From Rhizobiaceae bacterium (lineage in GTDB: Bacteria; Pseudomonadota; Alphaproteobacteria; Rhizobiales; Rhizobiaceae), in assembly GCA_040880025.1 (NCBI GenBank), contig JBBDJD010000007.1, forward strand, positions 64,035 to 128,034: a DNA stretch of 64,000 nt. The letters run 5' to 3'. The stretch's first letter is position 1; the number at the start of each line of letters is the position of its first letter. Positions 1-64,000 of this stretch are shown here, in pieces. A program made the position numbers and the translations under genes. Below the pieces are notes generated by a model. It worked only from the letters and a program-made list of their open reading frames with translations. It searched no databases and had not been told where the DNA came from.

Positions 1-255
1 CGGTGGGGACAAGTGGCGCACAGCCGGCACAATGAGCAACTGGCCCGGGAGACCTACCGGCCCGACCTTTACCGCGAGGCACTGCGTCCTTTGGGCGTGG
101 CGCTGCCCAGCGCCAATTCCAAGGTCGAGGGCGCATTGAAGACCGCGACGCCGGTCGGTTCAGCCGGCGCCAGCCTCGTTCTCGGTCCCGACGGTTTCTT
201 CGATGGCCGGGTGTTCGATCCGGACAGGCTGGACGACTATCTCGCCGCCCAATAG
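1..255 (+). CDS. nasS: 3' end of NasS-like nitrate sensor (CmpA/NrtA family), truncated by window edge
   Basis: C-terminal YRPDLYREAL...EG...PDGFFDGRVFDP motif of NrtA/NasS proteins; lies directly upstream of an ANTAR leader and nitrate genes. Confidence 0.75.
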   Translation, partial: RWGQVAHSRHNEQLARETYRPDLYREALRPLGVALPSANSKVEGALKTATPVGSAGASLVLGPDGFFDGRVFDPDRLDDYLAAQ

Positions 256-271
256 CCCGATGCGGCAATTC

Positions 272-288
272 CGCACATCATTTGTGCA
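272..288. promoter_or_regulatory. Putative NtrC-type binding site
   Basis: CGCAC-atcattt-GTGCA fits TGCAC-N7-GTGCA (one mismatch), in an AT-rich region upstream of the nitrate operon. Confidence 0.5.
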
Positions 289-476
289 GATATGTGCATT
301 GCACAAAAATTCATCGCGTATCCGCCCGTTTGCTGTCCGAATAAGCAGAATATGCTGAAGGATTGTGCGTTGCAGCACAACTAAGCATCTGAAATAACAG
401 CGTTTTTTGCTTGATATGCGCCGCAAACCGTGCTTCGATAATGCCGAAGCCGACGTAGGCTCTCCCAAGAAAGTCC

Positions 477-567
477 GCACCCAATGACGGGTGCCGCAGG
501 CAAAGCCGCCAATCAGGAAACGCTCATCGGGACCGTCCGGGGGCAAACCTGATCGGCGGCTTTTTTT
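477..567 (+). promoter_or_regulatory. ANTAR (NasT) dual-hairpin antitermination leader with overlapping intrinsic terminator
   Basis: P1 gcaccc-AATGAC-gggtgc (477-494); P2 ggc-AAAGCC-gcc (499-510); both are hexaloops with A1/G4. P2 overlaps the 5' arm of terminator aaagccgcc-a-atcagg...cctgat-c-ggcggc-T7 (502-567). Confidence 0.85.
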
Positions 568-628
568 CGTTTTCGCCACATGGAATTCAGCCCGCGCAAC
601 CAAGTCGTTGCCAGCCACGGAGCCCAAG

Positions 629-2041
629 ATGAAGATGCTGTTTCGCAGTCTCCTGTCCCGCCGTCGAACCCTACTTGCCGCAGGCCTGGCGCTCGCCGCC
701 GCGCCCTTTGCCTCATTGTCCGCACACGCCGAAATGCTCGACGTGGAAAAGGACGAGCTCAAATTCGGTTTCATCAAGCTCACCGACATGGCGCCGCTCG
801 CGATCGCCTATGAGAAGGGCTATTTCGAAGACGAAGGCCTGTTCGTGACGCTTGAGCCGCAGGCCAACTGGAAGGTCCTGCTCGACCGGGTGATCACGGG
901 CGAACTGGACGGCGCGCACATGCTTGCCGGTCAGCCACTCGCCGCCACGATCGGCTTCGGCACCAAGGCGCACATCGTCACCCCCTTCTCCATGGACCTC
1001 AACGGCAACGGAATCACCGTTTCCAACGAGATCTGGGAGATGATGAAGGCCAACATACCGATCGGCGATGACGGCAAACCGATCCATCCGATCAAGGCCG
1101 ATGCGTTGAAGCCGGTGGTCGACAAGCTCAAGTCCGAGGGCAAGTCCTTCAACATGGGCATGGTGTTCCCGGTCTCAACGCACAATTACGAACTGCGCTA
1201 CTGGCTGGCATCGGGCGGCATTCATCCGGGCTTTTATTCGAAGACCGACGTGTCCGGACAGATCAAGGCCGAAGCGCTGTTGTCGGTGACCCCGCCGCCG
1301 CAGATGCCTTCGACACTGGAGGCTGGCACGATCCACGGCTATTGCGTCGGCGAACCCTGGAACCAGCAGGCCGTGTTCAAGGGCATCGGCGTTCCGGTGA
1401 TCACCGACTACGAGATATGGAAGAACAATCCGGAGAAAGTCTTCGGCCTGACCGCCGGGTTCGTTGAAGAGAAACCCAACACGACGCTCGCCATTACCAA
1501 GGCGTTGATCCGCGCCGCCAAATGGCTGGATGAAAACGACAACGCCAACCGCATGGAAGCGGTCGAGATCCTGTCGCGTTCCGAATATGTGGGCGCCGAC
1601 GAAGAGGTCATCGCCAATTCGATGACCGGCACGTTCGAATATGAGAAAGGCGACAAGCGCGACGTTCCCGACTTCAACGTGTTCTACCGCTACTTCGCCA
1701 CCTACCCCTATTATTCGGACGCCGTCTGGTACCTCACCCAGATGCGCCGCTGGGGCCAGATTCCCGAGGCGAAGGACGACAGCTGGTACGACGAGGTCGC
1801 AAAGTCGGTCTATCGCCCGGATCTCTACCTCGCCGCAGCCAGGATGCTGGTCGAGGAAGGCCACGTCGAAGAGGCGGATTTCCCTTGGGAAACCGACGGC
1901 TACCGCGAGCCGACCCCCGCAGCCGACATCATCGACGGCGTCGCCTATGACGGCCGCGCGCCCAACGCCTATCTCGGTTCGCTCACGATCGGCCTGAAGG
2001 GCGAGCAGACGGTCGAAGGCAACGAAGTCGTCGGCGGCTGA
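629..2041 (+). CDS. nrtA: Nitrate/nitrite ABC transporter substrate-binding protein (NrtA/NasF/CmpA family)
   Basis: [18 protein letters not shown] and GYCVGEPWN motifs; twin-Arg-like signal SRRRTLL; ATG 629 with ggag RBS preferred over GTG 491. Confidence 0.93.
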
Positions 2042-2047
2042 CGCCAA

Positions 2048-2077
2048 GACCGGCGACGGCTTCCGCCGCCGCCGGTC
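2048..2077 (+). terminator. GC-rich hairpin after nrtA (mRNA stabiliser or partial terminator)
   Basis: gaccggcgacggc-ttcc-gccgccgccggtc; no long U tract. Confidence 0.5.
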
Positions 2078-2111
2078 AAATCTTCCCACACAAGACACCA
2101 GGACCCGGATC

Positions 2112-3185
2112 ATGGCGAACGCCACGGACGCAATCGAAACGAGCAATGGGCGCAGGGAACGCGTTTTCACTGCAATCAACAGGGCAGGCGGCTGGCTCGA
2201 CGCTCTCGGCTTTTCGTGGCTGGTCCCGATCCTGAGGATCGCAGCGGGCGACAATCCGCGCGAACAGATGAATGAGTTGAAGCGTGTGCTGTTCATTCCG
2301 CTGATCGGCATCGCGGCCTTCCTCACCATGTGGGGCGTGCTTGCGCCGCAGGTGCAGACGTCGCTCGGCGCCGTGCCGGGCCCGGCCCAGGTCTGGGAGC
2401 AGACCGTCAATCTGTGGGACGACTATTTCCGCGAGCGCGAAAAGGCGGCCGATTTCTATGATCGCCAGGAGGAACGCAACGCCAAGCTCGAAGCCGAAGG
2501 CAAGGCCGACAAGATCAGGTGGCGTGCCTATACCGGGGCGCCCACCTATGTTGACCAGATACAGACCTCGCTCGTCACCGTGGGTCTGGGCTTCCTGATC
2601 GCGACGCTGGTCGCGGTACCGCTCGGCATCGCATCGGGGCTGTCACGCAGCTTCAACGGCGCGATCAATCCGCTGATCCAGATATTCAAGCCGGTCTCGC
2701 CGCTCGCCTGGCTGCCGATCGTCACCATGATCGTCTCGGCGGTCTACGCCAATCCGGTCGACTGGCTGCCGAAATCGCTGCTGATCTCGGCGGTGACCGT
2801 CACGCTCTGTTCGCTGTGGCCGACGCTGATAAACACCGCGCTCGGCGTTGCCTCCGTCGACAAGGATTTGATGAATGTCAGCCGCGTGCTGCAATTGCCG
2901 ACGCGCAAGACGATCACGCGTATCGTCCTGCCTTCGGCTCTGCCGCTGATCTTCACCGGGCTTCGCCTGTCGCTCGGCGTCGGATGGATGGTGCTGATCG
3001 CAGCCGAAATGCTCGCCCAGAACCCAGGACTCGGCAAGTTCGTCTGGGACGAATTCCAGAACGGCTCCTCGCAGTCCCTGGCCAAGATCATGGTCGCGGT
3101 GCTGACCATCGGCCTGATCGGCTTCGCGCTCGACCGGCTGATGTTCGCCTTGCAGCGCGCCTTCACCTTTTCGGCAAACCGGTAG
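2112..3185 (+). CDS. nrtB: Nitrate ABC transporter permease
   Basis: PLIQIFKPVSPLAWLP, LWPTLINTALG and GWMVLIAAEML motifs. Confidence 0.93.
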   Translation: MANATDAIETSNGRRERVFTAINRAGGWLDALGFSWLVPILRIAAGDNPREQMNELKRVLFIPLIGIAAFLTMWGVLAPQVQTSLGAVPGPAQVWEQTVNLWDDYFREREKAADFYDRQEERNAKLEAEGKADKIRWRAYTGAPTYVDQIQTSLVTVGLGFLIATLVAVPLGIASGLSRSFNGAINPLIQIFKPVSPLAWLPIVTMIVSAVYANPVDWLPKSLLISAVTVTLCSLWPTLINTALGVASVDKDLMNVSRVLQLPTRKTITRIVLPSALPLIFTGLRLSLGVGWMVLIAAEMLAQNPGLGKFVWDEFQNGSSQSLAKIMVAVLTIGLIGFALDRLMFALQRAFTFSANR

Positions 3186-3194
3186 GAGCAGGCG

Positions 3195-4952
3195 ATGAGC
3201 ATCCCCGTTGTCGAAATCACCGGCCTGTCAAAGCATTACGGAGAAGGCGCGGCCCGCACCGAGGTGCTGGAGAACGTCAACCTGAAGGTGGCGGACGGCG
3301 AGTTCATCGCCATCGTCGGCTTCTCCGGCTCGGGCAAGACGACGTTGATCTCGACGCTTGCCGGGCTGATCAAGCCCGATCTGGGCGGCGTCATCTATAT
3401 GGGCAAGGAGATCGACGGTCCGGGTTCCGAACGCGGCGTCGTGTTCCAGTCCTATTCGCTGATGCCGTGGCTGTCGGTGGAGGGCAATGTCGCGCTGGCC
3501 GTCGACAGCGTGTTCCGCGGCAAGCCGCGTGCCGAGCGCCGGGCGATCGTCGACAAATATATCGAGATGGTTGGTCTGGCCCACGCCCGCGACCGCAAGC
3601 CGGCGGAGCTTTCCGGAGGCATGCGCCAGCGCGTCGCCGTTGCCCGCGCACTCGCCATGCAGCCGCAGGTGCTGCTGTTGGACGAACCGTTGTCGGCGCT
3701 GGACGCGCTCACCCGCGCCAAGCTGCAGGACGAATTCGCGGCGATCTGCGAGAAGGAAAAGAAGACCATCATCCTCATCACCAATGACGTGGATGAGGCG
3801 ATCCTGCTCGCCGACCGCATCATTCCGCTCACGCCCGGGCCCAAAGCCACGCTGGGACGCGAGTTCACGGTGGATCTCCCGCGGCCACGCGATCGCGGCG
3901 ACATGAACCACGACGAGGCTTTCATCGGCCTGCGCGCGGCGATCACGCAATATCTGATGGATATGGGCGCTGAGCGCGGCGACGACTCTGAGAGCGATAT
4001 CAGGCTTCCCGATATCGTGCCGTTCACGCGAAAGGACGAGCTCCCGCAGGCCTATGTGAAGGCCGCGCAGGCGGTGACGGACGATCGCTTCCTCGAGTTC
4101 AGCCAGTTGAGCAAAGTCTACCCTACGCCCAAGGGCCCTCTGACCGTCGTCGACGGTTTCGAGCTGAAGATGAAAAAGGGCGAGTTCACCACGCTGATCG
4201 GACATTCTGGCTGCGGAAAATCGACGGTCCTGTCGATGGTTGCGGGTCTCAATCCGATCAGCGATGGCGCCATCATTCTCGACGGCAAGCACATCACCCA
4301 GGCTGGTCCCGACCGCGCCGTTGTATTCCAGGCGCCTTCGCTGATGCCTTGGCTGACGGCTTACGACAATGTCGCGCTGGGCGTCGACCGGGTCTATCCC
4401 GACGCGACCGCCAAGGAGCGGGCGGAGGTCGTCGAATACTACCTGTCCCGCGTCGGCCTGGCCGATTCAATGCACAAGCCGGCGGCGGACCTGTCCAACG
4501 GCATGAAACAGCGCGTCGGCATCGCCCGCGCCTTCTCGCTTTCGCCGAAGCTGCTGCTGCTCGACGAACCCTTCGGCATGCTCGACAGCCTGACGCGCTG
4601 GGAGCTCCAGGACGTGCTGATGGATGTGTGGACGCGCACCAAGGTGACGGCGATCTGCGTCACGCATGATGTCGACGAGGCGATCCTTCTGGCGGACCGG
4701 GTGGTGATGATGTCGAACGGGCCCAACGCGCGTATCGGCAACATCATGGAAGTCGATCTGCAGCGGCCGCGCTCGCGCAAGGCGCTGCTCGCGCACCCCG
4801 ACTACTACGCCTATCGCGAGGAGCTGCTCGACTTCCTCGAGGCCTATGAGGGCGGGGCAAATCCCGGTCCCGAACAGCTGAAGTCCATCCAGCAAAAACG
4901 TCAAAAGCGGCTCGCGCGGCAGGGACGCGCCGCGCTGGAAGCCGCGGAGTGA
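3195..4952 (+). CDS. Nitrate ABC transporter ATP-binding protein with two fused NBDs (NrtC/NrtD-like)
   Basis: Two Walker A motifs ([16 protein letters not shown]) and two Walker B motifs (LLLDEP); signatures LSGGM and LSNGM. Confidence 0.92.
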
Positions 4953-4957
4953 GCGTC

Positions 4958-7408
4958 ATGAGCAAGCAGAAACTTGTCATCATCGGCAACGGCATGGCGC
5001 CCGGGCGAATGCTGGAACACCTCTTCGAAAAGTCCCCCGAGGCCTATGAGGTGACGATCTTCAACGCCGAGCCGCGGGTCAATTACGATCGCATCATGCT
5101 GTCGCCGGTGCTTTCCGGCGAGAAGAGCTATGAAGAGATCGTGATCCATGGCGATGGCTGGTACATCGACAACGGAATCACCCTCTACAAGGGCCACAAG
5201 GTCGTTGCGATCGACCGATCGGCGAAGACCGTCACCTCCGAGCATGGCGAAGTCGCCGCTTACGACAAGCTGGTAATCGCTACCGGCTCCAACCCCTTTA
5301 TCATCCCCGTGCCGGGCAAGGACCTGCCGGGCGTTCTCACCTACCGCGATCTCGACGATGTCGAGGCGATGCTGCTGGCGGCCCAGTCGCGCGAGAAAGC
5401 AGTGGTGATCGGCGGCGGGCTGCTGGGGCTGGAGGCCGCGGCAGGTCTCAGGGAGCGCGGCATGGACGTCACCGTGCTGCACATCATGCCGACGCTGATG
5501 GAGCGCCAGCTCGACCCCGCGGCCGGCTACCTGCTGCAGCGAGCGCTGGAACAGCGCGGCATCAAGGTGATGTGCAAGGCAGACACAAAAGCGATCGTCG
5601 GCAATGGCAGGGTCGGGGGCGTCGAGCTTGGAGACGGCACCATTGTACCGGCATCGCTGGTCATCATGGCGGTTGGCATCCGTCCCAATGCGGGGCTTGC
5701 GAAGGAGGCCGGGCTGGAAGTCAATCGCGGCATCGTGGTCGATGGCGCGATGCGCACCAGCGATCCAGACATACTGTCGCTCGGCGAGTGCGCGGAAGTG
5801 AAGGGCCAGGTCTACGGGCTCGTAGCGCCGCTCTACGAGATGGCGAGGGTTGCCGCCGGCCATCTCGCAGGCGAGGCGGGCGCCGAGTTCATTCACGTCG
5901 ATACACCGACCAAGCTCAAGGTCACCGGCATCGACCTCTATTCGCTGGGCGATTTCGCAGAGAGCGACGACCGCGAGGAGATTGTGCTGCGCGACGCGAC
6001 GGCGGGCATCTACAAGCGCGTGGTGCTCAAGGACAATCGCATCGTCGGCACCGTGCTTTACGGCGAGACCTCCGACGGCGCCTGGTTCAACGATCTGAAG
6101 AAGAAGCAGACCGATATCTCGGAGATGCGCGAGACGCTGATCTTCGGACAGGGCTATCAGGGGGCCGAACCGCTGGACCCTATGGCGGCCGTTGCAGCCT
6201 TGCCGGATGATGCGGAAATCTGCGGCTGCAACGGCGTATGCAAGGGAAAGATCACCGGCACAATCACCGAAAAGGGCCTCACTACGCTGGACGCGGTGCG
6301 CGCCCACACCAAGGCGTCCAACTCCTGCGGCACCTGCACCGGGCTTGTCGAGAAGCTGATGGCGCTGACGCTGGGCGACGCCTACAACCCGGCAGCGATC
6401 CAGCCCATGTGCGGCTGTACCGATCTGGGGCATGACGAGGTGCGCCGCCTGATCAAGGCGAAGGGTCTGAAGTCCATTCCCGCCGTCATGCAGGAACTCG
6501 AATGGAAGACCTCCTGCGGCTGTGCCAAATGCCGCCCGGCGCTCAACTACTATCTCGTGGCCGACTGGCCGGACGAGTATGCCGACGACTACCAGTCGCG
6601 CTTCATCAATGAGCGCGTTCACGCCAACATCCAGAAGGACGGCACCTATTCCGTGGTGCCGCGCATGTGGGGCGGGGTGACGAGCTCGAAGGAACTGCGC
6701 GCCATCGCCGACGTGGTCGACAAGTTCGCCATCCCGACGGTCAAGGTGACCGGCGGTCAGCGCATCGACATGCTGGGCATCCGCAAGGAAGACCTTCCGG
6801 CGGTCTGGGCCGATCTGGGCAAGGCCGGCTTCGTTTCGGGTCAGGCCTATGCCAAGGGGCTCCGCACGGTGAAGACCTGCGTGGGCTCCGACTGGTGCCG
6901 TTTCGGCACGCAGGATTCGACCGGGCTCGGCATCCGCATCGAAAAATTCATGTGGGGATCGTGGACGCCCGCCAAGGTGAAGATGGCCGTGTCGGGCTGC
7001 CCGAGGAACTGCGCCGAGGCGACCTGCAAGGATGTCGGCGTAGTCTGCGTGGATTCAGGCTTCGAAATTCATTTTGCGGGCGCAGCCGGGCTCGACATCA
7101 AGGGCACGGAGGTGCTGGGCATGGTGCGCACCGAGGACGAGGCGCTCGAGCACATCGTGGCGCTCACCCAGATGTATCGCGAGCAGGGCCGCTATCTCGA
7201 GCGCATCTACAAATGGGCGAAGCGCATTGGCTATGACGAGGTGCGGCGCCAGATCATGGAGGACGACGGCAAGCGCAAGGCCTATTTCGACCGCTTCGTC
7301 TTCTCCCAGAAATTCGCCCAGGTGGACCCGTGGTCGGAACGTGTTTCCGGCAAGGACAAGCACGAGTTCATGCCGATGGCGACGCTTTCGCTGGAGGCGG
7401 CGGAATGA
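4958..7408 (+). CDS. nirB: Assimilatory nitrite reductase (NAD(P)H) large subunit
   Basis: GNGMA FAD fold, GGGLLGLEAA, CGCNGVCKG BFD-like clusters, KTCVGSDWCRFG and SGCPRNC siroheme/4Fe-4S ligands. Confidence 0.97.
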   Translation: MSKQKLVIIGNGMAPGRMLEHLFEKSPEAYEVTIFNAEPRVNYDRIMLSPVLSGEKSYEEIVIHGDGWYIDNGITLYKGHKVVAIDRSAKTVTSEHGEVAAYDKLVIATGSNPFIIPVPGKDLPGVLTYRDLDDVEAMLLAAQSREKAVVIGGGLLGLEAAAGLRERGMDVTVLHIMPTLMERQLDPAAGYLLQRALEQRGIKVMCKADTKAIVGNGRVGGVELGDGTIVPASLVIMAVGIRPNAGLAKEAGLEVNRGIVVDGAMRTSDPDILSLGECAEVKGQVYGLVAPLYEMARVAAGHLAGEAGAEFIHVDTPTKLKVTGIDLYSLGDFAESDDREEIVLRDATAGIYKRVVLKDNRIVGTVLYGETSDGAWFNDLKKKQTDISEMRETLIFGQGYQGAEPLDPMAAVAALPDDAEICGCNGVCKGKITGTITEKGLTTLDAVRAHTKASNSCGTCTGLVEKLMALTLGDAYNPAAIQPMCGCTDLGHDEVRRLIKAKGLKSIPAVMQELEWKTSCGCAKCRPALNYYLVADWPDEYADDYQSRFINERVHANIQKDGTYSVVPRMWGGVTSSKELRAIADVVDKFAIPTVKVTGGQRIDMLGIRKEDLPAVWADLGKAGFVSGQAYAKGLRTVKTCVGSDWCRFGTQDSTGLGIRIEKFMWGSWTPAKVKMAVSGCPRNCAEATCKDVGVVCVDSGFEIHFAGAAGLDIKGTEVLGMVRTEDEALEHIVALTQMYREQGRYLERIYKWAKRIGYDEVRRQIMEDDGKRKAYFDRFVFSQKFAQVDPWSERVSGKDKHEFMPMATLSLEAAE

Positions 7409-7749
7409 ATGCCATGTCGGCGAACTGGATTGCCATTGGCACGCTCGACGATATCCCCAGGCGCGGCGCGCGGTGCGTGAAGAATGGCGCGATGACGATC
7501 GCGGTCTTCCGGACGGCGGACGATCGCGTCTTCGCGCTGGAGGACAAGTGTCCGCACAGGAACGGCCCGCTCAGCCAGGGCATCGTCCATGACGGCTGCG
7601 TCACCTGCCCGCTGCACAATTGGGTGATCTCGCTGGAGACGGGCGAGGCGCAGGGCGCCGACGAGGGCAGGGTGATGACCGTTCCGGTCAAGGTCGAGAG
7701 CGAGCGGATCTTCGTTTCCCTGGAGGCGGCTGGCGCGAAGGCCGCATAG
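7405..7749 (+). CDS. nirD: Nitrite reductase small (Rieske) subunit
   Basis: CPH...CPLH Rieske motifs; ATGA overlap with nirB stop. Confidence 0.95.
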   Translation: MNAMSANWIAIGTLDDIPRRGARCVKNGAMTIAVFRTADDRVFALEDKCPHRNGPLSQGIVHDGCVTCPLHNWVISLETGEAQGADEGRVMTVPVKVESERIFVSLEAAGAKAA

Positions 7750-7754
7750 CAGAC

Positions 7755-10421
7755 ATGCAGCAGGAGGAAGCGCGCGAGGTGAGGACCACCTGCCCCTATT
7801 GCGGGGTAGGCTGCGGCGTGCTTGCAAAGGTCGCCGCGGACGGCGCAGTGTCGGTCCGCGGCGACCCCGATCACCCCGCCAATTTCGGACGGCTGTGCTC
7901 CAAGGGTTCCGCGCTCGGCGAAACGGTCGATCTCGACGGACGCCTGCTGCATCCTGAAATCGACGGGCGCAAGGCAAGCTGGGACGAGGCTCTCGATCTT
8001 GTCGCATCCCGCTTCTCCGCAACCGTGGCGCAATACGGACCCGACTCGGTCGCCTTCTATGTTTCGGGGCAGCTTCTCACCGAGGACTATTACGTCGCCA
8101 ACAAGCTGATGAAGGGCTTCATCGGCTCGGCCAATATCGACACCAATTCGCGCCTCTGCATGGCGTCTTCGGTCGCCGGACACCGCCGCGCGTTCGGCTC
8201 CGATACCGTACCCGGTAATTACGAGGATCTGGAACTCGCCGATCTTGTCGTGCTGGTTGGTTCCAACCTGGCCTGGTGCCATCCGGTGCTCTACCAGCGC
8301 ATCGCGGCGGCCAAGGAAAAGCGGCCGCAAATGAAGGTGGTGCTGGTCGATCCAAGGCGGACCAACACGGCGGACATGGCCGACATGCATCTGCGCATCG
8401 CGCCGGATGGCGACGTGGCGCTGTTTTCCGGCCTGCTCGCATGGCTGTCCGATGCGGGCGCATTCGACCGGCAATACATCGACAATCACACGACTGGATT
8501 CACGGACACGCTCGCCGATGCCAGATCATGGACCGTCGAGGCGGTTGCCGCACAAACGGGGATCGCAAGGGACGATCTGATCGCATTCTACAGCCTGTTC
8601 GCGCGGACCGGGCGGACCGTCACCGTCTACAGCCAGGGCGTGAACCAGTCGGCCAGCGGGACGGACAAGGTCAACGCCATCATCAACTGCCATCTCGCCA
8701 CAGGCCGCATCGGCAAGCCCGGCGCGTCGCCGTTCTCGGTGACGGGCCAGCCCAACGCGATGGGCGGGCGCGAGGTCGGTGGCCTGGCCAACATGCTGGC
8801 CGCCCATATGGAGATCGAAAACCTCGATCACCGTGGTCTGGTCGCGGGCTTCTGGAACGCGCCGCGCGTTGCATCCCAACCGGGACTGAAAGCGGTGGCC
8901 CTGTTCGACGCGATCGCGGCCGGCAAGGTCCGCGCCGTCTGGATCATGGGAACCAACCCCGCCGTATCGATGCCCGACGCGGGCAAGGTCCGCTCTGCGC
9001 TGGCCGCCTGTCCCTTCGTCGTGGTGTCCGATGTGATGGCGTCCACCGACACCATGCCTTTCGCCCATGTGAAGCTGCCCGCCGCCGCCTGGGGCGAGAA
9101 AAGCGGCACGGTCACCAATTCGGAGCGGCGCATCTCGCGCCAGCGCTCGTTTCTCCCGCTGCCGGGCGAAGCACGACCGGACTGGGACATCATCAGCGAC
9201 GTGGCGCGCCGCATGGGCTATCGGGGGGCGTTCGATTTCGCTTCTCCAACCGGCATCTTCGCAGAGCACGCCGCGCTTTCGGGCCACGAGAACGACGGCG
9301 CGCGCGATTTCGATATTTCCGCCTTCGCGGAAGTTGATGATGACGGCTACGAGCGGCTGCAACCGTTCCAGTGGCCCCTGAGCCGGGGCGAGAATAGAGG
9401 GCGGGAGCGCTTCTTCGCCGAAGGCGGCTTCTACCGACCTGAGGGCAGGGCGCGGTTCGTCGCGCCGGCCCGGTCCATCGACATTACCGGCGAGGATGGC
9501 GCGCTCACCTTCAATACGGGCCGCGTGCGCGACCATTGGCACACGCTGACCCGCACCGGCAAAAGCCCGCGGCTCTCGCAGCACATCGCCGAACCGTTTC
9601 TTGAAATCCATCCCGAGGATGCGTTGAAGCGAGGCATCCATCACGCGGACCTCGTTCGCGTGCACAATGAATTCGGCTCCGCCGTGCTGCGCGCATTGGT
9701 GACCAGCCGGCAGCGGCCGGGTTCGGTGTTTGCGCCGATGCACTGGAACGACGAATTCGCGCCAACAGCATGCGTGGACAGGCTGGTGGCGCCCGATGTG
9801 GATCCGCATTCCGGTCAGCCGGCGCTGAAGCAGTCGAAGGCGACGGTCGGGCGTTTCCCCGTGAAGGCCTACGGCTTCGCTGTGACGCGCGAGAAGCCGG
9901 AGATCGGTGATGCCGCCTATTGGGCGCTGGCGCGCTGCAAGGGCGGCTGGCGCGCCGAACTGGCCTATGTAGAGGCGAATGCTGACTGGCGCGATTATGC
10001 GGCTGGCCTTCTGGGCGCATCTTCGGCCGACGATCTGCTTGCATTCAACGACGACGCGGTCGGGCTCAGGCGCTTTGCGCTTTTCCACGACGGCCAACTC
10101 ACCGGCGCGCTGTTTCTGTCGCCTGACCCGGTCGCGGTTTCGCGCAGCTGGGCGGTCGAGCAGCTCTCGGCGGATTTCGCGGATCCGAGGGACCGGCTCG
10201 GCGTCATTGCCGGGCGGCCGGGCAAGGGCCGCGCCGATCATGGCGCGATCATCTGTTCGTGCTTTCAGGTCGGCGCCAACCAGATCGCAGCGGCCGTCCG
10301 CTCTGGCTGCCAAACGGTGGATGCCGTCGGCGCTGCCGTCAGCGCCGGCACCAATTGCGGCTCCTGCCGCGCGGAAATCAGGACAATCATCGGCGATAAC
10401 CGTCTTGCGGCCGCCGAGTGA
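7755..10421 (+). CDS. nasA: Assimilatory nitrate reductase catalytic subunit (Mo-bisPGD)
   Basis: TTCPYCGVGCG...LCSKG, NSRLCM, GQPNAMGGRE, C-terminal CSCF...NCGSC BFD-like domain. Confidence 0.96.
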   Translation: MQQEEAREVRTTCPYCGVGCGVLAKVAADGAVSVRGDPDHPANFGRLCSKGSALGETVDLDGRLLHPEIDGRKASWDEALDLVASRFSATVAQYGPDSVAFYVSGQLLTEDYYVANKLMKGFIGSANIDTNSRLCMASSVAGHRRAFGSDTVPGNYEDLELADLVVLVGSNLAWCHPVLYQRIAAAKEKRPQMKVVLVDPRRTNTADMADMHLRIAPDGDVALFSGLLAWLSDAGAFDRQYIDNHTTGFTDTLADARSWTVEAVAAQTGIARDDLIAFYSLFARTGRTVTVYSQGVNQSASGTDKVNAIINCHLATGRIGKPGASPFSVTGQPNAMGGREVGGLANMLAAHMEIENLDHRGLVAGFWNAPRVASQPGLKAVALFDAIAAGKVRAVWIMGTNPAVSMPDAGKVRSALAACPFVVVSDVMASTDTMPFAHVKLPAAAWGEKSGTVTNSERRISRQRSFLPLPGEARPDWDIISDVARRMGYRGAFDFASPTGIFAEHAALSGHENDGARDFDISAFAEVDDDGYERLQPFQWPLSRGENRGRERFFAEGGFYRPEGRARFVAPARSIDITGEDGALTFNTGRVRDHWHTLTRTGKSPRLSQHIAEPFLEIHPEDALKRGIHHADLVRVHNEFGSAVLRALVTSRQRPGSVFAPMHWNDEFAPTACVDRLVAPDVDPHSGQPALKQSKATVGRFPVKAYGFAVTREKPEIGDAAYWALARCKGGWRAELAYVEANADWRDYAAGLLGASSADDLLAFNDDAVGLRRFALFHDGQLTGALFLSPDPVAVSRSWAVEQLSADFADPRDRLGVIAGRPGKGRADHGAIICSCFQVGANQIAAAVRSGCQTVDAVGAAVSAGTNCGSCRAEIRTIIGDNRLAAAE

Positions 10422-10430
10422 GGTCAGACC

Positions 10431-11213
10431 CTAATCTTCGGACCAGCGCGGCTTGCGCTTTTCCCTGAAGGCGGCGACGCCCTCCTTGGCATCACCGGTC
10501 TGTGCCGCCAGCGCGATCTGGCCTTCGGCGAAGGCAATGGCTGCTTCGAAATCCATATGCTCCATGGCGGCGATGGCGTATTTGCCGCGCCTCAGCGCCG
10601 CGGGCGAACCGGCCGTCAGCGCAGCCAGCAATTCGTCGACCTTCGCGTCCAGCTGATCCGTTGGCGTGATGTGATTGACGAGGCCGATCTCGAAGGCGCG
10701 CTGCGCGTCGATCATCTCGCCGGTGAGCGCCAGTTCGGCGGCGTGACGCGGCAAGAGCACGCGGCGCAGGCTCGCCATCACCTGCATGGGGAAAACGCCG
10801 ATGCGCGCCTCGGGCAGGCCGAAACGGGCGTGGTCGGCCGCGACGGCAATATCGCACAGCGCCAGAAGGCCGACCCCGCCGGCAACGCATGCGCCGTTGA
10901 CGCGGGCGACCAGCGGAATGCCGACGCCGCGCGCCAGCCGCGCCAGGCGACCGAACGGGGAAGACGGTTCGTCCTCGCCCTTGCCAAAGATTTCCGTGCC
11001 GCCTTCAAGGTCGCCGCCGGCGCAGAATGCCTTGTCGCCGGCGCCTGTCAGCACGGCGGCGCGGATCGCGCGGTCGGCGGAAAGGCCGGAGAGGGCGGCA
11101 TGGACGCCTTCTATGACCGCGGCGTTGATGGCGTTGCGACGCTCGGGCCGGTTGATGGTGATCCACAGCACCGACCCCCGGCGCTCGGTCAGAACTGCGT
11201 CAGCCTCGCTCAT
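10431..11213 (-). CDS. Enoyl-CoA hydratase/isomerase family protein
   Basis: INRPERRNAI, FCAGGDL, FGLPEARIG, EGVAAFREKRKP. Confidence 0.92.
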   Translation of the reverse strand: MSEADAVLTERRGSVLWITINRPERRNAINAAVIEGVHAALSGLSADRAIRAAVLTGAGDKAFCAGGDLEGGTEIFGKGEDEPSSPFGRLARLARGVGIPLVARVNGACVAGGVGLLALCDIAVAADHARFGLPEARIGVFPMQVMASLRRVLLPRHAAELALTGEMIDAQRAFEIGLVNHITPTDQLDAKVDELLAALTAGSPAALRRGKYAIAAMEHMDFEAAIAFAEGQIALAAQTGDAKEGVAAFREKRKPRWSED

Positions 11214-11276
11214 GCCTCTCTCCCGGTTGGAGCAAAGAGGCACCATGAATCGCGGGACGATGCAATATTTGCGGGA

Positions 11277-12062
11277 TCAGCCTTTGACCGTCTGCTTCCA
11301 GGCGCGCAGCTTCACCTGGCCGATATCGGTGCGCGTCGAGATCGAGTGCAGCATGTAGATGCCCTGCCGGTGCGTCGGCACGTATACGAACTCCATGTCG
11401 GCATGTTCGCGCATGTAGTCATATGTGTTGCTCTTGATATAGCCCGCGACCGGGATGAAGCGCGCCGAGCACGTGACCGCTCCATTTCCGGCGCCATAGA
11501 CCCAGCCGACCGATACGGGGCTGAGTTGGACATCGACCCGGGTTCCACCCTCATAGATGCGCAGCGTGCGCCGGCAGACATCCTCGCCGCTGCCGCGCGC
11601 AACGATGGTTGCCGAAATCGGGTCGGTGACCGACTGCAGATCGCTCTTCTTGACGGGTACGACATCGTCGCCCGGCGGACCAAGCTCCGGCTCGTGGGTA
11701 AGGCGGGCGACATCGCCGTTCTGGAAATCGATCTCCATCCGCTTGCCGCCGGCATCGCCTTGCGCATAGCTCAGCGAAAAGCTCTCCGGCTGCGGCGTGC
11801 CGCTCCCCAGCGTGCCGACCGAATGGGAATTCGCCTCCGTCTTGTCGAATATGCGCGCCAGGCCGGCGCTTCTGAGGTTTCCGGAGACCTCGAAGCGGCT
11901 ATCGGCCACCTGGCCGCGGAAATGGGCCTTGCCGACCGTGAACCCGCGTACCGTTATGACATAATCCGTTTCGAAACTGACCGGCGGCTCAGCCAGCGCG
12001 TTCGCCCCCGGCATTACAACCGTCCCGGCCAGAACCACGGCCGCGATCCAATTTCCATTCAT
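11277..12062 (-). CDS. DUF3108 domain exported protein
   Basis: Signal peptide; DPISA...CRRTLRIYEGGTR...CSARFIPVAG pattern; usual position divergent from rpmB. Confidence 0.7.
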   Translation of the reverse strand: MNGNWIAAVVLAGTVVMPGANALAEPPVSFETDYVITVRGFTVGKAHFRGQVADSRFEVSGNLRSAGLARIFDKTEANSHSVGTLGSGTPQPESFSLSYAQGDAGGKRMEIDFQNGDVARLTHEPELGPPGDDVVPVKKSDLQSVTDPISATIVARGSGEDVCRRTLRIYEGGTRVDVQLSPVSVGWVYGAGNGAVTCSARFIPVAGYIKSNTYDYMREHADMEFVYVPTHRQGIYMLHSISTRTDIGQVKLRAWKQTVKG

Positions 12063-12221
12063 CCGCCCGCTCCTCAATTGCAGGAAAGAATGTCCCTTCC
12101 TTTGCCCGCTCCAAACCCTCAAATGCGGTTTGTCCGGGGAGCGAGAGCCTTGTCGGCGAGAAATTCGGCAATTCCATGGACAATATGGCGGGACCGCCAT
12201 ATTTGTCGCGCGCCGCCGCGA

Positions 12222-12250
12222 CTTGACCGGAAGGCAGACTGGGGCTATGG
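12222..12250 (+). promoter_or_regulatory. Sigma70-type promoter of rpmB
   Basis: CTTGAC-N17-CTATGG, close to the rhizobial CTTGAC-N17-CTATAT consensus. Confidence 0.6.
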
Positions 12251-12352
12251 AGCGGCAACTTTTTCCAAGGCCGTCTGAGAGTGCCGCGCGCCGCTGTTGT
12301 GGTAGCGCCGTTCGCGTGTTCGGCCAGTCGAGATACAGAAGGTAACACAACC

Positions 12353-12655
12353 ATGGCCCGCTCCTGCGAACTGACCGGCAAGGCCGTCCTTAGCGGCAAC
12401 AATGTCAGCCACGCCAACAACAAGACCCGCCGGCGCTTCCTGCCGAATCTGGTCAATGTGACGCTCCTGTCGGAAGCGCTGGGTCAGAAGGTGCGCCTGC
12501 GCATCTCCGCCAATGCGCTGCGCACCGTGGAGCACCGCGGCGGCCTCGACGCGTTCCTGCTCAAGGCGGACGCGGCCGAACTGTCGCAGCGCGCGCGCTT
12601 GTTGAAGAAGCAGATCGCCAAGAAGGCAAGCGAAGAAACCGCAGCCGCGGCCTAA
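12353..12655 (+). CDS. rpmB: 50S ribosomal protein L28
   Basis: [10 protein letters not shown]...[19 protein letters not shown]. Confidence 0.99.
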
Positions 12656-12733
12656 GCCGGCCGGTGGTTCGCCGCCAGCCACAAATTAGAGCGCTCCTTG
12701 GAGCGCGCTGGTTCCATCACCCAGGATAAAAAA

Positions 12734-13348
12734 ATGTCCAAGCTCAGCAATTTCTGGCCCTTCGTGGCCGCGATGGCGATTGTCGTCGCGGCTTCCAACT
12801 ATCTCGTCCAGTTCCCGGTCAACCAGTTTGACCTCGGCGAAATCCTTACCTGGGGCGCCTTCACCTATCCGGTGGCGTTTCTCGTCAATGATCTCACCAA
12901 TCGGCGTTTCGGGCCGGATGCCGCCCGCAAGGTGGTGCTGGCGGGATTCGTGCTGGCGGTGGCGCTCTCCGTGTGGCTGGCCTCGCCACGCATCGCGATC
13001 GCATCCGGATCGGCCTTTCTGGTGGCGCAGCTTTTCGACGTCTCGGTGTTCAACGCTTTTCGCGGCCAGACCTGGTGGCGCGCGCCCTTTGTTTCGACGC
13101 TGGTCGGCTCGGCGGTCGACACCGTCCTGTTCTTTTCGTTGGCATTCGCGGCGTATTTTGCCTTCCTCGACACGGGCCTTGGGCTGGAGGACGGCTCGCT
13201 GGCCTTCCCGGTCGCCTGGTTCGGCGCTGAAGTCCCCCTCTGGGTCTCGCTCGCTTTCGGCGATTTCTGCGTGAAAATTCTGGTCGGGCTGGCGATGCTG
13301 GCCCCCTACGGCGCTCTGCTCAGAGTTGTGAAGCCGGCGGAAGCCTAG
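12734..13348 (+). CDS. Queuosine precursor transporter (VUT/YhhQ family)
   Basis: ASNYLVQ, TWGAFTYPVAFLVNDLTNRRFG, GSAVDTVLFF. Confidence 0.9.
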   Translation: MSKLSNFWPFVAAMAIVVAASNYLVQFPVNQFDLGEILTWGAFTYPVAFLVNDLTNRRFGPDAARKVVLAGFVLAVALSVWLASPRIAIASGSAFLVAQLFDVSVFNAFRGQTWWRAPFVSTLVGSAVDTVLFFSLAFAAYFAFLDTGLGLEDGSLAFPVAWFGAEVPLWVSLAFGDFCVKILVGLAMLAPYGALLRVVKPAEA

Positions 13349-13393
13349 CTTTCTCTCACACGGGATCGCGTATCAGGCGCCGTTCACGCGCAC

Positions 13394-13590
13394 GGCTTCA
13401 TCGCGTGTCGCTGAAGGCTGGCTTGGGGCTTCGTTGGTTGCGCGCCGGGAACCGAAACGGGTCGACCGCGTTCCCATCTGGCGCGGGCCGTGTCAACCGG
13501 ACGCGACGGCAAGGGGCACAGGTCGGTTTTTCCGGTTTCCCGCCTGGTTCGGGGATTGACACCCACCCTTATCCCGTCCGGCCCGCGCAC
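13394..13590. other. Unassigned, highly base-paired non-coding element
   Basis: Nested inverted repeats 13481-13490/13579-13588 (10 bp), 13490-13496/13556-13562 and 13447-13452/13470-13475; no credible ORF; no RNA family recognised. Confidence 0.4.
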
Positions 13591-13613
13591 TCTGTCTGCA
13601 ATGCGAAGAAGCG

Positions 13614-14375
13614 CTACCTTGCCAACCAGCCGCCATCGACCGGCAGGGTGACGCCGTGCACATAGTCAGCCGCCGGTGAAGACAGGAACACGACCGCGCC
13701 GGCAATATCTTCAGGTGCGGCCCAGCGTCCGGCCGGAATCCGATCGAGGATTGCCTTGTAACGCGCCGGATCGTCGCGCAGCGCCTTGGTGTTGCCGGTC
13801 ACCACATAGCCCGGCGCAACCGCGTTGACGTTGATGCCCCTGGCCGCCCATTCGCACGCAAGAAGCTTCGTCAGACCGGCCAGCCCGCTTTTAGCGGCGG
13901 TGTAGGAGGCGATTCTGATGCCGCCCTGGAACGACAGCAGCGAGGCGATGTTGACGATTTTGCCCGAGCCGCGCGCCACCATGTGACGCGCCGCGGCCTG
14001 CGACAGAAAAAACGCCGATTTCAGATTGGTGTCGATGACGGCGTCCCAGTCGTCTTCGGTAAAGTCGAGCGCGTCGTTGCGGCGGATGATGCCGGCATTG
14101 TTGACCAGGATGTCGATGGCGCCGGACCATGACCGCGTCTCATCGATGACGGTTTGCAGGTTCGCCGTTTCGGACAGATCGGCGCGGATTGCGTGAAACC
14201 GCCCCGGACCGCCGACGATCATGCTGGCGGTCTCATCCATCGGCGAGCGGCCGACTGCGGCGATTTTCGCGCCGGCCGCGGCCAGCGCCACGGCTATCGC
14301 CTGGCCGATGCCGGTATTGGCGCCAGTGACGATTGCGGTTCTGCCATCCAGGCTGAAGGGGCTCGCAGCCGGCAT
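13614..14375 (-). CDS. kduD: 2-dehydro-3-deoxy-D-gluconate 5-dehydrogenase (SDR)
   Basis: TGANTGIG, NNAGIIRR, SFQGGIR, YTAAK; start overlaps kduI stop. Confidence 0.93.
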   Translation of the reverse strand: MPAASPFSLDGRTAIVTGANTGIGQAIAVALAAAGAKIAAVGRSPMDETASMIVGGPGRFHAIRADLSETANLQTVIDETRSWSGAIDILVNNAGIIRRNDALDFTEDDWDAVIDTNLKSAFFLSQAAARHMVARGSGKIVNIASLLSFQGGIRIASYTAAKSGLAGLTKLLACEWAARGINVNAVAPGYVVTGNTKALRDDPARYKAILDRIPAGRWAAPEDIAGAVVFLSSPAADYVHGVTLPVDGGWLAR

Positions 14376-15214
14376 TATTTCAGCGTCTCCATGGCGATCA
14401 TGTCCATATCGGTGAAGTCCTGATTGTCGCCCGCCATCGACCAGATGAACCCGTAGCGGGCGGTTCCGGAACCGCAATGGATCGACCAGCCGGGCGAAAT
14501 CACCGCCTGCTGGTTGGCGACGACCAGATGGCGTGTTTCGGCTGGCTCGCCCATGAAGTGGAAGACCCGTGTCTGCGGCGCCATGTCGAAATAGAGGTAA
14601 ATCTCGGAGCGCCGGTCGTGGGTGTGGCAGGGCATTGTGTTCCATACGCTGCCGGCCTCAAGCAGCGTCATGCCCATGACGAGCTGGCAGGAAGCGCAGA
14701 TGTCGGGATGTATGTACTGGCGCAGAACGCGCCGGTTGCATTCGTCCTGGCTGCCGAGGTCCAGCCGGTTGGCGTCGTCGGGCCCAATCTTGCGCGCCTC
14801 GTGGCGCATATGCGCCGGCACGCTGATGAAGTAGAACCGGGCCGGGCTGGACTTGCCGGCGCTGGCGAAGACCACCTCGGCGGTTCCCACCGGCACATAG
14901 AGACAGTCATGGGTGGCGAGTTCGTAGACCTCGCCATCGAGGCTGACCGATCCGGCGCCGCCAATGTTGAAGATGCCCATCTCGCGTCGCTTGAGAAACG
15001 GATCCGAGCCGATCGGCTTTGAGGCGACAAGCGGCAAGGGGTCGTCGAGAGGCGCGGCGCCGCCGATCACCGTTCGATCGTGGTGCGTATAGGCCATGCG
15101 GATTTCGCCGGCCGCGAACAGATCGTTGATCAGAAAGTTCTGGCGGAGTTCGGCGGTGTCGAATGCCTTCACCTCGGCCAGACTGGTCGCCTGGCGGACG
15201 GATATGCTCGTCAT
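14375..15214 (-). CDS. kduI: 5-keto-4-deoxyuronate isomerase
   Basis: YTHHDR, WNTMPCHTHDRRSEIYLY, SPGWSIH, GDNQDFTDMD. Confidence 0.95.
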   Translation of the reverse strand: MTSISVRQATSLAEVKAFDTAELRQNFLINDLFAAGEIRMAYTHHDRTVIGGAAPLDDPLPLVASKPIGSDPFLKRREMGIFNIGGAGSVSLDGEVYELATHDCLYVPVGTAEVVFASAGKSSPARFYFISVPAHMRHEARKIGPDDANRLDLGSQDECNRRVLRQYIHPDICASCQLVMGMTLLEAGSVWNTMPCHTHDRRSEIYLYFDMAPQTRVFHFMGEPAETRHLVVANQQAVISPGWSIHCGSGTARYGFIWSMAGDNQDFTDMDMIAMETLK

Positions 15215-15226
15215 GCGGGAATTCCT

Positions 15227-16018
15227 CTAATCCGAAAACATGTCGGGATCGAACATGCCGTCGTGGACGAAATAGTCCGGCCACATGTCGCGAAACACCG
15301 AGATGTCCAGCTTCAGCCTGTTCAAGTGGAGATCCATTCGGGCAACCGCCCGCTCGGCGTCGCGGCGCGCAATGGCGTCGAGAACGTCGCTGTGCTCGCC
15401 AAGTACAACCAGCATTCGTCCCGGTTGCGGCAGGGTGAGACGCCTGTAGCGCTCGACCTGTATCCTGATCTGCTGGATCATATCCCAGATGCCCGGCAGT
15501 CGCCCCGCTGTTGCGATTGCGGCATGAAAATCGTCATCGGCGTGGTGGAAGGCCTCTTCCTTGCCGCTTTCGGCGGTTTCGCGCTGGCGCTGAATGATGG
15601 CCCGCATTTCCATGATCTGGCTCTCGCTCGCCTTTTCGGTGGCGGCGCGGACGGTAACGGCTTCCAGCGCGCGGCGCGCGACGATCGCCTCGCCCAGAAC
15701 GGATAGCGGGATGCGTGCGATGAAGGTTCCGGATTTCGGAACGACATCGATCAGTCGTTCCTCGGCCAGCCGCAACACCGCCTCGCGCACGGGCGTGCGG
15801 CTGATGCCGTAGCGTTCGGTAATCTCGCGCTCCAAGACCGGCGTGCCGGGAACGAGCTGCATGGAAATGATGGCATTGCGCAGATCGCGGTAGACGACGT
15901 CCGAATTCTTGGCTGTGACGGCGATCGGGCTGTGGCCGTTGGTCTTTGGCGGCGCATTGCGGGCGCGCGGCTTGCGGCTGCGTTCCGGCGCCTGTGTTGC
16001 CGGCTGGGCTTGCTTCAT
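15227..16018 (-). CDS. GntR family regulator (HTH + FCD)
   Basis: ISRTPVREA HTH followed by FCD domain; ATG 16018 with ggagga RBS. Confidence 0.9.
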   Translation of the reverse strand: MKQAQPATQAPERSRKPRARNAPPKTNGHSPIAVTAKNSDVVYRDLRNAIISMQLVPGTPVLEREITERYGISRTPVREAVLRLAEERLIDVVPKSGTFIARIPLSVLGEAIVARRALEAVTVRAATEKASESQIMEMRAIIQRQRETAESGKEEAFHHADDDFHAAIATAGRLPGIWDMIQQIRIQVERYRRLTLPQPGRMLVVLGEHSDVLDAIARRDAERAVARMDLHLNRLKLDISVFRDMWPDYFVHDGMFDPDMFSD

Positions 16019-16144
16019 TCCTCCCACCTTCATTTTGTCGTCGTCGCGCCGACGCCAAAGCCTATCGCCAATCGCAGCCCGGCGTGAAGCGATAAGGGGT
16101 GGCGGAGTGCGTACATTCAAGGCCTCTTGCGGTTGCCAGCTTTG

Positions 16145-16172
16145 TAGTATATCAAATATATCTTGTATACTA
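16145..16172. promoter_or_regulatory. Candidate operator between GntR and TRAP genes
   Basis: TAGTATA-N14-TATACTA inverted repeat in an AT-rich patch of the divergent intergenic region. Confidence 0.45.
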
Positions 16173-16233
16173 GTTATTTTCGCATTAGCGAGCAGTGGAC
16201 GAAGCGACTTCGTCCACATCCAGGGAGGAGAAT

Positions 16234-17211
16234 ATGATCGCCAGGACCATAAAGCGGGCGGCGCTGACTGCCGCCATCATGTCGTTCGCGCTCGGCAGCG
16301 CGTTCGCGGCGGACCTGAAATGGGCGCATGTCTACGAGGAGGGCTCATCCTATCACAAATGGGCGAAATGGGCCGCCGACGAGATAAGCGCCAAGACAGA
16401 GGGCCGGGTGAACATCACGGTGTTTCCCGCGTCCTCGCTCGGCAAGGAGTCGGAAATCAATGAAGGCCTGACCATCGGCTCGGTTGACATGATCTACACC
16501 GGACCGAACTTCGCCGAGCGCGACTATGGTCCGATCGCGATCTCCGACTACCCGTTCATGCTCAAGAGCTACGATCACTGGAAAGCCTATCGCGACAGCG
16601 ATCTCTTCAAGGAGTTGTCGGGGGGTTACAAGGAAGCCACAGGCCACACCGTGATGGCGATTACCTGGTACGGCTATCGTCACGTAACCTCGAACTTCCC
16701 GATCACCAAGCCTGAAGACATGAAGGGGCTCAAGATCCGCGTGCCGGATTCGCCGGTCATGGTGATGTTCCCCAACGCGGTGGGCGCCAACCCGACGCCG
16801 ATCGCGTTTTCGGAAGTCTATCTTGCGCTTCAGCAGGGCGTGGTGGATGCTCAGGAAAACCCGCTGCCCACCATCCAGTTCAAGAAGTTCTACGAGGTGC
16901 AGTCCAACATCAACCTCACCGGCCATATAGGCAATTCGCTGATCATCGTGGTGTCGAGCACCGCGATGGACAATATCGGCGATGACGCGGCGACGGTCGA
17001 TGCGGTTCTGAAAGAGGCGGCGGCCGGCTGCGCGGAGGAGATCAATACGGCGGAAACCGATCTGGTTCAGTGGTTCACGGACAAGGGCATCAAGGTCAAC
17101 GAGGTCGACAAAGCCGCGTTCCAGGCCGCGGTCGAGCCGATCCTGACCGACGAATCGAAAGTGCCTTACGAGACCGACCACTACAATCGCATGCAGGCGC
17201 TGGCCGACTGA
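16234..17211 (+). CDS. dctP: TRAP transporter substrate-binding protein (DctP/SiaP-like)
   Basis: Signal peptide; GLKIRVP, SEVYLALQQGVVDAQENP. Confidence 0.93.
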   Translation: MIARTIKRAALTAAIMSFALGSAFAADLKWAHVYEEGSSYHKWAKWAADEISAKTEGRVNITVFPASSLGKESEINEGLTIGSVDMIYTGPNFAERDYGPIAISDYPFMLKSYDHWKAYRDSDLFKELSGGYKEATGHTVMAITWYGYRHVTSNFPITKPEDMKGLKIRVPDSPVMVMFPNAVGANPTPIAFSEVYLALQQGVVDAQENPLPTIQFKKFYEVQSNINLTGHIGNSLIIVVSSTAMDNIGDDAATVDAVLKEAAAGCAEEINTAETDLVQWFTDKGIKVNEVDKAAFQAAVEPILTDESKVPYETDHYNRMQALAD

Positions 17212-17241
17212 CCGTCGCCTGATCTGCCGGGGAGGGGCGGT

Positions 17242-17814
17242 ATGACCGATCGGGGTCGTGACAAAAGCGGGCGCGCCGAGGGTGCGCCCGCCCCTTTTGG
17301 GTTCGATGACGCGGAGACTTCGATCTCCGACATCAAGTGGATCGATGCGCCGGGGATTGTCGTATTCTGGGTGCTGGCGGTCATCGTTTTCCTGCAGTTC
17401 TTTACCCGCTACGTGCTCAACGATTCGCTGGCGTGGACGGAGGAGGTGGCGCGCTATCTGCTCATCCTCGTCTGTTTTCTGGGCTCGATCAGCGCAACCA
17501 GGCGCGGCTCGCACATCATGATCGAGTTTTTCATTCGCAGCGCGTCGCCGGCAATGGCGAAAGCGCTGGCTGTTCTCGCTGAACTCATCACCTTCGGCTT
17601 CTACGGCACGATGACCTGGATCGGCATCGAACTGACCCAGAAAACGCGGCAGAAAATGATCAGCCTGCCGATACCGAAGTCATGGATCTACACCATCTGC
17701 GTCATCGCGCTCGGCCTGATGACGATCTATTCGGCGATCTGGCTGTGGCGGAAAATCCGCGCGCCCAAGCACGAAATCCTGTCGCTTCTCGAAAATTCGC
17801 TGCCGGCCGACTGA
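17242..17814 (+). CDS. dctQ: TRAP small permease
   Basis: TRYVLNDSLAWTEEVARY, four TM segments. Confidence 0.9.
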   Translation: MTDRGRDKSGRAEGAPAPFGFDDAETSISDIKWIDAPGIVVFWVLAVIVFLQFFTRYVLNDSLAWTEEVARYLLILVCFLGSISATRRGSHIMIEFFIRSASPAMAKALAVLAELITFGFYGTMTWIGIELTQKTRQKMISLPIPKSWIYTICVIALGLMTIYSAIWLWRKIRAPKHEILSLLENSLPAD

Positions 17815-17827
17815 AAGCACATATCGC

Positions 17828-19105
17828 ATGTCGATCCTCTTGATGATCCTGGTCCTGTTCGCGCTGATGATCGTCGGCGTTCCGGTCGCCGTCGCGCTGG
17901 CGCTGGCATCGCTCGCCTTCGTCGCAACCAACGGCATGCCGCCGATGATCGTGCTGGCCAACATGGTCAACGGCATCAACTCGTTCCCGCTGATTGCCGT
18001 GCCGTTTTTCATCCTCGCCGGCAATTTGATGAACACGGCGGGCATCACCGCGCGCATCTTCGATTTCGCGCGCGCCGCCGTCGGCTGGATGCATGGCGGT
18101 CTCGGCCATGTGAATGTCGGCGCCAGCGTCATTTTCGCCGGTATGTCGGGCGCCGCGGTGGCCGATGCCGGTGGGCTCGGCAATATCGAGATCAAGGCGA
18201 TGCGCGACGCCGGCTACGATACCGATTTCGCCGTCGGCATCACCGCCGCCTCCTCGACCATCGGCCCGATCATCCCGCCGTCGCTGCCGCTGGTCATCTA
18301 CGGCGTGATTGCCGATACCTCGATCGGCCAGCTTTTCACCGCGGGGCTGATCCCCGGCATGATGATGGCGATCGCGCTGATGGTGATGGTGGCGTTTTAC
18401 GCACGCAAGCGGAATTACCCGCGTGACTTGGGCTTTTCGCTGGGCCGCTTCAGCTATACCTTCCTGCACGCGCTGCTGCCATTGATGACGCCGGTCATCA
18501 TTATCGGCGGCATCATGGGCGGTCTGTTCACACCGACCGAGGCGGCGATCGCGGCCGTCGCCTGGTCGCTGTTCCTCGGCATCTTCGTCTACCGAACCCT
18601 TGATTGGAAAAAGATCCTGCGGGTTTCGATGGACACGGTCGAAACGACGGCGGCGATCATGCTCATCGTCGCGTCGTCGATGATCTTCGCCTGGATCCTG
18701 ACCGCCAATCAGGTGGCGCTGCATTTCTCCGAGATCATGCTGTCGATCACCGACAACAGGGTGGCACTGCTTTTGATCATTACGATGATCGTGCTGGTGA
18801 TCGGCTGTTTCATGGAAACCATCGCGGCGATCACCATCCTGACGCCGGTGCTGCTGCCGGTTGCCGTCGGCCTCGGGATCGACCCGGTGCATTTCGGCAT
18901 CATCCTGATCCTCAATCTGATGATCGGACTTTTGACGCCACCGGTCGGCATGGTGCTCTATGTGCTTTCCAAGGTGGCCAATGTTCCGTTCGAACGATGC
19001 GTGACCGCCACCGCTCCGTTCCTCATTCCACTGGTCGGGGTGCTCCTGCTTCTGACCTTCGTGCCGGCGTTCTCGATGTGGCTGCCGACGATGCTCTACC
19101 GGTGA
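17828..19105 (+). CDS. dctM: TRAP large permease
   Basis: FAGMSGAAVADA, IGPIIPPS, GLLTPPVG. Confidence 0.95.
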   Translation: MSILLMILVLFALMIVGVPVAVALALASLAFVATNGMPPMIVLANMVNGINSFPLIAVPFFILAGNLMNTAGITARIFDFARAAVGWMHGGLGHVNVGASVIFAGMSGAAVADAGGLGNIEIKAMRDAGYDTDFAVGITAASSTIGPIIPPSLPLVIYGVIADTSIGQLFTAGLIPGMMMAIALMVMVAFYARKRNYPRDLGFSLGRFSYTFLHALLPLMTPVIIIGGIMGGLFTPTEAAIAAVAWSLFLGIFVYRTLDWKKILRVSMDTVETTAAIMLIVASSMIFAWILTANQVALHFSEIMLSITDNRVALLLIITMIVLVIGCFMETIAAITILTPVLLPVAVGLGIDPVHFGIILILNLMIGLLTPPVGMVLYVLSKVANVPFERCVTATAPFLIPLVGVLLLLTFVPAFSMWLPTMLYR

Positions 19106-19139
19106 GGGCAGCCAGGCGGCGCCGCGACCGCCGCCCGGT

Positions 19140-20075
19140 TCACCAGGCTTGCAGACCCAGCAGTTTCTCGCCCAGCGGCGTCAGCTTCGCGGTTTCGGCA
19201 TTGTGCTTTTCCCACTCGCGCGGGTCGCCGGGAAAGTCGGGGCGCTTGGGATGGTCGAGTTCGCGCCACAGCCGGATGCGCTCCTGCCGCTCGGCCTCGT
19301 TGTCGTGTTCGGCTGGATACATGGAGATGTACTGCGCCATGCGAACCTTGCCGTCCGAATGATTGGGACGCACGCCGTGCGCCAGCAGCGAGTTGAATAT
19401 CAGGAGGTCGCCTGCCTCCATCGAGATGTTCTCGCGCTCAAGCCCGGTCATGTCCGGAAGGATCGGATTGCGGTCCTCGGGCTGGGTCTTCACCCACTCG
19501 TCGAAATGCTCGAACAGGTAAGGCACGCACTGGAAGCCGCCGGTCTCGGCATCCTGCTTCTTCAGGCTGAGAACGCCCTGTACGCCGATCGGCAGCGGGC
19601 GCTGCTTGGTGTCCACGTCCCAATGGATGAAGCCTTCGGGGTTGCCCTTCTCCCGCTTCGGCGGGTTGAGGTTTGCGCGGTCGATCGCCACCCACAAATC
19701 CTCGCGGTCCCAGATGTCGACAAACGCGTCGTAGACACGCTCTTCCATCCGGTTGTCCCAGAGATACTGGTGATTGTAGATCTCCACCATGCCTGCATTG
19801 TTGAGCTCGGGGCGCACATGCGGGCGGCGCTGCGGCGCATACCAGGTGTCCGGGTCGTCGGGGTCCTTCGCGTCAAAAACCCAGAGCAGATCCGCAAGCC
19901 TTTGCGCATTCTCTGCAGGTACCGCCTGCCTGACGATGACATAGCCCTTGGTGATCCAGTGGCGCCAATCCGCCTCGGAAAGAACCCTTAAGGGCAGGGT
20001 CTTCTCGACATCCTTGAGCTGCGTGGTGAGCTTCGCGCTCGTCGGGTGGCTGATTTCGGCTGCGGTAACCTGCAT
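19140..20075 (-). CDS. Phytanoyl-CoA dioxygenase (PhyH) family Fe(II)/2OG oxygenase
   Basis: HWD...H...R metal/2OG motif (FIHWDVD, LLAHGVRPN, VRMAQY). Confidence 0.85.
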   Translation of the reverse strand: MQVTAAEISHPTSAKLTTQLKDVEKTLPLRVLSEADWRHWITKGYVIVRQAVPAENAQRLADLLWVFDAKDPDDPDTWYAPQRRPHVRPELNNAGMVEIYNHQYLWDNRMEERVYDAFVDIWDREDLWVAIDRANLNPPKREKGNPEGFIHWDVDTKQRPLPIGVQGVLSLKKQDAETGGFQCVPYLFEHFDEWVKTQPEDRNPILPDMTGLERENISMEAGDLLIFNSLLAHGVRPNHSDGKVRMAQYISMYPAEHDNEAERQERIRLWRELDHPKRPDFPGDPREWEKHNAETAKLTPLGEKLLGLQAW

Positions 20076-20197
20076 GGCTTCCTCCCATGATTGCTCTCGG
20101 CGGAGTGCAGCGAGATTAACCCGCCAAATCACCCGGTGTGGCCGCCATCTTGCAAACAATGATACTATTCTGGCGCCAACCAGCGAACAAGCGCGAG

Positions 20198-21055
20198 ATG
20201 AGACCATATCTGGAGAAGCTGCCGATCTTTCCCGATGCGTCGTGGAGTTACCTCAACCGCCGTCTTGACGACGGGATTCCGTTCCAGTGGCACCACCACC
20301 CCGAATACGAGCTTACACTGACGCTCAATTCGCGCGGCCAGCGCTTTATCGGCGATCATGTCGACGCCTATGGCGACGCCGACCTGGTGCTGGTCGGCCC
20401 GAACCTGCCGCATACATGGATGTCGCGGGAGAAACTCGACGCCGCGCAACCGCATATCGCGCTGGTGCTGTGGTTTCATCCCGACTGGGCGGCGCGGCTG
20501 ACGCAGGGCCTGCCCGAATTCCGCAACGTGCAGTCGCTGCTCGCGCGGGCCGGATGCGGCCTGAAGTTCTCCGAATCCGCCACAGATACGGTTCGCGCCG
20601 ATCATGAGGCGATCTTCGATCTGCCGCCGCCGGAGCGGCTGCTTTCGCTGTTGCGCATCCTCAACCGTCTGGCGGCCGACAAGGAGGCCCGGCCTTTGGC
20701 GAGCGTGCCGGTCCTGCAGCAGGGGGCGCCGGAAAGCCGCGAGCGGATCGACCGCGTGGTGACGCATATCCATATCAACTACACGGAGCAGATATCGCTG
20801 ACCGAACTCGCCGGCATCGCGGCACTGAGTGCGTCGGGACTGCACCGGCTTTTCGCCAGGCACATGCAGACCACCGTGAGCGACTACATCATGCGCATGC
20901 GCATCGGCGACGCATCGGCGCGGCTGTCCGGCACCGACCAGACGATAGGGTTCATTGCGGAAGCCGTCGGCTATCGCGCGCTGTCCAATTTCAACCGGCA
21001 ATTCCGCGCGCTCAAGGGCATGTCGCCGCGCGCCTATCGCCGATTGTTTCGATAA
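20198..21055 (+). CDS. AraC family regulator with cupin sensor domain
   Basis: WHHHPEYELTL N-terminal cupin; C-terminal GY..LSNFNRQF...GMSP. Confidence 0.93.
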   Translation: MRPYLEKLPIFPDASWSYLNRRLDDGIPFQWHHHPEYELTLTLNSRGQRFIGDHVDAYGDADLVLVGPNLPHTWMSREKLDAAQPHIALVLWFHPDWAARLTQGLPEFRNVQSLLARAGCGLKFSESATDTVRADHEAIFDLPPPERLLSLLRILNRLAADKEARPLASVPVLQQGAPESRERIDRVVTHIHINYTEQISLTELAGIAALSASGLHRLFARHMQTTVSDYIMRMRIGDASARLSGTDQTIGFIAEAVGYRALSNFNRQFRALKGMSPRAYRRLFR

Positions 21056-21137
21056 TCCGGCCCCGGTCGTCCAACCGTATTGCGCGGCGGCCGGACATCG
21101 TTCACGCTTGGGGCCGTGTCGAGCATGGGAGGTTGAG

Positions 21138-22328
21138 TTGAATATTCAGGGGAAGAATCCGGACCGCGTCGCGGTTCCGTTCGATGCGGATCACGCCGAC
21201 CGGCTGATGGAAGAGGCCGGCATCGACGTGCTGCTCGCCACCTCCAAGCACAACACGCAATATCTGCTCGGCGGGTACAGGTTCATCTTCTTCGTGGCGA
21301 TGGACGCGATCGGCCACAGCCGCTACCTGCCGGTCGTGGCGTATGAAAAGGGCCGGCCCGACCGCTCGGCCTATATCGGCAACCGGATGGAAGGCGGCGA
21401 GCACGAGAACCACCCGTTCTGGACGCCGACGCTGCACCCCGCGACATGGACGTCGCTGGAGGCGGCGGAACTTGCCGTCGGGCACATCAGGAAGATCGGC
21501 AAGGAGAATGCGCGCATCGGCATCGAACCCGGTTTCCTGCCGGCCGACGCCTACCAGTACATTACGGCCAAGCTGCCGAACGCGACCTTCGTCGACGCCA
21601 CCGGTATGCTGGAGCGGCTGCGCGCCATCAAGACGCCGGAAGAGCTGGCGCAGCTGAAGCATGCGTCGGAGATGATCACCGACTCCATGCAGGCGACGAT
21701 CGCCGCTTCGGGCGAGGGTTCCACCAAGGCGGAAATCATCGAGCGGCTGCGGCAGGAGGAGACGAAGCGCGGCCTGCATTTCGAGTATTGCCTGCTGACG
21801 CTGGGTTCCAGCCACAACCGGGCATCCTCGGGCCAGGCATGGAAGAAGGGCGAGGTGCTTTCGATCGATTCAGGCGGCAATTATCACGGCTATATCGGTG
21901 ACCTGTGCCGGATGGGCTTGCTTGGCGAGCCGGACGCCGAACTGGAGGATCTGCTGGCGGAGGTGGACACCGTTCAGCAGGCAGCGTTCTCGAAGGTGAA
22001 GGCCGGCGCCGCTGGCGGCGATCTCGTCACAGCCGGGCAGGAGCGGTTGAAGGGATCGTCGATTGCCCGCTTCACCGATTTCTTCGCACACGGCATGGGT
22101 GTGATCACGCATGAGGCGCCGTTCCTGATGACCAATCACCCGGTTACCTATGAAGGCGTCGATGCGGACCGCCCGCTGCAGGCCGGGATGGTGATCTCGG
22201 TCGAGACGACGATGCTTCACCCCAAGCGCGGCTTCATCAAGCTGGAAGACACGCTGGCGATCACCCAGAACGGCTACGAGATGTATGGCGAGCGCGGCCG
22301 CGGCTGGAACCGGGGCGGGACGGCTTAG
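21138..22328 (+). CDS. M24 (Xaa-Pro peptidase/creatinase-like) hydrolase
   Basis: LRAIKTPEE; metal ligands D(IDSG), D(GDLCR), H(HGMG), E(SVET), E(LEDT); TTG start with ggagg RBS. Confidence 0.85.
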   Translation: MNIQGKNPDRVAVPFDADHADRLMEEAGIDVLLATSKHNTQYLLGGYRFIFFVAMDAIGHSRYLPVVAYEKGRPDRSAYIGNRMEGGEHENHPFWTPTLHPATWTSLEAAELAVGHIRKIGKENARIGIEPGFLPADAYQYITAKLPNATFVDATGMLERLRAIKTPEELAQLKHASEMITDSMQATIAASGEGSTKAEIIERLRQEETKRGLHFEYCLLTLGSSHNRASSGQAWKKGEVLSIDSGGNYHGYIGDLCRMGLLGEPDAELEDLLAEVDTVQQAAFSKVKAGAAGGDLVTAGQERLKGSSIARFTDFFAHGMGVITHEAPFLMTNHPVTYEGVDADRPLQAGMVISVETTMLHPKRGFIKLEDTLAITQNGYEMYGERGRGWNRGGTA

Positions 22329-22343
22329 ATACGGGCCGATCTG

Positions 22344-23237
22344 TTACAGCCTGATCCGCCCGAACGGGTTCCAGCGCACGGTGCCGAGGCGGATGCGCTC
22401 GCGCGCTACTGTCAGCAGGCCGGAGCCGGCGATGACGGCGAGACCCGCGAGCGACCAGACGTCCGGCTGTTCGTTGAACAGCAGCGCGCCCAGCAGCACC
22501 GCCCAGGCGATCTGCGAGTAGTGCGTCGGCGCGAGTTGGTTGGCCGGTGCGAACTTGACCGCGCGCATCAGCAGGATGTGCCCGGCGGCGGCCCCGGCGC
22601 CCGCGACGAGCAGGATCAGCGCTTCGCGCCAGTCCGGCAAGTGGAATCTGGTCGCGGAGACCGCCGCCCCGTTGAACAGCACCCCGTAGACAATGAGATA
22701 GCCGAGGATCGTCGTGGTTCGCTCGCGCGGGGCGAGCGAGCGCATGAGGATGATGCTCGATGCGCTGAGCAGCGCCATCGTGAGCGCCGCGGCATGACCG
22801 AGTTCAAGCCCCCGGAATCCCGGCCGCACCACGAGCAGCACGCCGGCAAAGCCGATGGCCACGGCAGCCCAGCGCCAGCGCCCGATCTGTTCTTTCAGCA
22901 GGATCATCGACAGCAGCGTCACGAACAGCGGCGACAGGAAGGCCAGGGCATAGACCTCCGCGAGCGGGATCGTTGTGAAGGCGAACACGCCGATGACACT
23001 TGCAACGAGCCCGACGATTGCCCGCGTCTGCACTGCGACCGGGTACTTCATGCGCCAGAAATCGCGCCAGCCATGGCCGTCCGGCCGAGTCAGCAGAAGG
23101 AGCAGGCCGCCGGCGATCGACATCTGGAAAAAGCCGATCTCGAAGACGGTCATCGAGCCGCCGAGCGCCTTGATCGCGGCGTCGCTCCACGCATAGGTGG
23201 CGTAGGCGAACAGCGCCAGGAGAATGCCGTTTGTCAC
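22344..23237 (-). CDS. DMT/EamA family transporter
   Basis: About 10 TM segments, duplicated EamA repeat, FLSPLFV and PTHYSQI motifs; start uncertain (23237 GTG or 23270 ATG). Confidence 0.85.
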   Translation of the reverse strand: MTNGILLALFAYATYAWSDAAIKALGGSMTVFEIGFFQMSIAGGLLLLLTRPDGHGWRDFWRMKYPVAVQTRAIVGLVASVIGVFAFTTIPLAEVYALAFLSPLFVTLLSMILLKEQIGRWRWAAVAIGFAGVLLVVRPGFRGLELGHAAALTMALLSASSIILMRSLAPRERTTTILGYLIVYGVLFNGAAVSATRFHLPDWREALILLVAGAGAAAGHILLMRAVKFAPANQLAPTHYSQIAWAVLLGALLFNEQPDVWSLAGLAVIAGSGLLTVARERIRLGTVRWNPFGRIRL

Positions 23238-23363
23238 TTGAAGTTGTCCCGCAACGAAAGCACCGCCCATGTGGACGGCGCGAATCGGATCACAGCCGTT
23301 GGTCTGTTGGCCGCTTAGCCGAAATCGAACCCGCTTGCATCCGGCTTTCGTTAGGGATCGGCT

Positions 23364-23780
23364 TCAGCCTCTCGGCGGGATCAGCCTGAAATCGGGCAGG
23401 TCGCGCAACGCCTGTTCCGGGCCGGCTGGCGAATAGACCACGAAGAGCTGCATCGGTCCTGCGCCGGTGTTCAGCGTCGAGTGATAGCGACTTTCGGGCA
23501 CATAGACGGTACAGCCAGGGCCGACCTTTTGCGTGACAGGGTTGCCGTTCTCGTCCTCCACCATCTGCTCGCCCTCTCCGGAAATCACGAAGATGATCTC
23601 TTCGGCGCCCGGATGGTTGTGCCGTTCATGGCCCTGGCCCGGCTTCACGTCGACGACGCCGCCGGAGAAGCGCTGTGCGCCGTTGACCTCCGGCGCGACG
23701 GTGAGCGAAAGGCGGCCCCAGTCGAAGCCGAACGCGCTCACATCCTTCGGATAAACGAACTTTTCTCCTTCGCCGCTCAT
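23364..23780 (-). CDS. Cupin domain protein
   Basis: GHERHNHPGAEE...YVPESRYHSTLN cupin motifs 1 and 2. Confidence 0.9.
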   Translation of the reverse strand: MSGEGEKFVYPKDVSAFGFDWGRLSLTVAPEVNGAQRFSGGVVDVKPGQGHERHNHPGAEEIIFVISGEGEQMVEDENGNPVTQKVGPGCTVYVPESRYHSTLNTGAGPMQLFVVYSPAGPEQALRDLPDFRLIPPRG

Positions 23781-23792
23781 GTTTTCCTCCCG

Positions 23793-24632
23793 CTATCTGG
23801 TCTTGATCGGCAGTTTCTTGAAATCGGTGGTCTGGTCGCGGATCGCGGCTTCGGCCGGCAGCCGCTCCATCGAGCTTGCCCCGTAGAAGCCGTGGCAGAC
23901 CGCGCAATGGTCGAGAATGTAGCGCGCGTCGTCGGGCATCGAGATCGGTCCGCCGTGGCAGATGACCATGACGTCCTCGCGCACGGAGCGCGCGGCCTCC
24001 GATATCGCATCGATCTCGGCAACGCAGCTGTCGAGCGTCTTGGCCGAAGTCGCGCCGATCGAGCCGCCGGTGGTGACACCCATATGAGCGACGATGATAT
24101 CGGCGCCGGCTTTCGTCATCGCCTTCGCTTCGTCGGCATTGAAGACGTAGGGCGTGGTCAAAAGGTCAAGCTCGTGGGCGGCGGCGATCATGTCGACCTC
24201 GAGCCCATAGCCCATGCCGGTCTCCTCGAAAGCGGTGCGCATCGTGCCGTCGAACAGGCCGATTGTCGGAAAGTTCTGCACGCCGGAGAAGCCCATCTCT
24301 TTCAGCTCGGCCAGGAATTGCGGCATCAAGACGAAAGGATCGGTGCCGTTGACGCCGGCGAGCACCGGCGTGTTCTTGACCACCGGCAGTACCTCGACCG
24401 CCATCTCCTTCACGATCTCGTTGGCGTTGCCATAGGCAAGCAGCCCGGCGGCCGAGCCGCGGCCCGCCATGCGGTAGCGGCCGGAATTGTAGATCACGAT
24501 GAGGTCGATGCCGCCGGCTTCCTCGGCCTTGGCCGACAGGCCGGTGCCCGCGCCGCCGCCGACGATCGGAACGCCTTCCGCTATCATGGCGCGGAAGCGT
24601 TCGAGGATTTTCTTGCGCGGGATCGCGGGCAT
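23793..24632 (-). CDS. TIM-barrel 'phosphoenolpyruvate hydrolase-like'/TBST family protein (homologous to the Tm-1 C-terminal region)
   Basis: GAGTGLSAK...[38 protein letters not shown]. Confidence 0.88.
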
Positions 24633-24640
24633 TCAGGCTC

Positions 24641-25837
24641 TCACTGTATTGCGATTTCGAGGAAGGCGGCCACTGCCGCCCGAGCGAATTCCGGGTCATT
24701 GACGTGCAGCGGCAGGCGGACGATGCGGCGATCGTCTGTCTTCCTCGCGGTGGCCTCAAGCGCATCGAACAGGGCTGCGTCGGCGACAGGGTCGAAGAAC
24801 GCGCCGCCTTCGACATCGAGCGCCGATACACCCTTTTCCGGGATCAGGAATCGCACCGGCCCGTCGCAGGCGTTGAGCTTTGATCCAATCCACTCGCCGA
24901 TGTCGCGGCACTCGTCCGCCGTGGTCCGCATCAGCGTGACGTTGGGATTGTGCTTGTAGAGATTGCGGTCTTGGTAGCGCTGGGGAATCGTGTCCGGCGC
25001 CCAAAAATTGACCATGTCGAGAGCACCGGCCGAGCCGACATAAGGAATGCGCGTACGGGCGATGGCTCCAAAGCGGTCTTCGGTCGCGGGCAGCACGCCA
25101 CCCAACAGGAAGTCGCAGACCTCCGTTGTCGTGATGTCGATGACGCCCGTCAGCATGGCGCCGTCGGCGAGCTTCTCCATCGTGCGGCCACCGGCGCCGG
25201 TGGCGTGAAAAACCATGCAGTCGTAGTCCCCGCGGAGCTGCTCCGCGATGGCGGTCACGCAGGGTGTGGTGACCCCAAACATCGTCAGCCCGATCGCCGG
25301 CTTGTCCTCGGTCTTCGGAGCCGGATTCGCAGCCATCGCCGCGATCGCCTGGCCGGCATTGTGCAGGATGACGCGACTCAGTCGGTTCAAGCCCGCGATG
25401 TCGGTCACCGACGGCATCATGACGATGTCGGAGACGTCGACATAAGGCGCGGTGTCGCCGGAGGCGAGGGTCGAGACCATGATCTTGGGAACGCCGTAGG
25501 GCAGGCGGCGCATGCCGGCGGTTATGATTGCCGTGCCGCCGCCGCCGCCCAGTCCGATCATGCCTGCAATATCATTACGGGAGGCGGCGAAACTGGAAAA
25601 GGCCTCCGACATGGCCGCGACGGCCGCGCCGCGATCGTCAGTCCCGAGCGCTGCATCCGCCCCTTTGGGATGATGCCCCGCCACCTCGCCGGCGCCGATA
25701 TCGACCGGTATCGCCGGCGTGCGCGTACCGACGTCGACGAGCAGCGGATCGCCGCCCGCGGCGCGTATGACGCCGGCAAGATAGGCCAATTCCTCGCCTT
25801 TGGTGTCGGCAGTGCCGACGACGTAGATGCGCGCCAT
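24641..25837 (-). CDS. Tm-1-like ATP-binding domain protein (UPF0261)
   Basis: GTADTKGEE, GGGGT, FGVTTPCV, FHATGAGG, ALDMVNF, HVNDPEFA. Confidence 0.9.
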   Translation of the reverse strand: MARIYVVGTADTKGEELAYLAGVIRAAGGDPLLVDVGTRTPAIPVDIGAGEVAGHHPKGADAALGTDDRGAAVAAMSEAFSSFAASRNDIAGMIGLGGGGGTAIITAGMRRLPYGVPKIMVSTLASGDTAPYVDVSDIVMMPSVTDIAGLNRLSRVILHNAGQAIAAMAANPAPKTEDKPAIGLTMFGVTTPCVTAIAEQLRGDYDCMVFHATGAGGRTMEKLADGAMLTGVIDITTTEVCDFLLGGVLPATEDRFGAIARTRIPYVGSAGALDMVNFWAPDTIPQRYQDRNLYKHNPNVTLMRTTADECRDIGEWIGSKLNACDGPVRFLIPEKGVSALDVEGGAFFDPVADAALFDALEATARKTDDRRIVRLPLHVNDPEFARAAVAAFLEIAIQ

Positions 25838-25862
25838 TCCTCCTCCACCGCCGCAGCGCCGT

Positions 25863-25899
25863 CACGAAAGGCATTGCAATTTCGTGAGACGCGCGTATC
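25863..25899. promoter_or_regulatory. Candidate TetR operator(s)
   Basis: CACGAAA-N10-TTTCGTG and near-palindrome GAGAC-GCGC-GTATC in the 70-bp divergent gap. Confidence 0.4.
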
Positions 25900-25907
25900 G
25901 TATTGAT

Positions 25908-26540
25908 ATGGATGTCTCACGTCAACAACATGCGGAGGAAGCCCAGCGGGGGCCGCGGGCCAGGACGCGCCGGCTGATGCTGGAGACTGCGACACGTCTC
26001 ATGCAGGACGGCAAGACGCCCTCTGTGAGCGAAGTGGCGGAGGCGGCGGAAGTGTCACGTGCGACGGCTTACCGCTACTTCCCCAGCCAGGCGGCTCTGG
26101 TTCACGCCGTGGTCGACGAGGCATTGGGGCCGATCCTGACCTGGAGTTCCGCATCGAGTGATGCCGGCGAGCGGGTCGAAGACCTGTTCCGCAGTTCGAT
26201 GCCGCGCATAGGCGAATTCGAGGCCACGTTTCGCGCCGCGCTGAAACTGTCGCTCGAACAGGCGGCGCAGGGCGATGGAGGAGCGGAACCCGAACCCAGA
26301 TTCACGCGCGGCCATCGAGTCGATCTTTTGAGAGATGCGCTGCGTCCGCTGCGGGGCGCTATGCCGCCGAAACAAGTCGACCGGCTGGCTCAAGCGCTGT
26401 CGCTGCTGTTCGGCGTCGAAGCGCTGATCGTGCTGAAGGACATATGGGGCATGGACGAACGGCAGGCCTATTCGGTGGCGGAATGGGCCGCGTTGTCGCT
26501 CGTTCAGGCTGCCACGGCAGGAGGACAGGGCAGCGTATAG
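25908..26540 (+). CDS. TetR/AcrR family regulator
   Basis: SVSEVAEAAEVSRATAYRYFPS HTH. Confidence 0.92.
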   Translation: MDVSRQQHAEEAQRGPRARTRRLMLETATRLMQDGKTPSVSEVAEAAEVSRATAYRYFPSQAALVHAVVDEALGPILTWSSASSDAGERVEDLFRSSMPRIGEFEATFRAALKLSLEQAAQGDGGAEPEPRFTRGHRVDLLRDALRPLRGAMPPKQVDRLAQALSLLFGVEALIVLKDIWGMDERQAYSVAEWAALSLVQAATAGGQGSV

Positions 26541-26551
26541 GTCAAATCTCC

Positions 26552-26568
26552 ATCTGGTTAGACCAGAT
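26552..26568. promoter_or_regulatory. FadR/GntR-type operator A1
   Basis: ATCTGGT-TAG-ACCAGAT palindrome; its 12-nt core CTGGTTAGACCA recurs at 39138-39149. Confidence 0.7.
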
Positions 26569-26715
26569 CAATTGAGTTTATGTGCGATGCGGACCGAAGC
26601 CGGTGACGCATGGCAGGGGTATCTTGCCGACATTTCTCTTGGGAAAATCGTTTGAAATGTCGATAATCCCGGTGAAGTGAAGCGAAAAACCGAAAGGCGA
26701 ATCGTAGAGAAGGGC

Positions 26716-26748
26716 CTTGACGAAGCTTTGAGTTTGGTAATACCAGAT
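26716..26748 (+). promoter_or_regulatory. Sigma70-type promoter overlapped by operator B1
   Basis: CTTGAC followed by TTTGGTAATACCAGAT (26733-26748), which is 15/16 identical to 39315-39330. Confidence 0.65.
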
Positions 26749-26905
26749 TGGAAGTGGAGGCCGTGGAGGTAAGGGCCGGCATCACGATCTGGATGCGGAA
26801 TTTGGAAACAGGGTGCGACCGGAACCCAGACAGGGTCCGGCAGCGCCCGCAAGAGGCGCCATGCCGGCCGACGCGCTGGCGGAGTGCAAAACGGGAGGAA
26901 TGAAC

Positions 26906-28216
26906 ATGCGCAAGAAACTGACCGGTCTCGTGGCCGGACTAGCCTTTACGCTTGCCTGCGGAACCTCGGCGTTCGCGCAGGAGCTGACAATCTTCTGGGC
27001 CGAATGGGATCCCGCCAACTACCTGCAGGAACTCGTGAACGAGTATGAAGCCGAAACCGGCGTGAAGGTCACGGTGGAAACCACCCCGTGGTCGGACTTC
27101 CAGACGAAGGCATTCACCGAGTTCAACGCGCGGGGTTCCGCGTACGACATGGTTGTCGGCGATTCGCAGTGGATCGGCGCGGCTTCCGAATCTGGCCACT
27201 ATGTCGACCTGACCGACTTCTTCAACCAGCACAATCTGACCGAAGTCATGGCCCCGGCAACGGTCAAGTACTACGCCGAGTATCCATCGAACTCGGGCAA
27301 ATACTGGTCGATCCCGGCCGAGGGCGACGCGGTTGGCTGGTCCTATCGCAAGGACTGGTTCGAGGACCCGAAGGAGATGGAAGCGTTCAAGGCCAAGTAT
27401 GGCTACGATCTCGCCGTGCCGAAGACCTGGGCCGAGATGCGCGACATCGCGGAGTTCTTCCACCGTCCGGACGACAACCGCTACGGCATCGCCATCTACA
27501 CCGACAACTCCTATGACGGTCTGGTGATGGGCGTCGAGAACGCCATCTTCTCCTATGGCGGCGAGCTTGGAAACTACGAGACCTACGAGGTCGACGGCAT
27601 CATCAATTCGGAAGAGAACGTCAAGGCGCTCGAGATGTATCGCGAGCTCTACGGCTTTACCCCTCCGGGCTGGGCCAAGACCTTCTTCGTCGAGAACAAC
27701 CAGGCGATCACCGAGAACCTGGCTGCGATGAGCATGAACTACTTCGCCTTCTTTCCCGCGCTGGTGAACGAGGCGTCCAACCCCAATGCCGCGAATACCG
27801 GCTTCTTCGCCAATCCGGCGGGTCCGGGCGGCGACCAGTTCGCCGCACTCGGCGGTCAGGGCATCTCGATCGTGTCCTATTCGGAGAACCAGGAAGAGTC
27901 CTTCAAGTTCCTCGAATGGTTCATCAAGGACGATGTCCAGAAGCGCTGGGCGGAACTCGGCGGCTACACGGCGAGCGCCGCCGTGCTGGAATCGGATGAA
28001 TTCCAGAACGCAACGCCGTACAACAAGGCCTTCTACGAGACCATGTTCAAGGTGAAGGACTTCTGGGCGACGCCGGAATATGCCGAGCTGCTGATCCAGA
28101 TGAACCAGCGCATCTATCCGTTCATCACGGCGGGCGAAGGCTCGGCCAAGGAGTCGCTGGACGCGCTTGCCGCGGACTGGAAGGCGACGTTCGAGAAGTA
28201 CAACCGTTACGAGTAG
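26906..28216 (+). CDS. CUT1 sugar ABC transporter substrate-binding protein
   Basis: Signal peptide; SBP_bac_1-like pattern (YDMVVGDSQW, YRKDWF, PKTWAE); heads a permease/ATPase operon. Confidence 0.92.
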   Translation: MRKKLTGLVAGLAFTLACGTSAFAQELTIFWAEWDPANYLQELVNEYEAETGVKVTVETTPWSDFQTKAFTEFNARGSAYDMVVGDSQWIGAASESGHYVDLTDFFNQHNLTEVMAPATVKYYAEYPSNSGKYWSIPAEGDAVGWSYRKDWFEDPKEMEAFKAKYGYDLAVPKTWAEMRDIAEFFHRPDDNRYGIAIYTDNSYDGLVMGVENAIFSYGGELGNYETYEVDGIINSEENVKALEMYRELYGFTPPGWAKTFFVENNQAITENLAAMSMNYFAFFPALVNEASNPNAANTGFFANPAGPGGDQFAALGGQGISIVSYSENQEESFKFLEWFIKDDVQKRWAELGGYTASAAVLESDEFQNATPYNKAFYETMFKVKDFWATPEYAELLIQMNQRIYPFITAGEGSAKESLDALAADWKATFEKYNRYE

Positions 28217-28306
28217 CGGGGGCAATCTGCGAGGGGGCGGCAGTTTGCTGCCCCCTTGCTTCATTCTGCGGGCCATGCCCGTCATCGGCAAGGGAAGGAG
28301 TAGGGT

Positions 28307-29212
28307 TTGGCCAGCTTGGCTATGACGACGCTGGATCCGCGCTCGCGCGCCGCACGGCGCGGATGGAGCGACCTGACGATCCGCAACGCGTTCATTATCC
28401 CCACGATCGTCTTCCTGATCGTCTTCAATATTTTCCCGCTGCTTTATTCGCTCGGATACTCCTTCACGGATTTCCGCGCCTCGAGCAACGCGCCGGCCAA
28501 TTTCGTCGGGCTCGCGAACTACAAGGCGCTGCTCAACGACCCCTTCATCTGGCGCAACTTCGCGATCACGGCGAAATACGTGATCGTGTCGGTGGCCGGG
28601 CAGGTGGTCGTCGGCTTCGGCGTCGCGATGCTGCTCAACAGGACGATCCCCTTCAAGGGACTGATCACTACACTTCTGCTTTTGCCGATGATGCTGTCCA
28701 TGGCCGTGGTCGGGCTGTTCTGGAAACTGCTCTACGATCCGTCCTTCGGCATCATCAATTATGCGCTAGGCCTCGGCCGTTTCGAATGGCTGTCCAACCC
28801 GGACATGGCGCTCTACGCGGTGGCGATCACCGACATCTGGATGTGGTCGCCCTTCGTGATGCTGCTTTCGCTGGCCGGCCTTTCGGCCGTGCCCAAGCAT
28901 CTCTACGAGGCGGCGGCGATTGACCGGGCGGGGACGTATTACACCTTCTTCCGCATCACGCTGCCGCTGGTGGCGCCGATCCTGATGATCGCGATCATCT
29001 TCCGCACAATGGAAGCGTTCAAGACGTTCGACCTCGCCTACATCCTGACCAGCCAGCCGACCACCGAGGTTATTTCCATCCGGCTCTACAAGATGGCCTT
29101 CCAGGAGTGGCAGACCGGCATGTCGTGCGCACTGGCCTACATCATGCTGATCATGGTCGTGGCGATCACCAACATCTACGTGAAGTACCTGAACAAGGTG
29201 AAGGAGCGCTGA
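28307..29212 (+). CDS. Sugar ABC permease (MalF-like)
   Basis: NFVGLANY, EAAAID..FFRITLP EAA motif. Confidence 0.93.
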   Translation: MASLAMTTLDPRSRAARRGWSDLTIRNAFIIPTIVFLIVFNIFPLLYSLGYSFTDFRASSNAPANFVGLANYKALLNDPFIWRNFAITAKYVIVSVAGQVVVGFGVAMLLNRTIPFKGLITTLLLLPMMLSMAVVGLFWKLLYDPSFGIINYALGLGRFEWLSNPDMALYAVAITDIWMWSPFVMLLSLAGLSAVPKHLYEAAAIDRAGTYYTFFRITLPLVAPILMIAIIFRTMEAFKTFDLAYILTSQPTTEVISIRLYKMAFQEWQTGMSCALAYIMLIMVVAITNIYVKYLNKVKER

Positions 29213-29213
29213 G

Positions 29214-30173
29214 GTGGCTGCAGTAAGGACAACCTCCGAAGTCGCGCTCAACAGGCTGGCGATTGTCGCTGTCCTGGTCGTGACCATTATCTTCCTGGCG
29301 CCGATCTATTGGATCACCGCGACGGCATTCAAGCCCCGGAACCTCGCCACGACGATCCCCCCAACGGTCATGTTCGAGCCGGAGATATCGCCGTTCGTGA
29401 AGCTGTTCCTTCGGCGATCGCAGTTGCGCGAGCAGCCGACGGCGGAAGAATACGAGGCGGCGCCGTGGTGGGAACGCCTGGTGTTCGACGGCGGTGAGAA
29501 GGTTGTGCGTGACGGCAGGGGCGAGGTCCAGCTGTCCGGCTATCCGGACCGCTTCACCAATTCGCTGATCGTTGCGGTTGTGTCGACGGTGCTCGCCGTC
29601 GGCATGGGGACCTTGACCGCCTACGGCTTCTCGCGATTCAAGGTGGCGGGCGAACAGGACTGGCTGTTCTTCATATTATCGACGCGAATGCTGCCACCCG
29701 TCGTGGTGGCGATTCCGATGTTTCTGATGTACCGGGTGTTCGGCCTGAACGACACCCATATCGGGCTGATCATTCTCTATACGGCATTCAACATTTCCTT
29801 CTCGGTCTGGCTGATGAAGGGCTTCATCGACGAGATCCCCAAGGAGTACGAGGAAGCGGCACTTGTCGACGGCTATACGCGCATGCAGGCCTTCTTCAAG
29901 GTGGTGCTGCCGGAGGCCGCTACAGGCATCGCGGCAACCGCCGTCTTCTGCTTCATCATCGCCTGGAACGAATATGCCTTCGCGCTGATCATGACCAACA
30001 GGCGCGCGCAGACGGCGCCACCCTTCATTCCAAGTCAGGTCGGCTCGGGTCTGCCTGACTGGACGGTCATTGCGGCCGGCACCTTCCTGTTCCTGCTGCC
30101 GGTGGCCATCTTCACATTCCTCCTGCGCAACCATCTGCTCAGGGGCATGAGCTTCGGAGCAATCCGCAAATGA
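29214..30173 (+). CDS. Sugar ABC permease (MalG-like)
   Basis: EEAALVDG EAA motif, WNEYAFA. Confidence 0.93.
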   Translation: MAAVRTTSEVALNRLAIVAVLVVTIIFLAPIYWITATAFKPRNLATTIPPTVMFEPEISPFVKLFLRRSQLREQPTAEEYEAAPWWERLVFDGGEKVVRDGRGEVQLSGYPDRFTNSLIVAVVSTVLAVGMGTLTAYGFSRFKVAGEQDWLFFILSTRMLPPVVVAIPMFLMYRVFGLNDTHIGLIILYTAFNISFSVWLMKGFIDEIPKEYEEAALVDGYTRMQAFFKVVLPEAATGIAATAVFCFIIAWNEYAFALIMTNRRAQTAPPFIPSQVGSGLPDWTVIAAGTFLFLLPVAIFTFLLRNHLLRGMSFGAIRK

Positions 30174-30427
30174 GTTTCCGCGAACTCAACCGCCGCTTTC
30201 TCGAACCGGGCTCCATGTGGGTGATGATTTTCGGCATCGTGGCTTTGTGCCAGCCGTGGAACTTCCTGCTGCACCGTTACGGCGTCACCATCATCATCGT
30301 CGGCCTGATCGGATTCATCATCACATCGCATATCGGACCCGGCTCGGTCGGCGCCGAGGACGATGTGGAAGACGAGGCGTTCGACGTCTCCGACCACCGC
30401 GAGGGCAAGGCCGGGGGTCGCACATGA
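30170..30427 (+). CDS. Small two-TM membrane protein with acidic tail
   Basis: ATGA overlaps on both sides; hydrophobic core and EDDVEDE tail. Confidence 0.75.
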   Translation: MSFRELNRRFLEPGSMWVMIFGIVALCQPWNFLLHRYGVTIIIVGLIGFIITSHIGPGSVGAEDDVEDEAFDVSDHREGKAGGRT

Positions 30428-31527
30428 CGCATATCGAGCTTCGCGGCGTCCAGAAATGGTTCGGCAGCAACCAGGTTATCAAGGACATGAACCTGGAAAT
30501 CGCCGGCAACGAGTTCATCGTCATGCTTGGCCAGTCGGGCTGCGGCAAGACGACGACGCTGCGCGCCGTCGCGGGACTTGAGACCATCGACGAAGGCGAC
30601 ATCCTGATCGACGGCAAGCGGGTTCAGCACCTCAAGGCGTCGGACCGCGACATCGCGATGGTGTTCCAGTCCTTCTCGCTCTACCCGCACATGACGGTCT
30701 ATGAGAACATCGCCTTCCCGCTTCGAGCCACCCGGCTGAGCAAATCCGACATCGACCGGTCGGTGCGCGAGGTTGCCCGCGTGCTGCGCATCGCCGACCT
30801 TCTGCAAAGCAGACCGTCCGCGCTGTCGGGCGGCGACATGCAGCGCGTGGCGATTGGCCGGGCGCTCGTGCGTCAGCCGAAGGCGATGCTGATGGATGAG
30901 CCGATTGGCGCATTGGACACCAAGCTGCGCGAGGAAATGCGCGCCGAGATCAAGCGGCTGCACCTGAGACAAGGATCGACCACGATCTATGTCACTCACG
31001 ACCAGGTGGAGGCGATGAGCCTGGCGGATCGCATCGTCATCATGCATGAGGGGGTGCTTCAGCAGGTGGGAACGCCTGAAGAGGTTTATTCCGATCCGCA
31101 GAACCTCTTCGTTGCCCAGTTCGTCGGCAGCCCGGTGATGAACGTGACGGATGCCCGCATTACCGAGGAAGGTGGCGCGGTGCGGGTGCATCTCGATCCC
31201 AAGGACCCCGGTTTCGAGTTTCCGCGGGAGCTGCTTTCCAAGCTCAATGGACACATATCGGGCGGATTGTCGCTGGGCATCAGGCCGGAGGGCCTGCTCG
31301 TGTCGCGGGAGGCGAAATCCGGTTATGTGCCGCTCGAGGCGGGCATCATCGAACCGCTAGGCTCGCACGATATCGTCGACCTCAAGGTTGGCGACGGCAT
31401 GATACGGGCACGCACGCCGGCAGGCTTCGTGCCCAAGGTGGGGGAGAAGGTGCATACGCGCATCGATCCCGCGCAGGCGCATTTCTTTGACACCGGCAGC
31501 GGCAAGTCCCTGGGAGTAAGGCTCTAG
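30424..31527 (+). CDS. Sugar ABC ATP-binding protein (MalK-like)
   Basis: GQSGCGKT, LSGGDMQR, LMDEP, YVTHDQ, TOBE-like tail. Confidence 0.95.
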   Translation: MTHIELRGVQKWFGSNQVIKDMNLEIAGNEFIVMLGQSGCGKTTTLRAVAGLETIDEGDILIDGKRVQHLKASDRDIAMVFQSFSLYPHMTVYENIAFPLRATRLSKSDIDRSVREVARVLRIADLLQSRPSALSGGDMQRVAIGRALVRQPKAMLMDEPIGALDTKLREEMRAEIKRLHLRQGSTTIYVTHDQVEAMSLADRIVIMHEGVLQQVGTPEEVYSDPQNLFVAQFVGSPVMNVTDARITEEGGAVRVHLDPKDPGFEFPRELLSKLNGHISGGLSLGIRPEGLLVSREAKSGYVPLEAGIIEPLGSHDIVDLKVGDGMIRARTPAGFVPKVGEKVHTRIDPAQAHFFDTGSGKSLGVRL

Positions 31528-31529
31528 CG

Positions 31530-32606
31530 ATGGCTCATATCGAGCTCAGAAACATCACCAAGGTCTTCGGCGGGAAGTCGGCGCTGAAGGGACTGGATCT
31601 CGAAATCGAGGACGGTCAGTTCTTCGTTCTTCTGGGCGAGACCGGCGCCGGCAAGACCACGACGCTGCGCATCGTCGCGGGGCTGGAAAAGCCGACCGAG
31701 GGCGAGGTCCTCATCGATGGCGTCAACGTCAACGACTGGGGCGCGGCGGAGCGCGATGTGGCGCTGGTCCTGCAGCAATACTCGCTCTACCCGCGCTATA
31801 CCGTGCGGGAGAATCTGGAGTTTCCGCTCAAGTCGAAAATCCGCCGCGTCGAAGCGGCCGATATCGAAGGGCGCGTCAACCGCGTCGCCGAGACGCTGCA
31901 GATCGGACATCTGCTTGACCGCAAGACCGACAAGCTGTCCGGCGGCGAGATGCAGCGCGTCTCGATCGGCCGGGCCATCGTGCGCCAGCCGCGCGTGTTC
32001 CTGATGGACGAGCCGCTGTCGGCGCTCGACGCCAAGCTTCGCGAGGCGCTGCGCACCGAACTCAAGAACCTGCAGATGAATTTGGGCGCCACCTTCCTGT
32101 TCGTCACGCACGACCAGGTCGAAGCGCTGTCGATGGGCGACCGTATCGGGGTCCTCGACAGCGGCAAGCTGGTGCAGGTGGGCACGCCCGCGGAAGTCTA
32201 CGGCAATCCGAGAAACACTTTTGTGGCGCGTTCCGTCGGCTCGCCGCCGATGAACCTGATCGACGGAACGCTGTCGGGCGGACAGGCGGTGGCCGAGGCC
32301 GGTTTCAGCCTGCCGGTTGCCGCGAAGGCCAATGGCTCGACCGATGGCCGGCCGCTGACGTTCGGCATCCGTCCGGAAGACATGTTCCTCGCCCCCGGCG
32401 CGCCTGCTGCCGCGGAAGTGCACGATATCGAGAACCATGGCGTCGCCAAGATCGTGACGCTGCGCGCCGGCGACATGATGCTGCGACTCACCACGTCGGC
32501 GCGTGAGAAGCTCTCGATAGACGAAGCGGTGCGTTTTTCCTGGAATCCGGAGAAAGTCGTTCTGTTCGACAAGACCAGCGGGTTGAGCCTACGCCACAAT
32601 GCCTGA
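31530..32606 (+). CDS. Second sugar ABC ATP-binding protein
   Basis: GETGAGKT, LSGGEMQR, LMDEP, FVTHDQ. Confidence 0.95.
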   Translation: MAHIELRNITKVFGGKSALKGLDLEIEDGQFFVLLGETGAGKTTTLRIVAGLEKPTEGEVLIDGVNVNDWGAAERDVALVLQQYSLYPRYTVRENLEFPLKSKIRRVEAADIEGRVNRVAETLQIGHLLDRKTDKLSGGEMQRVSIGRAIVRQPRVFLMDEPLSALDAKLREALRTELKNLQMNLGATFLFVTHDQVEALSMGDRIGVLDSGKLVQVGTPAEVYGNPRNTFVARSVGSPPMNLIDGTLSGGQAVAEAGFSLPVAAKANGSTDGRPLTFGIRPEDMFLAPGAPAAAEVHDIENHGVAKIVTLRAGDMMLRLTTSAREKLSIDEAVRFSWNPEKVVLFDKTSGLSLRHNA

Positions 32607-32641
32607 TCGGCGCCTCCCTGGCGCGGCACACTCGCGAGGAG

Positions 32642-32680
32642 ACGACAGCCGTCCGACTAATCGGGCGGCTGTCGTTTATT
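32642..32680 (+). terminator. Intrinsic terminator of the ABC operon
   Basis: acgacagccgtccga-ctaa-tcgggcggctgtcgt followed by ttattt. Confidence 0.75.
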
Positions 32681-32743
32681 TGGCTGGTGAGAACCGCCCG
32701 CCTCGCCGGGAGCGAATTGTTCGTTGCTGAATATCGGAACCTC

Positions 32744-33346
32744 TCACAATTGAGGGGCTGTCTCTTGTAAAGACCTCCTGTCCAGCTGCGAGCCGAACCA
32801 TGCGGCCAAGGCCTGGTTCTTCTGCTTCCAGCCGGGGCAGAAACGATGCATGTCCATCAAATGGAGGGCGGAAGCGAGGGCTGCACCCCTGAACTCGCTG
32901 ACGGTCGGCAATGGCCGGGTGATCGCACGGTTGTTGAGAAAATCGAGACATCGCAGCATTCGATCCCGTTCAACCTCCAGGAGGAAGTCCGATTGCTCCT
33001 CCCTCGCCCGCCGGCCCTCGCGCACCCAAGTCGCGATCCCTTCGAGGAAGCCGGCAATCTGCCCTTCCTCAGCAACCATTGTCCAATCAACCTGAGCCGC
33101 AACATCCGGGGCCTTTGCACCGGCAAGATCCCTGACATAGGCGAATATGTTTCGGGCCTCGGTAATAACAAGGCCGGCATCGACAAGGGTCGGAACGCGG
33201 CCCACGGGGCTGAATTCCAGCACCGGGTTGTCGGCTTGGCGATTGGCGGCGAGGCGCTCTTCCGCATGCCCAAGAACGCCCCATTCGCGCAACGCGATCC
33301 GGGCGGTCCGGGCATAGGGAGAGTTTTGTGTATAGAAGAGGATCAT
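32744..33346 (-). CDS. Glutathione S-transferase family protein
   Basis: SPYARTARI, PVGRVPTL, ITEA..I..Y GST N-terminal motifs. Confidence 0.8.
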   Translation of the reverse strand: MILFYTQNSPYARTARIALREWGVLGHAEERLAANRQADNPVLEFSPVGRVPTLVDAGLVITEARNIFAYVRDLAGAKAPDVAAQVDWTMVAEEGQIAGFLEGIATWVREGRRAREEQSDFLLEVERDRMLRCLDFLNNRAITRPLPTVSEFRGAALASALHLMDMHRFCPGWKQKNQALAAWFGSQLDRRSLQETAPQL

Positions 33347-33504
33347 CGATGGTTCCCGCTGCCAACGTGCTGAAGGCATCCTACGGAAAATCGATATTAT
33401 TGTGATGGAAGACGCCTGGGATTGGTCGATCCGTCCGAGAGTGGAGGCGTCGGCGGTCGGCAATTGGCAACACCGGGTTGCGCTGAACCTGAAACGGGCG
33501 GCAC

Positions 33505-33810
33505 TTATCCCACCGGCATCGAACGAAGGTCGAGCCAGGACTTGATGCGTCTGAACTCTCCCTCGAAGGCCTTTTCCTTCAGCTCCTCGTAGACCAGCGA
33601 GCAGTACATCACGTCACCGCCGTTCAGTCTGCCGGACTTGGCGGCTTGCTCGCAGCCTAGATAGACGCCTTTCAGTTTGTCGATCGACATGGAACTGATG
33701 CGGGATGGCTCGTCGGCACGAGCGGCGTGAAGCACTCCGAGGGCGAAAATGAGTGCAGCGCCGAGCGGGGCGATACGAATAATGCGAGGCACGAGGCGTC
33801 CCGACATCAT
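33505..33810 (-). CDS. Small secreted hypothetical protein with two Cys
   Basis: Signal peptide ending ARA-D; YLGCE...YCSLVYEELK. Confidence 0.7.
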   Translation of the reverse strand: MMSGRLVPRIIRIAPLGAALIFALGVLHAARADEPSRISSMSIDKLKGVYLGCEQAAKSGRLNGGDVMYCSLVYEELKEKAFEGEFRRIKSWLDLRSMPVG

Positions 33811-33955
33811 TTCCTCCTGAAGGCCTGCGGCAGTGCCGGCCTGCGGGACGAATCGTAAGGAACCTTATGGCCTCCCGCATGAGACCGATGTCCCGGAGCA
33901 GCGAGGAATCGTCACGGTGAAGGGAAAATATGTGGGTCCGGGGTCCCAGGTGACT

Positions 33956-35014
33956 CTAAATGCCGTAGCCTGCGTCGCGAGCTCTGACGACTGCCTCCAC
34001 GCGTGTCGCTGATCCAAGCTTGTGGAGTATGGCCGAGAGATGGTTTCGAACGGTTTTTTCGGTGATCGCCAAGCGCGCGCTGATTGCATGATTGTCGAGG
34101 CCGCCTGCAACCAGATGCAGGACCTCGTGCTCGCGCGCGGTGAGTGCGGTGAACTCCGCGTTGTCCGCCGTCGCAGATGGCAGGAATTCGTGCATCGCCT
34201 CGGTGAACACCCGCCATGCCGGCTCGCCGCGAAGCATCAGGTGGTTAGGACTATCGAGCTCCATGAAAGTCGCGTTCGGGATCGTCTGTGCAAGGAATCT
34301 ACCCTCCTCGATAGGCGCAACGGCATCGCGGTCGGCATGGGCAACCAGCGTAGAGCAGGTTATATGCTCGGCGGCCCGGCCGACGTCGATATCAAACATG
34401 ATTCGCGTCAATTCCGCGGCGTTTTGCGCCGAGGCCGCGCGCCGTTGCAGTTCGCACCAGGAGCTCAAATGTTCCATCGAGCCTTCGGGCTGGAACTGTG
34501 TAGCGAAGGATCGCATGAAAGCGCTGTCCGCCTCTCTCCATCCCAACTCGATCATCTCAATCATTACCTTGGCCTTTTCGGGTTCAAGGGGCGGCGATGA
34601 CCGCCTGTTCCTGCCCCTTGCGTAGGCACCGTAGAGGATCAGATGGCCGATGCGCCCGGGGTTCCTTTCGGCATATTTGATCGCGACGGCGCCACCCTGG
34701 CAGATACCGATCGAAGCGAACTGATTCAGCTCCAGCTTCGCGACGAGTCTCTCGAAGTCAAGGACCCAAGTTTCGAAGGAAAGATCCGATACATCGCGTT
34801 CCGACAGGCCGCAACCTCTTGGGTCGTATCTGATCAGCGTGTATCGCGTCTCAAGTTCTTCGAGCCACGGCTGCCATGCCTCGCTGCGACCCTGGTATTC
34901 GAGATGCGTCAGCCAGCTCGGCATTAGCACCACTGGCGGGCCGCTCCCCGAGACCGCATAGGCAATCCGGGCACCGTCGAAGCTCCTGAAGTAGCGTACC
35001 TGCTGGCCCGGCAT
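33956..35014 (-). CDS. Alpha/beta-hydrolase-fold + LuxR HTH transcriptional regulator
   Basis: YDPRGCGLS, GICQGG elbow, DRD, NHL; C-terminal LTARE..VL.L...G.DN..I...L.ITEKTVRNH. Confidence 0.9.
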   Translation of the reverse strand: MPGQQVRYFRSFDGARIAYAVSGSGPPVVLMPSWLTHLEYQGRSEAWQPWLEELETRYTLIRYDPRGCGLSERDVSDLSFETWVLDFERLVAKLELNQFASIGICQGGAVAIKYAERNPGRIGHLILYGAYARGRNRRSSPPLEPEKAKVMIEMIELGWREADSAFMRSFATQFQPEGSMEHLSSWCELQRRAASAQNAAELTRIMFDIDVGRAAEHITCSTLVAHADRDAVAPIEEGRFLAQTIPNATFMELDSPNHLMLRGEPAWRVFTEAMHEFLPSATADNAEFTALTAREHEVLHLVAGGLDNHAISARLAITEKTVRNHLSAILHKLGSATRVEAVVRARDAGYGI

Positions 35015-35113
35015 TATGTCGATCCTCAGGTAGTCGGCTGCAGAACTCTAACAGCCTTGGACCCGCATTGCACGAGGCCGAGCTAATCCAGCATGGTTGA
35101 TCGGAGAGGTCGA

Positions 35114-35163
35114 CCCTCGTCCTGAGCGGTGAGCTTGTCGAACGGTCGAACCGTCGAAGGATG
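35114..35163 (+). repeat. REP-like element (ccctcRtcctgagc...gtcgaaggatg), composite copy
   Basis: Shares both arms with the reverse complement of 44116-44142; contains internal gagcttgtcgaac units. Confidence 0.55.
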
Positions 35164-35240
35164 GGCGCTCTTTGACAATGGCCAGACGGCGCAACAGCCG
35201 GGTGTGGCGATGATGAATGGTGAGCGGCTGAGACGCGGCG

Positions 35241-36224
35241 TCAGACCGCAACGTCAGGAAACCGCTTCCGGTAGGCGTCCAGCACTTCGGGATTGCAGAA
35301 ATTGAGCGGCAATTGACCGGCGAGAACACGCGCGGCTTCCTCGGCCGCCCCTATCCCCATGCGCCGCATGCTGCCCTCGGTGATGCCGGCCATATGCGGC
35401 GTCACAATTACATTGTCGAAGCTGAAATACGGATGACCCGGCGGCAGCGGCTGGGTGGCGAAAACGTCGAGCGCGGCCCCGCCGATGCGATTTTCCCTGA
35501 GCGCCGCGATCATCGCGTCGTCGTCGATGACCGGTCCGCGCGACGGGTTGATGATGAGCGCCGTCGGCTTCATCAGCCCGAGCAGCCGCGCATCGACCAG
35601 CCCGCGCGTCTCTTCGGTGAGCGGGCAGCAAAGGGCGATGATGTCGGACTTGGCGGCGAGTTCGTCCAGTTCAACGAAGCGGGATCCGGCCGGCGCGTCG
35701 CGCCTGCTGCGGCTGTGGATCAGAACGTCGAGGCCGAAGCCGTGCACCCCGATGTCACACACCCGCCGCCCGATATTGCCGAAACCGATGATGCCCAGCG
35801 TGCGCCCGTCGAGGTCGCCCGCGAGGTCTGCCTGGCGTCGGGCAACGGCCCAGCCCTCGCTTCGCAGTTCGCGGTCGAGAATGCGGAAGCGGCGCAGCAG
35901 CGTCATTGCGGCGAAGAATACATATTCGGCGACGGTGCGCGCGTTGACGCCCGGCGTGTTTGCAACCAGCACGCCGGCGTGGTTGGCGGCCTGCATCGGG
36001 ATCATGTCGAGCCCGGCGCCGTGGCGGATTGCCGCGCGCAACCCGGAGGCCCGTTCGAACAATGCCGGCGGAAGCGGCGCCCGGACTATCAGGATATCCG
36101 CCCCGGTTCCCTCGCGCAGCAAGGTGTCAGGATCGGGCGCGGAGGCGAAACGCAGGTCGCCCAGCTTCGCCAGCATTGCCGCCGCGTCGGGATGCAGATT
36201 ATGCGTGGAGAATATTTCCGGCAC
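35241..36224 (-). CDS. D-isomer-specific 2-hydroxyacid dehydrogenase
   Basis: HGAGLD, GIIGFGNIG, INPSRG, DVF..PL, TPHMAG. Confidence 0.93.
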   Translation of the reverse strand: MPEIFSTHNLHPDAAAMLAKLGDLRFASAPDPDTLLREGTGADILIVRAPLPPALFERASGLRAAIRHGAGLDMIPMQAANHAGVLVANTPGVNARTVAEYVFFAAMTLLRRFRILDRELRSEGWAVARRQADLAGDLDGRTLGIIGFGNIGRRVCDIGVHGFGLDVLIHSRSRRDAPAGSRFVELDELAAKSDIIALCCPLTEETRGLVDARLLGLMKPTALIINPSRGPVIDDDAMIAALRENRIGGAALDVFATQPLPPGHPYFSFDNVIVTPHMAGITEGSMRRMGIGAAEEAARVLAGQLPLNFCNPEVLDAYRKRFPDVAV

Positions 36225-36229
36225 GGCGC

Positions 36230-36946
36230 CTACGCGTTTTCGAGTTCCGGGCTGGGCTTGCCCGCGCCCGGACCGCGGATGAGGCCTTTCCAGTAGCTTT
36301 CGGCGCCCTGCAGATGCGCGCTCATCAGCGCCTGGGCGAGGTTGCCGTCGCGGCGCACAAGCGCCTCGAAGATCTGGATATGCTCGGCATGCGAGCGCCG
36401 CCCGCGTTCGGGATCGGAGAAATAGACCGGCAGGCGCTGTTCGCCCATCACGTAATAGATGCTGCAGATTTTGTGGAACACGCTGTTCTTGGTCGCCCGG
36501 ACGATCTCCAGATGAAAATCGCGATCCTCGCGTGCGAGCGGCTCGCCCGCTTCGACCTTCTTCTCCGAGATTGCCAGGATTTCGCGCAGTCGTTCGAAAT
36601 TCTCCTCCGTCGCGCGGCTGCAGGCCAGTTCGGCGGCCTTGATCTCGTGGATCTTCCGCAATTCCACCGTTTCGTAGATCTGGATCGGATCAAGCGGCAG
36701 GCCGGCTTTCGCGAACAGCGCCAGTGCCTCGACGCTGGTATCGGTGGTGGTCAGATAGATGCCGGATTTGGCGCGGCGCTCCACGATGCGCATGGCCTCC
36801 AATATGGCGAGCGCCTCGCGTATCTGGCCGCGGCTGACGGAAAAATGCTCGGCCAGTTCGCGCTCGGAAGGCGTGCGGCCCTTTTCCGTATTGGAATAGG
36901 TGTAGAGATACGCCGCGAGATCGGGCAGCAGACTGTTTTCTTTCAT
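36230..36946 (-). CDS. FadR-subfamily GntR regulator (FCD)
   Basis: PSERELAEHFSVSRGQIREAL wHTH; DRDFH...SHAEH..I FCD. Confidence 0.92.
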   Translation of the reverse strand: MKENSLLPDLAAYLYTYSNTEKGRTPSERELAEHFSVSRGQIREALAILEAMRIVERRAKSGIYLTTTDTSVEALALFAKAGLPLDPIQIYETVELRKIHEIKAAELACSRATEENFERLREILAISEKKVEAGEPLAREDRDFHLEIVRATKNSVFHKICSIYYVMGEQRLPVYFSDPERGRRSHAEHIQIFEALVRRDGNLAQALMSAHLQGAESYWKGLIRGPGAGKPSPELENA

Positions 36947-36948
36947 CG

Positions 36949-38118
36949 TCAGCAGCTTTGCGCGTGTTTCTCCACGAAACGCTCGGAGATCGTGAAGCCC
37001 AATCCTGGAGTCTCGGGAATCGCAACCATACCATCCTCCGCCTTTACGGTCTCCCCAATCAGATCATGGATCATCGGATTAGCGCCGAGCGAGAATTCGA
37101 TGACGAAGCTGGCCGGAGATGCGGCGCAAACATGCAAGCCGGCGAAGAAGCATGGGGCGCCGGCCCAAAGATGCGGCGCCAGGCGCAGGTTGAACGCGCT
37201 GGCGATCGCACCGATGCGCATCGCTTCGGTAATGCCGCCGCAGAAGGCCGGATCGGGCTGGAAAATGTCGGCGGCGCGCAGCACCGCGAGTTCGCGGAAG
37301 GCGAACCGCGTCGCCTCGGACTCGCCGGCCGCGATCGGCACCGGGCCCGCGGCGCGGACCTCCGCCATGCCGCGCTTGTCGTCCGCGATCACCGGCTCCT
37401 CGAACCAGGCGAGGTCGCAATCGGCGACCATGTGGATGAACCGCTTGGCATCGGCGACCGTGTAGGTGCCGTGCGCATCGACCATGAGATCGACATCCGG
37501 CCCGATCGCGTCTCGCGCGGCGCGCACGCGGGCGGCCGAGACGTGGGGCGCGCCGTCCATCGCGCCGACCCGCATCTTCACGGCCTTGAAGCCACCCGAC
37601 TTGATGTAGGAGTTGAGCTGATCGCCGATGCCGCCGGCATCCGCCCAGCCTCCGGAGGCATAGGCCGGCAGACGCTCGGCCTTGCGTCCGCCCAGAAGCT
37701 GCCAGACGGGCTGTCCCAGCGACTTGCCCAGAATATCCCACAACGCGATGTCGACCGCGCTGATGGCGGCGATCGTCAGCCCCCGGCGCGACAATTCCGG
37801 CATGGCGTGACCCGCCTCGGCCGCGAGTTCGCTGCGCACGCCGTTATAGATCGAATCCCAGATCGCGCTGATGTCGCCGGCATGGCGGCCGACGAGCATC
37901 GGGCCGATCTCGTGGTTGATCAGGTGAACCAGCGTGCCATAGATGCCGGCGCTGCCCGCCGCGTTCTTTCCTTCGCCCCAGCCGACGAGGCCATCGTCGG
38001 TCTCGATGCGCACAATGGCGGAGTCGAATGTCCGCAGGCGGCCGAAATCGCTGCGATGCTGACGCTTCGCCTCGATCGGGATCTTGACCCACCACGCCTG
38101 AACCTTGTTGATGCGCAT
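36949..38118 (-). CDS. Mandelate racemase/muconate lactonizing enzyme (enolase superfamily)
   Basis: GWGE, VDIALWD, KAVKMR, MVDAH, FEEP, GE, HLW. Confidence 0.93.
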   Translation of the reverse strand: MRINKVQAWWVKIPIEAKRQHRSDFGRLRTFDSAIVRIETDDGLVGWGEGKNAAGSAGIYGTLVHLINHEIGPMLVGRHAGDISAIWDSIYNGVRSELAAEAGHAMPELSRRGLTIAAISAVDIALWDILGKSLGQPVWQLLGGRKAERLPAYASGGWADAGGIGDQLNSYIKSGGFKAVKMRVGAMDGAPHVSAARVRAARDAIGPDVDLMVDAHGTYTVADAKRFIHMVADCDLAWFEEPVIADDKRGMAEVRAAGPVPIAAGESEATRFAFRELAVLRAADIFQPDPAFCGGITEAMRIGAIASAFNLRLAPHLWAGAPCFFAGLHVCAASPASFVIEFSLGANPMIHDLIGETVKAEDGMVAIPETPGLGFTISERFVEKHAQSC

Positions 38119-38173
38119 GTCGCTCACCGCATTGGCGACGCTGGCGCGCCGCCAACTCCCGCCGGCCTGACGG

Positions 38174-39061
38174 CTATTTCATCAACGGCAGAAGAGTTTC
38201 CGCCGTGATGCGCATCTGGTCGGTGTAGAACTTTTCGGTCAGCACGCTGGAGCCGTGGTCCTGGATGAACTTCAGCTGCTCGGGCGAGATGTCGACGGGA
38301 TTGCGCTCGACCATGTCGGGATACCGATTGGCTGGCGTGCGGTCCACCGGCGCGACGAATTCGTTGGTCAGCGCGCCGTCATAGCCGATATCCTTGAGGA
38401 TGCCGACGATCCTCTTCCAGTCGATCGTGCCGAGCCCGGCGGCGAAGCGGTTGTTGTCCGCGACATGGAAGTCGAACAGGCGCTTGCCGGCCGTGCGGAT
38501 CGCCTCCTCCACATCGAACTCCTCCATGTGGATATGGTAGGCGTCGAGGCAGACACCGCATTCGGGGCTGACGGCGTCGGCCAGCGCCATGGCCTGCTCG
38601 CCGCGGTTGAAGAGATATGTCTCGAAGCGGTTGAGCGGTTCGACCGCCACCCGCACCCCGACTTTCTTGGCATGGGTGAAGCATTCGCGGGTCGCGTCCA
38701 CAACCCAGCCCCATTCCTCTTCCTCGGTGCCGTCAGGCACCACCTTGCCGACGGTGGCGGGCACCAGCGTGATGATTTCGCCGTCGATCTCGCTGACCAT
38801 GGTGAGCACGTCCTTGACGTATTGAACCGAGCGTTCGCGCTGGCCCTGGTCTCTTGCCGCGAGATTGCGTTCGCCCAGCATCAGCGTGACCGCGCCCCAG
38901 CAGCGAATGCCATGTTCCTTCAGGAGGGCGCGGGTCTCATTGGTCTTGTACTGCTCTGGCTCGCCGGAAATCTCGATCGACTCGTAGCCGAATTGCTTGA
39001 TCCGCTTCAACGTCACTTCCAGCGGTTCGGCGCGCATCCAGTTGTGCGTCGAAAGATGCAT
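38174..39061 (-). CDS. Sugar phosphate isomerase/epimerase (xylose-isomerase-like TIM barrel)
   Basis: VEPLNRFE, LDAYH, FHVADNNR, TNEF metal ligands. Confidence 0.9.
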   Translation of the reverse strand: MHLSTHNWMRAEPLEVTLKRIKQFGYESIEISGEPEQYKTNETRALLKEHGIRCWGAVTLMLGERNLAARDQGQRERSVQYVKDVLTMVSEIDGEIITLVPATVGKVVPDGTEEEEWGWVVDATRECFTHAKKVGVRVAVEPLNRFETYLFNRGEQAMALADAVSPECGVCLDAYHIHMEEFDVEEAIRTAGKRLFDFHVADNNRFAAGLGTIDWKRIVGILKDIGYDGALTNEFVAPVDRTPANRYPDMVERNPVDISPEQLKFIQDHGSSVLTEKFYTDQMRITAETLLPLMK

Positions 39062-39135
39062 GATCCCGTCCTCCCGATAGGCTCGCGGCTTGGGCGCAAT
39101 CGGCCGTACCGCGGTGATTTGGTTCGTTGGCACCA

Positions 39136-39152
39136 AACTGGTTAGACCAATT
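39136..39152. promoter_or_regulatory. FadR/GntR-type operator A2
   Basis: AACTGGT-TAG-ACCAATT; core identical to A1; about 75 bp upstream of the 39061 start. Confidence 0.7.
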
Positions 39153-39296
39153 CGAACTCCTGAATTCGTCTAACTGATTATCCCGAACGCCGCAAGCGTA
39201 TGTCTCCGTACCGCCTGCATGGCCGAAATGGCAAGAAATGCTGTGCCAACCATGAAATCCGGCGGGATCGAACCGCCGTCTAAGACAATGTCTCGC

Positions 39297-39330
39297 CTTG
39301 ACCTCGCCCATGCGTTTGGTATTACCAGAT
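39297..39330 (+). promoter_or_regulatory. Sigma70-type promoter overlapped by operator B2
   Basis: CTTGAC followed by TTTGGTATTACCAGAT (39315-39330). Confidence 0.65.
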
Positions 39331-39427
39331 GAAGCGAGGCTAAACGCTTCAGAATACCATAAATGCCGAGCCGGAATCGGCATCATGGCCGTCAAGGTCC
39401 GGCCGTTTTGAGGAGGATTTTCGCGAG

Positions 39428-40486
39428 ATGGGAAGATCGATGAAAGGCCCAGGGATATTTCTGGCACAGTTTGCGGGGGATGGGGCGCCGTTCGATTCAC
39501 TGGGGAGCATTGCGCGCTGGGCGGGCGAATTTGGCTACAAGGGGGTGCAGATACCGAGCTGGGACGGGCGGCTGTTCGACCTTGAGAAGGCGGCAGGTTC
39601 GAAGGACTATTGCGACGAGGTGAAGGGGGTGTGCGCTGAGGCCGGCGTTGAAGTGACGGAGCTGTCGTCGCACCTGCAGGGGCAGCTGGTGGCGGTTCAT
39701 CCGGCCTATGACGCGGCGTTCGACGGGTTCGCGCCGCAGAGCGTGCATGGCAACCCGAAGGCCAGGCAGGAATGGGCGGTCGAGCAGGTCAAGATGGGGG
39801 CGAAGGCAAGCCGCAACATGGGGCTCGACGTCTCGGTCGGGTTCTGCGGGGCGCTGGCGTTTCCTTATCTCTATCCGTGGCCGCAGCGCCCGGCGGGTCT
39901 GATCGAGGAGGCGTTCGGCGAGCTTGCCAGGCGCTGGAAGCCGATCCTCGACGTCTATGAGGATAACGGGGTCGACTACGCCTACGAGATCCATCCGGGC
40001 GAGGACGTGTTCGACGGGGCGACGTTCGAGCTGTTTCTGGAGGCCTTGAAGGGCCACAAGCGCTGCACGATCAATTACGATCCCTCGCACTTCGTCCTGC
40101 AGCAGCTGGATTATCTGGCCTTCATCGACATCTATCACGAGCGCATCACGGCCTTCCATGTGAAGGATGCGGAGTTCAACCCGACGGGCCGTCAGGGGGT
40201 CTATTCGGGCTATGCCTCATGGATGGAGCGGGCGGGCCGGTTCAGGAGCCTCGGCGACGGCCAGGTGGACTTTGCCGGCATCTTCTCCAGGCTTGCGCAA
40301 TACGGCTATGACAGCTGGGCGGTGCTTGAGTGGGAATGCGCGATCAAGAGTTCGGCGCAGGGAGCGGCCGAAGGCGCGCCGTTCATCGCCGCCCACATCA
40401 TCGAGGTGACGGATGTGGCCTTCGACGACTTTGCCGGCGGCACGACCGACAAGGCCGCGCTCAGGAAGATGATGGGGATTGGATGA
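39428..40486 (+). CDS. Sugar phosphate isomerase/epimerase (TIM barrel, IolI-like)
   Basis: GIFLAQF, YEIHPGED, YDPSH, FHVKDAE, LEWEC. Confidence 0.9.
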   Translation: MGRSMKGPGIFLAQFAGDGAPFDSLGSIARWAGEFGYKGVQIPSWDGRLFDLEKAAGSKDYCDEVKGVCAEAGVEVTELSSHLQGQLVAVHPAYDAAFDGFAPQSVHGNPKARQEWAVEQVKMGAKASRNMGLDVSVGFCGALAFPYLYPWPQRPAGLIEEAFGELARRWKPILDVYEDNGVDYAYEIHPGEDVFDGATFELFLEALKGHKRCTINYDPSHFVLQQLDYLAFIDIYHERITAFHVKDAEFNPTGRQGVYSGYASWMERAGRFRSLGDGQVDFAGIFSRLAQYGYDSWAVLEWECAIKSSAQGAAEGAPFIAAHIIEVTDVAFDDFAGGTTDKAALRKMMGIG

Positions 40487-40603
40487 GCGAATAGTGAGTA
40501 GCGAGTAGCGAACGGGGCAGGCCGGCAAAGCTTGTCCGGGGTCCATTCGCGAAGTTCATCCTACTCGCTACTCGCTACTCGCTACTCGCTACTCGCTACT
40601 CAC
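40487..40603. repeat. Heptamer tandem repeat forming an inverted-repeat hairpin
   Basis: (CTACTCG)5-CTACTCA at 40561-40602; complementary arm at 40494-40511 pairs perfectly over 18 bp with 40586-40603. Confidence 0.9.
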
Positions 40604-40618
40604 GGGAGGGAACCGACA

Positions 40619-41812
40619 ATGGTCAGCGCATCGAAGAGCCAAGCAGCAAGCGGTCCCATCCGCCTTGGCATGGTGGGCGGCGGGCAGGGCGCCTTCATCG
40701 GCGCGGTGCACCGCATCGCCTCGCGCATCGACGGCGAGTATCAGCTGGTGGCGGGCGCGCTGAGTTCCGATCCCAAGCGTGCGGCGGCATCCGCGGCCGA
40801 ACTCGGCATCGCGCCCGAGCGCTCCTATGCCAGCTTTGCCCAGATGGCCAAGGCGGAAGCCAAGCGTCCCGACGGCATCGAGGCGGTGGCCATCGTGACG
40901 CCCAACCATGTCCACTTTCCCGCCGCGAAGGCCTTCCTGGAGGCCGGCATCCATGTCATCTGCGACAAGCCGCTGACCTCCACGCTGGCCGATGCGAAGA
41001 AGCTCGCCGCGCTGGTGAAGAAGAGCGGCAGGCTGTTTGTTCTGACCCACAACTACACCGGCTATCCGATGGTCCGGCACGCGCGCGAGATGGTGGCCTC
41101 AGGCAAGCTCGGCACGATCCGCCTAGTCCATGCCGAATACCCGCAGGACTGGCTGACCACCGACCTTGAGAAGACCGGCCAGAAGCAGGCGGCATGGCGC
41201 ACCGATCCCGCAAAGTCGGGCGCCGGCGGCGCCACCGGCGATATCGGCACGCATGCCTGGAACCTTGCCCGCTTCGTCTCGGGTCTGGAGCTCGACAGCC
41301 TGTCGGCCGACCTCGATGCCTTCGTCAAGGGCCGCCGCGTCGACGACAACGCCCACATCATGCTGCGCTTCAAGAAGAAGGGTGCGGCACCCGCGGCCAA
41401 GGGCATGATCTGGGCCTCCCAGGTGGCGCCCGGCAACGAGAACGGCCTCAAGCTGCGCGTCTATGGCGACAGAGGCGGGCTGGAATGGGAGCAGGAGCAT
41501 CCCAACCATCTCTGGTACACCCCCTTCGGCGAGGAAAAGCGCCTCATCACCAGAAACGGCGCCGGAGCGCTTCAAGCCGCAACCCGCGTGTCGCGCATTC
41601 CCCCCGGCCACCCGGAAGGCTATCTCGAAGGCTTCGCCAACATCTACACCGAAGCCGCCCGCGCCATCCGCGCGGCCCGCCCCAAAGCCGCCAAACTCGA
41701 CAAGGCCGTCATCTACCCCACCGTCACCGACGGCCTCGAAGGCGTCGCATTCGTTACCGCATGCGTCAAATCCGCAAAACAAAACGCAAAATGGACAAAA
41801 CTCGAAATGTGA
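40619..41812 (+). CDS. Gfo/Idh/MocA family oxidoreductase
   Basis: GMVGGGQGAFIG, VTPNHVH, CDKP, DIGTHA. Confidence 0.93.
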   Translation: MVSASKSQAASGPIRLGMVGGGQGAFIGAVHRIASRIDGEYQLVAGALSSDPKRAAASAAELGIAPERSYASFAQMAKAEAKRPDGIEAVAIVTPNHVHFPAAKAFLEAGIHVICDKPLTSTLADAKKLAALVKKSGRLFVLTHNYTGYPMVRHAREMVASGKLGTIRLVHAEYPQDWLTTDLEKTGQKQAAWRTDPAKSGAGGATGDIGTHAWNLARFVSGLELDSLSADLDAFVKGRRVDDNAHIMLRFKKKGAAPAAKGMIWASQVAPGNENGLKLRVYGDRGGLEWEQEHPNHLWYTPFGEEKRLITRNGAGALQAATRVSRIPPGHPEGYLEGFANIYTEAARAIRAARPKAAKLDKAVIYPTVTDGLEGVAFVTACVKSAKQNAKWTKLEM

Positions 41813-41846
41813 AGGGGGCGGAAATGGAGAACGGGAGGCCTGCTGC

Positions 41847-42698
41847 GTGAAGATCGGCATGTGCATGTTTTTGTGGACCACGCATGTCACCCGGGAGCAC
41901 GAGGCGCTGCTTCGCGACATCAAGGCGACGGGTTTCGACGGGGTGGAAATCCCGATCTTCGAGGGAACACCCGAGCACTATACGGATCTCGGCGGATTGC
42001 TGGACGAGATCGGGCTGGAGCGAACGGCCGTCGCGGCGATGGGCGACCCGGCGATGAACCTGATCTCGGCCGAGGCGGCGGAACGCGATGCCGGCGTCGA
42101 TCACATGAAATGGGTCATCGACTGCACGGCGGCTCTCGGCGCGGACACGGTGAGCGGGCCGCTGCATTCCACGCTCGGTCATTTCAGCGGCGAGGGGCCG
42201 AGTGAGGCTGAGTGGTCACGCGCGGTCGAGGCGCTGAAGGCGATTGGAGACTACGCGGCCACCAAGGGCGTGACCATCGGGCTCGAGGCGCTCAACCGCT
42301 TCGAATGCTACCTGGTCAACACGATGGACGATTTGTCGAGACTGATCGACGACGTCGGCCATCCCAACATCAGGGCGATGTACGATACCTTTCACGCCAA
42401 TATCGAGGAGGCCGATCCTGTCGGCGCCTTCACCCGCAATCTGCGCAACATCGTCCATGTGCATATTTCGGAGAATGACCGCGGCGTGCCTGGGCGCGGC
42501 AACATCCCGTGGGCCGAGACCTTCGCGGCGATCCGCGCAAGCGGCTATGACGACTGGCTGACCATAGAGGCTTTCGGGCGCGGCCTGCCCGACCTTGCTG
42601 CGGCGACCAAGGTGTGGCGCGATTTCGCCGAAAGTCCGGGAGCGGTCTACCGCGAAGGTCACGCACATATCGCGCGAAGCTGGGAGGCCGCGGTCTAA
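41847..42698 (+). CDS. D-psicose/D-tagatose 3-epimerase family protein
   Basis: GFDGVEIP, LEALNRFE, YDTFH, HISENDRG, IEAF; GTG start. Confidence 0.88.
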   Translation: MKIGMCMFLWTTHVTREHEALLRDIKATGFDGVEIPIFEGTPEHYTDLGGLLDEIGLERTAVAAMGDPAMNLISAEAAERDAGVDHMKWVIDCTAALGADTVSGPLHSTLGHFSGEGPSEAEWSRAVEALKAIGDYAATKGVTIGLEALNRFECYLVNTMDDLSRLIDDVGHPNIRAMYDTFHANIEEADPVGAFTRNLRNIVHVHISENDRGVPGRGNIPWAETFAAIRASGYDDWLTIEAFGRGLPDLAAATKVWRDFAESPGAVYREGHAHIARSWEAAV

Positions 42699-42708
42699 CT
42701 GCGGCGGT

Positions 42709-43185
42709 CTATTTCCCGTCGATTTCAGGGGTCGCCGGGGGACCACCCCGCAGATCGGCGATGAGCGCCTTCATCTCCGCTATCTCGCGCCGCTGCGCCT
42801 CGATGATTTCGTCAGCCAGCTTGCGGACGCGCGGATCGGAAATCTCCGAGCGTTCGGACGTCAGGATGGCGATCGAATGGTGCGGGATCATCGCGCGCAT
42901 ATAGGAGACGTCCTGCACGGTCGCCTGGCTGCGCAGCAGAAAGAGCGAAGCGGCGAAGACAATCGCGGCACCGGCATAAATGGCCATATTCGCGTTTCTG
43001 TTCGTATACATGCCGAGCATGAAGGACAGCATGATCACCGCCATCGCGGCACCCATATAGAGCGCCATATAGGTGCGGGTCTCGCTGTAGAAGATATGAT
43101 CCCAAGCGTAGGTGTTGAGATACATCAGGCCGAACATCACCACGGTCGAGGTGGCGATCATCGCGAAAAAGCGGACGTAAGACAT
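42709..43185 (-). CDS. DUF305 domain membrane protein (copper-cluster associated)
   Basis: Four TMs followed by MIPHHSIAI...IIEAQRREI. Confidence 0.85.
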   Translation of the reverse strand: MSYVRFFAMIATSTVVMFGLMYLNTYAWDHIFYSETRTYMALYMGAAMAVIMLSFMLGMYTNRNANMAIYAGAAIVFAASLFLLRSQATVQDVSYMRAMIPHHSIAILTSERSEISDPRVRKLADEIIEAQRREIAEMKALIADLRGGPPATPEIDGK

Positions 43186-43249
43186 AGGCACTTCCCTGTG
43201 GGGCAACTGCTTCAACAACGATGTGCAAGGAGATGGGTTCCCGGCCGAT

Positions 43250-43413
43250 ATTAGCCCGGATCATCTGCCCCACCGCCTTCATGTGCGCCGCGATGTCCTT
43301 CATCATCTCCATACGCTCTTTCACGACGCCGTCGGCTCCCCGTGGGCAAGGGCCGCGACGCCGAATGCGAGGAACAGAGCGGCGGCGGCGGCGGCAAATG
43401 TCGGAAGTCTCAA
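43250..43413 (-). pseudogene. Frameshifted, truncated cytochrome c'/c556-like gene
   Basis: Signal peptide LRLPTFAAAAALFLAFGVAALAH runs into TGA at 43321; after a frameshift near 43335-43344 the sequence reads ADGVVKERMEMMKDIAAHMKAVGQMIR, then homology ends before any CxxCH. Confidence 0.6.
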
Positions 43414-43475
43414 ACTGTCATCCTGTCTGATCGTGGCCCGCAGGACCTCGTCGATGGCAGTGGTTGGTGGTGACG

Positions 43476-43890
43476 CTAGAAGATGCCGTTCGCGCGCTGC
43501 AGGGTGCGGATATAGGCAACAATCCTCTCGATTTCGGTATCCGTTATGCCGTCGACCGGCGGCATATCACCGAAACGCCAATGGTGGGCGGGAACGCCCT
43601 GTTTCGCGGCGGTAGAAGGACTGATCGCCGTGGTGGTTCGGCTCGTAGATGATGTGGACCAGCGGTGGGGCGACGCCTTGCTGCCCGGCCGCGTTGGCGC
43701 CATGACAATCCGCGCAGTTCTCGTTGAAGGCCGCTTCACCGGCTTGCGCCGCCGCGTCGAGTTGCGGCACGGTTACATCCACCAGCGGTGGACCGGATGC
43801 GGTCCGCGGATCGGGACGCGGGTAGTAGCGCCAAGCGACGGCGGCAATCACCGCAAGTGCAACGACCCTAAGGATCAATCGGCTTTTCAT
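43476..43890 (-). pseudogene. Frameshifted monoheme cytochrome c
   Basis: N-terminal frame contains CADCH and PPLVHIIYEPNHHGD; the C-terminus AAKQGVPAHHWRFGDMPPVDG...RANGI lies in another frame; break near 43607-43613. Confidence 0.8.
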
Positions 43891-43923
43891 GCGCTGTTGT
43901 TCCGAGCCAGTCCCGACGGATTC

Positions 43924-43954
43924 CGTTTAGGGGTTCCACCTGCTGGAAGGTCAA
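43924..43954 (-). promoter_or_regulatory. CueR (MerR-family)-type promoter/operator
   Basis: On the minus strand TTGACC-19bp-TAAACG, containing ACCTTCC-N7-GGAACCC (CueR consensus ACCTTCC-N7-GGAAGGT). Confidence 0.75.
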
Positions 43955-44115
43955 GCGCTTGCTCGCAGTTCGTTTGTTTTCGCTCACGGGCCGTTTCGCT
44001 CACTTCGTTTGCGGGCCCTCCGCGGGGCCTCGCATTGGCTCGGACGGACGGTCGTCCTTGCGGCCTTCGGCCGAGTTTCATCATCGCCACGCCTCGTTGC
44101 CGGTCTGGCATTTGT

Positions 44116-44142
44116 CATCCTTCGACAGGCTCATGATGAGGG
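44116..44142 (-). repeat. REP-like element, second copy
   Basis: Reverse complement reads ccctcatcatgagcctgtcgaaggatg. Confidence 0.55.
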
Positions 44143-44162
44143 AGCCAAATTTGCTCGCGTCC

Positions 44163-44801
44163 CTAGAGGTTGATCGCCTCGAGCTCCAACCGCAATTCTT
44201 TGAGAATCCGACCTAGACGCTGCTTATCGGCGTATTCCATGTGTCGAAACGGCCAAGGATCAGACGCAATCGCGTCGATCACCGCCAACACATCGAGAAG
44301 CATACGGGGCAAGCCAGCCAATTCGATTGACCATCCCGCTGGCGCAAAATGGGCAAACTGCCTGCGAAGATTGTTCAGTCTCCGAAATGAGCTTCGCTGT
44401 GCCGGCATAACTTCGAGAGGTTCACCGGCCCCCTCGCATCGCTTGGTCTTTCGATAGAGTCGCTCGAAAAGGGTCGCTGGGTCTGCAAGTCGCTGGTCTG
44501 GAAATGCGTCGCGCTCGGGTTTCCTTTCGGACTCTATGGCGTCGTCCCCGGCTGCCTGCTGGTGGTCCTTTTCATGCCACTCAATTGTCTCGACCCAGGA
44601 TTTCTTGGACAGGGCACCAAGCTGAGCCGTTCCCGACAGGTGGCAAACCATCGCCCCTTGGAGCGCGCTATGCATCGATAGAATGGCCCATTTCCAGAAG
44701 GCCGGCTCTTCGCTCACCCTCCTGATGCATTCGATACATTCGATCAGCGAGACAAGGACGTCCGTGCGCTCGTCAATCCTGAGCCAATCGCCATCCGCCA
44801 T
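44163..44801 (-). CDS. Hypothetical protein, possible HEPN superfamily
   Basis: Predominantly helical pattern; WKWAILSMHSALQG and an Rx4H motif (LRRQFAH) at 44349-44366; codon usage unlike flanking genes. Confidence 0.5.
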   Translation of the reverse strand: MADGDWLRIDERTDVLVSLIECIECIRRVSEEPAFWKWAILSMHSALQGAMVCHLSGTAQLGALSKKSWVETIEWHEKDHQQAAGDDAIESERKPERDAFPDQRLADPATLFERLYRKTKRCEGAGEPLEVMPAQRSSFRRLNNLRRQFAHFAPAGWSIELAGLPRMLLDVLAVIDAIASDPWPFRHMEYADKQRLGRILKELRLELEAINL

Positions 44802-44838
44802 TCGACTGAGCCTTTCGCTATGAGCCGAGCCCTGCTTC

Positions 44839-45855
44839 TCACTCCTCGGTCAGCACAAACTCCAGATAGAGATTGCGCTGGAGGATGGAGTGGTTGTCGT
44901 CCGAGACGATCGAAACGATCAGCGCGCCGTCTTCGCGGCGCCAGACATCCAGTCCCTCCATATTGTCGATCTGGTAGGACATGTCGGCCTCCAGCAGCAC
45001 CGGGCCGTCGGCAATGGAGCCGGGACGGATGGTGCCGGCCTCGATGCGCCGCAGCCGCATGGCCACGCCGGTTGCCATCGAAAAACGGCGCTCCAGCAAA
45101 AGCAGATCGCCGTCGGGCAGGAACGCGCCGTCGGTGATGTCGAAATCGCCTGACCGCGCGACCTTGAAGATGCCCTTCAGCGGACCCTCCAGAATAGCGG
45201 CGAAAGTGTTGCCGTCGCCGTCTATCGAACGCTCGGTGACGGCAATGCGCGCGCCGGCGAGCGGGCCGTTGTCGGGCGCGCGGGCAATCGCCTCGAAGCC
45301 GCGGTTGTTCCTCAGCTCCGCACGCGGGACAAGATAGTCGAGCGTGCCGGTCTGGCCTTTCATCCCGTCGGGTTCGAGCGCGAATTCGCGGATCTTGTGC
45401 TCGCGCTCGAAGCTGACGGTCGCCGTGTCGCCCGAAATGGAAAGCCCCTCGGCATCTGTTTCCCATTTGCCATCGATCGGTTCGCCGGCCTCGTCCACCA
45501 TCGGCATCATGCGGAATTCCGTCATGCCGACGGGACCCAACTCCGCGTCGCGCTCGATTTGACCGAAGAACCAGAAGCCGGTGTCGGTGACGCCGACGAA
45601 ATTTTCGCCGGCGTCCAGAAAGCGGATCGCCGACATGGCGCCGAAGTCGCCGGGGCCGGAGAGGCTCAGGCCGCCGACGAATTCGAGCGGACCGAAGCGG
45701 GTCGTGTCGCGGCCGATATGGAAGTTTTCGATGCGGCGGGCATCGAGGGTTATGTCCTCGACGAGCGAGGATTGCGCATACGAAGCGCCCACGGTTGCCC
45801 AGAGGGTCAGGAATAGCCCAGGCAGGGCGCGGCCGATGCGCTGGAGGATGCTCAG
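44839..45855 (-). CDS. Esterase-like activity of phytase family protein
   Basis: GAMSAI, VTDTG, DAEGL, EGLD.W...IVSDDN beta-propeller motifs; start either GTG 45792 or CTG 45855. Confidence 0.85.
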
Positions 45856-47744
45856 CTTGCCCGCCTCATGTTGCGCGCGCCGTTCCGCGCGGCCTCCTCG
45901 CCGAACAGAGCGGCGAGCTGCTCGGTCATGGCGCCGGCCAGTTCCTCGGCGTCGACGATGGTGACGGCGCGGCGGTAATAACGTGTCACGTCATGGCCGA
46001 TGCCGATGGCGATCAGCTCGACCGGCGAGCGGGTTTCGATCAGGTCGATCACGGCGCGCAAATGGCGCTCGAGATAGTTGCCGGGGTTGACCGAAAGCGT
46101 GGAATCGTCGACCGGCGCGCCGTCGGAAATCATCATCAGTATGCGGCGCTGCTCGGGCCGCGCGATGAGGCGCTGATGCGCCCACAAAAGCGCCTCGCCG
46201 TCGATGTTTTCCTTCAGCAGACCCTCGCGCATCATCAGGCCGAGATTGCGCCTGGCGCGGCGCCAGGGCGTATCGGCCGATTTGTAGATGATGTGGCGCA
46301 GATCGTTGAGCCGGCCGGGGCTGGCGGGCTTGCCGTCCTTCAGCCATTTCTCGCGCGACTGGCCGCCCTTCCATGCGCGGGTGGTGAAGCCCAGGATCTC
46401 GACCGAGACGCCGCAACGCTCCAGCGTGCGGGCCAGGATGTCGGCGCAGGTGGCCGCCACCGTGATCGGGCGGCCGCGCATGGAGCCGGAGTTGTCGAGC
46501 AGCAGCGTGACGACCGTGTCGCGGAAACTGGTGTCGCGCTCCTGCTTGTAGGAGAGCGGCTGCATGGGGTCGAGGATGATGCGCACCAGCCGCGCGGGGT
46601 CGAGATAGCCTTCCTCGAGGTCGAAGTCCCAGGAACGATTCTGCTGCGCCATCAGGCGGCGCTGCAGCCGGTTGGCGAGCCGGCCGACGACGCCGGCCAG
46701 ATTGGCGAGCTGCTTGTCGAGGAAGGCGCGCAGGCGGTCGAGCTCCTCCTGATCGCACAGTTCCTCAGCCCCCACCGTCTCGTCGAAGCCGGTGGTAAAG
46801 ACCTTGTAGTCGAGCTGGCGGGGCAGGTCGCCCAGCGGATCGTTGGGCCGCCTGGCCTCGCCTGGCGTCTCGGCGTCGAGATCGTCGTCAGCCATCTCGT
46901 CGGCATCGGCGTCGACGGCTTCGCTCTCGCCGGTCTGCTCCTGATCGGCGTCGGCGTCCGATTCCTCGGCCTGGCTGTCGTCGGAGCCGGAATCGGTCTC
47001 GCCGGTTTCCTCGTTCTGCTCCTCGCCCTCGGGCTGGTCCTCGCTGTCCTGATCGTCCTCCTCCGACTGGTCGTCGTCGCCCAGCTCGTCCGCCATCTCC
47101 ATGGAAACGAGCATGTCGCGCACCATGCGGGCGAAGGCGTCCTGGTCGTCGAGCCTGTCGAGCAGGCCGTCGAGATCGGCGCCAGCCTTTTCCTCGACGA
47201 AGTCGCGCCACAGGCCGACGAGCTTTTTGCCGCTGGCGGGCGCATCGCGGCCGGTGAGGCGCTGGCGAACCATCAGCGCGACGGCTTCCTCCAGCGGCGC
47301 GTCGGCCCTGTCGGCGACTTCGGCAAGGTTGGCCTTGGCGTATTTGTCTTCCAGCATCTGGGCCAGATTGTCGGAGACGCCGCGCATGGAGCGGGCGCCG
47401 ATCGCCTCGACGCGCGCCTGCTCGACAGCGTCATAGATGGCGCGGGCCTGACGGCCGTCGGGCGCCAGACGCGAGTGCAGCCTGGAATCATGGCAGGCGC
47501 GGCGCAGCGCCATGGAATCGCCCAGCCCTCGCGTGATGCCGAGGTCGGTCGCCGTCGGCTTGCGCGGCGGTTCGGGCATGCGGGCATGAGAACCGGTCAG
47601 CGCCGGCTTGTCCTTGGCGAAGGTGACCTCGAAGTCACGGTCGCCGGCAATCGCGCGCATGCAGGCGGCGACCGAACGCTTGAACAGGTCGCTGTCGGCG
47701 TTAGTCTTCGGTCTTCCGCGCGTGTTATCGCCGGGACCGGCCAT
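45852..47744 (-). CDS. cobT: Aerobic cobaltochelatase subunit CobT
   Basis: MAGPGDN start, acidic linker, v[35 protein letters not shown]. Confidence 0.97.
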
Positions 47745-48525
47745 TTTGGGCACTTTCTTTCGACAGATTAGCCGCTTCAACCAATTCGACATACTTTTTA
47801 CTACGGCGGTAAAAATACTTCGGCATTACGCGTACGTATAATTTAGGGGCCAGCAGCCGCAGAATTTGGAGCGTAAGCAAAGCAGTCAAGCAAAAAAATA
47901 TAATAAATCCAATTACATTTTTGTATTTTACGTAATTATAACCTAAAAAATCTCCTATTATACGATCATTTTCATTTTCGCCAGCGCCTACGTCTAGTAA
48001 CCGGCCATCTTGTAGCACCCTAAAGAGTGCCGTGGACTCCATATCAGTTATCATGGTTACGTTAAAATAATCCCCAGGGTCCAATTCACTTCGACTTAAA
48101 ACATGAACATTTGTTAGTTTGGTTGCTCTATACTTCTCCGGCAGGTTGGATGGCATCCACGCAATGGCTAATTGGTTCTCTTGGGAAAACTGTACGTTTT
48201 TTATTCGCCTTTGTGTTTCATTTACTACGGTCACGTCGGTTATTCTAAGTTGGCCAATTTCGACCGTTGAAATTTCCCCCTCTGATATGGGTGCTGCTTT
48301 GTCGATACGTTCATCGTCATTCTCGCTGTTTTGGCGATCCGTATTGAAGGTACTCCTATCGCCGAGATAGGACGCTAGGCAGACAGGGCAGTTGATTATT
48401 GTGTCGCGGCGATAAACAGAAGCACTTGCCTCATCGGTGCCTATTGGAAAAAAAAAATAAGTTGCCGCTGCAACTACAACGCCGCCTATTACCGATATAA
48501 GCACACCTTTTAGGATATCAGACAT
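47725..48525 (-). CDS. AT-rich two-TM ORFan (266 aa) inserted between cobS and cobT
   Basis: Start overlaps cobS stop (TAATG); N- and C-terminal hydrophobic helices; CPVC motif; 47881-47940 has only 12 G+C in 60 nt. Confidence 0.75.
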
Positions 48526-49514
48526 TAACTCAGGACCACGTTGGCCGCGCTTTCGGGCAGTTCCTCGCCGAAGGCGCGCTGGTAGAACTCGGCCACGATC
48601 GGGCGCTCGAGCTCGTCGCACTTGTTGAGGAAGGTCAGCCGGAAAGCAAAGCCGACATCGCCGAAAATCTCGGCGTTTTCCGCCCACATGATGACGGTGC
48701 GCGGGCTCATGACGGTGGAGAGGTCGCCATTGACGAAAGCCGAGCGCGTCATGTCGGCGACGCGGACCATCTTGTTGACGATCTCGCGGCCCTCCGCCGT
48801 GCGGTAGTGCTTGGCCTTGCCCAGCACGATCTCGACTTCCTGATCGTGCGGCAGATAGTTGAGCGTGGTGACGATGGACCAGCGGTCCATCTGCGCCTGG
48901 TTGATCTGCTGGGTGCCATGATAGAGGCCAGTGGTGTCGCCCAAGCCCACAGTATTGGCGGTGGCGAAAATGCGGAAAGCCGGATGCGGACGAATGACGC
49001 GGCTCTGGTCGAGCAGCGTCAGGCGGCCGGACGATTCCAGCACGCGCTGGATGACGAACATCACGTCGGGGCGTCCGGCGTCGTATTCGTCAAACACCAG
49101 GGCGACATTGTGCTGGTAGGCCCAGGGCAGGATGCCGTCGCGGAACTCGGTGACCTGCATGCCGTCCTTGACCACGATGGCGTCCTTGCCGACGAGGTCG
49201 ATGCGGCTGACATGGCTGTCGAGATTGATGCGCACGCAGGGCCAGTTGAGACGCGCCGCCACCTGCTCGATATGGGTCGATTTGCCGGTGCCGTGATAGC
49301 CCGACACCATGACGCGGCGGTTGAAGGCGAAGCCCGACAGGATGGCGAGCGTCGTCTGCCTGTCGAAAAGGTAGTCGGGATCGAAATCCGGGACATAGGA
49401 ATCGGCGGCGGAATAGGCCGGCACGATCATGTCGGACTCGAAGCCGAACGTGTCCATTACCGAGACGGTGGTGTCGGGGAGGTTGGCGATGTCGCGGTCG
49501 ACCTTGTTCATCAT
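48525..49514 (-). CDS. cobS: Aerobic cobaltochelatase subunit CobS (AAA+)
   Basis: [37 protein letters not shown]. Confidence 0.98.
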
Positions 49515-49640
49515 GACTCCAGAGGCGGAACGGCAATCCGCCGGTATTTCCTACAATGGTTCGGAGGCGTGTCTAGTGCGAGATGCGCCAAGATGGAAGC
49601 GGTCGAACCGTCATCAAGGCGTGTCCCGCGCTTCCGCGCT

Positions 49641-50258
49641 CTAGCACAGGCCGGCCTGCTTGAGCACCCGGTAGGCCTGCAGCACGTCGCGGAAGCGTTC
49701 TTCCGAACTCCGGTCGCCGCCATTGGCGTCCGGATGGTGCTGTTTTACCAGTTCCTTATAGCGCGCCTTGATGTCTTCGCCAGTCGCCTTGTGGCTGAGG
49801 CCCAGCGTTTCCATGGCCTTGGCCTCAAGCGTCTTGAGCTTGCGCTCGCGCGGCTGGGCGCGGCCTCGATTGCCGGTGAACAGGCCGAACGGATCGCCGA
49901 CGCGGCCGTGGTAGGCGGCACTTCCCGAACGCGCGGTGGAGAAGTCGGGCGTGTAATGCGCCTGGCCGCCCGAACCCATCTTCCAGGTCGGTCGGTGGCC
50001 GGTCAGCGCCTCTCTCTGGAAACGGGCGACGTCGTCATTGGCCAATCCGGAGAAGTAGTTGAAATTCTTGTTGTATTCGCGGACGTGATTGAAGCAGAAG
50101 TGAAAGTACTCGCCCTCGCGCATGCGCCCCACCGGCGCGCGATGGGTGCCGGCCTCCGCGCAACCGTCCCACTGGCACTGCGGCGCGGCCGAGCGCGCCT
50201 TCGCCTCGGGATCGGGGCGGATGCGGATCTTCTCGAAATATTTCGAATAGGGCTTCAT
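49641..50258 (-). CDS. DnaJ-domain protein
   Basis: CQWDGC...FC..HVREYN N-terminus; C-terminal J domain with HPD. Confidence 0.92.
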   Translation of the reverse strand: MKPYSKYFEKIRIRPDPEAKARSAAPQCQWDGCAEAGTHRAPVGRMREGEYFHFCFNHVREYNKNFNYFSGLANDDVARFQREALTGHRPTWKMGSGGQAHYTPDFSTARSGSAAYHGRVGDPFGLFTGNRGRAQPRERKLKTLEAKAMETLGLSHKATGEDIKARYKELVKQHHPDANGGDRSSEERFRDVLQAYRVLKQAGLC

Positions 50259-50396
50259 GCGGCCTGCCTTGGACTCAGGTCGATTATGGGTGCTTATGCC
50301 TGCGATACAAGAATTGACATTCGGGCAATGATAGCCCTAACGCCTGAATCGCACGTGAATGGGAAAACAGGCGCAATATGGTGCGCGGAGGCCGAT

Positions 50397-50699
50397 ATGT
50401 CCATCTCGACGGCGATCGAAAAGAAGCTGACGGAGGCGCTGAAGCCGGAGCGGCTGGCGGTGGTCAACGAAAGCCACCTGCATGCCGGGCATCATCACGT
50501 CGAATCAAGCCATCATGCGACCTTCGACGGTGGCGGCGAGACGCATTTCCGCATCCGCGTCGTTTCACCCGTGTTCGAGGGCATGAGCCGCATCGAGCGG
50601 CACCGCAGGGTGAACGAGCTTTTGGCGGAGGAACTTGCCGCGGGCGTGCACGCGCTGGCCATCGAACCGGCGGCGCCGGGCGAACCGACGCGCTGGTAG
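50397..50699 (+). CDS. bolA: BolA family protein
   Basis: NESHLHAGH, ETHFRI, RIERHR, VHALAI. Confidence 0.95.
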   Translation: MSISTAIEKKLTEALKPERLAVVNESHLHAGHHHVESSHHATFDGGGETHFRIRVVSPVFEGMSRIERHRRVNELLAEELAAGVHALAIEPAAPGEPTRW

Positions 50700-50702
50700 G
50701 GT

Positions 50703-51005
50703 TCAGCGCTTCAGCAGATCGTCCCATTCGGGGCTGTGGCGGGTGAATTCATCGGCCACGAACCAGCAGGTCGGCGTGATTTGATCGCCATTGGCGCGGG
50801 CATCCGCAATCAGGCGCTCGACCATCCGCTCGGCAACGCCCTGCTCGCGGAATGGTACGGGCACGAAGGTTGAAGCGGCGATGATGTGACCGGGTCCTGC
50901 GCGCATGGTTGTCAGCCGGGATTCAGTGCCGTCCGGCATCTCGACCGAATATTTCCCGCGCGGGCCGTCCTGCTCGAAACGGATGTCCAGTGGGTCGACT
51001 GTCAT
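50703..51005 (-). CDS. Small GNAT acetyltransferase (YjdJ-like), copy 2
   Basis: TFVPVPFREQGVA...PTCWFV. Confidence 0.8.
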   Translation of the reverse strand: MTVDPLDIRFEQDGPRGKYSVEMPDGTESRLTTMRAGPGHIIAASTFVPVPFREQGVAERMVERLIADARANGDQITPTCWFVADEFTRHSPEWDDLLKR

Positions 51006-51061
51006 CTCTATCTCCTTCGCATCCGATGTAGGCAGCGCCGTTATCCGAAGAATGTGCGTGA

Positions 51062-51370
51062 TCAGGACTTCGGATGTCCGCTCAGAACATCCTGCCACTC
51101 TGTGTGGCGGCGGAACTGGGCGGCGGCGAAGGGGCAAAGCGGCATGATCTTCTTGCCCGATTTGCGGGCGTCGTCGACGGCGCGCGCGACGAGCCTGGCT
51201 CCGACGCCCTGGCCGCGAAAGACATCCGGGACCTCGGTATGGTCGATGATGACCAGATGCTCGCCGGCCTTGGAGAAGGTCATCTCGGCTGCGGCGCCAT
51301 TCGGGCCGCGATGCAGGTAGCGTCCCTTCGAGCCGGTTTCTTCCAGTTCGATCGTAAATTCCTCGCTCAT
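51062..51370 (-). CDS. Small GNAT acetyltransferase (YjdJ-like), copy 1
   Basis: IDHTEVPDVFRGQGVG...PLCPFA. Confidence 0.88.
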   Translation of the reverse strand: MSEEFTIELEETGSKGRYLHRGPNGAAAEMTFSKAGEHLVIIDHTEVPDVFRGQGVGARLVARAVDDARKSGKKIMPLCPFAAAQFRRHTEWQDVLSGHPKS

Positions 51371-51999
51371 GTCGTCTGCTCCGCCGTGTTGGAGGCATAG
51401 GTCGAAAGCAACGTCCGCGCGCTGTCGATCTCGCCCTTGCGTATCTCGTGTCCGCCAGAATGCCATTCAAGGCCGACCGGCGCGCCGGCGGCGCGCAGCG
51501 AAGCTTCCAGGCGCGACGTCAGCTCCGGGGGGCAGATCGGGTCGGCGCGGCCGGCCGTGATCAGCACCCTGGTCTCTAGACCGCCTTCGATCTTCGGCGT
51601 GAACGGAATCAGCGGATGCATCAGCACCGCTGCGTCGAACAGGCCGGGATTGGCGAACATTGCCGAGGCGAGAATATTGGCGCCGTTGGAATAGCCGAGG
51701 CCGAGCACGGAGGAGGGCTTCGCGGCCTCGACATGGGCATGGACGAAAGCGGCCATCTTCCCGGTCGCGCGAGCAAGATCGTCCATGTCGTAGACGCCCT
51801 CGGCGGCGCGGCGGAAATAGCGCGCGGCACCATGCTCGGAAACGTCGCCGCGCGGGGCAACGAGGCCGGCGCCGGGCAACAGCGCCTGGCCGAGGTCCCA
51901 GAACTGATTCTCGTCGCCGCCGGTGCCGTGAAACAGGAACAACAAAGGCTTGTCCGGGCCGTTGTCGAACCGATGGTGAACATAGGCATCCATGGTCAT
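51367..51999 (-). CDS. Alpha/beta hydrolase (MhqD/YodD-like carboxylesterase)
   Basis: FHGTGGDE, GYSNGANI, GGHE. Confidence 0.88.
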   Translation of the reverse strand: MTMDAYVHHRFDNGPDKPLLFLFHGTGGDENQFWDLGQALLPGAGLVAPRGDVSEHGAARYFRRAAEGVYDMDDLARATGKMAAFVHAHVEAAKPSSVLGLGYSNGANILASAMFANPGLFDAAVLMHPLIPFTPKIEGGLETRVLITAGRADPICPPELTSRLEASLRAAGAPVGLEWHSGGHEIRKGEIDSARTLLSTYASNTAEQTT

Positions 52000-52009
52000 G
52001 GCAGGCCTC

Positions 52010-52942
52010 CTAGCCGTCGATCGGCTGGAGATATTCCTCCAGCCGCGCCCGCAAATGCTCGTGTTGCTTCGGCAGCCGAAGCTCCTCGCCCAAATGCTCC
52101 AGCGGTTCGTCACGCGCAAAGCCCGGTTCATTGGTTGCGACTTCGAACAGGACGCCGCCCGGCGTGCGGAAGTAGATCGAGAAGAAGTAGTCCCGGTCGA
52201 TGACCGGCGTCACCACGTAGCCGGTATCGACGAGCGCCTGACGGACCGCGAGTTGTTCAGCGCGATCTGCCACGGCGAAAGCGATGTGGTGAACCGAGCC
52301 CGCGCCCTGACGCGCCGGATTGACGAGCGGCAGACTTTCTATCTCGACGAAATCGGCGCCGTTGCCGTCCGGAATAGCAAGCCTGCGAATATTGTCTGCC
52401 GCCTCAATCTCCTGATAGCCCATGAAGCGCAGCAATTCCGCCGTCTGGCCGCCGTCGCGCAAGCGCAGGGAGACATTGCGGAAGCCGCGTATGGCCGCGT
52501 CGCCCGGTACTCCGCCCTCGACCCAGATCGGGCGATCGTCGCCATCGACCTCGACCAGCGCGAAGCCGTCGCCGTCCGGCCCGTCAAAGGCAAGGCGCTT
52601 CTCTCCAAACGCTTCGCCGGCCTGCAGGCCGGTCACACCCTTGGCCGCCAGATGTTTCTCCCACCATGGGATTGCGCCTTTCGGCACTGAAAACATGGTG
52701 GTTCCGACCTCGCCGGTGCCGGGTTGGCCGCGCGCGATATTGGGAAAGGGAAAATATGTCATCACCGAGCCCGGCGTGCCGAACTCGTCCGCATAGTACA
52801 GGTGATAGACGTCGGGCGCGTCGAAATTGACCGTCTTCTTGACCCGGCGAAGGCCGAGCGTGCCGGTGAAGAATGCGTTGTTTTGCGCCGCGTCCCGCGC
52901 CATCGAGGTGACGTGGTGCAGGCCCGTGATCTGGTTTAGCAT
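52010..52942 (-). CDS. Ring-cleaving dioxygenase/glyoxalase (MhqO-like VOC)
   Basis: GLHHVT, KKTVNFD, VHHIAF, DRDYF.SIYF..PGGVLFEVAT. Confidence 0.92.
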   Translation of the reverse strand: MLNQITGLHHVTSMARDAAQNNAFFTGTLGLRRVKKTVNFDAPDVYHLYYADEFGTPGSVMTYFPFPNIARGQPGTGEVGTTMFSVPKGAIPWWEKHLAAKGVTGLQAGEAFGEKRLAFDGPDGDGFALVEVDGDDRPIWVEGGVPGDAAIRGFRNVSLRLRDGGQTAELLRFMGYQEIEAADNIRRLAIPDGNGADFVEIESLPLVNPARQGAGSVHHIAFAVADRAEQLAVRQALVDTGYVVTPVIDRDYFFSIYFRTPGGVLFEVATNEPGFARDEPLEHLGEELRLPKQHEHLRARLEEYLQPIDG

Positions 52943-53094
52943 GAAACCGGTTCCTGTCGTTCGGCCGCTATTATCCGCGCCGTTCGGTCCTCATGTGGGA
53001 CGACGCGCCTGCCAGCGAAACAGGGCGAACAGACGATGGACCGTTGCCGATTGTTGAACAACCGATGGCGGCCGTTCACCTCTGCTGCGCATGC

Positions 53095-53541
53095 TCAGGC
53101 GCCGTCGCCGTTTTCATCGCGATCGGAACCCGCGTTTTCGCGATAGATGGCGTAGCCGACGGCGGCCAGCGCCGACGCGACCAGACCAGCCGTTGCTCCA
53201 CGTTTGGTTAGCAGGGCGGGCAGCATCGCCAGCCCGATAGGCACTGCCAGGGCGATCGCCTCGCTGGACATGCGCGCCCTGGCGCGGCGCGCGCGGGCCC
53301 GAGCGCTGATGCGATGATAAACGAACAACACAATCGCCAGCACCAGAAATCCGGCGGCGAATGCGACTGCGGCCGTCAGCCCATCATAGACGCGGGAAGC
53401 GTAAATATAGGCCGCGAGCAGCAGAAAGACGAAGCCAATTAGCGCGGCGGCGGCGGCAATGATGTATTCGACCGCGCTACGCCGGGCGCGCCGGGCGGCG
53501 GCGGACGCCTCGCCCGAAATAATGGACAGGATCAGATTCAT
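53095..53541 (-). CDS. Membrane hypothetical protein (YqjE/phage-holin-like)
   Basis: Multiple TMs; typical partner downstream of DUF883. Confidence 0.6.
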   Translation of the reverse strand: MNLILSIISGEASAAARRARRSAVEYIIAAAAALIGFVFLLLAAYIYASRVYDGLTAAVAFAAGFLVLAIVLFVYHRISARARARRARARMSSEAIALAVPIGLAMLPALLTKRGATAGLVASALAAVGYAIYRENAGSDRDENGDGA

Positions 53542-53564
53542 AGCCGCCCCTCTTGGATTTCGGA

Positions 53565-53891
53565 TCAGCGGCGCGTGAGAAGGGCGAAGAAGAACCCGAC
53601 GCCCGCAGCGATTGCCAGAGAGGTTATCGGTTTTTCGCGTACTGCGTGGGTGAATTGCTTTTCATAGTCGAGTGCACTTTCGCGCAAATCGTCGAACGCG
53701 GCCTCGCCCTGCGCACGGAACTCCTCCGCCTTGTTCGTCGCCGCCTTGCGGGCGGTGCGGGCCGACATGTCACCCACTTCCGATACATGCTTGGCGAGAT
53801 CGGCCAGCTCTTTCCGGAGCTTGGCGATTTCGGCCTGCAGTTGCTCGGTATCGGTTTTTGGACCTGTTTTCGTGCCGGTGGATGCAGCCAT
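53565..53891 (-). CDS. DUF883 (ElaB/YqjD) tail-anchored protein
   Basis: Coiled N-terminus; VREKPITSLAIAAGVGFFFALLTRR tail. Confidence 0.85.
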   Translation of the reverse strand: MAASTGTKTGPKTDTEQLQAEIAKLRKELADLAKHVSEVGDMSARTARKAATNKAEEFRAQGEAAFDDLRESALDYEKQFTHAVREKPITSLAIAAGVGFFFALLTRR

Positions 53892-54126
53892 TGATAACTC
53901 CCTTGGCGCGAGCGCGCCGTGTCTTGGTTGGCGGGGACGATGCCCCTGCTATTGCGGGCCGAAGCCCATTTTTCGCGCCTTCAGTGTCAAGGCTTCCGAC
54001 CGATCGGCGTGCATGAAAAGGGCTTTTCGGGTGCGAGTCCAGCCGGAAACCGCCTTCACCACCAACGCCCGGGAGTCGGATTTGACCCAAATCCGGCTCG
54101 GCGAATGGTTTCGGCGCTGTTAGATG

Positions 54127-54152
54127 AATGCTAACCAAGCCCGACAGGTTCC
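54127..54152 (-). promoter_or_regulatory. EcfG/RpoE2-type promoter facing DUF883
   Basis: GGAAC-N17-CATT on the minus strand. Confidence 0.55.
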
Positions 54153-54222
54153 ATTGCGAGGCGTATTCGTTTTCCATTGGCGCCCAATATCCGCCGCGTT
54201 CGGGTGATGAACGTCGTTTCGT

Positions 54223-54248
54223 GGAACCGAACGGCACCGCTGTGCGTT
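54223..54248 (+). promoter_or_regulatory. EcfG/RpoE2-type promoter of the lipoprotein gene
   Basis: GGAAC-N17-CGTT. Confidence 0.7.
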
Positions 54249-54318
54249 TATTGAGTTGTGCTCGCGCGTCAGCTTTGCCGTCGCGGGGTTTTGGAAATTT
54301 TCAACTGGAGGTTAATCG

Positions 54319-54582
54319 ATGAAAAAGACACTTCTTGCGCTTGCCGCGGTCGTCATGCTGGCGGGCTGCACCACGGCCGAACGTTCGGCGACGATTGGCG
54401 CAGCCGCAGGCGGAGCGATCGGCGCGGCGACTTCCGGCACGATCGGCGGCGCGGCCATTGGCGCCTTCATCGGCGGCGCGGGCGGCTATCTGCTCGGACG
54501 GGCCGCGGATCGCGGTGACGGATGGTGCGAATACCGCGACAGCAGAGGCAGGATTTTCTACGATCGCTGCCCCGGCTACTGA
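54319..54582 (+). CDS. Glycine-zipper lipoprotein
   Basis: Lipobox LAGC; GAAAGGAIGA repeats. Confidence 0.85.
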   Translation: MKKTLLALAAVVMLAGCTTAERSATIGAAAGGAIGAATSGTIGGAAIGAFIGGAGGYLLGRAADRGDGWCEYRDSRGRIFYDRCPGY

Positions 54583-54607
54583 CCGGCACAGCCTGTCGCA
54601 AGGCAAT

Positions 54608-54635
54608 GGGAGGAGCCATCGGCTCCTCCCTTTTT
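54608..54635 (+). terminator. Intrinsic terminator
   Basis: gggaggagcc-atc-ggctcctccc-TTTTT. Confidence 0.85.
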
Positions 54636-54872
54636 GTTTGGGATTATGACGCGGATTGATCTCCGGCTTCTCCACGGTGCGCCCGCAGGCCGTCATCCGC
54701 ATGGCGCCAGGTCCGGGAATCGCACCAGGCGGGCTACCGAATACGAGATTTTTTCGGAACCCGAAATAAAATGACTCAGCCCTTCAACCCTGTCAGTATA
54801 TTTGCCGTTACTGATGAGGACAGGGCATCTGTAAAGAGGGCCTAATGGAGTAACGCGGGAGGAACGGGGAAA

Positions 54873-56120
54873 ATGACGGTCGGAGTCCGTCACGACGATC
54901 TGAGACGGCGCAACCGCGCTCTCGTGCTGAGCGCACTGCGCGCCGCCGAGCAGCACTCGCGCACCGCGATCGCGGGCCTGACGGGCCTCAGCAATTCCAC
55001 CATCTCCGCCATAACCTCCAGCATGATCGAGGAAGGCGTTCTCGTCGAATTGAAGGGCGGGGAAAACGGGCTGGCGCGGCGCGGCCGTCCGCAAGTCGCG
55101 CTTGCTCTCAATCCGGAACTTGCCTCGGTCGTCGCGGTCGTGCTGACGCTCAATCATCTGTCGGCAACCATCATCGACTATGCGGGCAATGTGGTGGACG
55201 ATGAGATCGAGCGCCTCTCGACGCAAGCCATGGACCGTGAAGCGCTGATTGGCGCGGTTATCGGCTGCGTGCGCAGGGTCGTCGACCGGCAGCGAGAGAA
55301 AGGCCGTCGCCCGTCGCGCATCGCGCTTGCGGTGCAGGGCATTACAAGCTCCGATTCTTCATCCATGCTTTGGTCGCCGATCACGCCGCAACAGAATACG
55401 CCGTTTGCTCCGGCACTGGCGGCGGCGTTCGGCATACCCGCCACCGTCGAGAACGACTGCAACATGATCGCGGTGGCGCTCAAATGGCGCGACCCAAAGC
55501 GCTATCGCGACGATTTCTTCGCGGTGATGCTGTCGGATGGCATCGGCATGGGGCTGATGACCAAGGGCCAGCTGTTTTCGGGGACACATTCCTCAGGCGG
55601 CGAGTTCGGCCACATGATCCACATACCCGACGGCGCGCTGTGTCGGTGCGGGAGGCGCGGCTGCATCGAGGCTTACGCCGGCAACTACGCGCTCATGCGC
55701 AACGCCAGCGGCGGCACCGAGGATGATCGGCCGGCGGCCGATTTCAGTCAGGCCGAAATCCAGAAACTTGCGGATGCCGCGCGCGCGGCCGGCGGCCCGG
55801 AACGCGCTGCCTTCGTGAAGGCGGGCCGCGCGATCGGTTTCGGGCTGGGATCGCTGTTCGCCTTGTTCGACCCGGCGCCAGTGGCCATTGTCGGGCCGGG
55901 CGCGCTTGCTTTCGATATACTGGAAGAGCCGATCCGCGACGCTATCGCGCGCACGGCCGGCGGCCAGCACAGTGGCGCGATATCATTCGAGGCCGAGCCG
56001 AACGAGATGCCGCTGATAAGGCAGGGCAGCGCGATGACCGCGTTGACGCGGGTGGATGCCGAGATCGTCGCACCGGGACCGGTCACGGAGCAGGTGCTCA
56101 AGGGACGCAAGGTCGCTTAG
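54873..56120 (+). CDS. ROK family transcriptional regulator
   Basis: N-terminal wHTH; ENDCN, GIGMG, GEFGH, CRCGRRGCIE. Confidence 0.92.
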   Translation: MTVGVRHDDLRRRNRALVLSALRAAEQHSRTAIAGLTGLSNSTISAITSSMIEEGVLVELKGGENGLARRGRPQVALALNPELASVVAVVLTLNHLSATIIDYAGNVVDDEIERLSTQAMDREALIGAVIGCVRRVVDRQREKGRRPSRIALAVQGITSSDSSSMLWSPITPQQNTPFAPALAAAFGIPATVENDCNMIAVALKWRDPKRYRDDFFAVMLSDGIGMGLMTKGQLFSGTHSSGGEFGHMIHIPDGALCRCGRRGCIEAYAGNYALMRNASGGTEDDRPAADFSQAEIQKLADAARAAGGPERAAFVKAGRAIGFGLGSLFALFDPAPVAIVGPGALAFDILEEPIRDAIARTAGGQHSGAISFEAEPNEMPLIRQGSAMTALTRVDAEIVAPGPVTEQVLKGRKVA

Positions 56121-56166
56121 AGCCTTTCACGGCCAGATCGAATCGTTCCGCCGGAGCCAGATCGCG

Positions 56167-56856
56167 TCAGGCTTCATTGATGGCGTAGCCGGCGCCGCGC
56201 ACGGTGCGGATCACGTCGGGCATGCGGCCATTGTTGACCGCCTTGCGCAGCCTGCCGACATGGACGTCGACCGTGCGCTCGTCGATATAGATCGTCTCGC
56301 CCCAGACATTGTCGAGAAGCTGTGTGCGCGAGAAAACACGGCCTGGATGCCGCATCATGAATTCGAGCAGGCGGAATTCGGTTGGCCCCAGCCTGATCTC
56401 GCTCTTGCGGCGATAGACGCGGTGAGCTTCGCGGTCGAGCATGATGTCGCCGACCTTGAGCACGCTGGACAGAACTTCGGGCTTGGCGCGGCGCAGGAGG
56501 GCCCGCACGCGGGCCATGAATTCGGGCGTGGAGAAGGGTTTGACGAGGTAGTCGTCAGCGCCGGTCGCGAGACCGCGCACGCGGTCGCTTTCTTCTCCGC
56601 GCGCGGTCAGCATGATGATCGGCAGACGCTCGGTTTCGGGCCGCATGCGCAGACGGCGGCAAAGCTCGATGCCGGAGATCGCCGGCACCATCCAGTCCAG
56701 CACCAGCAGATCGGGAGTGCTCTCCTGCAGCCTCAGCTCGGCCTCATCACCGCGATTGACGATCTCGACCTGATAGCCTTCAGCTTCCAGGTTGTATTTG
56801 AGAAGCACGCATAGCGGCTCCTCGTCCTCGACCACCATGACCTTCGGTGCAATCAT
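56167..56856 (-). CDS. phoB: Phosphate regulon response regulator
   Basis: VVEDE, LDWM, KPFS, RTVDVHVGRLRK, TVRGAGY. Confidence 0.97.
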   Translation of the reverse strand: MIAPKVMVVEDEEPLCVLLKYNLEAEGYQVEIVNRGDEAELRLQESTPDLLVLDWMVPAISGIELCRRLRMRPETERLPIIMLTARGEESDRVRGLATGADDYLVKPFSTPEFMARVRALLRRAKPEVLSSVLKVGDIMLDREAHRVYRRKSEIRLGPTEFRLLEFMMRHPGRVFSRTQLLDNVWGETIYIDERTVDVHVGRLRKAVNNGRMPDVIRTVRGAGYAINEA

Positions 56857-56891
56857 TCGCGCTTCCAATCCGTCCAGTCGCCAGGGCGCCG

Positions 56892-57605
56892 TCATTCCGC
56901 CAGCGCGGACATCGCGGTTTCATCCTGCTTTGGACGCTGTGCCGGCAGCTGCTCGCCGGTGATCGTATAATAGGCGTTTTCGGCGATGTTGGTCACGTGG
57001 TCGCCGATACGCTCCAGGTTCTTGGCGCAGAACAGGAGATGGGTGCAGGCTGTGATGTTGCGCGGGTCTTCCATCATATAGGTCAGCAATTCACGGAATA
57101 CGGCCGTGTATTTGATGTCGACCTTCTCGTCGCGGGCGCGCAAGTCACGCAAGCTGTCCGCATCGCGCGCGACATAGGCATCGATAACGCCCGTCACCTG
57201 AAGCAACACCATTTCCGCCATGGATTCGATGGAGAGCGACAGCGTTTTCTGGGTCGGGGTCGGCACGACCGCACCGACGCGCTTGGCGATGTTCTTGGCG
57301 AGATCGCCGATGCGTTCCAGGTCGGCGGCCATGCGGATGGCGCCCACGACGCTGCGCAAATCCTGCGCCATGGGTTGCCGCTTGGCGATCAGCGTGATCG
57401 CGCTCTCGTCGAGGTCGCGCTGGCGGGCGTCCATGACGGAATCGTCGGAAATGATGCGCTGAGCCAGCGCGTTGTCGGAGGTGACCAGTGCTCGCGTAGC
57501 ATCCTGAACCATTGTCCCGGCAAGATCGCCCATGTCGCGGATCAGGCGGTCGATATGTTCCAGTTCCTCGTCAAAGGAGGTGACGGTGTGCTCGCCCATG
57601 ATCAT
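56892..57605 (-). CDS. phoU: Phosphate signalling protein
   Basis: EHTV..F, RQPMA.DLR, LERIGDLAKNI, LERIGDHVTNIAE. Confidence 0.97.
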   Translation of the reverse strand: MIMGEHTVTSFDEELEHIDRLIRDMGDLAGTMVQDATRALVTSDNALAQRIISDDSVMDARQRDLDESAITLIAKRQPMAQDLRSVVGAIRMAADLERIGDLAKNIAKRVGAVVPTPTQKTLSLSIESMAEMVLLQVTGVIDAYVARDADSLRDLRARDEKVDIKYTAVFRELLTYMMEDPRNITACTHLLFCAKNLERIGDHVTNIAENAYYTITGEQLPAQRPKQDETAMSALAE

Positions 57606-57623
57606 GTCCTCGTATGGTCTCGG

Positions 57624-58466
<843 letters not shown>

Positions 58467-58478
58467 CCTTCTTACTCC

Positions 58479-59792
58479 CTACCAGCGCCGCTCGAAACGC
58501 TGGCGCAGGAAGATGGCTATGGTGTTCATTGAAACAAGGAAGGCAAGCAATACGAGGATTGCCGCGGAGGTTCGGGCGACAAAGCCGCGCTCGGGACTGT
58601 CCGCCCAGATATAGATCTGTGTCGGGAGCGCCGTGGATGCTTCGAAGATGCCATCGGGCGGGCTGGTTATGAAGGCGTTCATGCCGATCAGCAGCAGCGG
58701 CGCCGTCTCGCCGAGCGCTTGGGCAAGGCCGATGATCGTGCCGGTCATGATCGACGGCATCGACAGCGGCAGTATATGGTGGAAAACCGCTTCGTGCTTG
58801 GAGGCGCCGATACCCAGCGCCGCCTCGCGGATGGATGACGGCACTGAAGTGAGCGCCGCCCGGGTGACGATGATGATCGTGGGCAAGGTCATCAGCGCCA
58901 GGACCAGGCCGCCGACAAACGGCGCGGAACGCGGCAGGCCGAACCATCCGAGAAAGACGGCCAGGCCAAGCAGGCCAAACACGACCGATGGGACGGCGGC
59001 CAGATTGTTGATGTTGATCTCGATGAGGTCGGTGAAACGGTTCTTCGGCGCGAATTCCTCAAGATAGATGGCCGCCCCGATCCCGACCGGAAAGCTGATC
59101 AGGAAGCAGACGAGAAGCAGCCAGAATGAACCGGAAATAGCGCCGGCCAGGCCCGCGAGCTCGGGAAAGCGGCTGTCGGAGTTGAAAAACAGGCCCCAGT
59201 TAAAGGGCTGCGACACAGCACCCTTCGCCTTGAGCTGGTTGAACAGTTTGACCTGATTGTCATTCACCCGGCGCTGGTCCTCTGGCAGGTTGGTGTCGAC
59301 AAGACCCTTGGCCAGTTGATCGATCGGATCGGACATCGGGATGGTGAATGTTGCGCGCCCGTCCAGGATCGAGCGGTCGGCAATAATCCGGTCGCGGATC
59401 AGGTACGCCGCGGACGACGTGAACATCGAGAAGTAGTCCCGCTCCTCAGAACGCGACAGCTCGCCGACGTCGTCCTTGACCCCGTCGCGGAAGATGGTGC
59501 GCCAGTTGGACTCCATCAGATTGTTGCGATCAAGCTCGGCAGAGCTGAAATCAATGTCGATCGTGACCATCGACTGGGTGAAGGCGCGATAGCCGGTAAA
59601 GCTCAGCGTGCCGACCAGGATCATCAGAAAGCCGAGCGCAAAGCCAATCGCCACCATGCCGTAAAGGCGCAAACGACGGTCGGCCGCGTATCTGGCCTTG
59701 CGGCGCCTGGTCATCTCGTCGGACTTCCAGACGACAGGCAGTCGCGGCGAGGGCGGGGTTGCCGAGCTGCCGGCGATATCTGTCGCGGCCAT
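58479..59792 (-). CDS. pstA: Phosphate ABC permease
   Basis: ININNLAAVPSVVFG, ALGETAPL. Confidence 0.95.
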   Translation of the reverse strand: MAATDIAGSSATPPSPRLPVVWKSDEMTRRRKARYAADRRLRLYGMVAIGFALGFLMILVGTLSFTGYRAFTQSMVTIDIDFSSAELDRNNLMESNWRTIFRDGVKDDVGELSRSEERDYFSMFTSSAAYLIRDRIIADRSILDGRATFTIPMSDPIDQLAKGLVDTNLPEDQRRVNDNQVKLFNQLKAKGAVSQPFNWGLFFNSDSRFPELAGLAGAISGSFWLLLVCFLISFPVGIGAAIYLEEFAPKNRFTDLIEININNLAAVPSVVFGLLGLAVFLGWFGLPRSAPFVGGLVLALMTLPTIIIVTRAALTSVPSSIREAALGIGASKHEAVFHHILPLSMPSIMTGTIIGLAQALGETAPLLLIGMNAFITSPPDGIFEASTALPTQIYIWADSPERGFVARTSAAILVLLAFLVSMNTIAIFLRQRFERRW

Positions 59793-61162
59793 CAGTATTT
59801 CTCCCGGTATTTGCGGACCGTGCGCAGGGCGATCAGGTTCAGCCCGAGCGTGATGATGAAGAGCATCAGGCCAAGCGCGAACGCGGCAAGCGTCTTGGGG
59901 TTGTCGAACTCGCTGTCGCCGATCAGAAGTGTCACGATCTGCACTGTGACGGTGGTCACGGAATCGAACGGGTTGAGCGTCATTTTCGCAATCAGGCCGG
60001 CCGCCATCACGACAATCATCGTTTCGCCGATGGCTCGGCTGAGCGCCAGAAGGACGCCGCCGACAATTCCCGGCAGCGCCGCCGGCAGCAGGACCTTGCG
60101 GATCGTCTCGCCCTTGGTCGCCCCAAGCGCGAAGGAGCCCTCCCGGATCGCACGAGGAACGGCGGCGAAGGCATCGTCGGACAATGACGAGATAAACGGG
60201 ATGAGCATGACGCCCATCACCCCACCCGCCGCGAGCGCGCTGTTGGGCGCGGCGTCGATACCGAGCGAAAGGCCGAGATTGCGTATCAGCGGGGCGACGG
60301 TCAGGACCGCGAAGAAGCCGTAGACGAGGGTGGGGATGCCAGCGAGTATTTCAAGCAGTGGCTTTACCACGGCGCGAAAGCGCTCGTTCGAATATTCCGT
60401 GAGATAGATCGCCGACATGATCCCCGTAGGAATGGCGACCGCCATTGCCAGAGCGGAGATCACAAATGTGCCGAACAGCACCGGGATCATTCCGAACGCG
60501 CCTTGCCCGGCGACCTGATCGGCGCGAATGGCGATCTGCGGCTCCCAGCGAAGGCCGAACAGGAATTCCGTGACCGGCACACGGGCGAAAAACTGCAGCG
60601 CCTCATAGACGAGGGAGAGAACGATTCCCGCCGTCGTGAGGATGGCCACGAGAGACGAGAACATCATGAACCAGGTTGCGGCGCGCTCGACGCTGTGACG
60701 TGCCGTAAAGCGGGTTTCGATCACGCGCAGTCCGAGGAAGGCGCCGACTGCGACGAAAGCAGCGACGACGGCGACCATCGCCCATGTGGAGATGGACCGC
60801 AGGGAGTTCAGGTGATCGACCGCCGCAAGGATTTCCGGGGTCGGCTCCTTGAACAGCACACCCGAGGCGGCCTGGCGGATTTCGCTGATGAGAAGATCCC
60901 GCTGCGGACCGGTCATGGCGTCGGAGCCGGGGTAGCTTCCGAGAACAAGCATGTCGATCACGCCGTTCTGCCCCGTCAACCAAAGAAGAAGGAAGACGAA
61001 AGCCGGGACGCCCGTCCAGATGGCGGCATTGAGGCCGTGATAGATCGGACGGGAATGCGTCTTGATCGTGGCCCGGCTGCGGTTCGCCTTGCTGCGCGCG
61101 ACGCCCAAAAAGGCAGCCACCACGGCAGCGAGGGCCATGAAACCAATCAGATACCCCGCCAT
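59792..61162 (-). CDS. pstC: Phosphate ABC permease
   Basis: EILAGIPTLVYG, SRAIGETMIV; start 61162 (ATG) or 61198 (GTG). Confidence 0.95.
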   Translation of the reverse strand: MAGYLIGFMALAAVVAAFLGVARSKANRSRATIKTHSRPIYHGLNAAIWTGVPAFVFLLLWLTGQNGVIDMLVLGSYPGSDAMTGPQRDLLISEIRQAASGVLFKEPTPEILAAVDHLNSLRSISTWAMVAVVAAFVAVGAFLGLRVIETRFTARHSVERAATWFMMFSSLVAILTTAGIVLSLVYEALQFFARVPVTEFLFGLRWEPQIAIRADQVAGQGAFGMIPVLFGTFVISALAMAVAIPTGIMSAIYLTEYSNERFRAVVKPLLEILAGIPTLVYGFFAVLTVAPLIRNLGLSLGIDAAPNSALAAGGVMGVMLIPFISSLSDDAFAAVPRAIREGSFALGATKGETIRKVLLPAALPGIVGGVLLALSRAIGETMIVVMAAGLIAKMTLNPFDSVTTVTVQIVTLLIGDSEFDNPKTLAAFALGLMLFIITLGLNLIALRTVRKYREKY

Positions 61163-61210
61163 AAGACCCCCGATCGGCACGGTTGTGCCAAACAACACCG
61201 AAGCAAAGAG

Positions 61211-61241
61211 CGTAGCCGCCCGTCATGGACGGGCGGCTACG
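61211..61241 (-). terminator. Perfect 14-bp hairpin between pstS and pstC (mRNA stabiliser)
   Basis: cgtagccgcccgtc-atg-gacgggcggctacg. Confidence 0.7.
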
Positions 61242-61254
61242 TTAGTGATGCGAT

Positions 61255-62295
61255 TTAGGAGCCGAGCTTCTTCGCTTCGGCAACAGCCTTCTGCACTTCC
61301 ATGCGCTTTTCGTCCGACAGCGGGGTCAGGCCGCGCTCCGGCAGGTAACCGTCGGCGCCAAGAGCTCCGTCAGAGACGTATTCCGCCAGGAACTCGTTCA
61401 GGTTCGGGATGACATCGCGGTGTGCGTTCTTGATGTAGAAGAAGATCGGACGGGCGACCGGGTAGGACGCGTCGGCGATGGTGTCGAAATTTGGCTCGAC
61501 ATCGTTGATTTTCACGCCCTTCAGCTTGTCGGTGTTCTCATAGAGGAACGAGTAGCCGAAGATGCCAACTGAGTTCGGATCCGACTCAAGACGCTGGACG
61601 ATCAGGTTGTCGTTTTCGCCGGCTTCGACAAAGGGACCGTCCTGGCGCATGCGCGAGCAGATTTCTTCCCACTTGTCTTCGTCGGACTTCTTCAGATCCG
61701 CCATGCCGGGCAGAGTGGAGCAGCCGTCATGCATCATCAGTTCGACGAAAGCGTCGCGCGTGCCGGATGTGGGCGGAGGGCCGAAGGCGATGATATTGAC
61801 GTCCGGAAGCGATGCGTCGATGTCCGACCACTTCATGTTCGGGTTGGCGATGAAACCGCCATTGCCGTCCGGCAGTTCAGCGGCGAGCGCCTTGAAGACC
61901 TGCTCTTCAGTCAGGTTCCAGTCGAAGTCATTGGCGCGGGACACTGCGATCGAAAGGCCGTCATAGCCGATCAGAGCCTCGGTGATGTCGGTGACGCCAT
62001 TGGATGTGCAAAGCTCGACTTCGGAGCTCTTGATGGCGCGCGAGGCGCCGGTGACGTCGGCATGGTCGGGGCCGATACCACCGCAGAATGCCTTGAAGCC
62101 GCCACCGGTGCCGACCGATTCGACGACGGGAGCCGGCTTGCCAGTCTTGTTGGCGAACTCTTCGGCGGCCGCTTGGCTGTAGGGAAACACGGTCGAGGAA
62201 CCGGTGACCTTGATCTGGTCGCGCGCGGCGGCAACGCCGACGGACGCGGCAAGCGCGACGGATGCCGCAGATGCCATGAGGATGAGTTTGTTCAT
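61255..62295 (-). CDS. pstS: Phosphate-binding protein
   Basis: GSSTV, GTGGGFK..C, SRAIK..E, TSGTRD.F. Confidence 0.93.
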   Translation of the reverse strand: MNKLILMASAASVALAASVGVAAARDQIKVTGSSTVFPYSQAAAEEFANKTGKPAPVVESVGTGGGFKAFCGGIGPDHADVTGASRAIKSSEVELCTSNGVTDITEALIGYDGLSIAVSRANDFDWNLTEEQVFKALAAELPDGNGGFIANPNMKWSDIDASLPDVNIIAFGPPPTSGTRDAFVELMMHDGCSTLPGMADLKKSDEDKWEEICSRMRQDGPFVEAGENDNLIVQRLESDPNSVGIFGYSFLYENTDKLKGVKINDVEPNFDTIADASYPVARPIFFYIKNAHRDVIPNLNEFLAEYVSDGALGADGYLPERGLTPLSDEKRMEVQKAVAEAKKLGS

Positions 62296-62364
62296 TTGAG
62301 CCTACTCCTGTTCGGAATCCTTGAGGACGCTTCCTCGCGTCAGGGCAGGCCATATCGGTCCCGT

Positions 62365-62404
62365 GTAACAGTTCGATGACACATTTGTGTCGGCCCCGTC
62401 ACAG
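62365..62404 (-). promoter_or_regulatory. Pho box(es)
   Basis: Half-sites at 11-bp period: CTGTGAC-gggg-CCGACAC-aaat-GTGTCAT-cgaa-CTGTTAC. Confidence 0.8.
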
Positions 62405-62546
62405 GCCTGTTGATGGCAAAAGCAGAGCTTTCTGAATCGGTTGGCTCACCAATTCTCGGCAGCCGATTTCACCAACGGATATCAGTGACTTGCATCCTGT
62501 TCGCCTGGACAGCGCGTTGAAATCTGCCGCGTCGACATTTGGGGAA

Positions 62547-62603
62547 GAAAAAAAGCCGGACAGGAGCGCGACTTCAAGGCTGCAACCACCGCCGGTCCCG
62601 GCC
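62547..62603 (-). terminator. Minus-strand terminator-like structure upstream of the pstS promoter
   Basis: gccgggac...gtccggc followed by T7. Confidence 0.5.
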
Positions 62604-62830
62604 TAAAGCCGGACGGAATGCATTGGGGCTCAAAGCAGTCCCGTCACTGGGCCGGCGGGTCGCCTCTCCCGCCCGGAATTAGCGAAACGGAAATCCCCGT
62701 CCGCACCACCATTGTCCAAGTGGCAAGGCAATTCCGCTATTGCGCGATCGCACCATATGGGTTCAACCGGTCGTGAACTGCGATTTGCGCGGCGCGACGC
62801 CCTGCGCGAACCGCGGTCAGGGAAGGCGAG

Positions 62831-63724
62831 ATGACTGGACGGGCAACGGCGATCGGATTTTCTGCAGTCGCGATGTGGGCGCTGCTGGCCCTGTTCACCG
62901 ATGCGTCCGGCAAGGTGCCGCCCTTCCAGCTTTCGGCAATGAGCTTCACCATTGGGGCCGCGCTCGGCCTCGCGCTGCGCGCTGTTTTTCCAAAGTCCGC
63001 TGTCGCGGCGTGGCCGCCGCTCGCGGCCTGGGTGATCGGCATAGGCGGGTTGTTCGGCTACCACTTTTTCTATTTCACCGCCCTGCGCAATGCGCCAGCC
63101 GCGGAAGCGAGCCTCATCGCCTATCTGTGGCCGCTGTTCATCGTGGTGGGATCGGCGCTGATGCCGGGCGAGAAGCTCAAATGGCATCACGTGGCAGGCG
63201 CATTGCTGGGCCTCGCCGGCACTGCGCTGATCATCACGCGCGGCGGCGCGATTGCCTTCGATGCGCGTTTCGCCCTTGGCTATGGCGCCGCGATCGTGTG
63301 CGCATTCACATGGTCGGGCTATTCGCTTTTGTCGCGCCGGTTCACAGCCGTGCCGACCACGATCGTGACGTGGTTCTGCGCGGCTGCCGCGGTTCTTTCG
63401 GCGATATGCCATGTTCTGCTTGAGCAGACGGCCTGGCCTGACGGCACGACGCAATGGCTGGCGGTCGCCGGGTTGGGTCTGATGCCGGTGGGGGCGGCTT
63501 TTTACGCCTGGGACTACGGCGTCAAGCACGGTCAAATCCAGGTGCTGGGGGCGTCGAGCTACGCCGCGCCGCTGCTCTCGACGCTGATCCTGATCGCCGC
63601 CGGGCGGACGCCGGCGACGCTGACGATCCTTGCCGCGTGCATACTGATCACGGCGGGCGTGGCGCTTGCGGCCAAGGACATGCTCGGCCGTCGCGCGCGC
63701 CTTGCAGACGCCGCGGAGACCTGA
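62831..63724 (+). CDS. EamA/DMT transporter (YddG-like)
   Basis: ASLIAYLWPL, WDYGVK.G, SY.APLLS. Confidence 0.88.
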   Translation: MTGRATAIGFSAVAMWALLALFTDASGKVPPFQLSAMSFTIGAALGLALRAVFPKSAVAAWPPLAAWVIGIGGLFGYHFFYFTALRNAPAAEASLIAYLWPLFIVVGSALMPGEKLKWHHVAGALLGLAGTALIITRGGAIAFDARFALGYGAAIVCAFTWSGYSLLSRRFTAVPTTIVTWFCAAAAVLSAICHVLLEQTAWPDGTTQWLAVAGLGLMPVGAAFYAWDYGVKHGQIQVLGASSYAAPLLSTLILIAAGRTPATLTILAACILITAGVALAAKDMLGRRARLADAAET

Positions 63725-63728
63725 GGCG

Positions 63729-64000
63729 ATGCCCTTTCCCGGCGGCCTGACAGAGACGGCCAACGGCCTGCTTGTTCTGTCCATCCTCGCGGCCGTTCTC
63801 TACGGCTTCATGGCGCACTGGCCGGCGTCCTGGCAGCGGACCGCGGTCAAGACGCTGTCGGTGGCGCTGCTCGGCGTTCTCGCCTGGTCAACCGGCGGGC
63901 CGCTGCTGCTTGCGCTGGCGCTGATGGCGAGCGCCTCGGGCGACGCGGCGTTGGCTGCGGAGGAGGAACGCTGGTTTCTGCCCGGCCTCGTCGCCTTCCT
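63729..64000 (+). CDS. YhhN/lysoplasmalogenase family protein, 5' part
   Basis: VKTLSVALL...SASGDAAL...FLPGL.AF. Confidence 0.8.
   Translation, partial: MPFPGGLTETANGLLVLSILAAVLYGFMAHWPASWQRTAVKTLSVALLGVLAWSTGGPLLLALALMASASGDAALAAEEERWFLPGLVAF

Follow-up and report, generated by a model that had tools for sequence, protein, structure and literature searches.

The 64,000-nt window of Rhizobiaceae DNA analysed here, from a soil bacterium, carries a split Tm-1-like gene pair, UPF0261 and a PF09370 TIM barrel. With a probability of roughly 0.5, we read the pair as a kinase and an enzyme that converts its phosphorylated product, encoded in a TetR-repressed operon of a carbohydrate-like catabolic pathway. 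The UPF0261 protein would be an ATP-dependent small-molecule kinase that shares its ATP site and its acceptor pocket with the kinase MarK. The TIM barrel, which would belong distantly to the PEP mutase/isocitrate lyase superfamily and carry a phosphate-binding loop, would bind and convert the phosphorylated product. Its chemistry would probably be of the metal-stabilised enolate type (C–C cleavage, decarboxylation or phosphoryl rearrangement), and a metal cupin may carry out an accessory step, e.g. isomerisation or decarboxylation. The substrate, which we infer to be most likely an acid or keto compound of carbohydrate origin, may be imported or made by a neighbouring sugar-acid gene set under separate GntR control. 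The proposal draws on the observed gene content, synteny, operator footprint, conservation of ATP- and acceptor-site residues, fold relationships, and fusion and neighbourhood patterns.

Gene organisation of the operon

The first gene (24641–25837, minus strand) encodes a 398-aa UPF0261/Tm-1-like ATP-binding protein (Pfam, NCBIfam, PDB). The second (23793–24632, minus strand) encodes a 279-aa PF09370 TIM barrel, also called 'PEP hydrolase-like' or TBST (Pfam, PDB, AlphaFold2, Foldseek). The third (23364–23780, minus strand) encodes a 138-aa monocupin (Pfam Cupin_2, motifs). The genes are separated by only 8 nt (24633–24640) and 12 nt (23781–23792), and a TetR-family regulator (PF00440; 25908–26540, plus strand) is transcribed divergently. 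The three ORFs lie exactly where a first-pass annotation of this DNA had placed them, and the gaps, the divergent TetR and the Pfam domains were also as it described. Its interpretation stood in part: the domains, the split Tm-1 arrangement and the option of a sugar pathway were retained, whereas the defence alternative found no support.

The UPF0261 protein and MarK

The UPF0261 protein matched PF06792 at the N-terminus (201 bits) and PF23189 at the C-terminus (303 bits; gathering cut-off 27), and NCBIfam NF002675 with 708.5 bits (cut-off 648). Its PDB matches were Tm-1 (3WRY, E = 1.8e-99) and MarK (9MPY, E = 5.8e-55). MarK (Saro_1862), the multiple aromatic kinase of Novosphingobium aromaticivorans, is a stand-alone UPF0261 ATP-dependent phenol kinase reported in 2025 (PMC12624787). 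It phosphorylates acetovanillone with ATP and releases ADP, not AMP. Conservation is high at D14/T15/K16 of its ATP site and at G195, H219 and H304 of its acceptor site, and ~25 Å separates the two sites (PMC12624787). The first-pass annotation had missed this work on catalysis by the UPF0261 fold.

The window protein has the same fold and keeps both sets of residues. The nucleotide-binding motif G-T-x-D-T-K is present as VVGTADTKGEE, with its lysine at the position of Tm-1 K20 and MarK K16. In a 30-sequence alignment that included tomato tm-1, the D11-T12-K13 ATP motif and H211 were invariant, and H296 was kept in at least 90% of the rows. The MarK acceptor residues correspond to the conserved G188, H211 and H296. 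The kinase activity of MarK, together with the conserved ATP and acceptor residues, was counted for the kinase reading, and we regard the window protein as a putative ATP-dependent small-molecule kinase. Identity to MarK is only ~31%, and three substrate contacts are replaced (H348 by L340, F283 by M275, and I285 by N277), so the acceptor of the window protein cannot be inferred from MarK.

The operon may also be viewed as a MarK-like aromatic kinase system, in which a plant-derived phenolic is phosphorylated and the cupin, or an SRPBCC protein, binds or cleaves the ring. Phenol phosphorylation is the sole proven UPF0261 activity, and the contacts equivalent to G195, H219 and H304 are kept here. 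Cupins and SRPBCC proteins, the third-gene families, often handle aromatic ligands, and Liv-type ABC systems lie beside the pair in other lineages. However, the window protein is far closer to Tm-1 than to MarK by the E-values given above, and the replacement of H348, F283 and I285 also counts against this view. MarK acts alone as a homodimer, whereas the window UPF0261 has a TIM-barrel partner; the transporter encoded nearby belongs to the sugar-type CUT1 class. The MarK gene is grouped with the acetovanillone carboxylase genes acvCDEF, whereas neither biotin carboxylase nor phosphatase genes of the acetovanillone pathway were found in the 20 kb around the window UPF0261. We consider an aromatic kinase system unlikely.

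The PF09370 TIM barrel

The barrel matched PF09370 over its full length (429 bits, profile positions 1–267). Its PDB match was 2P10 (E = 4e-125), Mll9387 of Mesorhizobium loti, at the level of an orthologue. This is a structural-genomics entry whose deposited name, 'putative phosphonopyruvate hydrolase', is only a prediction, and no paper on Mll9387/2P10 was found in the literature search. The AlphaFold2 model (pLDDT 96.7) matched 2P10 in Foldseek with a TM score of 0.94 and an rmsd of 1.0 Å. The next Foldseek matches (TM ~0.6) belonged to the PEP mutase/isocitrate lyase superfamily, namely 2-methylisocitrate lyase, carboxy-PEP mutase and dimethylmalate lyase (E = 1e-10 to 1e-8, TM 0.55–0.61). 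Sequence identity to these enzymes is just 15–19%, and profile searches with the barrel did not retrieve them by sequence. D43, D98 and D178 of the barrel are invariant and E145 is near-invariant; at 15–19% identity these residues could not be matched to the catalytic residues of the superfamily.

The C-terminal half of the barrel showed weak similarity to phosphate-binding barrels. Its β7–β8 segment, 'ICHGGPI ... GFYGASS', aligned with the loops that bind phosphate in archaeal triosephosphate isomerase and in nitronate monooxygenase. The barrel resembles PEP mutase/isocitrate lyase enzymes and carries a phosphate-loop motif. These folds and the loop alignment were counted for a barrel that acts on a phosphorylated product, and we infer a phosphorylated ligand.

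The barrel family comprises about 3,300 clusters at 50% identity, and its members occur in several other settings. In some sugar-acid operons, the PF09370 barrel is fused to the unrelated kinase fold APH, and one such operon includes an apionate lactonase, an apiosidase and an HpcH aldolase. A sigma-54 activator and AraC regulators carry paralogous barrels as their N-terminal sensors, and the genes for these regulators lie directly upstream of UPF0261+TIM pairs. The older PF09370 name, 'TIM-barrel signal transduction', reflects this role as a regulator sensor domain. Barrel copies serving as sensors beside the pairs indicate that the barrel binds the small molecule of the pathway.

The sensor role also suggests a signalling unit, in which the barrel would sense a ligand and steer a regulatory UPF0261 ATPase with no metabolic step. 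We judge this very unlikely. The sensor copy adjoins a separate UPF0261+TIM pair, as is usual where a regulator has taken over an enzyme copy. The pair lacks an output domain, MarK is a genuine enzyme, and the operon already has its own TetR regulator.

Conservation and neighbourhoods of the pair

In 72 of the 80 related loci, the UPF0261 gene immediately precedes that of the TIM barrel in the same orientation, and the median spacing between them is about 10 nt. Plants, a charophyte and an ichthyosporean have both domains in one fused protein, and the barrel is 67–91% identical across phyla. The split arrangement and the co-evolution of both genes were published in 2016 (Yang 2016, PMC5028733), and NCBI names the products 'Tm-1-like ATP-binding domain-containing protein' and 'phosphoenolpyruvate hydrolase family protein'; the first-pass annotation had overlooked both the paper and these names. 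The gene pair as such is thus already described, but its chemistry is not: the literature search, in agreement with the earlier claim, found no published function for it. Once the substrate is identified, two widespread families would gain a function.

Transporters, dehydrogenases, xylose-isomerase-like proteins, hydrolases and regulators surround the pair, which is consistent with the earlier suggestion of an enzyme in an uncharacterised sugar pathway. The neighbourhoods vary in type (sugar-type, Liv-type ABC with amidohydrolase, MocR regulators, peptidases), so no single substrate class follows from gene context.

The tight pairing, the fusions and the co-evolution, as well as the barrel–APH fusions and one case of a barrel gene beside that of a PEP-utiliser protein, were counted for a kinase with a partner enzyme. 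The DUF1537 acid-sugar kinase pairs provide a working analogy, in which a kinase is followed by an enzyme handling a phosphorylated keto acid. DUF1537 kinases are reportedly paired with a decarboxylase or a RuBisCO-like enzyme (OtnK/OtnC, OiaK). As with DUF1537 pairs, contexts with dehydrogenases and xylose-isomerase-like proteins recur around the window-type pair and the TIM–APH fusions. The DUF1537 pairs have no sequence or fold relationship to UPF0261+TIM, and the likeness is one of analogy, not of family membership. The occurrence of the barrel with different kinase folds and as a sensor, and its phosphate-loop motif, narrow the search to a kinase and an enzyme for a phosphorylated metabolite.

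An alternative reading is a phosphotransferase of two subunits, on the plan of pyruvate phosphate dikinase or PEP synthase. UPF0261 would then be only the ATP-binding phospho-donor, perhaps via a phospho-histidine, and the barrel would phosphorylate an enolisable keto acid to an enol phosphate. The nearest structural relatives of the barrel bind PEP or pyruvate-like ligands, and the gene of one distant family member comes immediately after that of a protein with a PEP-utiliser mobile domain, although this is a single case. The 25 Å between the MarK sites and the invariant histidine at the acceptor site (H219, here H211) speak for such a transfer, and the fusions, co-evolution and 67–91% barrel identity fit an obligate complex. 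However, MarK phosphorylates its substrate with no TIM partner and yields ADP instead of AMP, and the conservation of the acceptor-pocket residues G188, H211 and H296 suggests that UPF0261 probably has its own acceptor site. A phosphotransferase is rather unlikely. We give the same low probability to a reading in which UPF0261 and the barrel form an obligate ATP-dependent enzyme of an undescribed type, phospho-relay or enol-phosphate-forming, which would resemble pyruvate phosphate dikinase while being built from unrelated parts and would have as its substrate a single metabolite shared by bacteria, archaea, fungi and plants.

Relationship to tomato Tm-1

Both proteins are collinear with tomato tm-1, as the first reading of the locus as a split Tm-1 had proposed. 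UPF0261 is 42% identical to tm-1 residues 10–429, and the TIM barrel is 61% identical to residues 483–754. The two domains occur in the same order, and the ATP-binding D-T-K motif is conserved. Tm-1 is a single polypeptide, whereas the window has two ORFs parted by a stop codon and 8 nt. At these levels of identity, bacteria and plants probably share the same chemistry. Tm-1, a classic gene for virus resistance in plants, is not known to have been assigned a native function. If the obligate-enzyme reading were true, the antiviral activity of tomato Tm-1 would be moonlighting of a conserved metabolic enzyme.

Tm-1 blocks tobamovirus replication by binding to the viral replicase, and its resistance residues arose recently, as an adaptation within Solanum. 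A bacterial anti-phage or antiviral unit like Tm-1, which had been offered as part of a signalling/defence alternative, is highly improbable, since homology to Tm-1 is the only point in its favour. PADLOC gave no match for the four proteins except a marginal helix-turn-helix match of TetR, and no homologue was found among 50,697 phage records. All 80 neighbourhoods were metabolic or transport-related, and the window pair does not lie in a defence island.

The TetR regulator and its candidate operators

The regulator matched PF00440 (TetR_N) with 33.7 bits (cut-off 24). Its ORF was listed from 25827, but the true start is most likely the ATG at 25908, giving 210 aa; the S. meliloti orthologue has 213 aa. 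This start leaves a divergent intergenic region of 70 nt. A divergent TetR orthologue was present in 27 of 80 loci, gamma- and beta-proteobacteria included.

Phylogenetic footprinting revealed a conserved candidate operator, O1 (TGAGACGCGCGTATCG, 25885–25900), a 16-bp imperfect palindrome with the core GATAC-N4-GTCTC. Allowing at most one mismatch, the core was found in 23 of 28 TetR/UPF0261 intergenic regions, including those of Erwinia, Providencia and Pararobbsia, against a background expectation of 0.009 per 156 nt. A second operator-like copy, O2 (TGATATGGATGTCTCA, 25904–25919), spans the TetR start codon; about half of the Rhizobiales loci retain it. A consensus scan predicted a sigma-70-like promoter of the UPF0261 operon (TTGACG-17-TACGAT, 25897–25925, minus strand) that overlaps O1 and O2, and the whole block TTGACGTGAGACATCCATATCAATACGATACGCGCGTCTCA is conserved in orthologues. 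Judged from sequence conservation, TetR would bind GATAC-N4-GTCTC over the operon promoter and let go when a pathway metabolite appears. The conserved operator offers a direct route to inducer screening.

Candidate operators had been proposed earlier at 25863–25899. That stretch holds two features, the conserved O1 and the perfect palindrome TCACGAAA-N10-TTTCGTGA (25862–25887), which is lineage-specific. The palindrome occurs once in the window, is absent from locus L001 and the other orthologous loci, and was not taken as the conserved operator.

The ABC importer and the GntR-type regulon

A CUT1-type ABC importer (26900–32606, plus strand; Pfam, PDB) follows TetR. It comprises a substrate-binding protein (26900–28216), two permeases (28307–29212 and 29214–30173) and two ATPases (30217–31527 and 31530–32606). 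Its PDB relatives are sugar-binding proteins. The block adjoins TetR/UPF0261/TIM in about 30 loci.

Motif matching placed two GntR/FadR-type candidate operators, TGGTTAGACCA (26555) and TGGTAATACCA (26735), upstream of the ABC operon (26555–26745). The window contains four exact matches to the motif TGGT-N3-ACCA, compared with an expectation of 0.32; the second pair, at 39139 and 39317, is spaced identically. At least 20 orthologous loci, as well as S. meliloti, keep these operators ahead of the gene for the substrate-binding protein. The motif is thus common to the ABC operon and to a GntR/MR-MLE/xylose-isomerase-like set at 38–40 kb, 12 kb away. The partner genes (35241–41812; Pfam) encode a 2-hydroxyacid dehydrogenase, a GntR/FCD regulator, an MR/MLE dehydratase and a xylose-isomerase-like protein on the minus strand, and a xylose-isomerase-like protein and a GFO/IDH/MocA oxidoreductase on the plus strand. 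On S. meliloti pSymA, they adjoin the ABC operon in the same order. With its own conserved operator, the ABC operon is probably outside TetR control. The different operators weaken the case for one common pathway.

Comparison with S. meliloti

The gene order of the window recurs on pSymA of S. meliloti 1021 (SMa1334-SMa1332-SMa1331-SMa1329 with TetR and the ABC operon), with the same GntR-type operators. TetR, UPF0261, TIM, cupin, M24 and substrate-binding proteins are 70–88% identical. In S. meliloti, the M24 gene comes directly after the cupin, whereas the window has an EamA gene after the cupin and a convergent M24 gene. In the sole published test, a polar SMa1334 insertion had no symbiotic phenotype (PMC3462710). 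An SMa1334 reporter fusion showed no expression on LBMC (rich) medium or in nodules (PMC3462710), which matches the expectation for a repressed catabolic operon. The TetR-controlled operon (SMa1334-SMa1329) is thus present in tractable rhizobia, with a mutant and a reporter fusion already made.

The cupin and downstream genes

The cupin matched PF07883 (Cupin_2) with 58 bits, and a strong Shine-Dalgarno sequence, GGGAGGA, precedes its start. The translation contains both cupin motifs, G48-X5-H-X-H-X4-E-X6-G68 and G89-X5-P-X-S-X2-H-X3-N104, with a complete metal site (H54, H56, E61, H100). The best PDB matches were oxalate-decarboxylase-like bicupins (E = 7e-12) and cupin sugar-phosphate isomerases. 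The cupin is a variable part of the module: it directly follows the TIM barrel in 30 of the 80 loci, and other lineages have an SRPBCC protein in its position. Three of the 80 loci retain TIM and cupin with no adjacent UPF0261, a point against the two-enzyme reading.

An M24 (Xaa-Pro peptidase/creatinase-like) hydrolase gene (20955–22328, plus strand; Pfam, PDB prolidases), with a probable start near 21132, is the orthologue of S. meliloti SMa1329. Where M24 is present, it lies at most three genes from the TIM barrel in 17 of 20 loci, and on the same strand in about seven. An EamA-family transporter gene (22344–23270, minus strand; Pfam) lies 93 nt downstream of the cupin and is possibly co-transcribed with the operon in the window; among the related loci, EamA follows the cupin only in the window and in locus L002.

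Gene Organization and Relation to Tm-1

The window, which was derived from a sediment metagenome, carries a run of three minus-strand genes separated by gaps of 8 and 12 nt; a look for transcript evidence turned up no RNA run over it. The UPF0261 gene (24641-25837) encodes a 398-aa protein with the Pfam domains PF06792 and PF23189, the TIM barrel gene (23793-24632) a 279-aa protein with PF09370, and the cupin gene (23364-23780) a 138-aa protein with PF07883. All of these Pfam scores were well over threshold, and the UPF0261 protein is a member of an NCBIfam "equivalog" model for hypothetical proteins. Both cupin motifs and the metal ligands His54, His56, Glu61 and His100 were read from the cupin translation. 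A TetR-family gene (210 aa, most likely start ATG 25908) lies on the plus strand, opposite to the operon. The ORFs, gaps and Pfam domains bear out the first-pass annotation of three close-set, co-directional genes under a divergent TetR. We consider it about an even chance (50%) that the UPF0261 and barrel proteins are a kinase and a phospho-metabolite-converting enzyme that break down a carbohydrate-derived compound in an inducible pathway, to which the cupin would add an accessory, lineage-specific enzyme.

Both proteins aligned collinearly with tomato tm-1, the UPF0261 protein with residues 10-429 (42% identity) and the barrel with residues 483-754 (61% identity). The top PDB matches were, for UPF0261, crystal structures solved for the N-terminal region of Tm-1 (E = 1.8e-99), and the structural-genomics entry 2P10, the Mesorhizobium loti orthologue Mll9387, for the barrel (E = 4e-125). 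The label "split Tm-1" given at first pass is therefore right. The split arrangement is not new. Separate, co-evolving genes for the two domains in bacteria, archaea and fungi were published in 2016 (Yang et al. 2016, PMC5028733), and the NCBI product names reflect the likeness, "Tm-1-like ATP-binding domain-containing protein" being already in use. The first-pass statement that the bacterial pair has no established biochemical function agrees with our literature search, which found no published function for it. The locus is a further example of a described but uncharacterised type of gene pair, and its value is that it points to a place and a means for working out what Tm-1 natively does.

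MarK, a stand-alone UPF0261 protein of Novosphingobium aromaticivorans, uses ATP to phosphorylate acetovanillone and other phenols, yielding ADP, which its authors billed as the first catalytic activity of a UPF0261 domain (Hall et al. 2025, PMC12624787). Like MarK, the window UPF0261 has an intact ATP-site motif (D11-T12-K13), and it also keeps the residues that match MarK G195, H219 and H304. Unlike MarK, it has substitutions at the positions of H348, F283 and I285, and it is far nearer to Tm-1 than to MarK. Its AlphaFold2 model (pLDDT 75) had only Tm-1 and MarK as real Foldseek matches and gave no further clue to mechanism. A MarK-like aromatic kinase system is an improbable reading of the pair.

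Fold and Fusions of the Barrel

The AlphaFold2 model of the barrel reached a pLDDT of 96.7, and its structure match was again 2P10. The next-best matches were 2-methylisocitrate lyase, carboxy-PEP mutase, dimethylmalate lyase and PanB, with a TM of ~0.6. These relatives stabilise keto- or hydroxy-acid enolates or handle PEP-like phosphates. For the β5-β8 half of the barrel ("ICHGGPI", "GFYGASS"), sequence comparison gave a weak alignment with phosphate-binding loops, those of archaeal triosephosphate isomerase and nitronate monooxygenase. The barrel profile searched against PDB sequences did not reach the PEP mutase/isocitrate lyase superfamily and so gave no map of catalytic residues onto the barrel. 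A two-subunit, dikinase-like phosphotransferase is an unlikely alternative for the pair. In one compared locus from another genome (L087, 1251-3952 of its own coordinates, as for all L-numbered loci), a distant barrel comes immediately behind a protein of 608 aa that bears a PEP-utiliser mobile domain.

Approximately 3,300 barrel relatives were found among 1.84 billion cluster representatives. The barrel occurs fused to UPF0261 in plants, Closterium and Chromosphaera, to an APH-type kinase inside sugar-acid operons, to a sigma-54 activator, to an AraC DNA-binding domain, and to a glyoxalase. Barrel proteins of ~400 aa were considered as TIM-cupin fusions and rejected, because the partner was AraC, glyoxalase or an unassigned segment. 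The APH fusions were seen in L084 (6270-8162) and L086 (4068-5906), and the sugar-acid operon of L084 holds apionate lactonase, apiosidase, HpcH aldolase, FAD oxidase and SDR/dehydrogenase genes.

The sigma-54 activator and the AraC regulator with an N-terminal PF09370 barrel each stand immediately upstream of a UPF0261-barrel pair (L081-L083 of Acetobacterium wieringae, 8001-12146; L085, 657-4132). In Acetobacterium, an FGGY kinase and a BcrAD/DUF2229 protein of 1411 aa come next after the pair. A barrel-regulator fusion beside the pair is the pattern expected of a regulator that has taken over a duplicate of an enzyme of the pathway as its ligand sensor; that the pair itself is a sensor unit is very improbable. 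The fold matches, the phosphate-loop alignment and the fusions to kinases and regulators together speak for a barrel that binds a small metabolite, probably a phosphorylated one, and partners whichever kinase is present.

Conservation and Gene Neighbourhoods

The locus scan covered one genome per species and used a 10-sequence barrel alignment as the query profile, a 37-sequence set being too diverse. It yielded 80 loci with barrels 67-91% identical to the query, spanning alpha-, beta- and gammaproteobacteria, Acidobacteriota, an actinomycete and Verrucomicrobia. UPF0261 was immediately upstream of the barrel on the same strand in 72 of the 80 loci (median gap ~10 nt). The cupin was immediately downstream in 30/80, an SRPBCC protein within two genes downstream in 19/80, and TetR was divergent in 27/80. 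The full block (five-gene CUT1 ABC system, TetR, UPF0261, barrel and cupin) was intact in ~30 of the 80 loci, often with an M24 hydrolase added. Other lineages place the pair with Liv-type ABC genes and an amidohydrolase, in some of these loci with a flotillin; with xylose-isomerase-like, rhamnose-mutarotase and SDR genes; or with a MocR regulator.

The first-pass annotation had proposed weighing sugar genes against defence islands. Sugar-type settings recurred and none of the 80 neighbourhoods was defence-like, but the neighbourhoods are heterogeneous, and the sugar context should therefore be read with caution. The PADLOC models and the phage collection gave no defence or phage match either, so that a defence unit, the alternative raised at first pass, was not borne out and has next to no chance of being correct.

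Several loci depart from the common order. A flotillin/SPFH gene (560-700 aa, ~8750-10600 in each locus) lies between the barrel and SRPBCC genes of the same operon in L040, L061, L070, L071, L074 and L075, from a Fodinicurvata genome, a Dongiaceae MAG and several betaproteobacterial loci, which is surprising for a metabolic cluster. L021, L022 and L027 (8001-9300) have the barrel, cupin and ABC system without UPF0261 directly upstream, and TetR is present in L022 and L027; their UPF0261 was either lost or relocated. L091-L093 (4064-7861) show the order LysR, MFS, barrel, barrel, UPF0261, barrel, with three PF09370 paralogues around one UPF0261. The barrel was also found on 243 plasmids of a plasmid collection, mostly Rhizobium or Sinorhizobium megaplasmids, and haloarchaeal plasmids (Haloarcula, Haloferax, Haloterrigena) carry it at ~59% identity.

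S. meliloti pSymA has the same arrangement of CUT1 ABC system, TetR, UPF0261, barrel, cupin and M24. In S. meliloti 1021 the UPF0261 orthologue is SMa1334 and the linked M24 peptidase is SMa1329; the TetR is presumably SMa1335, and the ABC system goes by SMa1337. A polar insertion in SMa1334 left alfalfa symbiosis normal, and an SMa1334::GUS reporter showed no expression on rich medium or in nodules (PMC3462710).

Regulation of the Operon and the Adjacent ABC System

With the TetR start at ATG 25908, the divergent region between TetR and UPF0261 is 70 nt long, and a sigma-70-like promoter points from it to the operon. Phylogenetic footprinting of the TetR/UPF0261 intergenic regions gave a conserved block containing GATAC-N4-GTCTC at 25885-25900, and a second copy of this type lies at 25904-25919, across the TetR start codon. 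The motif was present in 23 of 28 orthologous regions (0.009 expected), including those of Erwinia, Providencia and Pararobbsia. This candidate operator overlaps the operon promoter at its -10 element, as in the classic TetR arrangement. Of the candidate operators placed at 25863-25899 at first pass, this conserved motif stands, whereas the perfect 8-N10-8 palindrome at 25862-25887 was rejected, as it is missing from the orthologues and peculiar to the window genome.

The CUT1-type ABC operon (26900-32606, plus strand) begins with the substrate-binding protein gene. Control of this operon by TetR was rejected, as a GntR-type operator and no TetR-type operator was found upstream of that gene. 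Two TGGT-N3-ACCA palindromes, at 26555-26565 and 26735-26745, precede the operon 180 bp apart and are kept in at least 20 orthologous loci. A second pair with equal spacing (~180 bp), at 39139-39149 and 39317-39327, lies between two divergent operons, one with xylose-isomerase-like, MR/MLE dehydratase, GntR/FCD regulator and 2-hydroxyacid dehydrogenase genes, the other with xylose-isomerase-like and GFO/IDH/MocA oxidoreductase genes. The two pairs account for all four exact matches in the window (0.32 expected), and the GntR/FCD regulator (36230-36946) is the candidate regulator of these sites. Since the site pairs are common to the ABC operon and the sugar-acid operons, the transporter was assigned to the GntR-type sugar-acid regulon; judged by these sites, the ABC operon and the divergent operons at 39 kb look like one GntR/FCD regulon, kept in S. 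meliloti pSymA. The "adjacent sugar ABC regulon" of the first-pass annotation thus holds for position, the ABC system adjoining the pair in ~30 loci, but probably not for control, as its signal is GntR-type and not that of TetR. The Tm-1-like operon with its own TetR and the ABC operon are physically linked and appear separately controlled.

Downstream of the ABC operon and before the 2-hydroxyacid dehydrogenase gene, the stretch 32744-35014 holds a GST-like gene, an ORF of 101 aa and a gene for an alpha/beta-hydrolase-LuxR fusion. These three look like an insertion because they are absent at the same position in S. meliloti pSymA. A small 85-aa ORF of high GC3 (30170-30427) runs across the start given for the first ABC ATPase (30217-31527). 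The S. meliloti annotation has a 70-aa hypothetical protein and a 369-aa ATPase at the same place, so the window ATPase probably starts later than 30217. On the other side of the pair, at 19140-22328, a PhyH-family dioxygenase gene (minus strand) and an AraC regulator gene lie ahead of the M24 hydrolase gene. M24 may therefore be controlled by AraC here, whereas in S. meliloti it is co-transcribed with the cupin.

Follow-up and report, generated by a model that had tools for sequence, protein, structure and literature searches.

We found that four copies of one palindromic operator, arranged as two pairs, lie in the control regions of three operons in the analysed window (a 64-kb stretch of DNA taken at its whole length and drawn from a sediment metagenome whose runs are all DNA; region of interest 26552-39330), and that this paired arrangement of about 180 bp is kept in more than 100 related bacterial genomes. 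The three operons share one operator type and would form a tight regulon, and the paired operators look like a further case of repression by DNA looping. Our five-part model, in which a FadR/FCD repressor would occupy all four operators, dimers at the A and B site of each pair would be looped together and site A1 would serve as an anchor, is in our judgement probably correct. The genes of the region were assigned as follows.

25827-26540, plus strand: TetR-family gene (Pfam), its 3' end adjoining A1 in a conserved neighbourhood; the true start is probably near 25908
26906-32606, plus strand: CUT1-type sugar ABC operon with a binding protein, two permeases and two ATPases (Pfam, synteny)
35241-39061, minus strand: minus catabolic operon with a sugar-phosphate isomerase/epimerase-like TIM barrel, an enolase-superfamily dehydratase, the regulator and a 2-hydroxyacid dehydrogenase (Pfam, NCBIfam)
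36230-36946, minus strand: regulator gene, FadR/FCD-type GntR, third gene of the minus operon (Pfam PF00392 and PF07729)
39428-42698, plus strand: plus catabolic operon with a TIM barrel (IolE-like), a GFO/IDH/MocA oxidoreductase and a TIM barrel (psicose-epimerase-like) (domain/family matches, synteny)

The genes of the minus operon are separated by gaps of 46, 2 and 5 bp, and their order, regulator included, was kept in the 80 loci covered, out of 315 or more orthologous loci. None of the catabolic enzymes scored above the cut-off against NCBIfam, and the nearest solved structures to the enolase-superfamily dehydratase were unnamed 'mandelate racemase-like' proteins. For the ABC operon a conserved ATG and Shine-Dalgarno GGGAGGAA were identified in an alignment of 21 sequences. 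The TetR gene itself lies outside the regulon in the window genome.

The four operators were located at the following positions.

26552-26568, no strand: A1, putative auxiliary operator, ATCTGGTTAGACCAGAT, a perfect 17-bp palindrome, promoter-less
26732-26748, no strand: B1, main operator, GTTTGGTAATACCAGAT, overlapping the -10 of the ABC-operon promoter
39136-39152, no strand: A2, operator, AACTGGTTAGACCAATT, centred at about +17 of the predicted minus-operon promoter and conserved in about 100 loci
39314-39330, no strand: B2, main operator, GTTTGGTATTACCAGAT, overlapping the -10 TATTAC (39320-39325)

String comparison within the window placed CTGGTTAGACCA at 26554-26565 and 39138-39149 (12/12 identical) and a string search placed TTTGGTA(A/T)TACCAGAT at 26733-26748 and 39315-39330, confirming the original prediction of these repeats at both promoters. 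A1 proved longer than had been described, being a 17-bp palindrome and the best palindrome among the four operators. Measured centre to centre, A1 and B1 are 180 bp apart and A2 and B2 178 bp, just as predicted. The core TGGTNNNACCA (TGGT-N3-ACCA) occurred in four exact copies and no others in the 64-kb window as compared to 0.32 expected, and four cores were reached in 0/100 shuffles. Against a weight matrix derived from 160 orthologous sites, A1, A2, B1 and B2 scored 24-27 bits and the runner-up position in the 64 kb scanned scored 4.5 bits; the scan detected no extra operators in the window. The ABC-upstream and divergent intergenic regions aligned to each other at the operators and the -35 only, and a recent duplication of the control region was rejected because the two regions have no other shared sequence. 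Conservation of the motif in orthologous regions, which had been proposed as a check, was evident for both operators and arrangement in several genera, with the full layout present in Mesorhizobium, Chelativorans, Aquibium, Phyllobacterium, Rhizobium and Sinorhizobium.

The regulator carries an N-terminal GntR winged helix (PF00392, E = 1.7e-10, above the gathering score) and a C-terminal all-helical FCD domain (PF07729, E = 1.5e-24), and its orthologues are annotated as FadR/GntR family regulators. Its structural neighbours included PmiR, NanR and DhdR, its fold neighbours were all FCD regulators, and LldR was among its NCBIfam, sequence and fold neighbours. In an AlphaFold2 model the effector domain consisted of seven helices (69-80, 87-111, 114-133, 138-150, 155-176, 179-197 and 201-223, the first with a pLDDT of about 40-60), placing it in the FadR group and not in the six-helix VanR group. 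The FadR-group class is generally regarded as plain dimers. By sequence match all four sites fit the palindrome TNGT-N3-ACNA that marks the FadR/FCD subfamily. The FadR-subfamily operator consensus is TKGT-N3-ACMA (PMC4494728), and the earlier description of TGGT-N3-ACCA as a typical operator of this subfamily agrees with that canonical motif. In all orthologous loci examined, which were fetched by the regulator or the binding protein, the regulator and the four sites occurred together. We infer from these sequence comparisons that the four sites are candidate operators of the FadR/FCD regulator at 36230-36946 and that it would act as a repressor. The predicted co-repression of the ABC operon and both catabolic operons is supported by this co-occurrence, by the regulator gene lying inside a controlled operon and by the B sites lying on promoters. 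As the gene lies within the minus operon, autoregulation via A2 is predicted as well. A literature search with the operator string returned a Pseudomonas D-LldR operator as its sole match and nothing on the present regulon.

The operators were placed relative to three promoters.

26716-26721, plus strand: -35 hexamer CTTGAC of the ABC-operon promoter, invariant in 21/21 aligned sequences (the window and 20 orthologous regions)
39297-39302, plus strand: -35 hexamer CTTGAC of the plus catabolic operon promoter, conserved in orthologous divergent regions
39168-39196, minus strand: predicted minus-operon promoter with -35 CTTGCG (39196-39191), a 17-nt spacer and -10 TTAGAC (39173-39168)

Each B site had been predicted to follow CTTGAC by 11-12 nt and to cover the likely -10. 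In the window this distance was 11 nt for B1 and 12 nt for B2, with both sites overlapping conserved promoters, and at the ABC promoter the gap from CTTGAC to TTTGGTA was always 11 nt across the 21 aligned sequences. The -10 at B1 is TAATAC (26738-26743) and TGnTAATAC makes up an extended -10; this second role of the B core is an addition to the earlier description. When 33 diverged spacers were aligned without gaps, the only conserved blocks near A2, besides A2 itself, were TCTAnnGCA ... GCAAG on the plus strand, which would correspond to the minus-operon promoter. A2 sits downstream of this predicted promoter (about +17) and not over its -10, a second addition. Across the divergent region as a whole only A2, the two promoters, a central AT patch and B2 were conserved. 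From a Mesorhizobium close to L048, RNA-seq contigs span the region, and the contig ends give no start sites.

A1 starts 12 bp past the TetR stop codon (26538-26540), and in relatives it lies 0-38 bp past this stop, sometimes overlapping it. In the first set, made up of the window and 20 genomes, 21/21 sequences had it at the TetR 3' end, and it was found too in Rhizobium, Sinorhizobium and Phyllobacterium. Conservation of the ABC upstream region was restricted to A1, CTTGAC-N11-B1 and the Shine-Dalgarno, and the flank of A1 contained no conserved promoter block in the 21-sequence alignment. The original prediction had left A1 as either an auxiliary operator or the leftover operator of a lost divergent gene. 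In favour of the second reading, A2, the counterpart of A1 in the divergent region, is indeed the operator of a leftward promoter, but the order TetR 3' end, A1, B1, SBP was kept in the 21 sequences and in the three further genera, A1 as the best of the four palindromes is under obvious purifying selection, and the A2-type promoter blocks are missing beside it. A lost gene was rejected as highly improbable on this conserved neighbourhood and on the alignment of the ABC upstream region, leaving the auxiliary operator, a conserved operator without a promoter. We conclude from the comparison that A1 is a putative auxiliary operator and not a lost-gene relic.

The same placement would suit a reading without any loop, in which the four operators act independently, with A2, B2 and B1 repressing one promoter each, and A1 is a lone roadblock that either stops TetR read-through into the ABC operon or trims TetR expression, with RNA polymerase stalling at about the TetR stop codon. 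We regard this as somewhat unlikely. Consistent with it, A1 lies at or shortly past the TetR stop, TetR and the ABC operon have no conserved intrinsic terminator between them, and solved members of the seven-helix FadR group are mostly dimers, which also speaks against looping. Between A1 and B1 only a weak terminator candidate (26611-26629) was found in the window, and a terminator as the cause of the T-rich A1-B1 midpoint was dropped because no conserved one was found; nor were credible small ORFs or known RNA elements detected in the A1-B1 spacer or the 5' UTR. On the other side, B1 would already block read-through so that a second roadblock would be of little use, and loci L110 and L022 keep the A site although they have no preceding TetR gene.

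Spacing between paired sites was more difficult to account for with independent operators. An A-type site was located 143-180 bp upstream (one at 85 bp) of 157/157 B-type promoter-operators examined, a count that covers B sites preceded by at least 265 bp of sequence, unlike that of L087. Locus L004 carries a third A-B pair (A3) that obeys the same distance rule. Of 110 non-redundant pairs 52 had a spacing of 180 bp, and the minor modes were separated by about 11 bp; A2-B2 was exactly 180 bp in 61/71 genomes, far less variable than the flank lengths of the divergent region (sd 11 and 19 bp). Free spacer identity was 36% in an ungapped alignment, the sequence being scrambled and the length held. 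At the ABC promoter the A1-B1 spacing (sd 5.1) was no tighter than the 5' UTR length (sd 7.4), a point against looping. Independent operators leave unexplained why A1-B1 is held at 143-180 bp despite spacer turnover, why the same distance rule extends to A sites with a different role (A2, and A3 of L004), and why the flanks of A2-B2 vary in length but its 180 bp do not.

Spacings fell into modes of 143-146, 155-157, 163-170 and 172-180 bp, and seven genomes had an ABC pair that was shorter by 9-11 bp than their divergent pair. Among non-redundant pairs, the 20 off the main mode gave a best period of 11.8 bp (R = 0.60, p ~0.006-0.009), and counting each distinct spacing once gave p = 0.08-0.13, which is not significant; these p-values are optimistic because the sequences share phylogeny. 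Spacings in S. meliloti (163-165 bp) and in S. fredii and S. medicae (172-174 bp) fell between modes and out of phase. A sharply quantised series (146, 156, 166 and 176 bp) was considered, and it weakened after Rhizobium and Sinorhizobium loci were added. The evidence for phasing across loci is only moderate, a point in favour of independent operators.

Both spacers of the window contain an AT-rich patch near the midpoint.

26641-26667, no strand: AT-rich patch of the A1-B1 spacer, 67% AT (spacer midpoint 26650)
39225-39243, no strand: AT-rich patch of the A2-B2 spacer (spacer midpoint 39233)

In A1-B1 spacers of non-redundant loci the AT fraction was 0.54 in the central 25 bp as compared to 0.45 elsewhere (p = 3.5e-4), and in the A2-B2 spacers of relatives it was 0.64 centrally as compared to 0.46 (p = 6e-11). 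IHF-like matches were found in 34% of relatives' spacers and 4.5% of shuffles, while the window's own two patches contained no good IHF match. The semi-conserved AT-rich midpoint and these matches could suggest that a third protein, an activator or an IHF/HU nucleoid protein, sets the spacing in phase with the promoter, with no contact between the A and B sites. We consider this quite unlikely as A1 is promoter-less, and phasing between promoter and activator cannot explain its conservation or placement; moreover, such a protein is compatible with looping and not opposed to it. Against looping, the constant 180 bp of the divergent region could be partly due to a third factor on the AT patch.

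Cooperative A-B binding, that is looping, appears to be the best explanation of the layout. The looping suggested in the original prediction is plausible by comparison because spacer length is held over scrambled sequence, modes lie about 11 bp apart and the family has a solved precedent in Atu1419. In the proposed mechanism one regulator dimer would bind each operator when the sugar or sugar-acid inducer is missing. Occupancy of B1 and B2 would cover the extended -10 of the ABC and plus-operon promoters, and occupancy of A2 would fall just past the minus-operon start, a position from which the repressor would also autoregulate. Each B site would cooperate with the A site that precedes it by about 17 helical turns, with the two bound dimers touching as a dimer of dimers and closing a loop of about 180 bp, possibly with help from a DNA-bending protein at the AT-rich midpoint. 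The loop would raise occupancy of both paired sites, and that at 39136-39330 would enclose both divergent promoters. A1 would be the loop anchor for the ABC promoter and may also stop TetR read-through.

The nearest precedent, Atu1419 of Agrobacterium fabrum, is a tetrameric FCD/VanR-group GntR repressor that binds palindromes 190 bp apart in a divergent region with the loop seen by EM, and its second promoter has a main site and a degenerate site (PMC7797058). Like the present regulator it combines a GntR wHTH with an FCD domain and comes from the same bacterial order. Its two identical palindromes also share a divergent intergenic region with one over the -10, and its second regulated promoter likewise pairs a main with an auxiliary site for which looping was proposed. 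Operators 100-200 bp apart with one over the core promoter, as in the Atu1419 type, are what we found in the window (180 and 178 bp). The two systems differ in that Atu1419 is a six-helix VanR-group tetramer recognising the 10-bp ATGTATACAT, whereas the regulator here is of the seven-helix FadR group with a 17-bp TGGT-N3-ACCA site, and in that the Atu1419 auxiliary site lies within the regulated ORF, whereas here it lies upstream at the 3' end of another gene. A phmmer comparison of the regulator with Atu1419 gave no match even at E <= 10, and Atu1419 ranked 22nd in the regulator's Foldseek list with 18% identity. As there is no close homology, our claim is that the regulator would work like Atu1419 and not that it is an orthologue.

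E. coli LldR at lldPRD, in the passage of PMC8689689 that cites Aguilera et al. 2008, has operators O1 and O2 and a proposed loop that depends on angular orientation. It too is a FadR-group FCD regulator with two promoter-flanking operators, and repression there is proposed to require a loop joining dimers of equal angular orientation. LldR differs in serving one promoter, in also activating and in having no promoter-less operator beside a neighbouring gene. The O1-O2 distance is reportedly about 130 bp, closer than the A-B pairs here. A1 and the FadR operator of E. coli fadBA have identical half-sites (ATCTGGT/ACCAGAT) and agree at 15/17 positions (PMC4259882). E. coli FadR at these ATCTGGT-N3-ACCAGAT half-sites has the same domain architecture as the present regulator, with 13-16% identity in fold alignment, but it binds single sites as a dimer, senses acyl-CoA and has no known loop architecture.

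The GalR/HU repressosome and the LacI O1-O3 and AraC O2-I1 loops combine a main operator with an auxiliary one at a distance of 90-210 bp; repression in these systems is sensitive to helical phase and the promoter is inside the loop. At gal an architectural protein sits at the AT-rich apex, and the Gal repressosome requires HU there. GalR, LacI and AraC belong to protein families unrelated to the regulator here and, unlike at gal, an architectural protein is hinted at by the AT patch alone. It is unlikely, though conceivable, that a FadR-group regulator builds a Gal-like repressosome of two dimers and a bending protein at the AT apex, with a loop of about 180 bp whose length has evolved in one-turn steps and with A1 also acting as a roadblock that couples expression of the TetR / Tm-1-like operon to the state of the sugar regulon.

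Together these data define a predicted regulon of three operons for an uncharacterised carbohydrate or sugar-acid pathway and provide a high-confidence operator model usable for annotating the regulon. Genetically tractable model rhizobia carry this locus too, namely R. johnstonii 3841 (pRL12), where the regulator's orthologue is RL_RS35845, R. etli CFN42 (p42f) and S. meliloti 1021 (pSymA), and the prediction is directly testable in them. If the loop is real, the natural spacing series from 143 to 180 bp would serve tests of phase dependence, and looping would reach beyond Atu1419, the one VanR-group case, into the FadR group of GntR regulators, which has far more members.

When the window was scanned with a weight matrix derived from 160 orthologous sites, four positions scored 24-27 bits and no other exceeded 4.5 bits, a gap that makes the originally predicted count of four operators exact for this stretch. 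The TGGT-N3-ACCA core occurred four times in the 64-kb window and nowhere else in it (0.32 expected by chance), and 0 of 100 dinucleotide-preserving shuffles carried four cores. All strings quoted in the original prediction were found in place, and the paired spacing it described was reproduced between site centres (26560 to 26740, 180 bp; 39144 to 39322, 178 bp). A1 is a perfect 17-bp palindrome, ATCTGGTTAGACCAGAT. The central triplet consistently distinguished the two types (A sites TnG, B sites AwT), and in A2, B1 and B2 the weaker half-site (TTGGT, not CTGGT) faced the partner operator. The sites and genes are arranged as follows.

Operators and genes of the locus, left to right
stop at 26540: TetR gene, left of A1 and B1
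26552-26568: operator A1
26732-26748: operator B1
26906-32606: CUT1-type ABC operon, right of B1, binding-protein (SBP) gene first
32744-35014: GST gene and alpha/beta-hydrolase-LuxR(GerE) fusion gene, after the ABC operon and before the dehydrogenase gene
39061 down to 35241, minus strand: minus operon, right of the GST/hydrolase-LuxR genes and with A2 and B2 to its right; four genes: TIM-barrel isomerase/epimerase-like protein, enolase-superfamily dehydratase, GntR/FCD regulator (36230-36946), 2-hydroxyacid dehydrogenase
39136-39152: operator A2
39173-39168 and 39196-39191, minus strand: -10 (TTAGAC) and -35 (CTTGCG) of the predicted leftward promoter, 17-nt spacer, located from the alignment of 33 spacers
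39314-39330: operator B2
39428-42698, plus strand: plus operon; three genes: TIM barrel, GFO/IDH/MocA oxidoreductase, second TIM barrel

The original prediction had named orthologous regions as a check on the motif, and the whole layout was found again throughout the collected loci. These were 80 of 315+ orthologous loci retrieved from a genome collection with the regulator protein as query (Mesorhizobium, Chelativorans, Aquibium, Kumtagia, Pseudaminobacter, Ferirhizobium and MAGs), 34 usable metagenome loci retrieved with the B-type DNA pattern, and 10 loci on annotated plasmids from Rhizobium (R. johnstonii 3841 pRL12, R. etli CFN42 p42f, R. gallicum), Sinorhizobium (S. meliloti 1021 pSymA and LMB1, S. 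medicae, S. fredii, Sinorhizobium sp. K101) and Phyllobacterium (two loci). Upstream of the ABC operon the sole conserved blocks were A1, CTTGAC-N11-TTTGGTAATACCAGATTG (the -35 plus B1), and the Shine-Dalgarno sequence with the start codon; no promoter beside A1 appeared among them. In the divergent region between the minus and plus operons, an ungapped alignment of 33 spacers with <75% mutual identity conserved only A2 (AACTGGTTnGACCAATTGGG), the leftward promoter (TCTAnnGCA and GCAAG on the plus strand), an AT-rich patch at the midpoint, and CTTGACC with B2. These alignments place B1 and B2 over the predicted -10, as originally proposed, A2 with its centre at about +17 of its putative promoter, and A1 without an adjoining promoter. 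The core TGGTAATAC doubles as an extended -10, TGnTAATAC.

Since the intergenic regions of the two pairs had only the operators and GCCTTGAC in common, their likeness is one of architecture; duplication was rejected as its source because nothing further was shared. An additional exact site, TGGTCGGACCA, was present in two related loci, L007 (2362-2372) and L116 (32 bp upstream of B2), where it adjoins the -35 hexamer of the plus-operon promoter with B2 three helical turns away; it is a lineage-specific third operator.

For A1 the original prediction had offered either an auxiliary operator or the remnant of a lost gene. The order TetR 3' end, A1, B1, SBP was kept in 21 of 21 sequences (the window and 20 genomes, the first-set members having both genes in reach), and also in Rhizobium, Sinorhizobium and Phyllobacterium; in locus L027 the whole block was inverted relative to the regulator with the order retained. 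Relative to the TetR gene, A1 varied in position between 11 bp within the reading frame and 38 bp past the stop codon, and it was as conserved as the promoter-proximal sites. This conservation and the constant neighbours exclude a decaying relic, and the sequence comparison gives good support to A1 as a functional auxiliary operator. Two related loci are informative because the A site persists with no TetR gene in front: L110 carries A1 at 155 bp from B1, in a divergent region shared with a UPF0261 gene, and L022 carries an A-like site at 85 bp from B1, adjoining a different divergent gene.

All 157 B-type promoter-operators examined were preceded by an A-type site; the count covers B sites with at least 265 bp of sequence in front of them, which leaves out the one in locus L087, for example. 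Of 71 genomes, 61 had an A2-B2 distance of exactly 180 bp; operator-to-start-codon distances in the divergent region were far more variable (sd 11 and 19 bp), and the free spacer (~95 bp) was only 36% identical in ungapped alignment. Length was thus kept and sequence was not, which argues strongly for a constraint on spacer length. Among 110 non-redundant pairs, 52 were spaced at 180 bp, 39 at 172-179, 11 at 163-170, 3 at 155-157, 4 at 143-146 and 1 at 85 bp.

Periodicity of A-B spacing (all tests ignore phylogeny)
All pairs minus those at 180 bp: n=58, best period 11.3 bp, R 0.60, p <0.001 against jitter and uniform nulls
Pairs <=172 bp, outside the main mode: n=20, best period 11.8 bp, R 0.60, p ~0.006-0.009
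Distinct values once each: n=22, best period 11.6 bp, R 0.45, p 0.08-0.13

A period of ~11 bp is within the usual range of apparent helical repeats for in vivo looping. One clade had spacings of 176, 166, 156 and 146 bp, reached via several indels rather than one, and seven genomes had an ABC pair 9-11 bp shorter than their own divergent pair. Counting against strict phasing were the between-mode spacings of S. meliloti (163-165 bp) and of S. fredii and S. medicae (172-174 bp), and at the ABC promoter a spacing spread (sd 5.1) no tighter than that of 5' UTR length (sd 7.4). Together the spacings are suggestive of helical phasing.

The central 25 bp of the spacers was AT-rich in both the divergent (0.64 vs 0.46 for the rest, p = 6e-11) and ABC regions (0.54 vs 0.45, p = 3.5e-4) and richer in A/T tracts. 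An IHF consensus match (<=1 mismatch) was found at the midpoint of 34% of spacers vs 4.5% of shuffles. The window's patches (26641-26667 and 39225-39243) sit at the exact midpoints of both pairs and are AT-rich only, with no IHF-like match found in either. A bendable or protein-bent loop apex fits this composition, as may other readings.

No enzyme of the locus reached an NCBIfam equivalog cut-off; the substrate of the pathway is presumably a carbohydrate or sugar acid. The GST and hydrolase-LuxR(GerE) genes were missing at that position in all relatives examined and are therefore a window-specific insertion. Plus-operon content differed between the window (39428-41812) and loci L117, L119 and L124: the Mesorhizobium type encodes a TIM barrel, a GFO/IDH/MocA oxidoreductase and a TIM barrel, and Rhizobium, Sinorhizobium, some Chelativorans and Ferirhizobium have the last TIM-barrel gene alone, directly after B2. 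The first ATPase ORF (30217-31527, 436 aa) has ~70 additional N-terminal residues (region 30173-30480), where Rhizobium/Sinorhizobium annotations place a separate 66-67 aa hypothetical gene overlapping the permease stop and ATPase start codons; in the window, translation of the ATPase probably begins further downstream. A neighbour block (20955-26540; M24 Xaa-Pro peptidase-like, cupin, PEP-hydrolase-like, UPF0261 (Tm-1-like ATP-binding) and divergent TetR genes, with an EamA gene inserted in the window) always accompanied the ABC operon, from Mesorhizobium to Rhizobium and Sinorhizobium. In one MAG (L004, 19500-19920) a third A/B pair (centres 19569 and 19747, 178 bp apart) lay in the divergent region between the TetR and UPF0261 genes. 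Its B3, CTTGAC-N11-TTTGGTAATACCAGAT, was oriented to the UPF0261/PEP-hydrolase/cupin operon, suggesting that this operon joined the regulon there via the two-site module.

The regulator has GntR wHTH and FCD domains, and its closest solved relatives are PmiR, NanR, DhdR (deposited as PdhR) and LldR. Seven effector-domain helices in the predicted structure assign it to the FadR group; a NanR-like N-terminal extension is absent. The motif, originally described as typical of the FadR subfamily, fits the consensus of Suvorova et al. (PMC4494728), who considered two-site divergons at constant distance probably cooperative, and the half-sites of A1 match those of the E. coli fadBA FadR operator exactly (PMC4259882). 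The four sites very probably belong to the regulon of this regulator. No paper on this regulon was found in a literature search.

In its proposed mode of action the system resembles two known ones. Atu1419 of Agrobacterium fabrum, a tetrameric FCD regulator, occupies two palindromic sites separated by 190 bp in a divergent region; at a second promoter its main site and a degenerate one are 109 bp apart, and its loop is visible by EM (PMC7797058). E. coli LldR has been proposed to form a loop between O1 and O2 that depends on angular orientation (Aguilera et al. 2008, cited in PMC8689689). Orthology with Atu1419 was rejected, as phmmer gave no match between the two proteins at E <= 10. We infer that DNA looping between A and B is the best explanation here, and a reasonably likely one. 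The natural spacing series adds somewhat to the interest of the system, as does the fact that model rhizobia, in which decisive experiments are straightforward, carry this locus too.

Follow-up and report, generated by a model that had tools for sequence, protein, structure and literature searches.

An AT-rich gene for a predicted membrane protein in the cobS-cobT spacer of a Rhizobiaceae genome, probably acquired horizontally, and its distant homologue in the same slot

INTRODUCTION

Extra genes of deviant base composition that are inserted between two conserved neighbours in an operon are known from phages as morons, which are located in prophages and usually carry their own promoter and terminator. 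A related setting is that of integration hotspots in chromosomes, bounded by core genes and including variable slots of the defence-island style. Among small inner-membrane proteins, P22 SieA, T4 Imm and HK97 gp15 are superinfection-exclusion or abortive-infection proteins of prophages. On a different level, AT-rich accessory genes of alphaproteobacteria are subject to the xenogeneic silencer MucR (PMC9410896, PMC8857273).

The gene described here, X, shares traits with each of these systems and matches none of them. Like morons, it is a single gene of deviant GC between conserved co-transcribed genes, with no mobility gene and with an empty site in relatives; unlike them, it occupies a chromosomal housekeeping operon, has no promoter-like site and uses the stop and start signals of its neighbours. 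The cobS-cobT interval bears GFA, HicA/HicB, secreted proteins or X depending on the lineage, as an integration hotspot would, but the slot is intra-operonic, measures 2 to 17 nt when empty, takes up inserts of one or two small genes with neither integrase nor tRNA, and holds two distant X homologues in the identical position. With MucR-silenced genes X has in common an AT-rich, foreign character in a GC-rich Rhizobiaceae-type genome, a likeness of composition alone, whereas its place is inside a housekeeping operon with a downstream gene, cobT, that must be expressed, so that MucR silencing would be costly. The likeness to SieA, Imm and gp15 is one of type only: X would also be a small stand-alone membrane protein with a periplasmic portion, foreign composition and a rare, patchy distribution, but it has no sequence, profile or fold similarity to phage or defence families and no prophage context. 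Finally, HicAB type II toxin-antitoxin modules of other genera occupy the identical cobS-cobT slot, but they are unrelated to X in sequence, cytoplasmic, made up of two genes and near host GC.

RESULTS AND DISCUSSION

Gene X and its locus

The window, i.e., the whole 64,000-nt stretch of DNA analysed, carries X between the genes for two cobaltochelatase subunits (Table 1). The cobS product is the AAA+ subunit of the aerobic enzyme, with 91 to 96% identity to CobS of the same genus, and the approximately 4 kb around X hold cobS, cobT, a DnaJ-like gene, BolA and a phytase-like gene. The earlier note had claimed that X borrows host signals at both ends, and both overlaps are indeed read directly from the sequence: the start codon shares a base with the cobS stop, and the last six codons of X (NGRSRR*) come from the opening 20 nt of cobT, read in a different frame, the N terminus of CobT (MAGPGDNTR) being kept in all relatives. 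X is the only open reading frame of the insert, in which no promoter-like site was found, and an Rfam search of positions 45000 to 51500 returned no RNA family.

Table 1. Coordinates of gene X, its neighbours and its predicted protein segments in the window
Feature	Coordinates	Strand	Description
cobS	48525..49514	-	329 aa; TIGR01650 E 9.4e-207, Pfam CobS_N + AAA_5; stop TAA 48527-48525
cobS stop/X start junction	48523..48527	-	TAATG, one-base overlap, X ATG 48525-48523; translational-coupling junction; direct sequence reading
Gene X (product P0001)	47725..48525	-	Intact ORF, 266 aa; predicted two-pass membrane protein (hydropathy)
AT-rich insert	47745..48524		780 nt; same-genus relatives have a 6-14-nt cobS-cobT spacer in its place
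TM1, residues ~7-27	48445..48507	-	Predicted from hydropathy; family motif GGxxVAAxTYFFFP
T10 run	48448..48457	-	Coding strand, codons TAT TTT TTT TTT C
C46-P-V-C49	48379..48390	-	Just past TM1, predicted periplasmic side; not conserved in family
Predicted periplasmic domain, residues 28-202	47920..48444	-	Net charge -10, beta-rich; positive-inside rule and hydropathy
TM2, residues ~203-227	47845..47919	-	Predicted; hydropathy 2.56; AF2 helix pLDDT 66-84
Basic tail, residues 228-266	47728..47844	-	Predicted cytoplasmic, net +8; conserved KKxVE motif
X 3' end/cobT start overlap	47725..47744	-	X TAA 47727-47725, 20 nt inside cobT
cobT	45852..47744	-	630 aa, cobaltochelatase VWA subunit; TIGR01651 1104 bits, Pfam CobT + CobT_C

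The insert stands apart in composition, with a GC of 0.424 against 0.630 for the genome, a value that ranks within the lowest five of all 780-nt windows in the 4.19 Mb (fraction 1e-4). The GC3 of X is 0.41 versus 0.875 in cobT, and the sharp drop in G+C that had been pointed out at positions 47881 to 47940 was recounted at the same 12 of 60. Several other AT-rich single-gene islets exist in the same genome; X shows no similarity to the other AT-rich ORFans of the genome, and no second copy of X was found there.

Distribution of X and occupancy of the slot

In seven of eight same-genus genomes cobS and cobT are separated by 6 to 14 nt only, and across relatives the empty spacer measures about 2 to 17 nt. 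X was absent from 11 species of the same genus, 60 relatives, 401 genomes of the family and 401 of the order. Vertical conservation at this position across the family, named beforehand as an observation that would speak against insertion, is thus contradicted by the roughly 400 family genomes that lack the gene. The general statement that cobS and cobT are usually adjacent has to be corrected: in 24 of the 115 family genomes the slot holds unrelated small genes (GFA, HicAB, secreted proteins). X has no similarity to these other occupants. We conclude that small accessory genes in general find a harbour in the cobS-cobT slot of Rhizobiaceae; the presence of HicAB in five of the 115 genomes, all in other genera, shows that small modules of a selfish or mobile kind do establish themselves in it.

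A distant homologue in the same slot

Searches of 1.84e9 representative proteins and 5.8e9 clusters returned full-length relatives of X in P0007 and P0008 only. These are products of a homologue, X2, which lies in the order cobS, X2, cobT in another Rhizobiaceae genus and was found in two NCBI assemblies and nine Logan contigs, with junctions TAG-ATG and TAATG. X and this homologue are collinear over their full length at approximately 21 to 23% identity (pairwise E 2e-10). X2 has a GC of 0.40 in a host at 0.67, and a GC3 of 0.36 to 0.39 against 0.88. Its two alleles, when compared, gave a dN/dS of 0.117 at a dS of 0.28, the cobT genes of the same pair giving 0.115 and 0.40; X2 is under purifying selection. 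A scan of GTDB genomes recovered only the X2 host, 150 further genomes of the X2 genus lack the gene, and a JGI metagenome scan detected no member of the family. Two weak genome matches were also seen: one (G389) lies within a polysaccharide locus and is not taken as a relative, and the other (G615) has an E of 1e-3 over 53 residues.

All three proteins share the TM1 motif given in Table 1, a loop of approximately 170 aa, TM2 and the KKxVE tail, and 12 residues between G14 and G29 are invariant among them, making the TM1 region the best conserved part. Their genes all lie between cobS and cobT, overlap or abut these neighbours at the stop and start codons, and have a GC3 below 0.45 in hosts at approximately 0.88. 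Judged from these sequences, X, P0007 and P0008 constitute a new, extremely rare protein family with two known lineages. The description of X as an ORFan accordingly fails in the strict sense, as a distant homologue exists at the same slot elsewhere, and survives in a looser one, the gene being nearly an orphan with one full-length relative.

The homologue also bears on whether X might be a nonfunctional remnant or an artefact, i.e., chance-open junk DNA or an assembly chimera. This would agree with the occurrence of the window's allele in a single genome and with the possibility that slippage at the T10 run inactivates X. It is opposed by four observations: (i) a 266-codon open frame at such a composition has a chance probability of approximately 4e-8, and none of 20,000 shuffles gave one; (ii) X2 encodes a protein of the same architecture and is under purifying selection; (iii) an independent Logan re-assembly of run SRR27977663 gave a 2,235-nt contig that runs across both junctions with 100% identity; and (iv) the nine further contigs with the X2 arrangement are likewise independent. 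An assembly chimera, against which the earlier note had cautioned, is unlikely in the light of the re-assembled contig, and we give the remnant-or-artefact explanation as a whole next to no credence.

A further alternative would make X an accessory subunit of CobS-CobT that is peculiar to certain lineages, such as a membrane tether or a regulator, recruited because it is translated together with CobS and CobT. The tight coupling of start and stop to both genes in both lineages, the selection on X2, which is as strong as that on cobT, and the location of cobN elsewhere in the window's genome would all fit. More than 400 relatives nevertheless do without X, although their CobS and CobT are 76 to 96% identical; the slot also houses functionally unrelated genes (HicAB, GFA, secreted proteins); the composition of X is foreign; and merely about 40 cytoplasmic residues would be available for contact. 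A subunit role is therefore very unlikely, and we do not think that X is part of the cobalt chelatase.

Number of acquisitions

The two lineages of the family are far more divergent than the genes around them. Between the window and the X2 host, dS is 0.48 for cobS and 0.63 for cobT, whereas synonymous sites between X and X2 are saturated (pS 0.77, an estimate built on an alignment at 23% identity) and dN is 1.05, compared with 0.167 for cobT. The ratio of the dN of X to that of cobT is 0.7 within the X2 lineage and 6.3 between the lineages. In the CobT tree the two hosts fall in separate supported clades (95*), each among relatives with gaps of 2 to 14 nt, and the flanks remain at normal genus-level identity right up to both junctions. 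Given the saturated divergence of X against the flank dS, together with the empty-spacer relatives around each host, we read these data as two independent acquisitions of the X family in one slot.

The competing view is that X is an ancient resident, which entered once in a common ancestor, descended vertically with very fast divergence and disappeared from nearly all descendants by precise loss. The sharing of one slot by both family members, a CobT tree in which the two host clades are fairly close, the co-inheritance of X2 with cobT inside its lineage (seen in their dS values) and the lack of visible insertion machinery all count in its favour. On the other hand, (i) saturation of X is hard to square with the low dS of cobS and cobT; (ii) the dN ratio differs between the within-lineage and between-lineage comparisons; (iii) a GC3 of 0.36 to 0.41 would have to last in hosts at 0.88; and (iv) at least 10 independent exact deletions would be needed, each giving back a spacer of 2 to 14 nt. 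We regard a single ancient entry as unlikely.

Mode of insertion

Neither direct nor inverted terminal repeats were detected at or near positions 47745 and 48524, and the flanks contained no donor-like recombination tracts at either 90-nt or single-base resolution; a search for a recombinase, repeats or donor-like flank tracts that would account for two homologues in the same spacer was negative. These results agree with the earlier remark that flanking repeats and mobility genes are missing. Several vehicles were considered and rejected: (i) an integron gene cassette, as there is no attC-type repeat, for which the X stop inside cobT leaves no room, no intI or attI nearby and one insert rather than an array; (ii) an IS element, MITE or transposon, with neither terminal inverted repeats nor a target-site duplication, X as the sole ORF and no other genomic copy; and (iii) a phage vector carrying cobS-X-cobT, the CobS of phages being at most 36% identical. 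In the one phage locus looked at, that of Rhizobium phage RHph_Y2_17_1, cobT is followed by cobS with no gene between them.

Precise, repeat-less insertion of compositionally foreign DNA, as originally proposed, is thus borne out by the GC contrast, the exact junctions and the absence from relatives. We consider it fairly probable that X is a functional gene, acquired by horizontal transfer and devoid of a promoter, that was inserted precisely in the short cobS-cobT spacer. The gene would be transcribed within the cobS-cobT operon by read-through, its translation would be coupled to that of cobS via the TAATG overlap, and cobT would still be translated by re-initiation after X, since the reading frame of X does not end until 20 nt past the cobT ATG. 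The second lineage would represent a separate acquisition, into the identical slot of another Rhizobiaceae genus. Most economically, this slot would be both permissive and protected, offering free expression while an imprecise deletion would harm cobS or cobT. The rarity of the family in public data means that the donor pool is not visible.

If this is true, a conserved housekeeping operon contains a recurrent and exact landing site for foreign genes that needs no integrase, repeat or tRNA, as is also suggested by the occurrence of the sole known relative in the same spacer of another genus. Chance is a poor explanation for two very distant family members in the same spacer of different genera, and the shared slot points to either an unrecognised targeting or recombination route or strong positional selection, by free expression and protection from deletion. 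The cobS-cobT junction of Rhizobiaceae would then be a natural "safe harbour" of possible use in strain engineering.

The X protein

X is predicted to be a two-pass inner-membrane protein with both termini inside and an acidic periplasmic domain of approximately 170 aa. Hydropathy and charge reproduce the layout described in the earlier note, in which a transmembrane segment is followed by CPVC and a beta-rich domain, then by a second transmembrane segment and a basic tail. AlphaFold2 models were not confident, with a pLDDT of 46 from the single sequence and 41 from the three-sequence alignment.

The suggested CxxC redox or metal function fared less well. The position of C46-P-V-C49 immediately C-terminal to TM1, where the chain is predicted to be periplasmic, would suit a thiol-redox or metal-binding protein acting via this motif, but the only homologues contain no cysteine at all, GLPSII standing in its place, and no thioredoxin, DsbA or metal-binding family was matched. 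As the motif is not conserved, such a role lacks support and is highly improbable. A thioredoxin/DsbA-like CxxC oxidoreductase was rejected on the same grounds, X having no Pfam, NCBIfam or PDB profile match of any kind.

Other assignments were rejected as well. The resemblance to DUF11/DUF7507 Ig-like repeats arose from weak repeat matches summed by phmmer (pairwise E 4e-4 to 5e-3 over 70 aa), with no Pfam match at an E of at most 1 and an hhalign profile-profile probability of 0.15%. A holin is contradicted by the length of 266 aa (versus less than 150) and by transmembrane helices 170 residues apart, only the charged tail fitting. Membership of a PHROG, exclusion proteins included, was dismissed when both members failed to match one PHROG consistently: P0001 had two unrelated weak matches (E 5e-4 and 1e-3) and P0007 none below 0.26. 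The PADLOC-DB v2 defence models gave zero families for X at an E of at most 1, and tblastn of X against 50,697 phages gave nothing but noise, as it did against plasmids. A search of the literature on the essentiality of CobS and CobT yielded nothing usable. With no confident fold and no family, defence or phage-protein match, the function of X is a guess; tentatively, it may be an accessory factor of the cell envelope, working in exclusion or defence through its periplasmic domain.

The T10 run

The T10 run within the TM1 codons is the longest A/T homopolymer of the genome, in which runs of at least nine occur just twice in 4.19 Mb. A T9 or T11 variant would cut X to 27 or 31 aa, and the run is a possible candidate slippage site; it is not conserved in X2. 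A more speculative proposal, which we hold to be rather unlikely, is that the X family consists of "operon-lodgers", i.e., promoterless AT-rich membrane-protein genes that home to the cobS/cobT junction by a recombinase-independent or trans-acting route, with T10 as an on/off switch of the window's copy; such genes would gain free expression there and would be protected from loss, as any deletion that is not exact to the base would hit a neighbour. A terminator-like hairpin with T10 lies within X and could reduce read-through; it is weak, folding no better than shuffled sequences (z -1.1).

A foreign gene between cobS and cobT

Gene X, the AT-rich open reading frame between cobS and cobT (protein P0001), forms with a relative from another Rhizobiaceae genus (X2, alleles P0007 and P0008) a new and very rare family of membrane proteins, lodged in a recurrent operon-internal harbour. 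The three genes are consecutive on the minus strand of the window, in the order cobS, X, cobT, and are interlocked as the earlier note had described: the TAA of cobS overlaps the ATG of X as TAATG, and the TAA of X lies 20 nt within cobT, whose start, MAGPGDNTR, is the same in all relatives compared. The sharp drop in composition that had first drawn attention to the gene was also confirmed, with GC at 0.365-0.475 across 47750-48520 versus 0.65-0.71 outside and 12 G+C in the 60-mer singled out. The 780-nt insert (GC 0.424, against 0.630 for the genome) is one of the five AT-richest windows of that length in the 4.19-Mb genome (fraction 1e-4), and GC3 is 0.41 in X versus 0.875 in cobT. At the composition of the insert, an open frame of 266 codons has a probability of ~4e-8, and none of 20,000 shuffles gave one. 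An assembly chimera, raised beforehand as a possible source of the arrangement, is unlikely, since a 2235-nt contig from the Logan re-assembly of run SRR27977663 spans both junctions with 100% identity to 46639-48873.

Features of the cobS-X-cobT locus and predicted segments of protein X
Feature	Position or extent	Strand	Description	Basis
cobS	48525..49514	-	329 aa	TIGR01650, E 9e-207
X, unannotatable ORF	47725..48525	-	266 aa, P0001	
cobT	45852..47744	-	630 aa	TIGR01651, 1104 bits
T10 run	48448-48457	X coding strand	codons for YFFFP	
N-terminus of X	6 residues			hydropathy and charge
TM1 of X	residues ~7-27			hydropathy and charge
Loop of X	170 residues		net charge -10	hydropathy and charge
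TM2 of X	residues ~203-227			hydropathy and charge
Tail of X	39 residues		net charge +8	hydropathy and charge

The flanks of the insert are ~87-93% identical at the DNA level to those of genus relatives, and this identity is unchanged up to the last cobS codon and the first cobT codon, which places the edges of the foreign DNA within a few bases of both gene boundaries. X was not found in 60 relatives, 11 same-genus species among them, and the site is empty in seven of eight same-genus genomes (gap of 6-14 nt). Foreign composition, precise edges and empty sites together uphold the capture of a foreign gene that the earlier note had proposed. An Rfam search returned no RNA family. As for the route of arrival, terminal direct or inverted repeats (flanking repeats were absent according to the note as well), a recombinase and donor-like recombination tracts in the flanks were looked for and none was found. 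Carriage by a phage is implausible, because phage and host CobS share at most 36% identity and the only Rhizobium phage locus inspected has cobT followed by cobS with nothing between them. Large Rhizobium phages encode their own cobT and cobS, which in Rhizobium phage RHph_Y2_17_1 (MN988548.1 63636-71526) adjoin genes for a sigma factor and a DNA polymerase III alpha subunit.

The T10 run within X exceeds every other A/T homopolymer of the genome, where runs of at least 9 occur only twice, and with one T lost or gained there X would end after 27 or 31 residues. The run is not kept in X2. A terminator scan placed a weak, unexceptional 6-bp hairpin before it.

A distant homologue in the same position

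The description of X as an ORFan held in word-indexed searches of 5.8e9 protein clusters, where the sole match was X itself, and gave way when 1.84e9 representatives were scanned exhaustively with phmmer, where there was one full-length collinear match, P0007 (270 aa, 21% identity, E-value 6e-4 library-wide and 2e-10 pairwise). The two proteins have in common an N-terminal TM helix in which 12 residues of G14-G29 are invariant (GGxxVAAxTYFFFP), a loop of ~175 residues, a second TM helix and a tail with KKxVE. Two NCBI assemblies, one a MAG titled 'uncultured Mesorhizobium sp.' and the other with a 726-kb contig, have the genes for P0007 and for P0008, an allele of 93% identity, in the cobS-cobT spacer, and nine Logan contigs of other runs show X2 there as well. 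A spurious match among 1.8e9 proteins has a negligible chance of falling in this slot, and the homology is therefore real. X2 is as foreign to its surroundings (GC 0.40, versus 0.67 in the flanks) and likewise interlocked with both neighbours, through different exact junctions: its ATG immediately follows the TAG of cobS, and at the 3' end its stop and the start of cobT overlap as TAATG.

Comparison of the two X2 alleles gives a dN/dS of 0.117 (dS 0.28), matching that of the adjacent cobT in the same pair (0.115, dS 0.40), which shows the family to be protein coding and under purifying selection; TM1 has no replacements between the alleles. Within its lineage, X2 is co-inherited with the neighbouring genes. 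One Logan contig (L059, DRR438454), with X2 identical to that of host locus L056, has 13 differences clustered in a 60-nt stretch of cobT close to the end of the contig (1029-1087), which may reflect a strain mosaic or assembly noise. In L056 itself, two further features lie upstream of cobS: a PhdYeFM/PIN toxin-antitoxin pair next to bolA (3195-3826), at a distance of ~2 kb, and a phage-type integrase, at ~5.8 kb (~6 kb from X2). The window has neither at the corresponding positions.

The spacer as a harbour for accessory genes

The earlier note had called for a survey of the cobS-cobT gap across relatives. Among 115 Rhizobiaceae-family genomes with adjacent cobS and cobT (loci L014-L049 and L062-L141), the spacer measured ≤35 nt in 76, 36-169 nt in 15 and ≥170 nt in 24, the last holding unrelated small genes: (i) a GFA-family protein of ~115 aa (Pfam PF04828, E 5e-14), found in 6 genomes; (ii) a ~155-aa signal-peptide protein in at least 9, including the same-genus genome G006, where a GC-normal 936-nt insert within locus L021 (G006:C13:76050-80150) contains two tandem paralogous signal-peptide genes of ~153 aa, related single copies of which are found in the slot of at least 8 other genera; (iii) HicA/HicB-like toxin-antitoxin modules in 5, with E-values of 1e-5 and 3e-3 that fall short of the Pfam cut-offs; and (iv) other small secreted or TM proteins, along with three larger inserts of 1.6-1.9 kb. 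None of these other occupants is related to X; the preference for this site is thus not peculiar to X, and the spacer is an operon-internal slot for accessory genes. What is peculiar to X and X2 is the arrival of two distant homologues in the same slot and an extremely foreign composition, their GC deficit relative to the flanks being 0.22-0.27 versus 0-0.16 for the other occupants. The insertion of X resembles the known hotspot or 'moron'-like kind. Use of the slot is best fitted by positional selection, in that an insert would gain free expression while its imprecise deletion would harm cobS or cobT.

CobS (E 1e-177 to 1e-189) and an adjacent cobT are kept even in strongly reduced genomes of the family, G016, G064, G122 and G015 (1.1-2.0 Mb), a possible sign that their housekeeping function extends beyond B12 synthesis.

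A single insertion or separate arrivals

Between the window and the X2 host, protein identity is 89% for CobS, 77% for CobT, 72% for a DnaJ-like protein and 62% for a phytase-like protein, and only 21-23% for X. Divergence of the flanks is moderate (dS 0.48 for cobS and 0.63 for cobT), while synonymous sites between X and X2 are saturated (pS 0.77, resting on an alignment of 23% identity), and the ratio of dN in X to that in cobT, 0.7 inside the X2 lineage, rises to 6.3 when the two lineages are compared. In the CobT tree, the window falls within its own genus clade (support 95), where its sister is a same-genus genome whose gap is 7 nt; the X2 hosts form a pair (100) within another clade (95), in whose remaining members the gap measures 2-12, 65 or 251 nt. 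X2 was not found in 150 other genomes of its host's genus, and a family profile search of 401 family and 401 order genomes gave no X-family match. Were X an ancient resident, inserted once and then vertically inherited, (i) saturated silent change would have to be confined to X, (ii) its GC3 of ~0.4 would have to have lasted in hosts with 0.88, and (iii) ten or more base-exact deletions would be required. Given these demands, we regard a single old insertion as improbable, and the comparison favours the view that deeply diverged members of the family entered this spacer on two separate occasions.

Expression and possible function

A promoter scan found no sigma-70-like promoter in the insert. 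X would be transcribed from the operon promoter and its translation coupled to that of cobS at TAATG; cobT could then be translated by re-initiation after X termination 20 nt downstream or, alternatively, from the purine-rich GAAAGAAAG, 9-17 nt upstream.

The layout of hydropathy and charge points to an N-in/C-in topology with a periplasmic middle domain. AlphaFold2 models of X were of low confidence (pLDDT 46 and 41); searches of Pfam, NCBIfam, PADLOC, PHROGs and PDB gave no consistent match for the family, and a weak likeness of residues 91-160 to DUF7507/DUF11 repeats failed at the profile level. The redox or metal function suggested earlier from the CPVC motif is unsupported, because the motif is not kept in the family and X2 has no cysteine at all. 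Across the family, TM1 is almost invariant, with small-residue and aromatic motifs, and the acidic, predicted periplasmic domain diverges fast, which suggests that TM1 may be a core for interaction or oligomerisation within the membrane and the periplasmic domain an outward-facing specificity domain. A nearly invariant membrane core with a fast-diverging outward domain is typical of envelope exclusion and defence-type proteins, and by analogy we tentatively consider X a possible protein of this type. A role in cobaltochelatase is unlikely: more than 400 relatives whose CobS is 76-96% identical do without X, and the slot also houses unrelated functions. In the window's own genome, cobN is located elsewhere.

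Other AT-rich islets in the genome

The same genome (G000) has further AT-rich single-gene islets. Outside the window, at C18:41470-42306, lies a second AT-rich membrane ORFan (GC 0.43; 278 aa, or 273 by the database start), for which no other member was found among 5.8e9 protein clusters. Its layout resembles that of X (a TM helix, a beta-rich domain, then TM helices), and its start overlaps the stop of a putative class II ribonucleotide reductase gene, which by eye we take to be NrdJ-like. Three more islets (GC 0.43-0.46), at C13:376999-378114, C13:593652-594650 and C14:68946-70925, encode, in order, an N-terminal-TM protein and a signal-peptide protein, neither with a Pfam match, and a 659-aa protein whose N-terminus, judged by eye, is presumably OLD/AAA-type ATPase-like.
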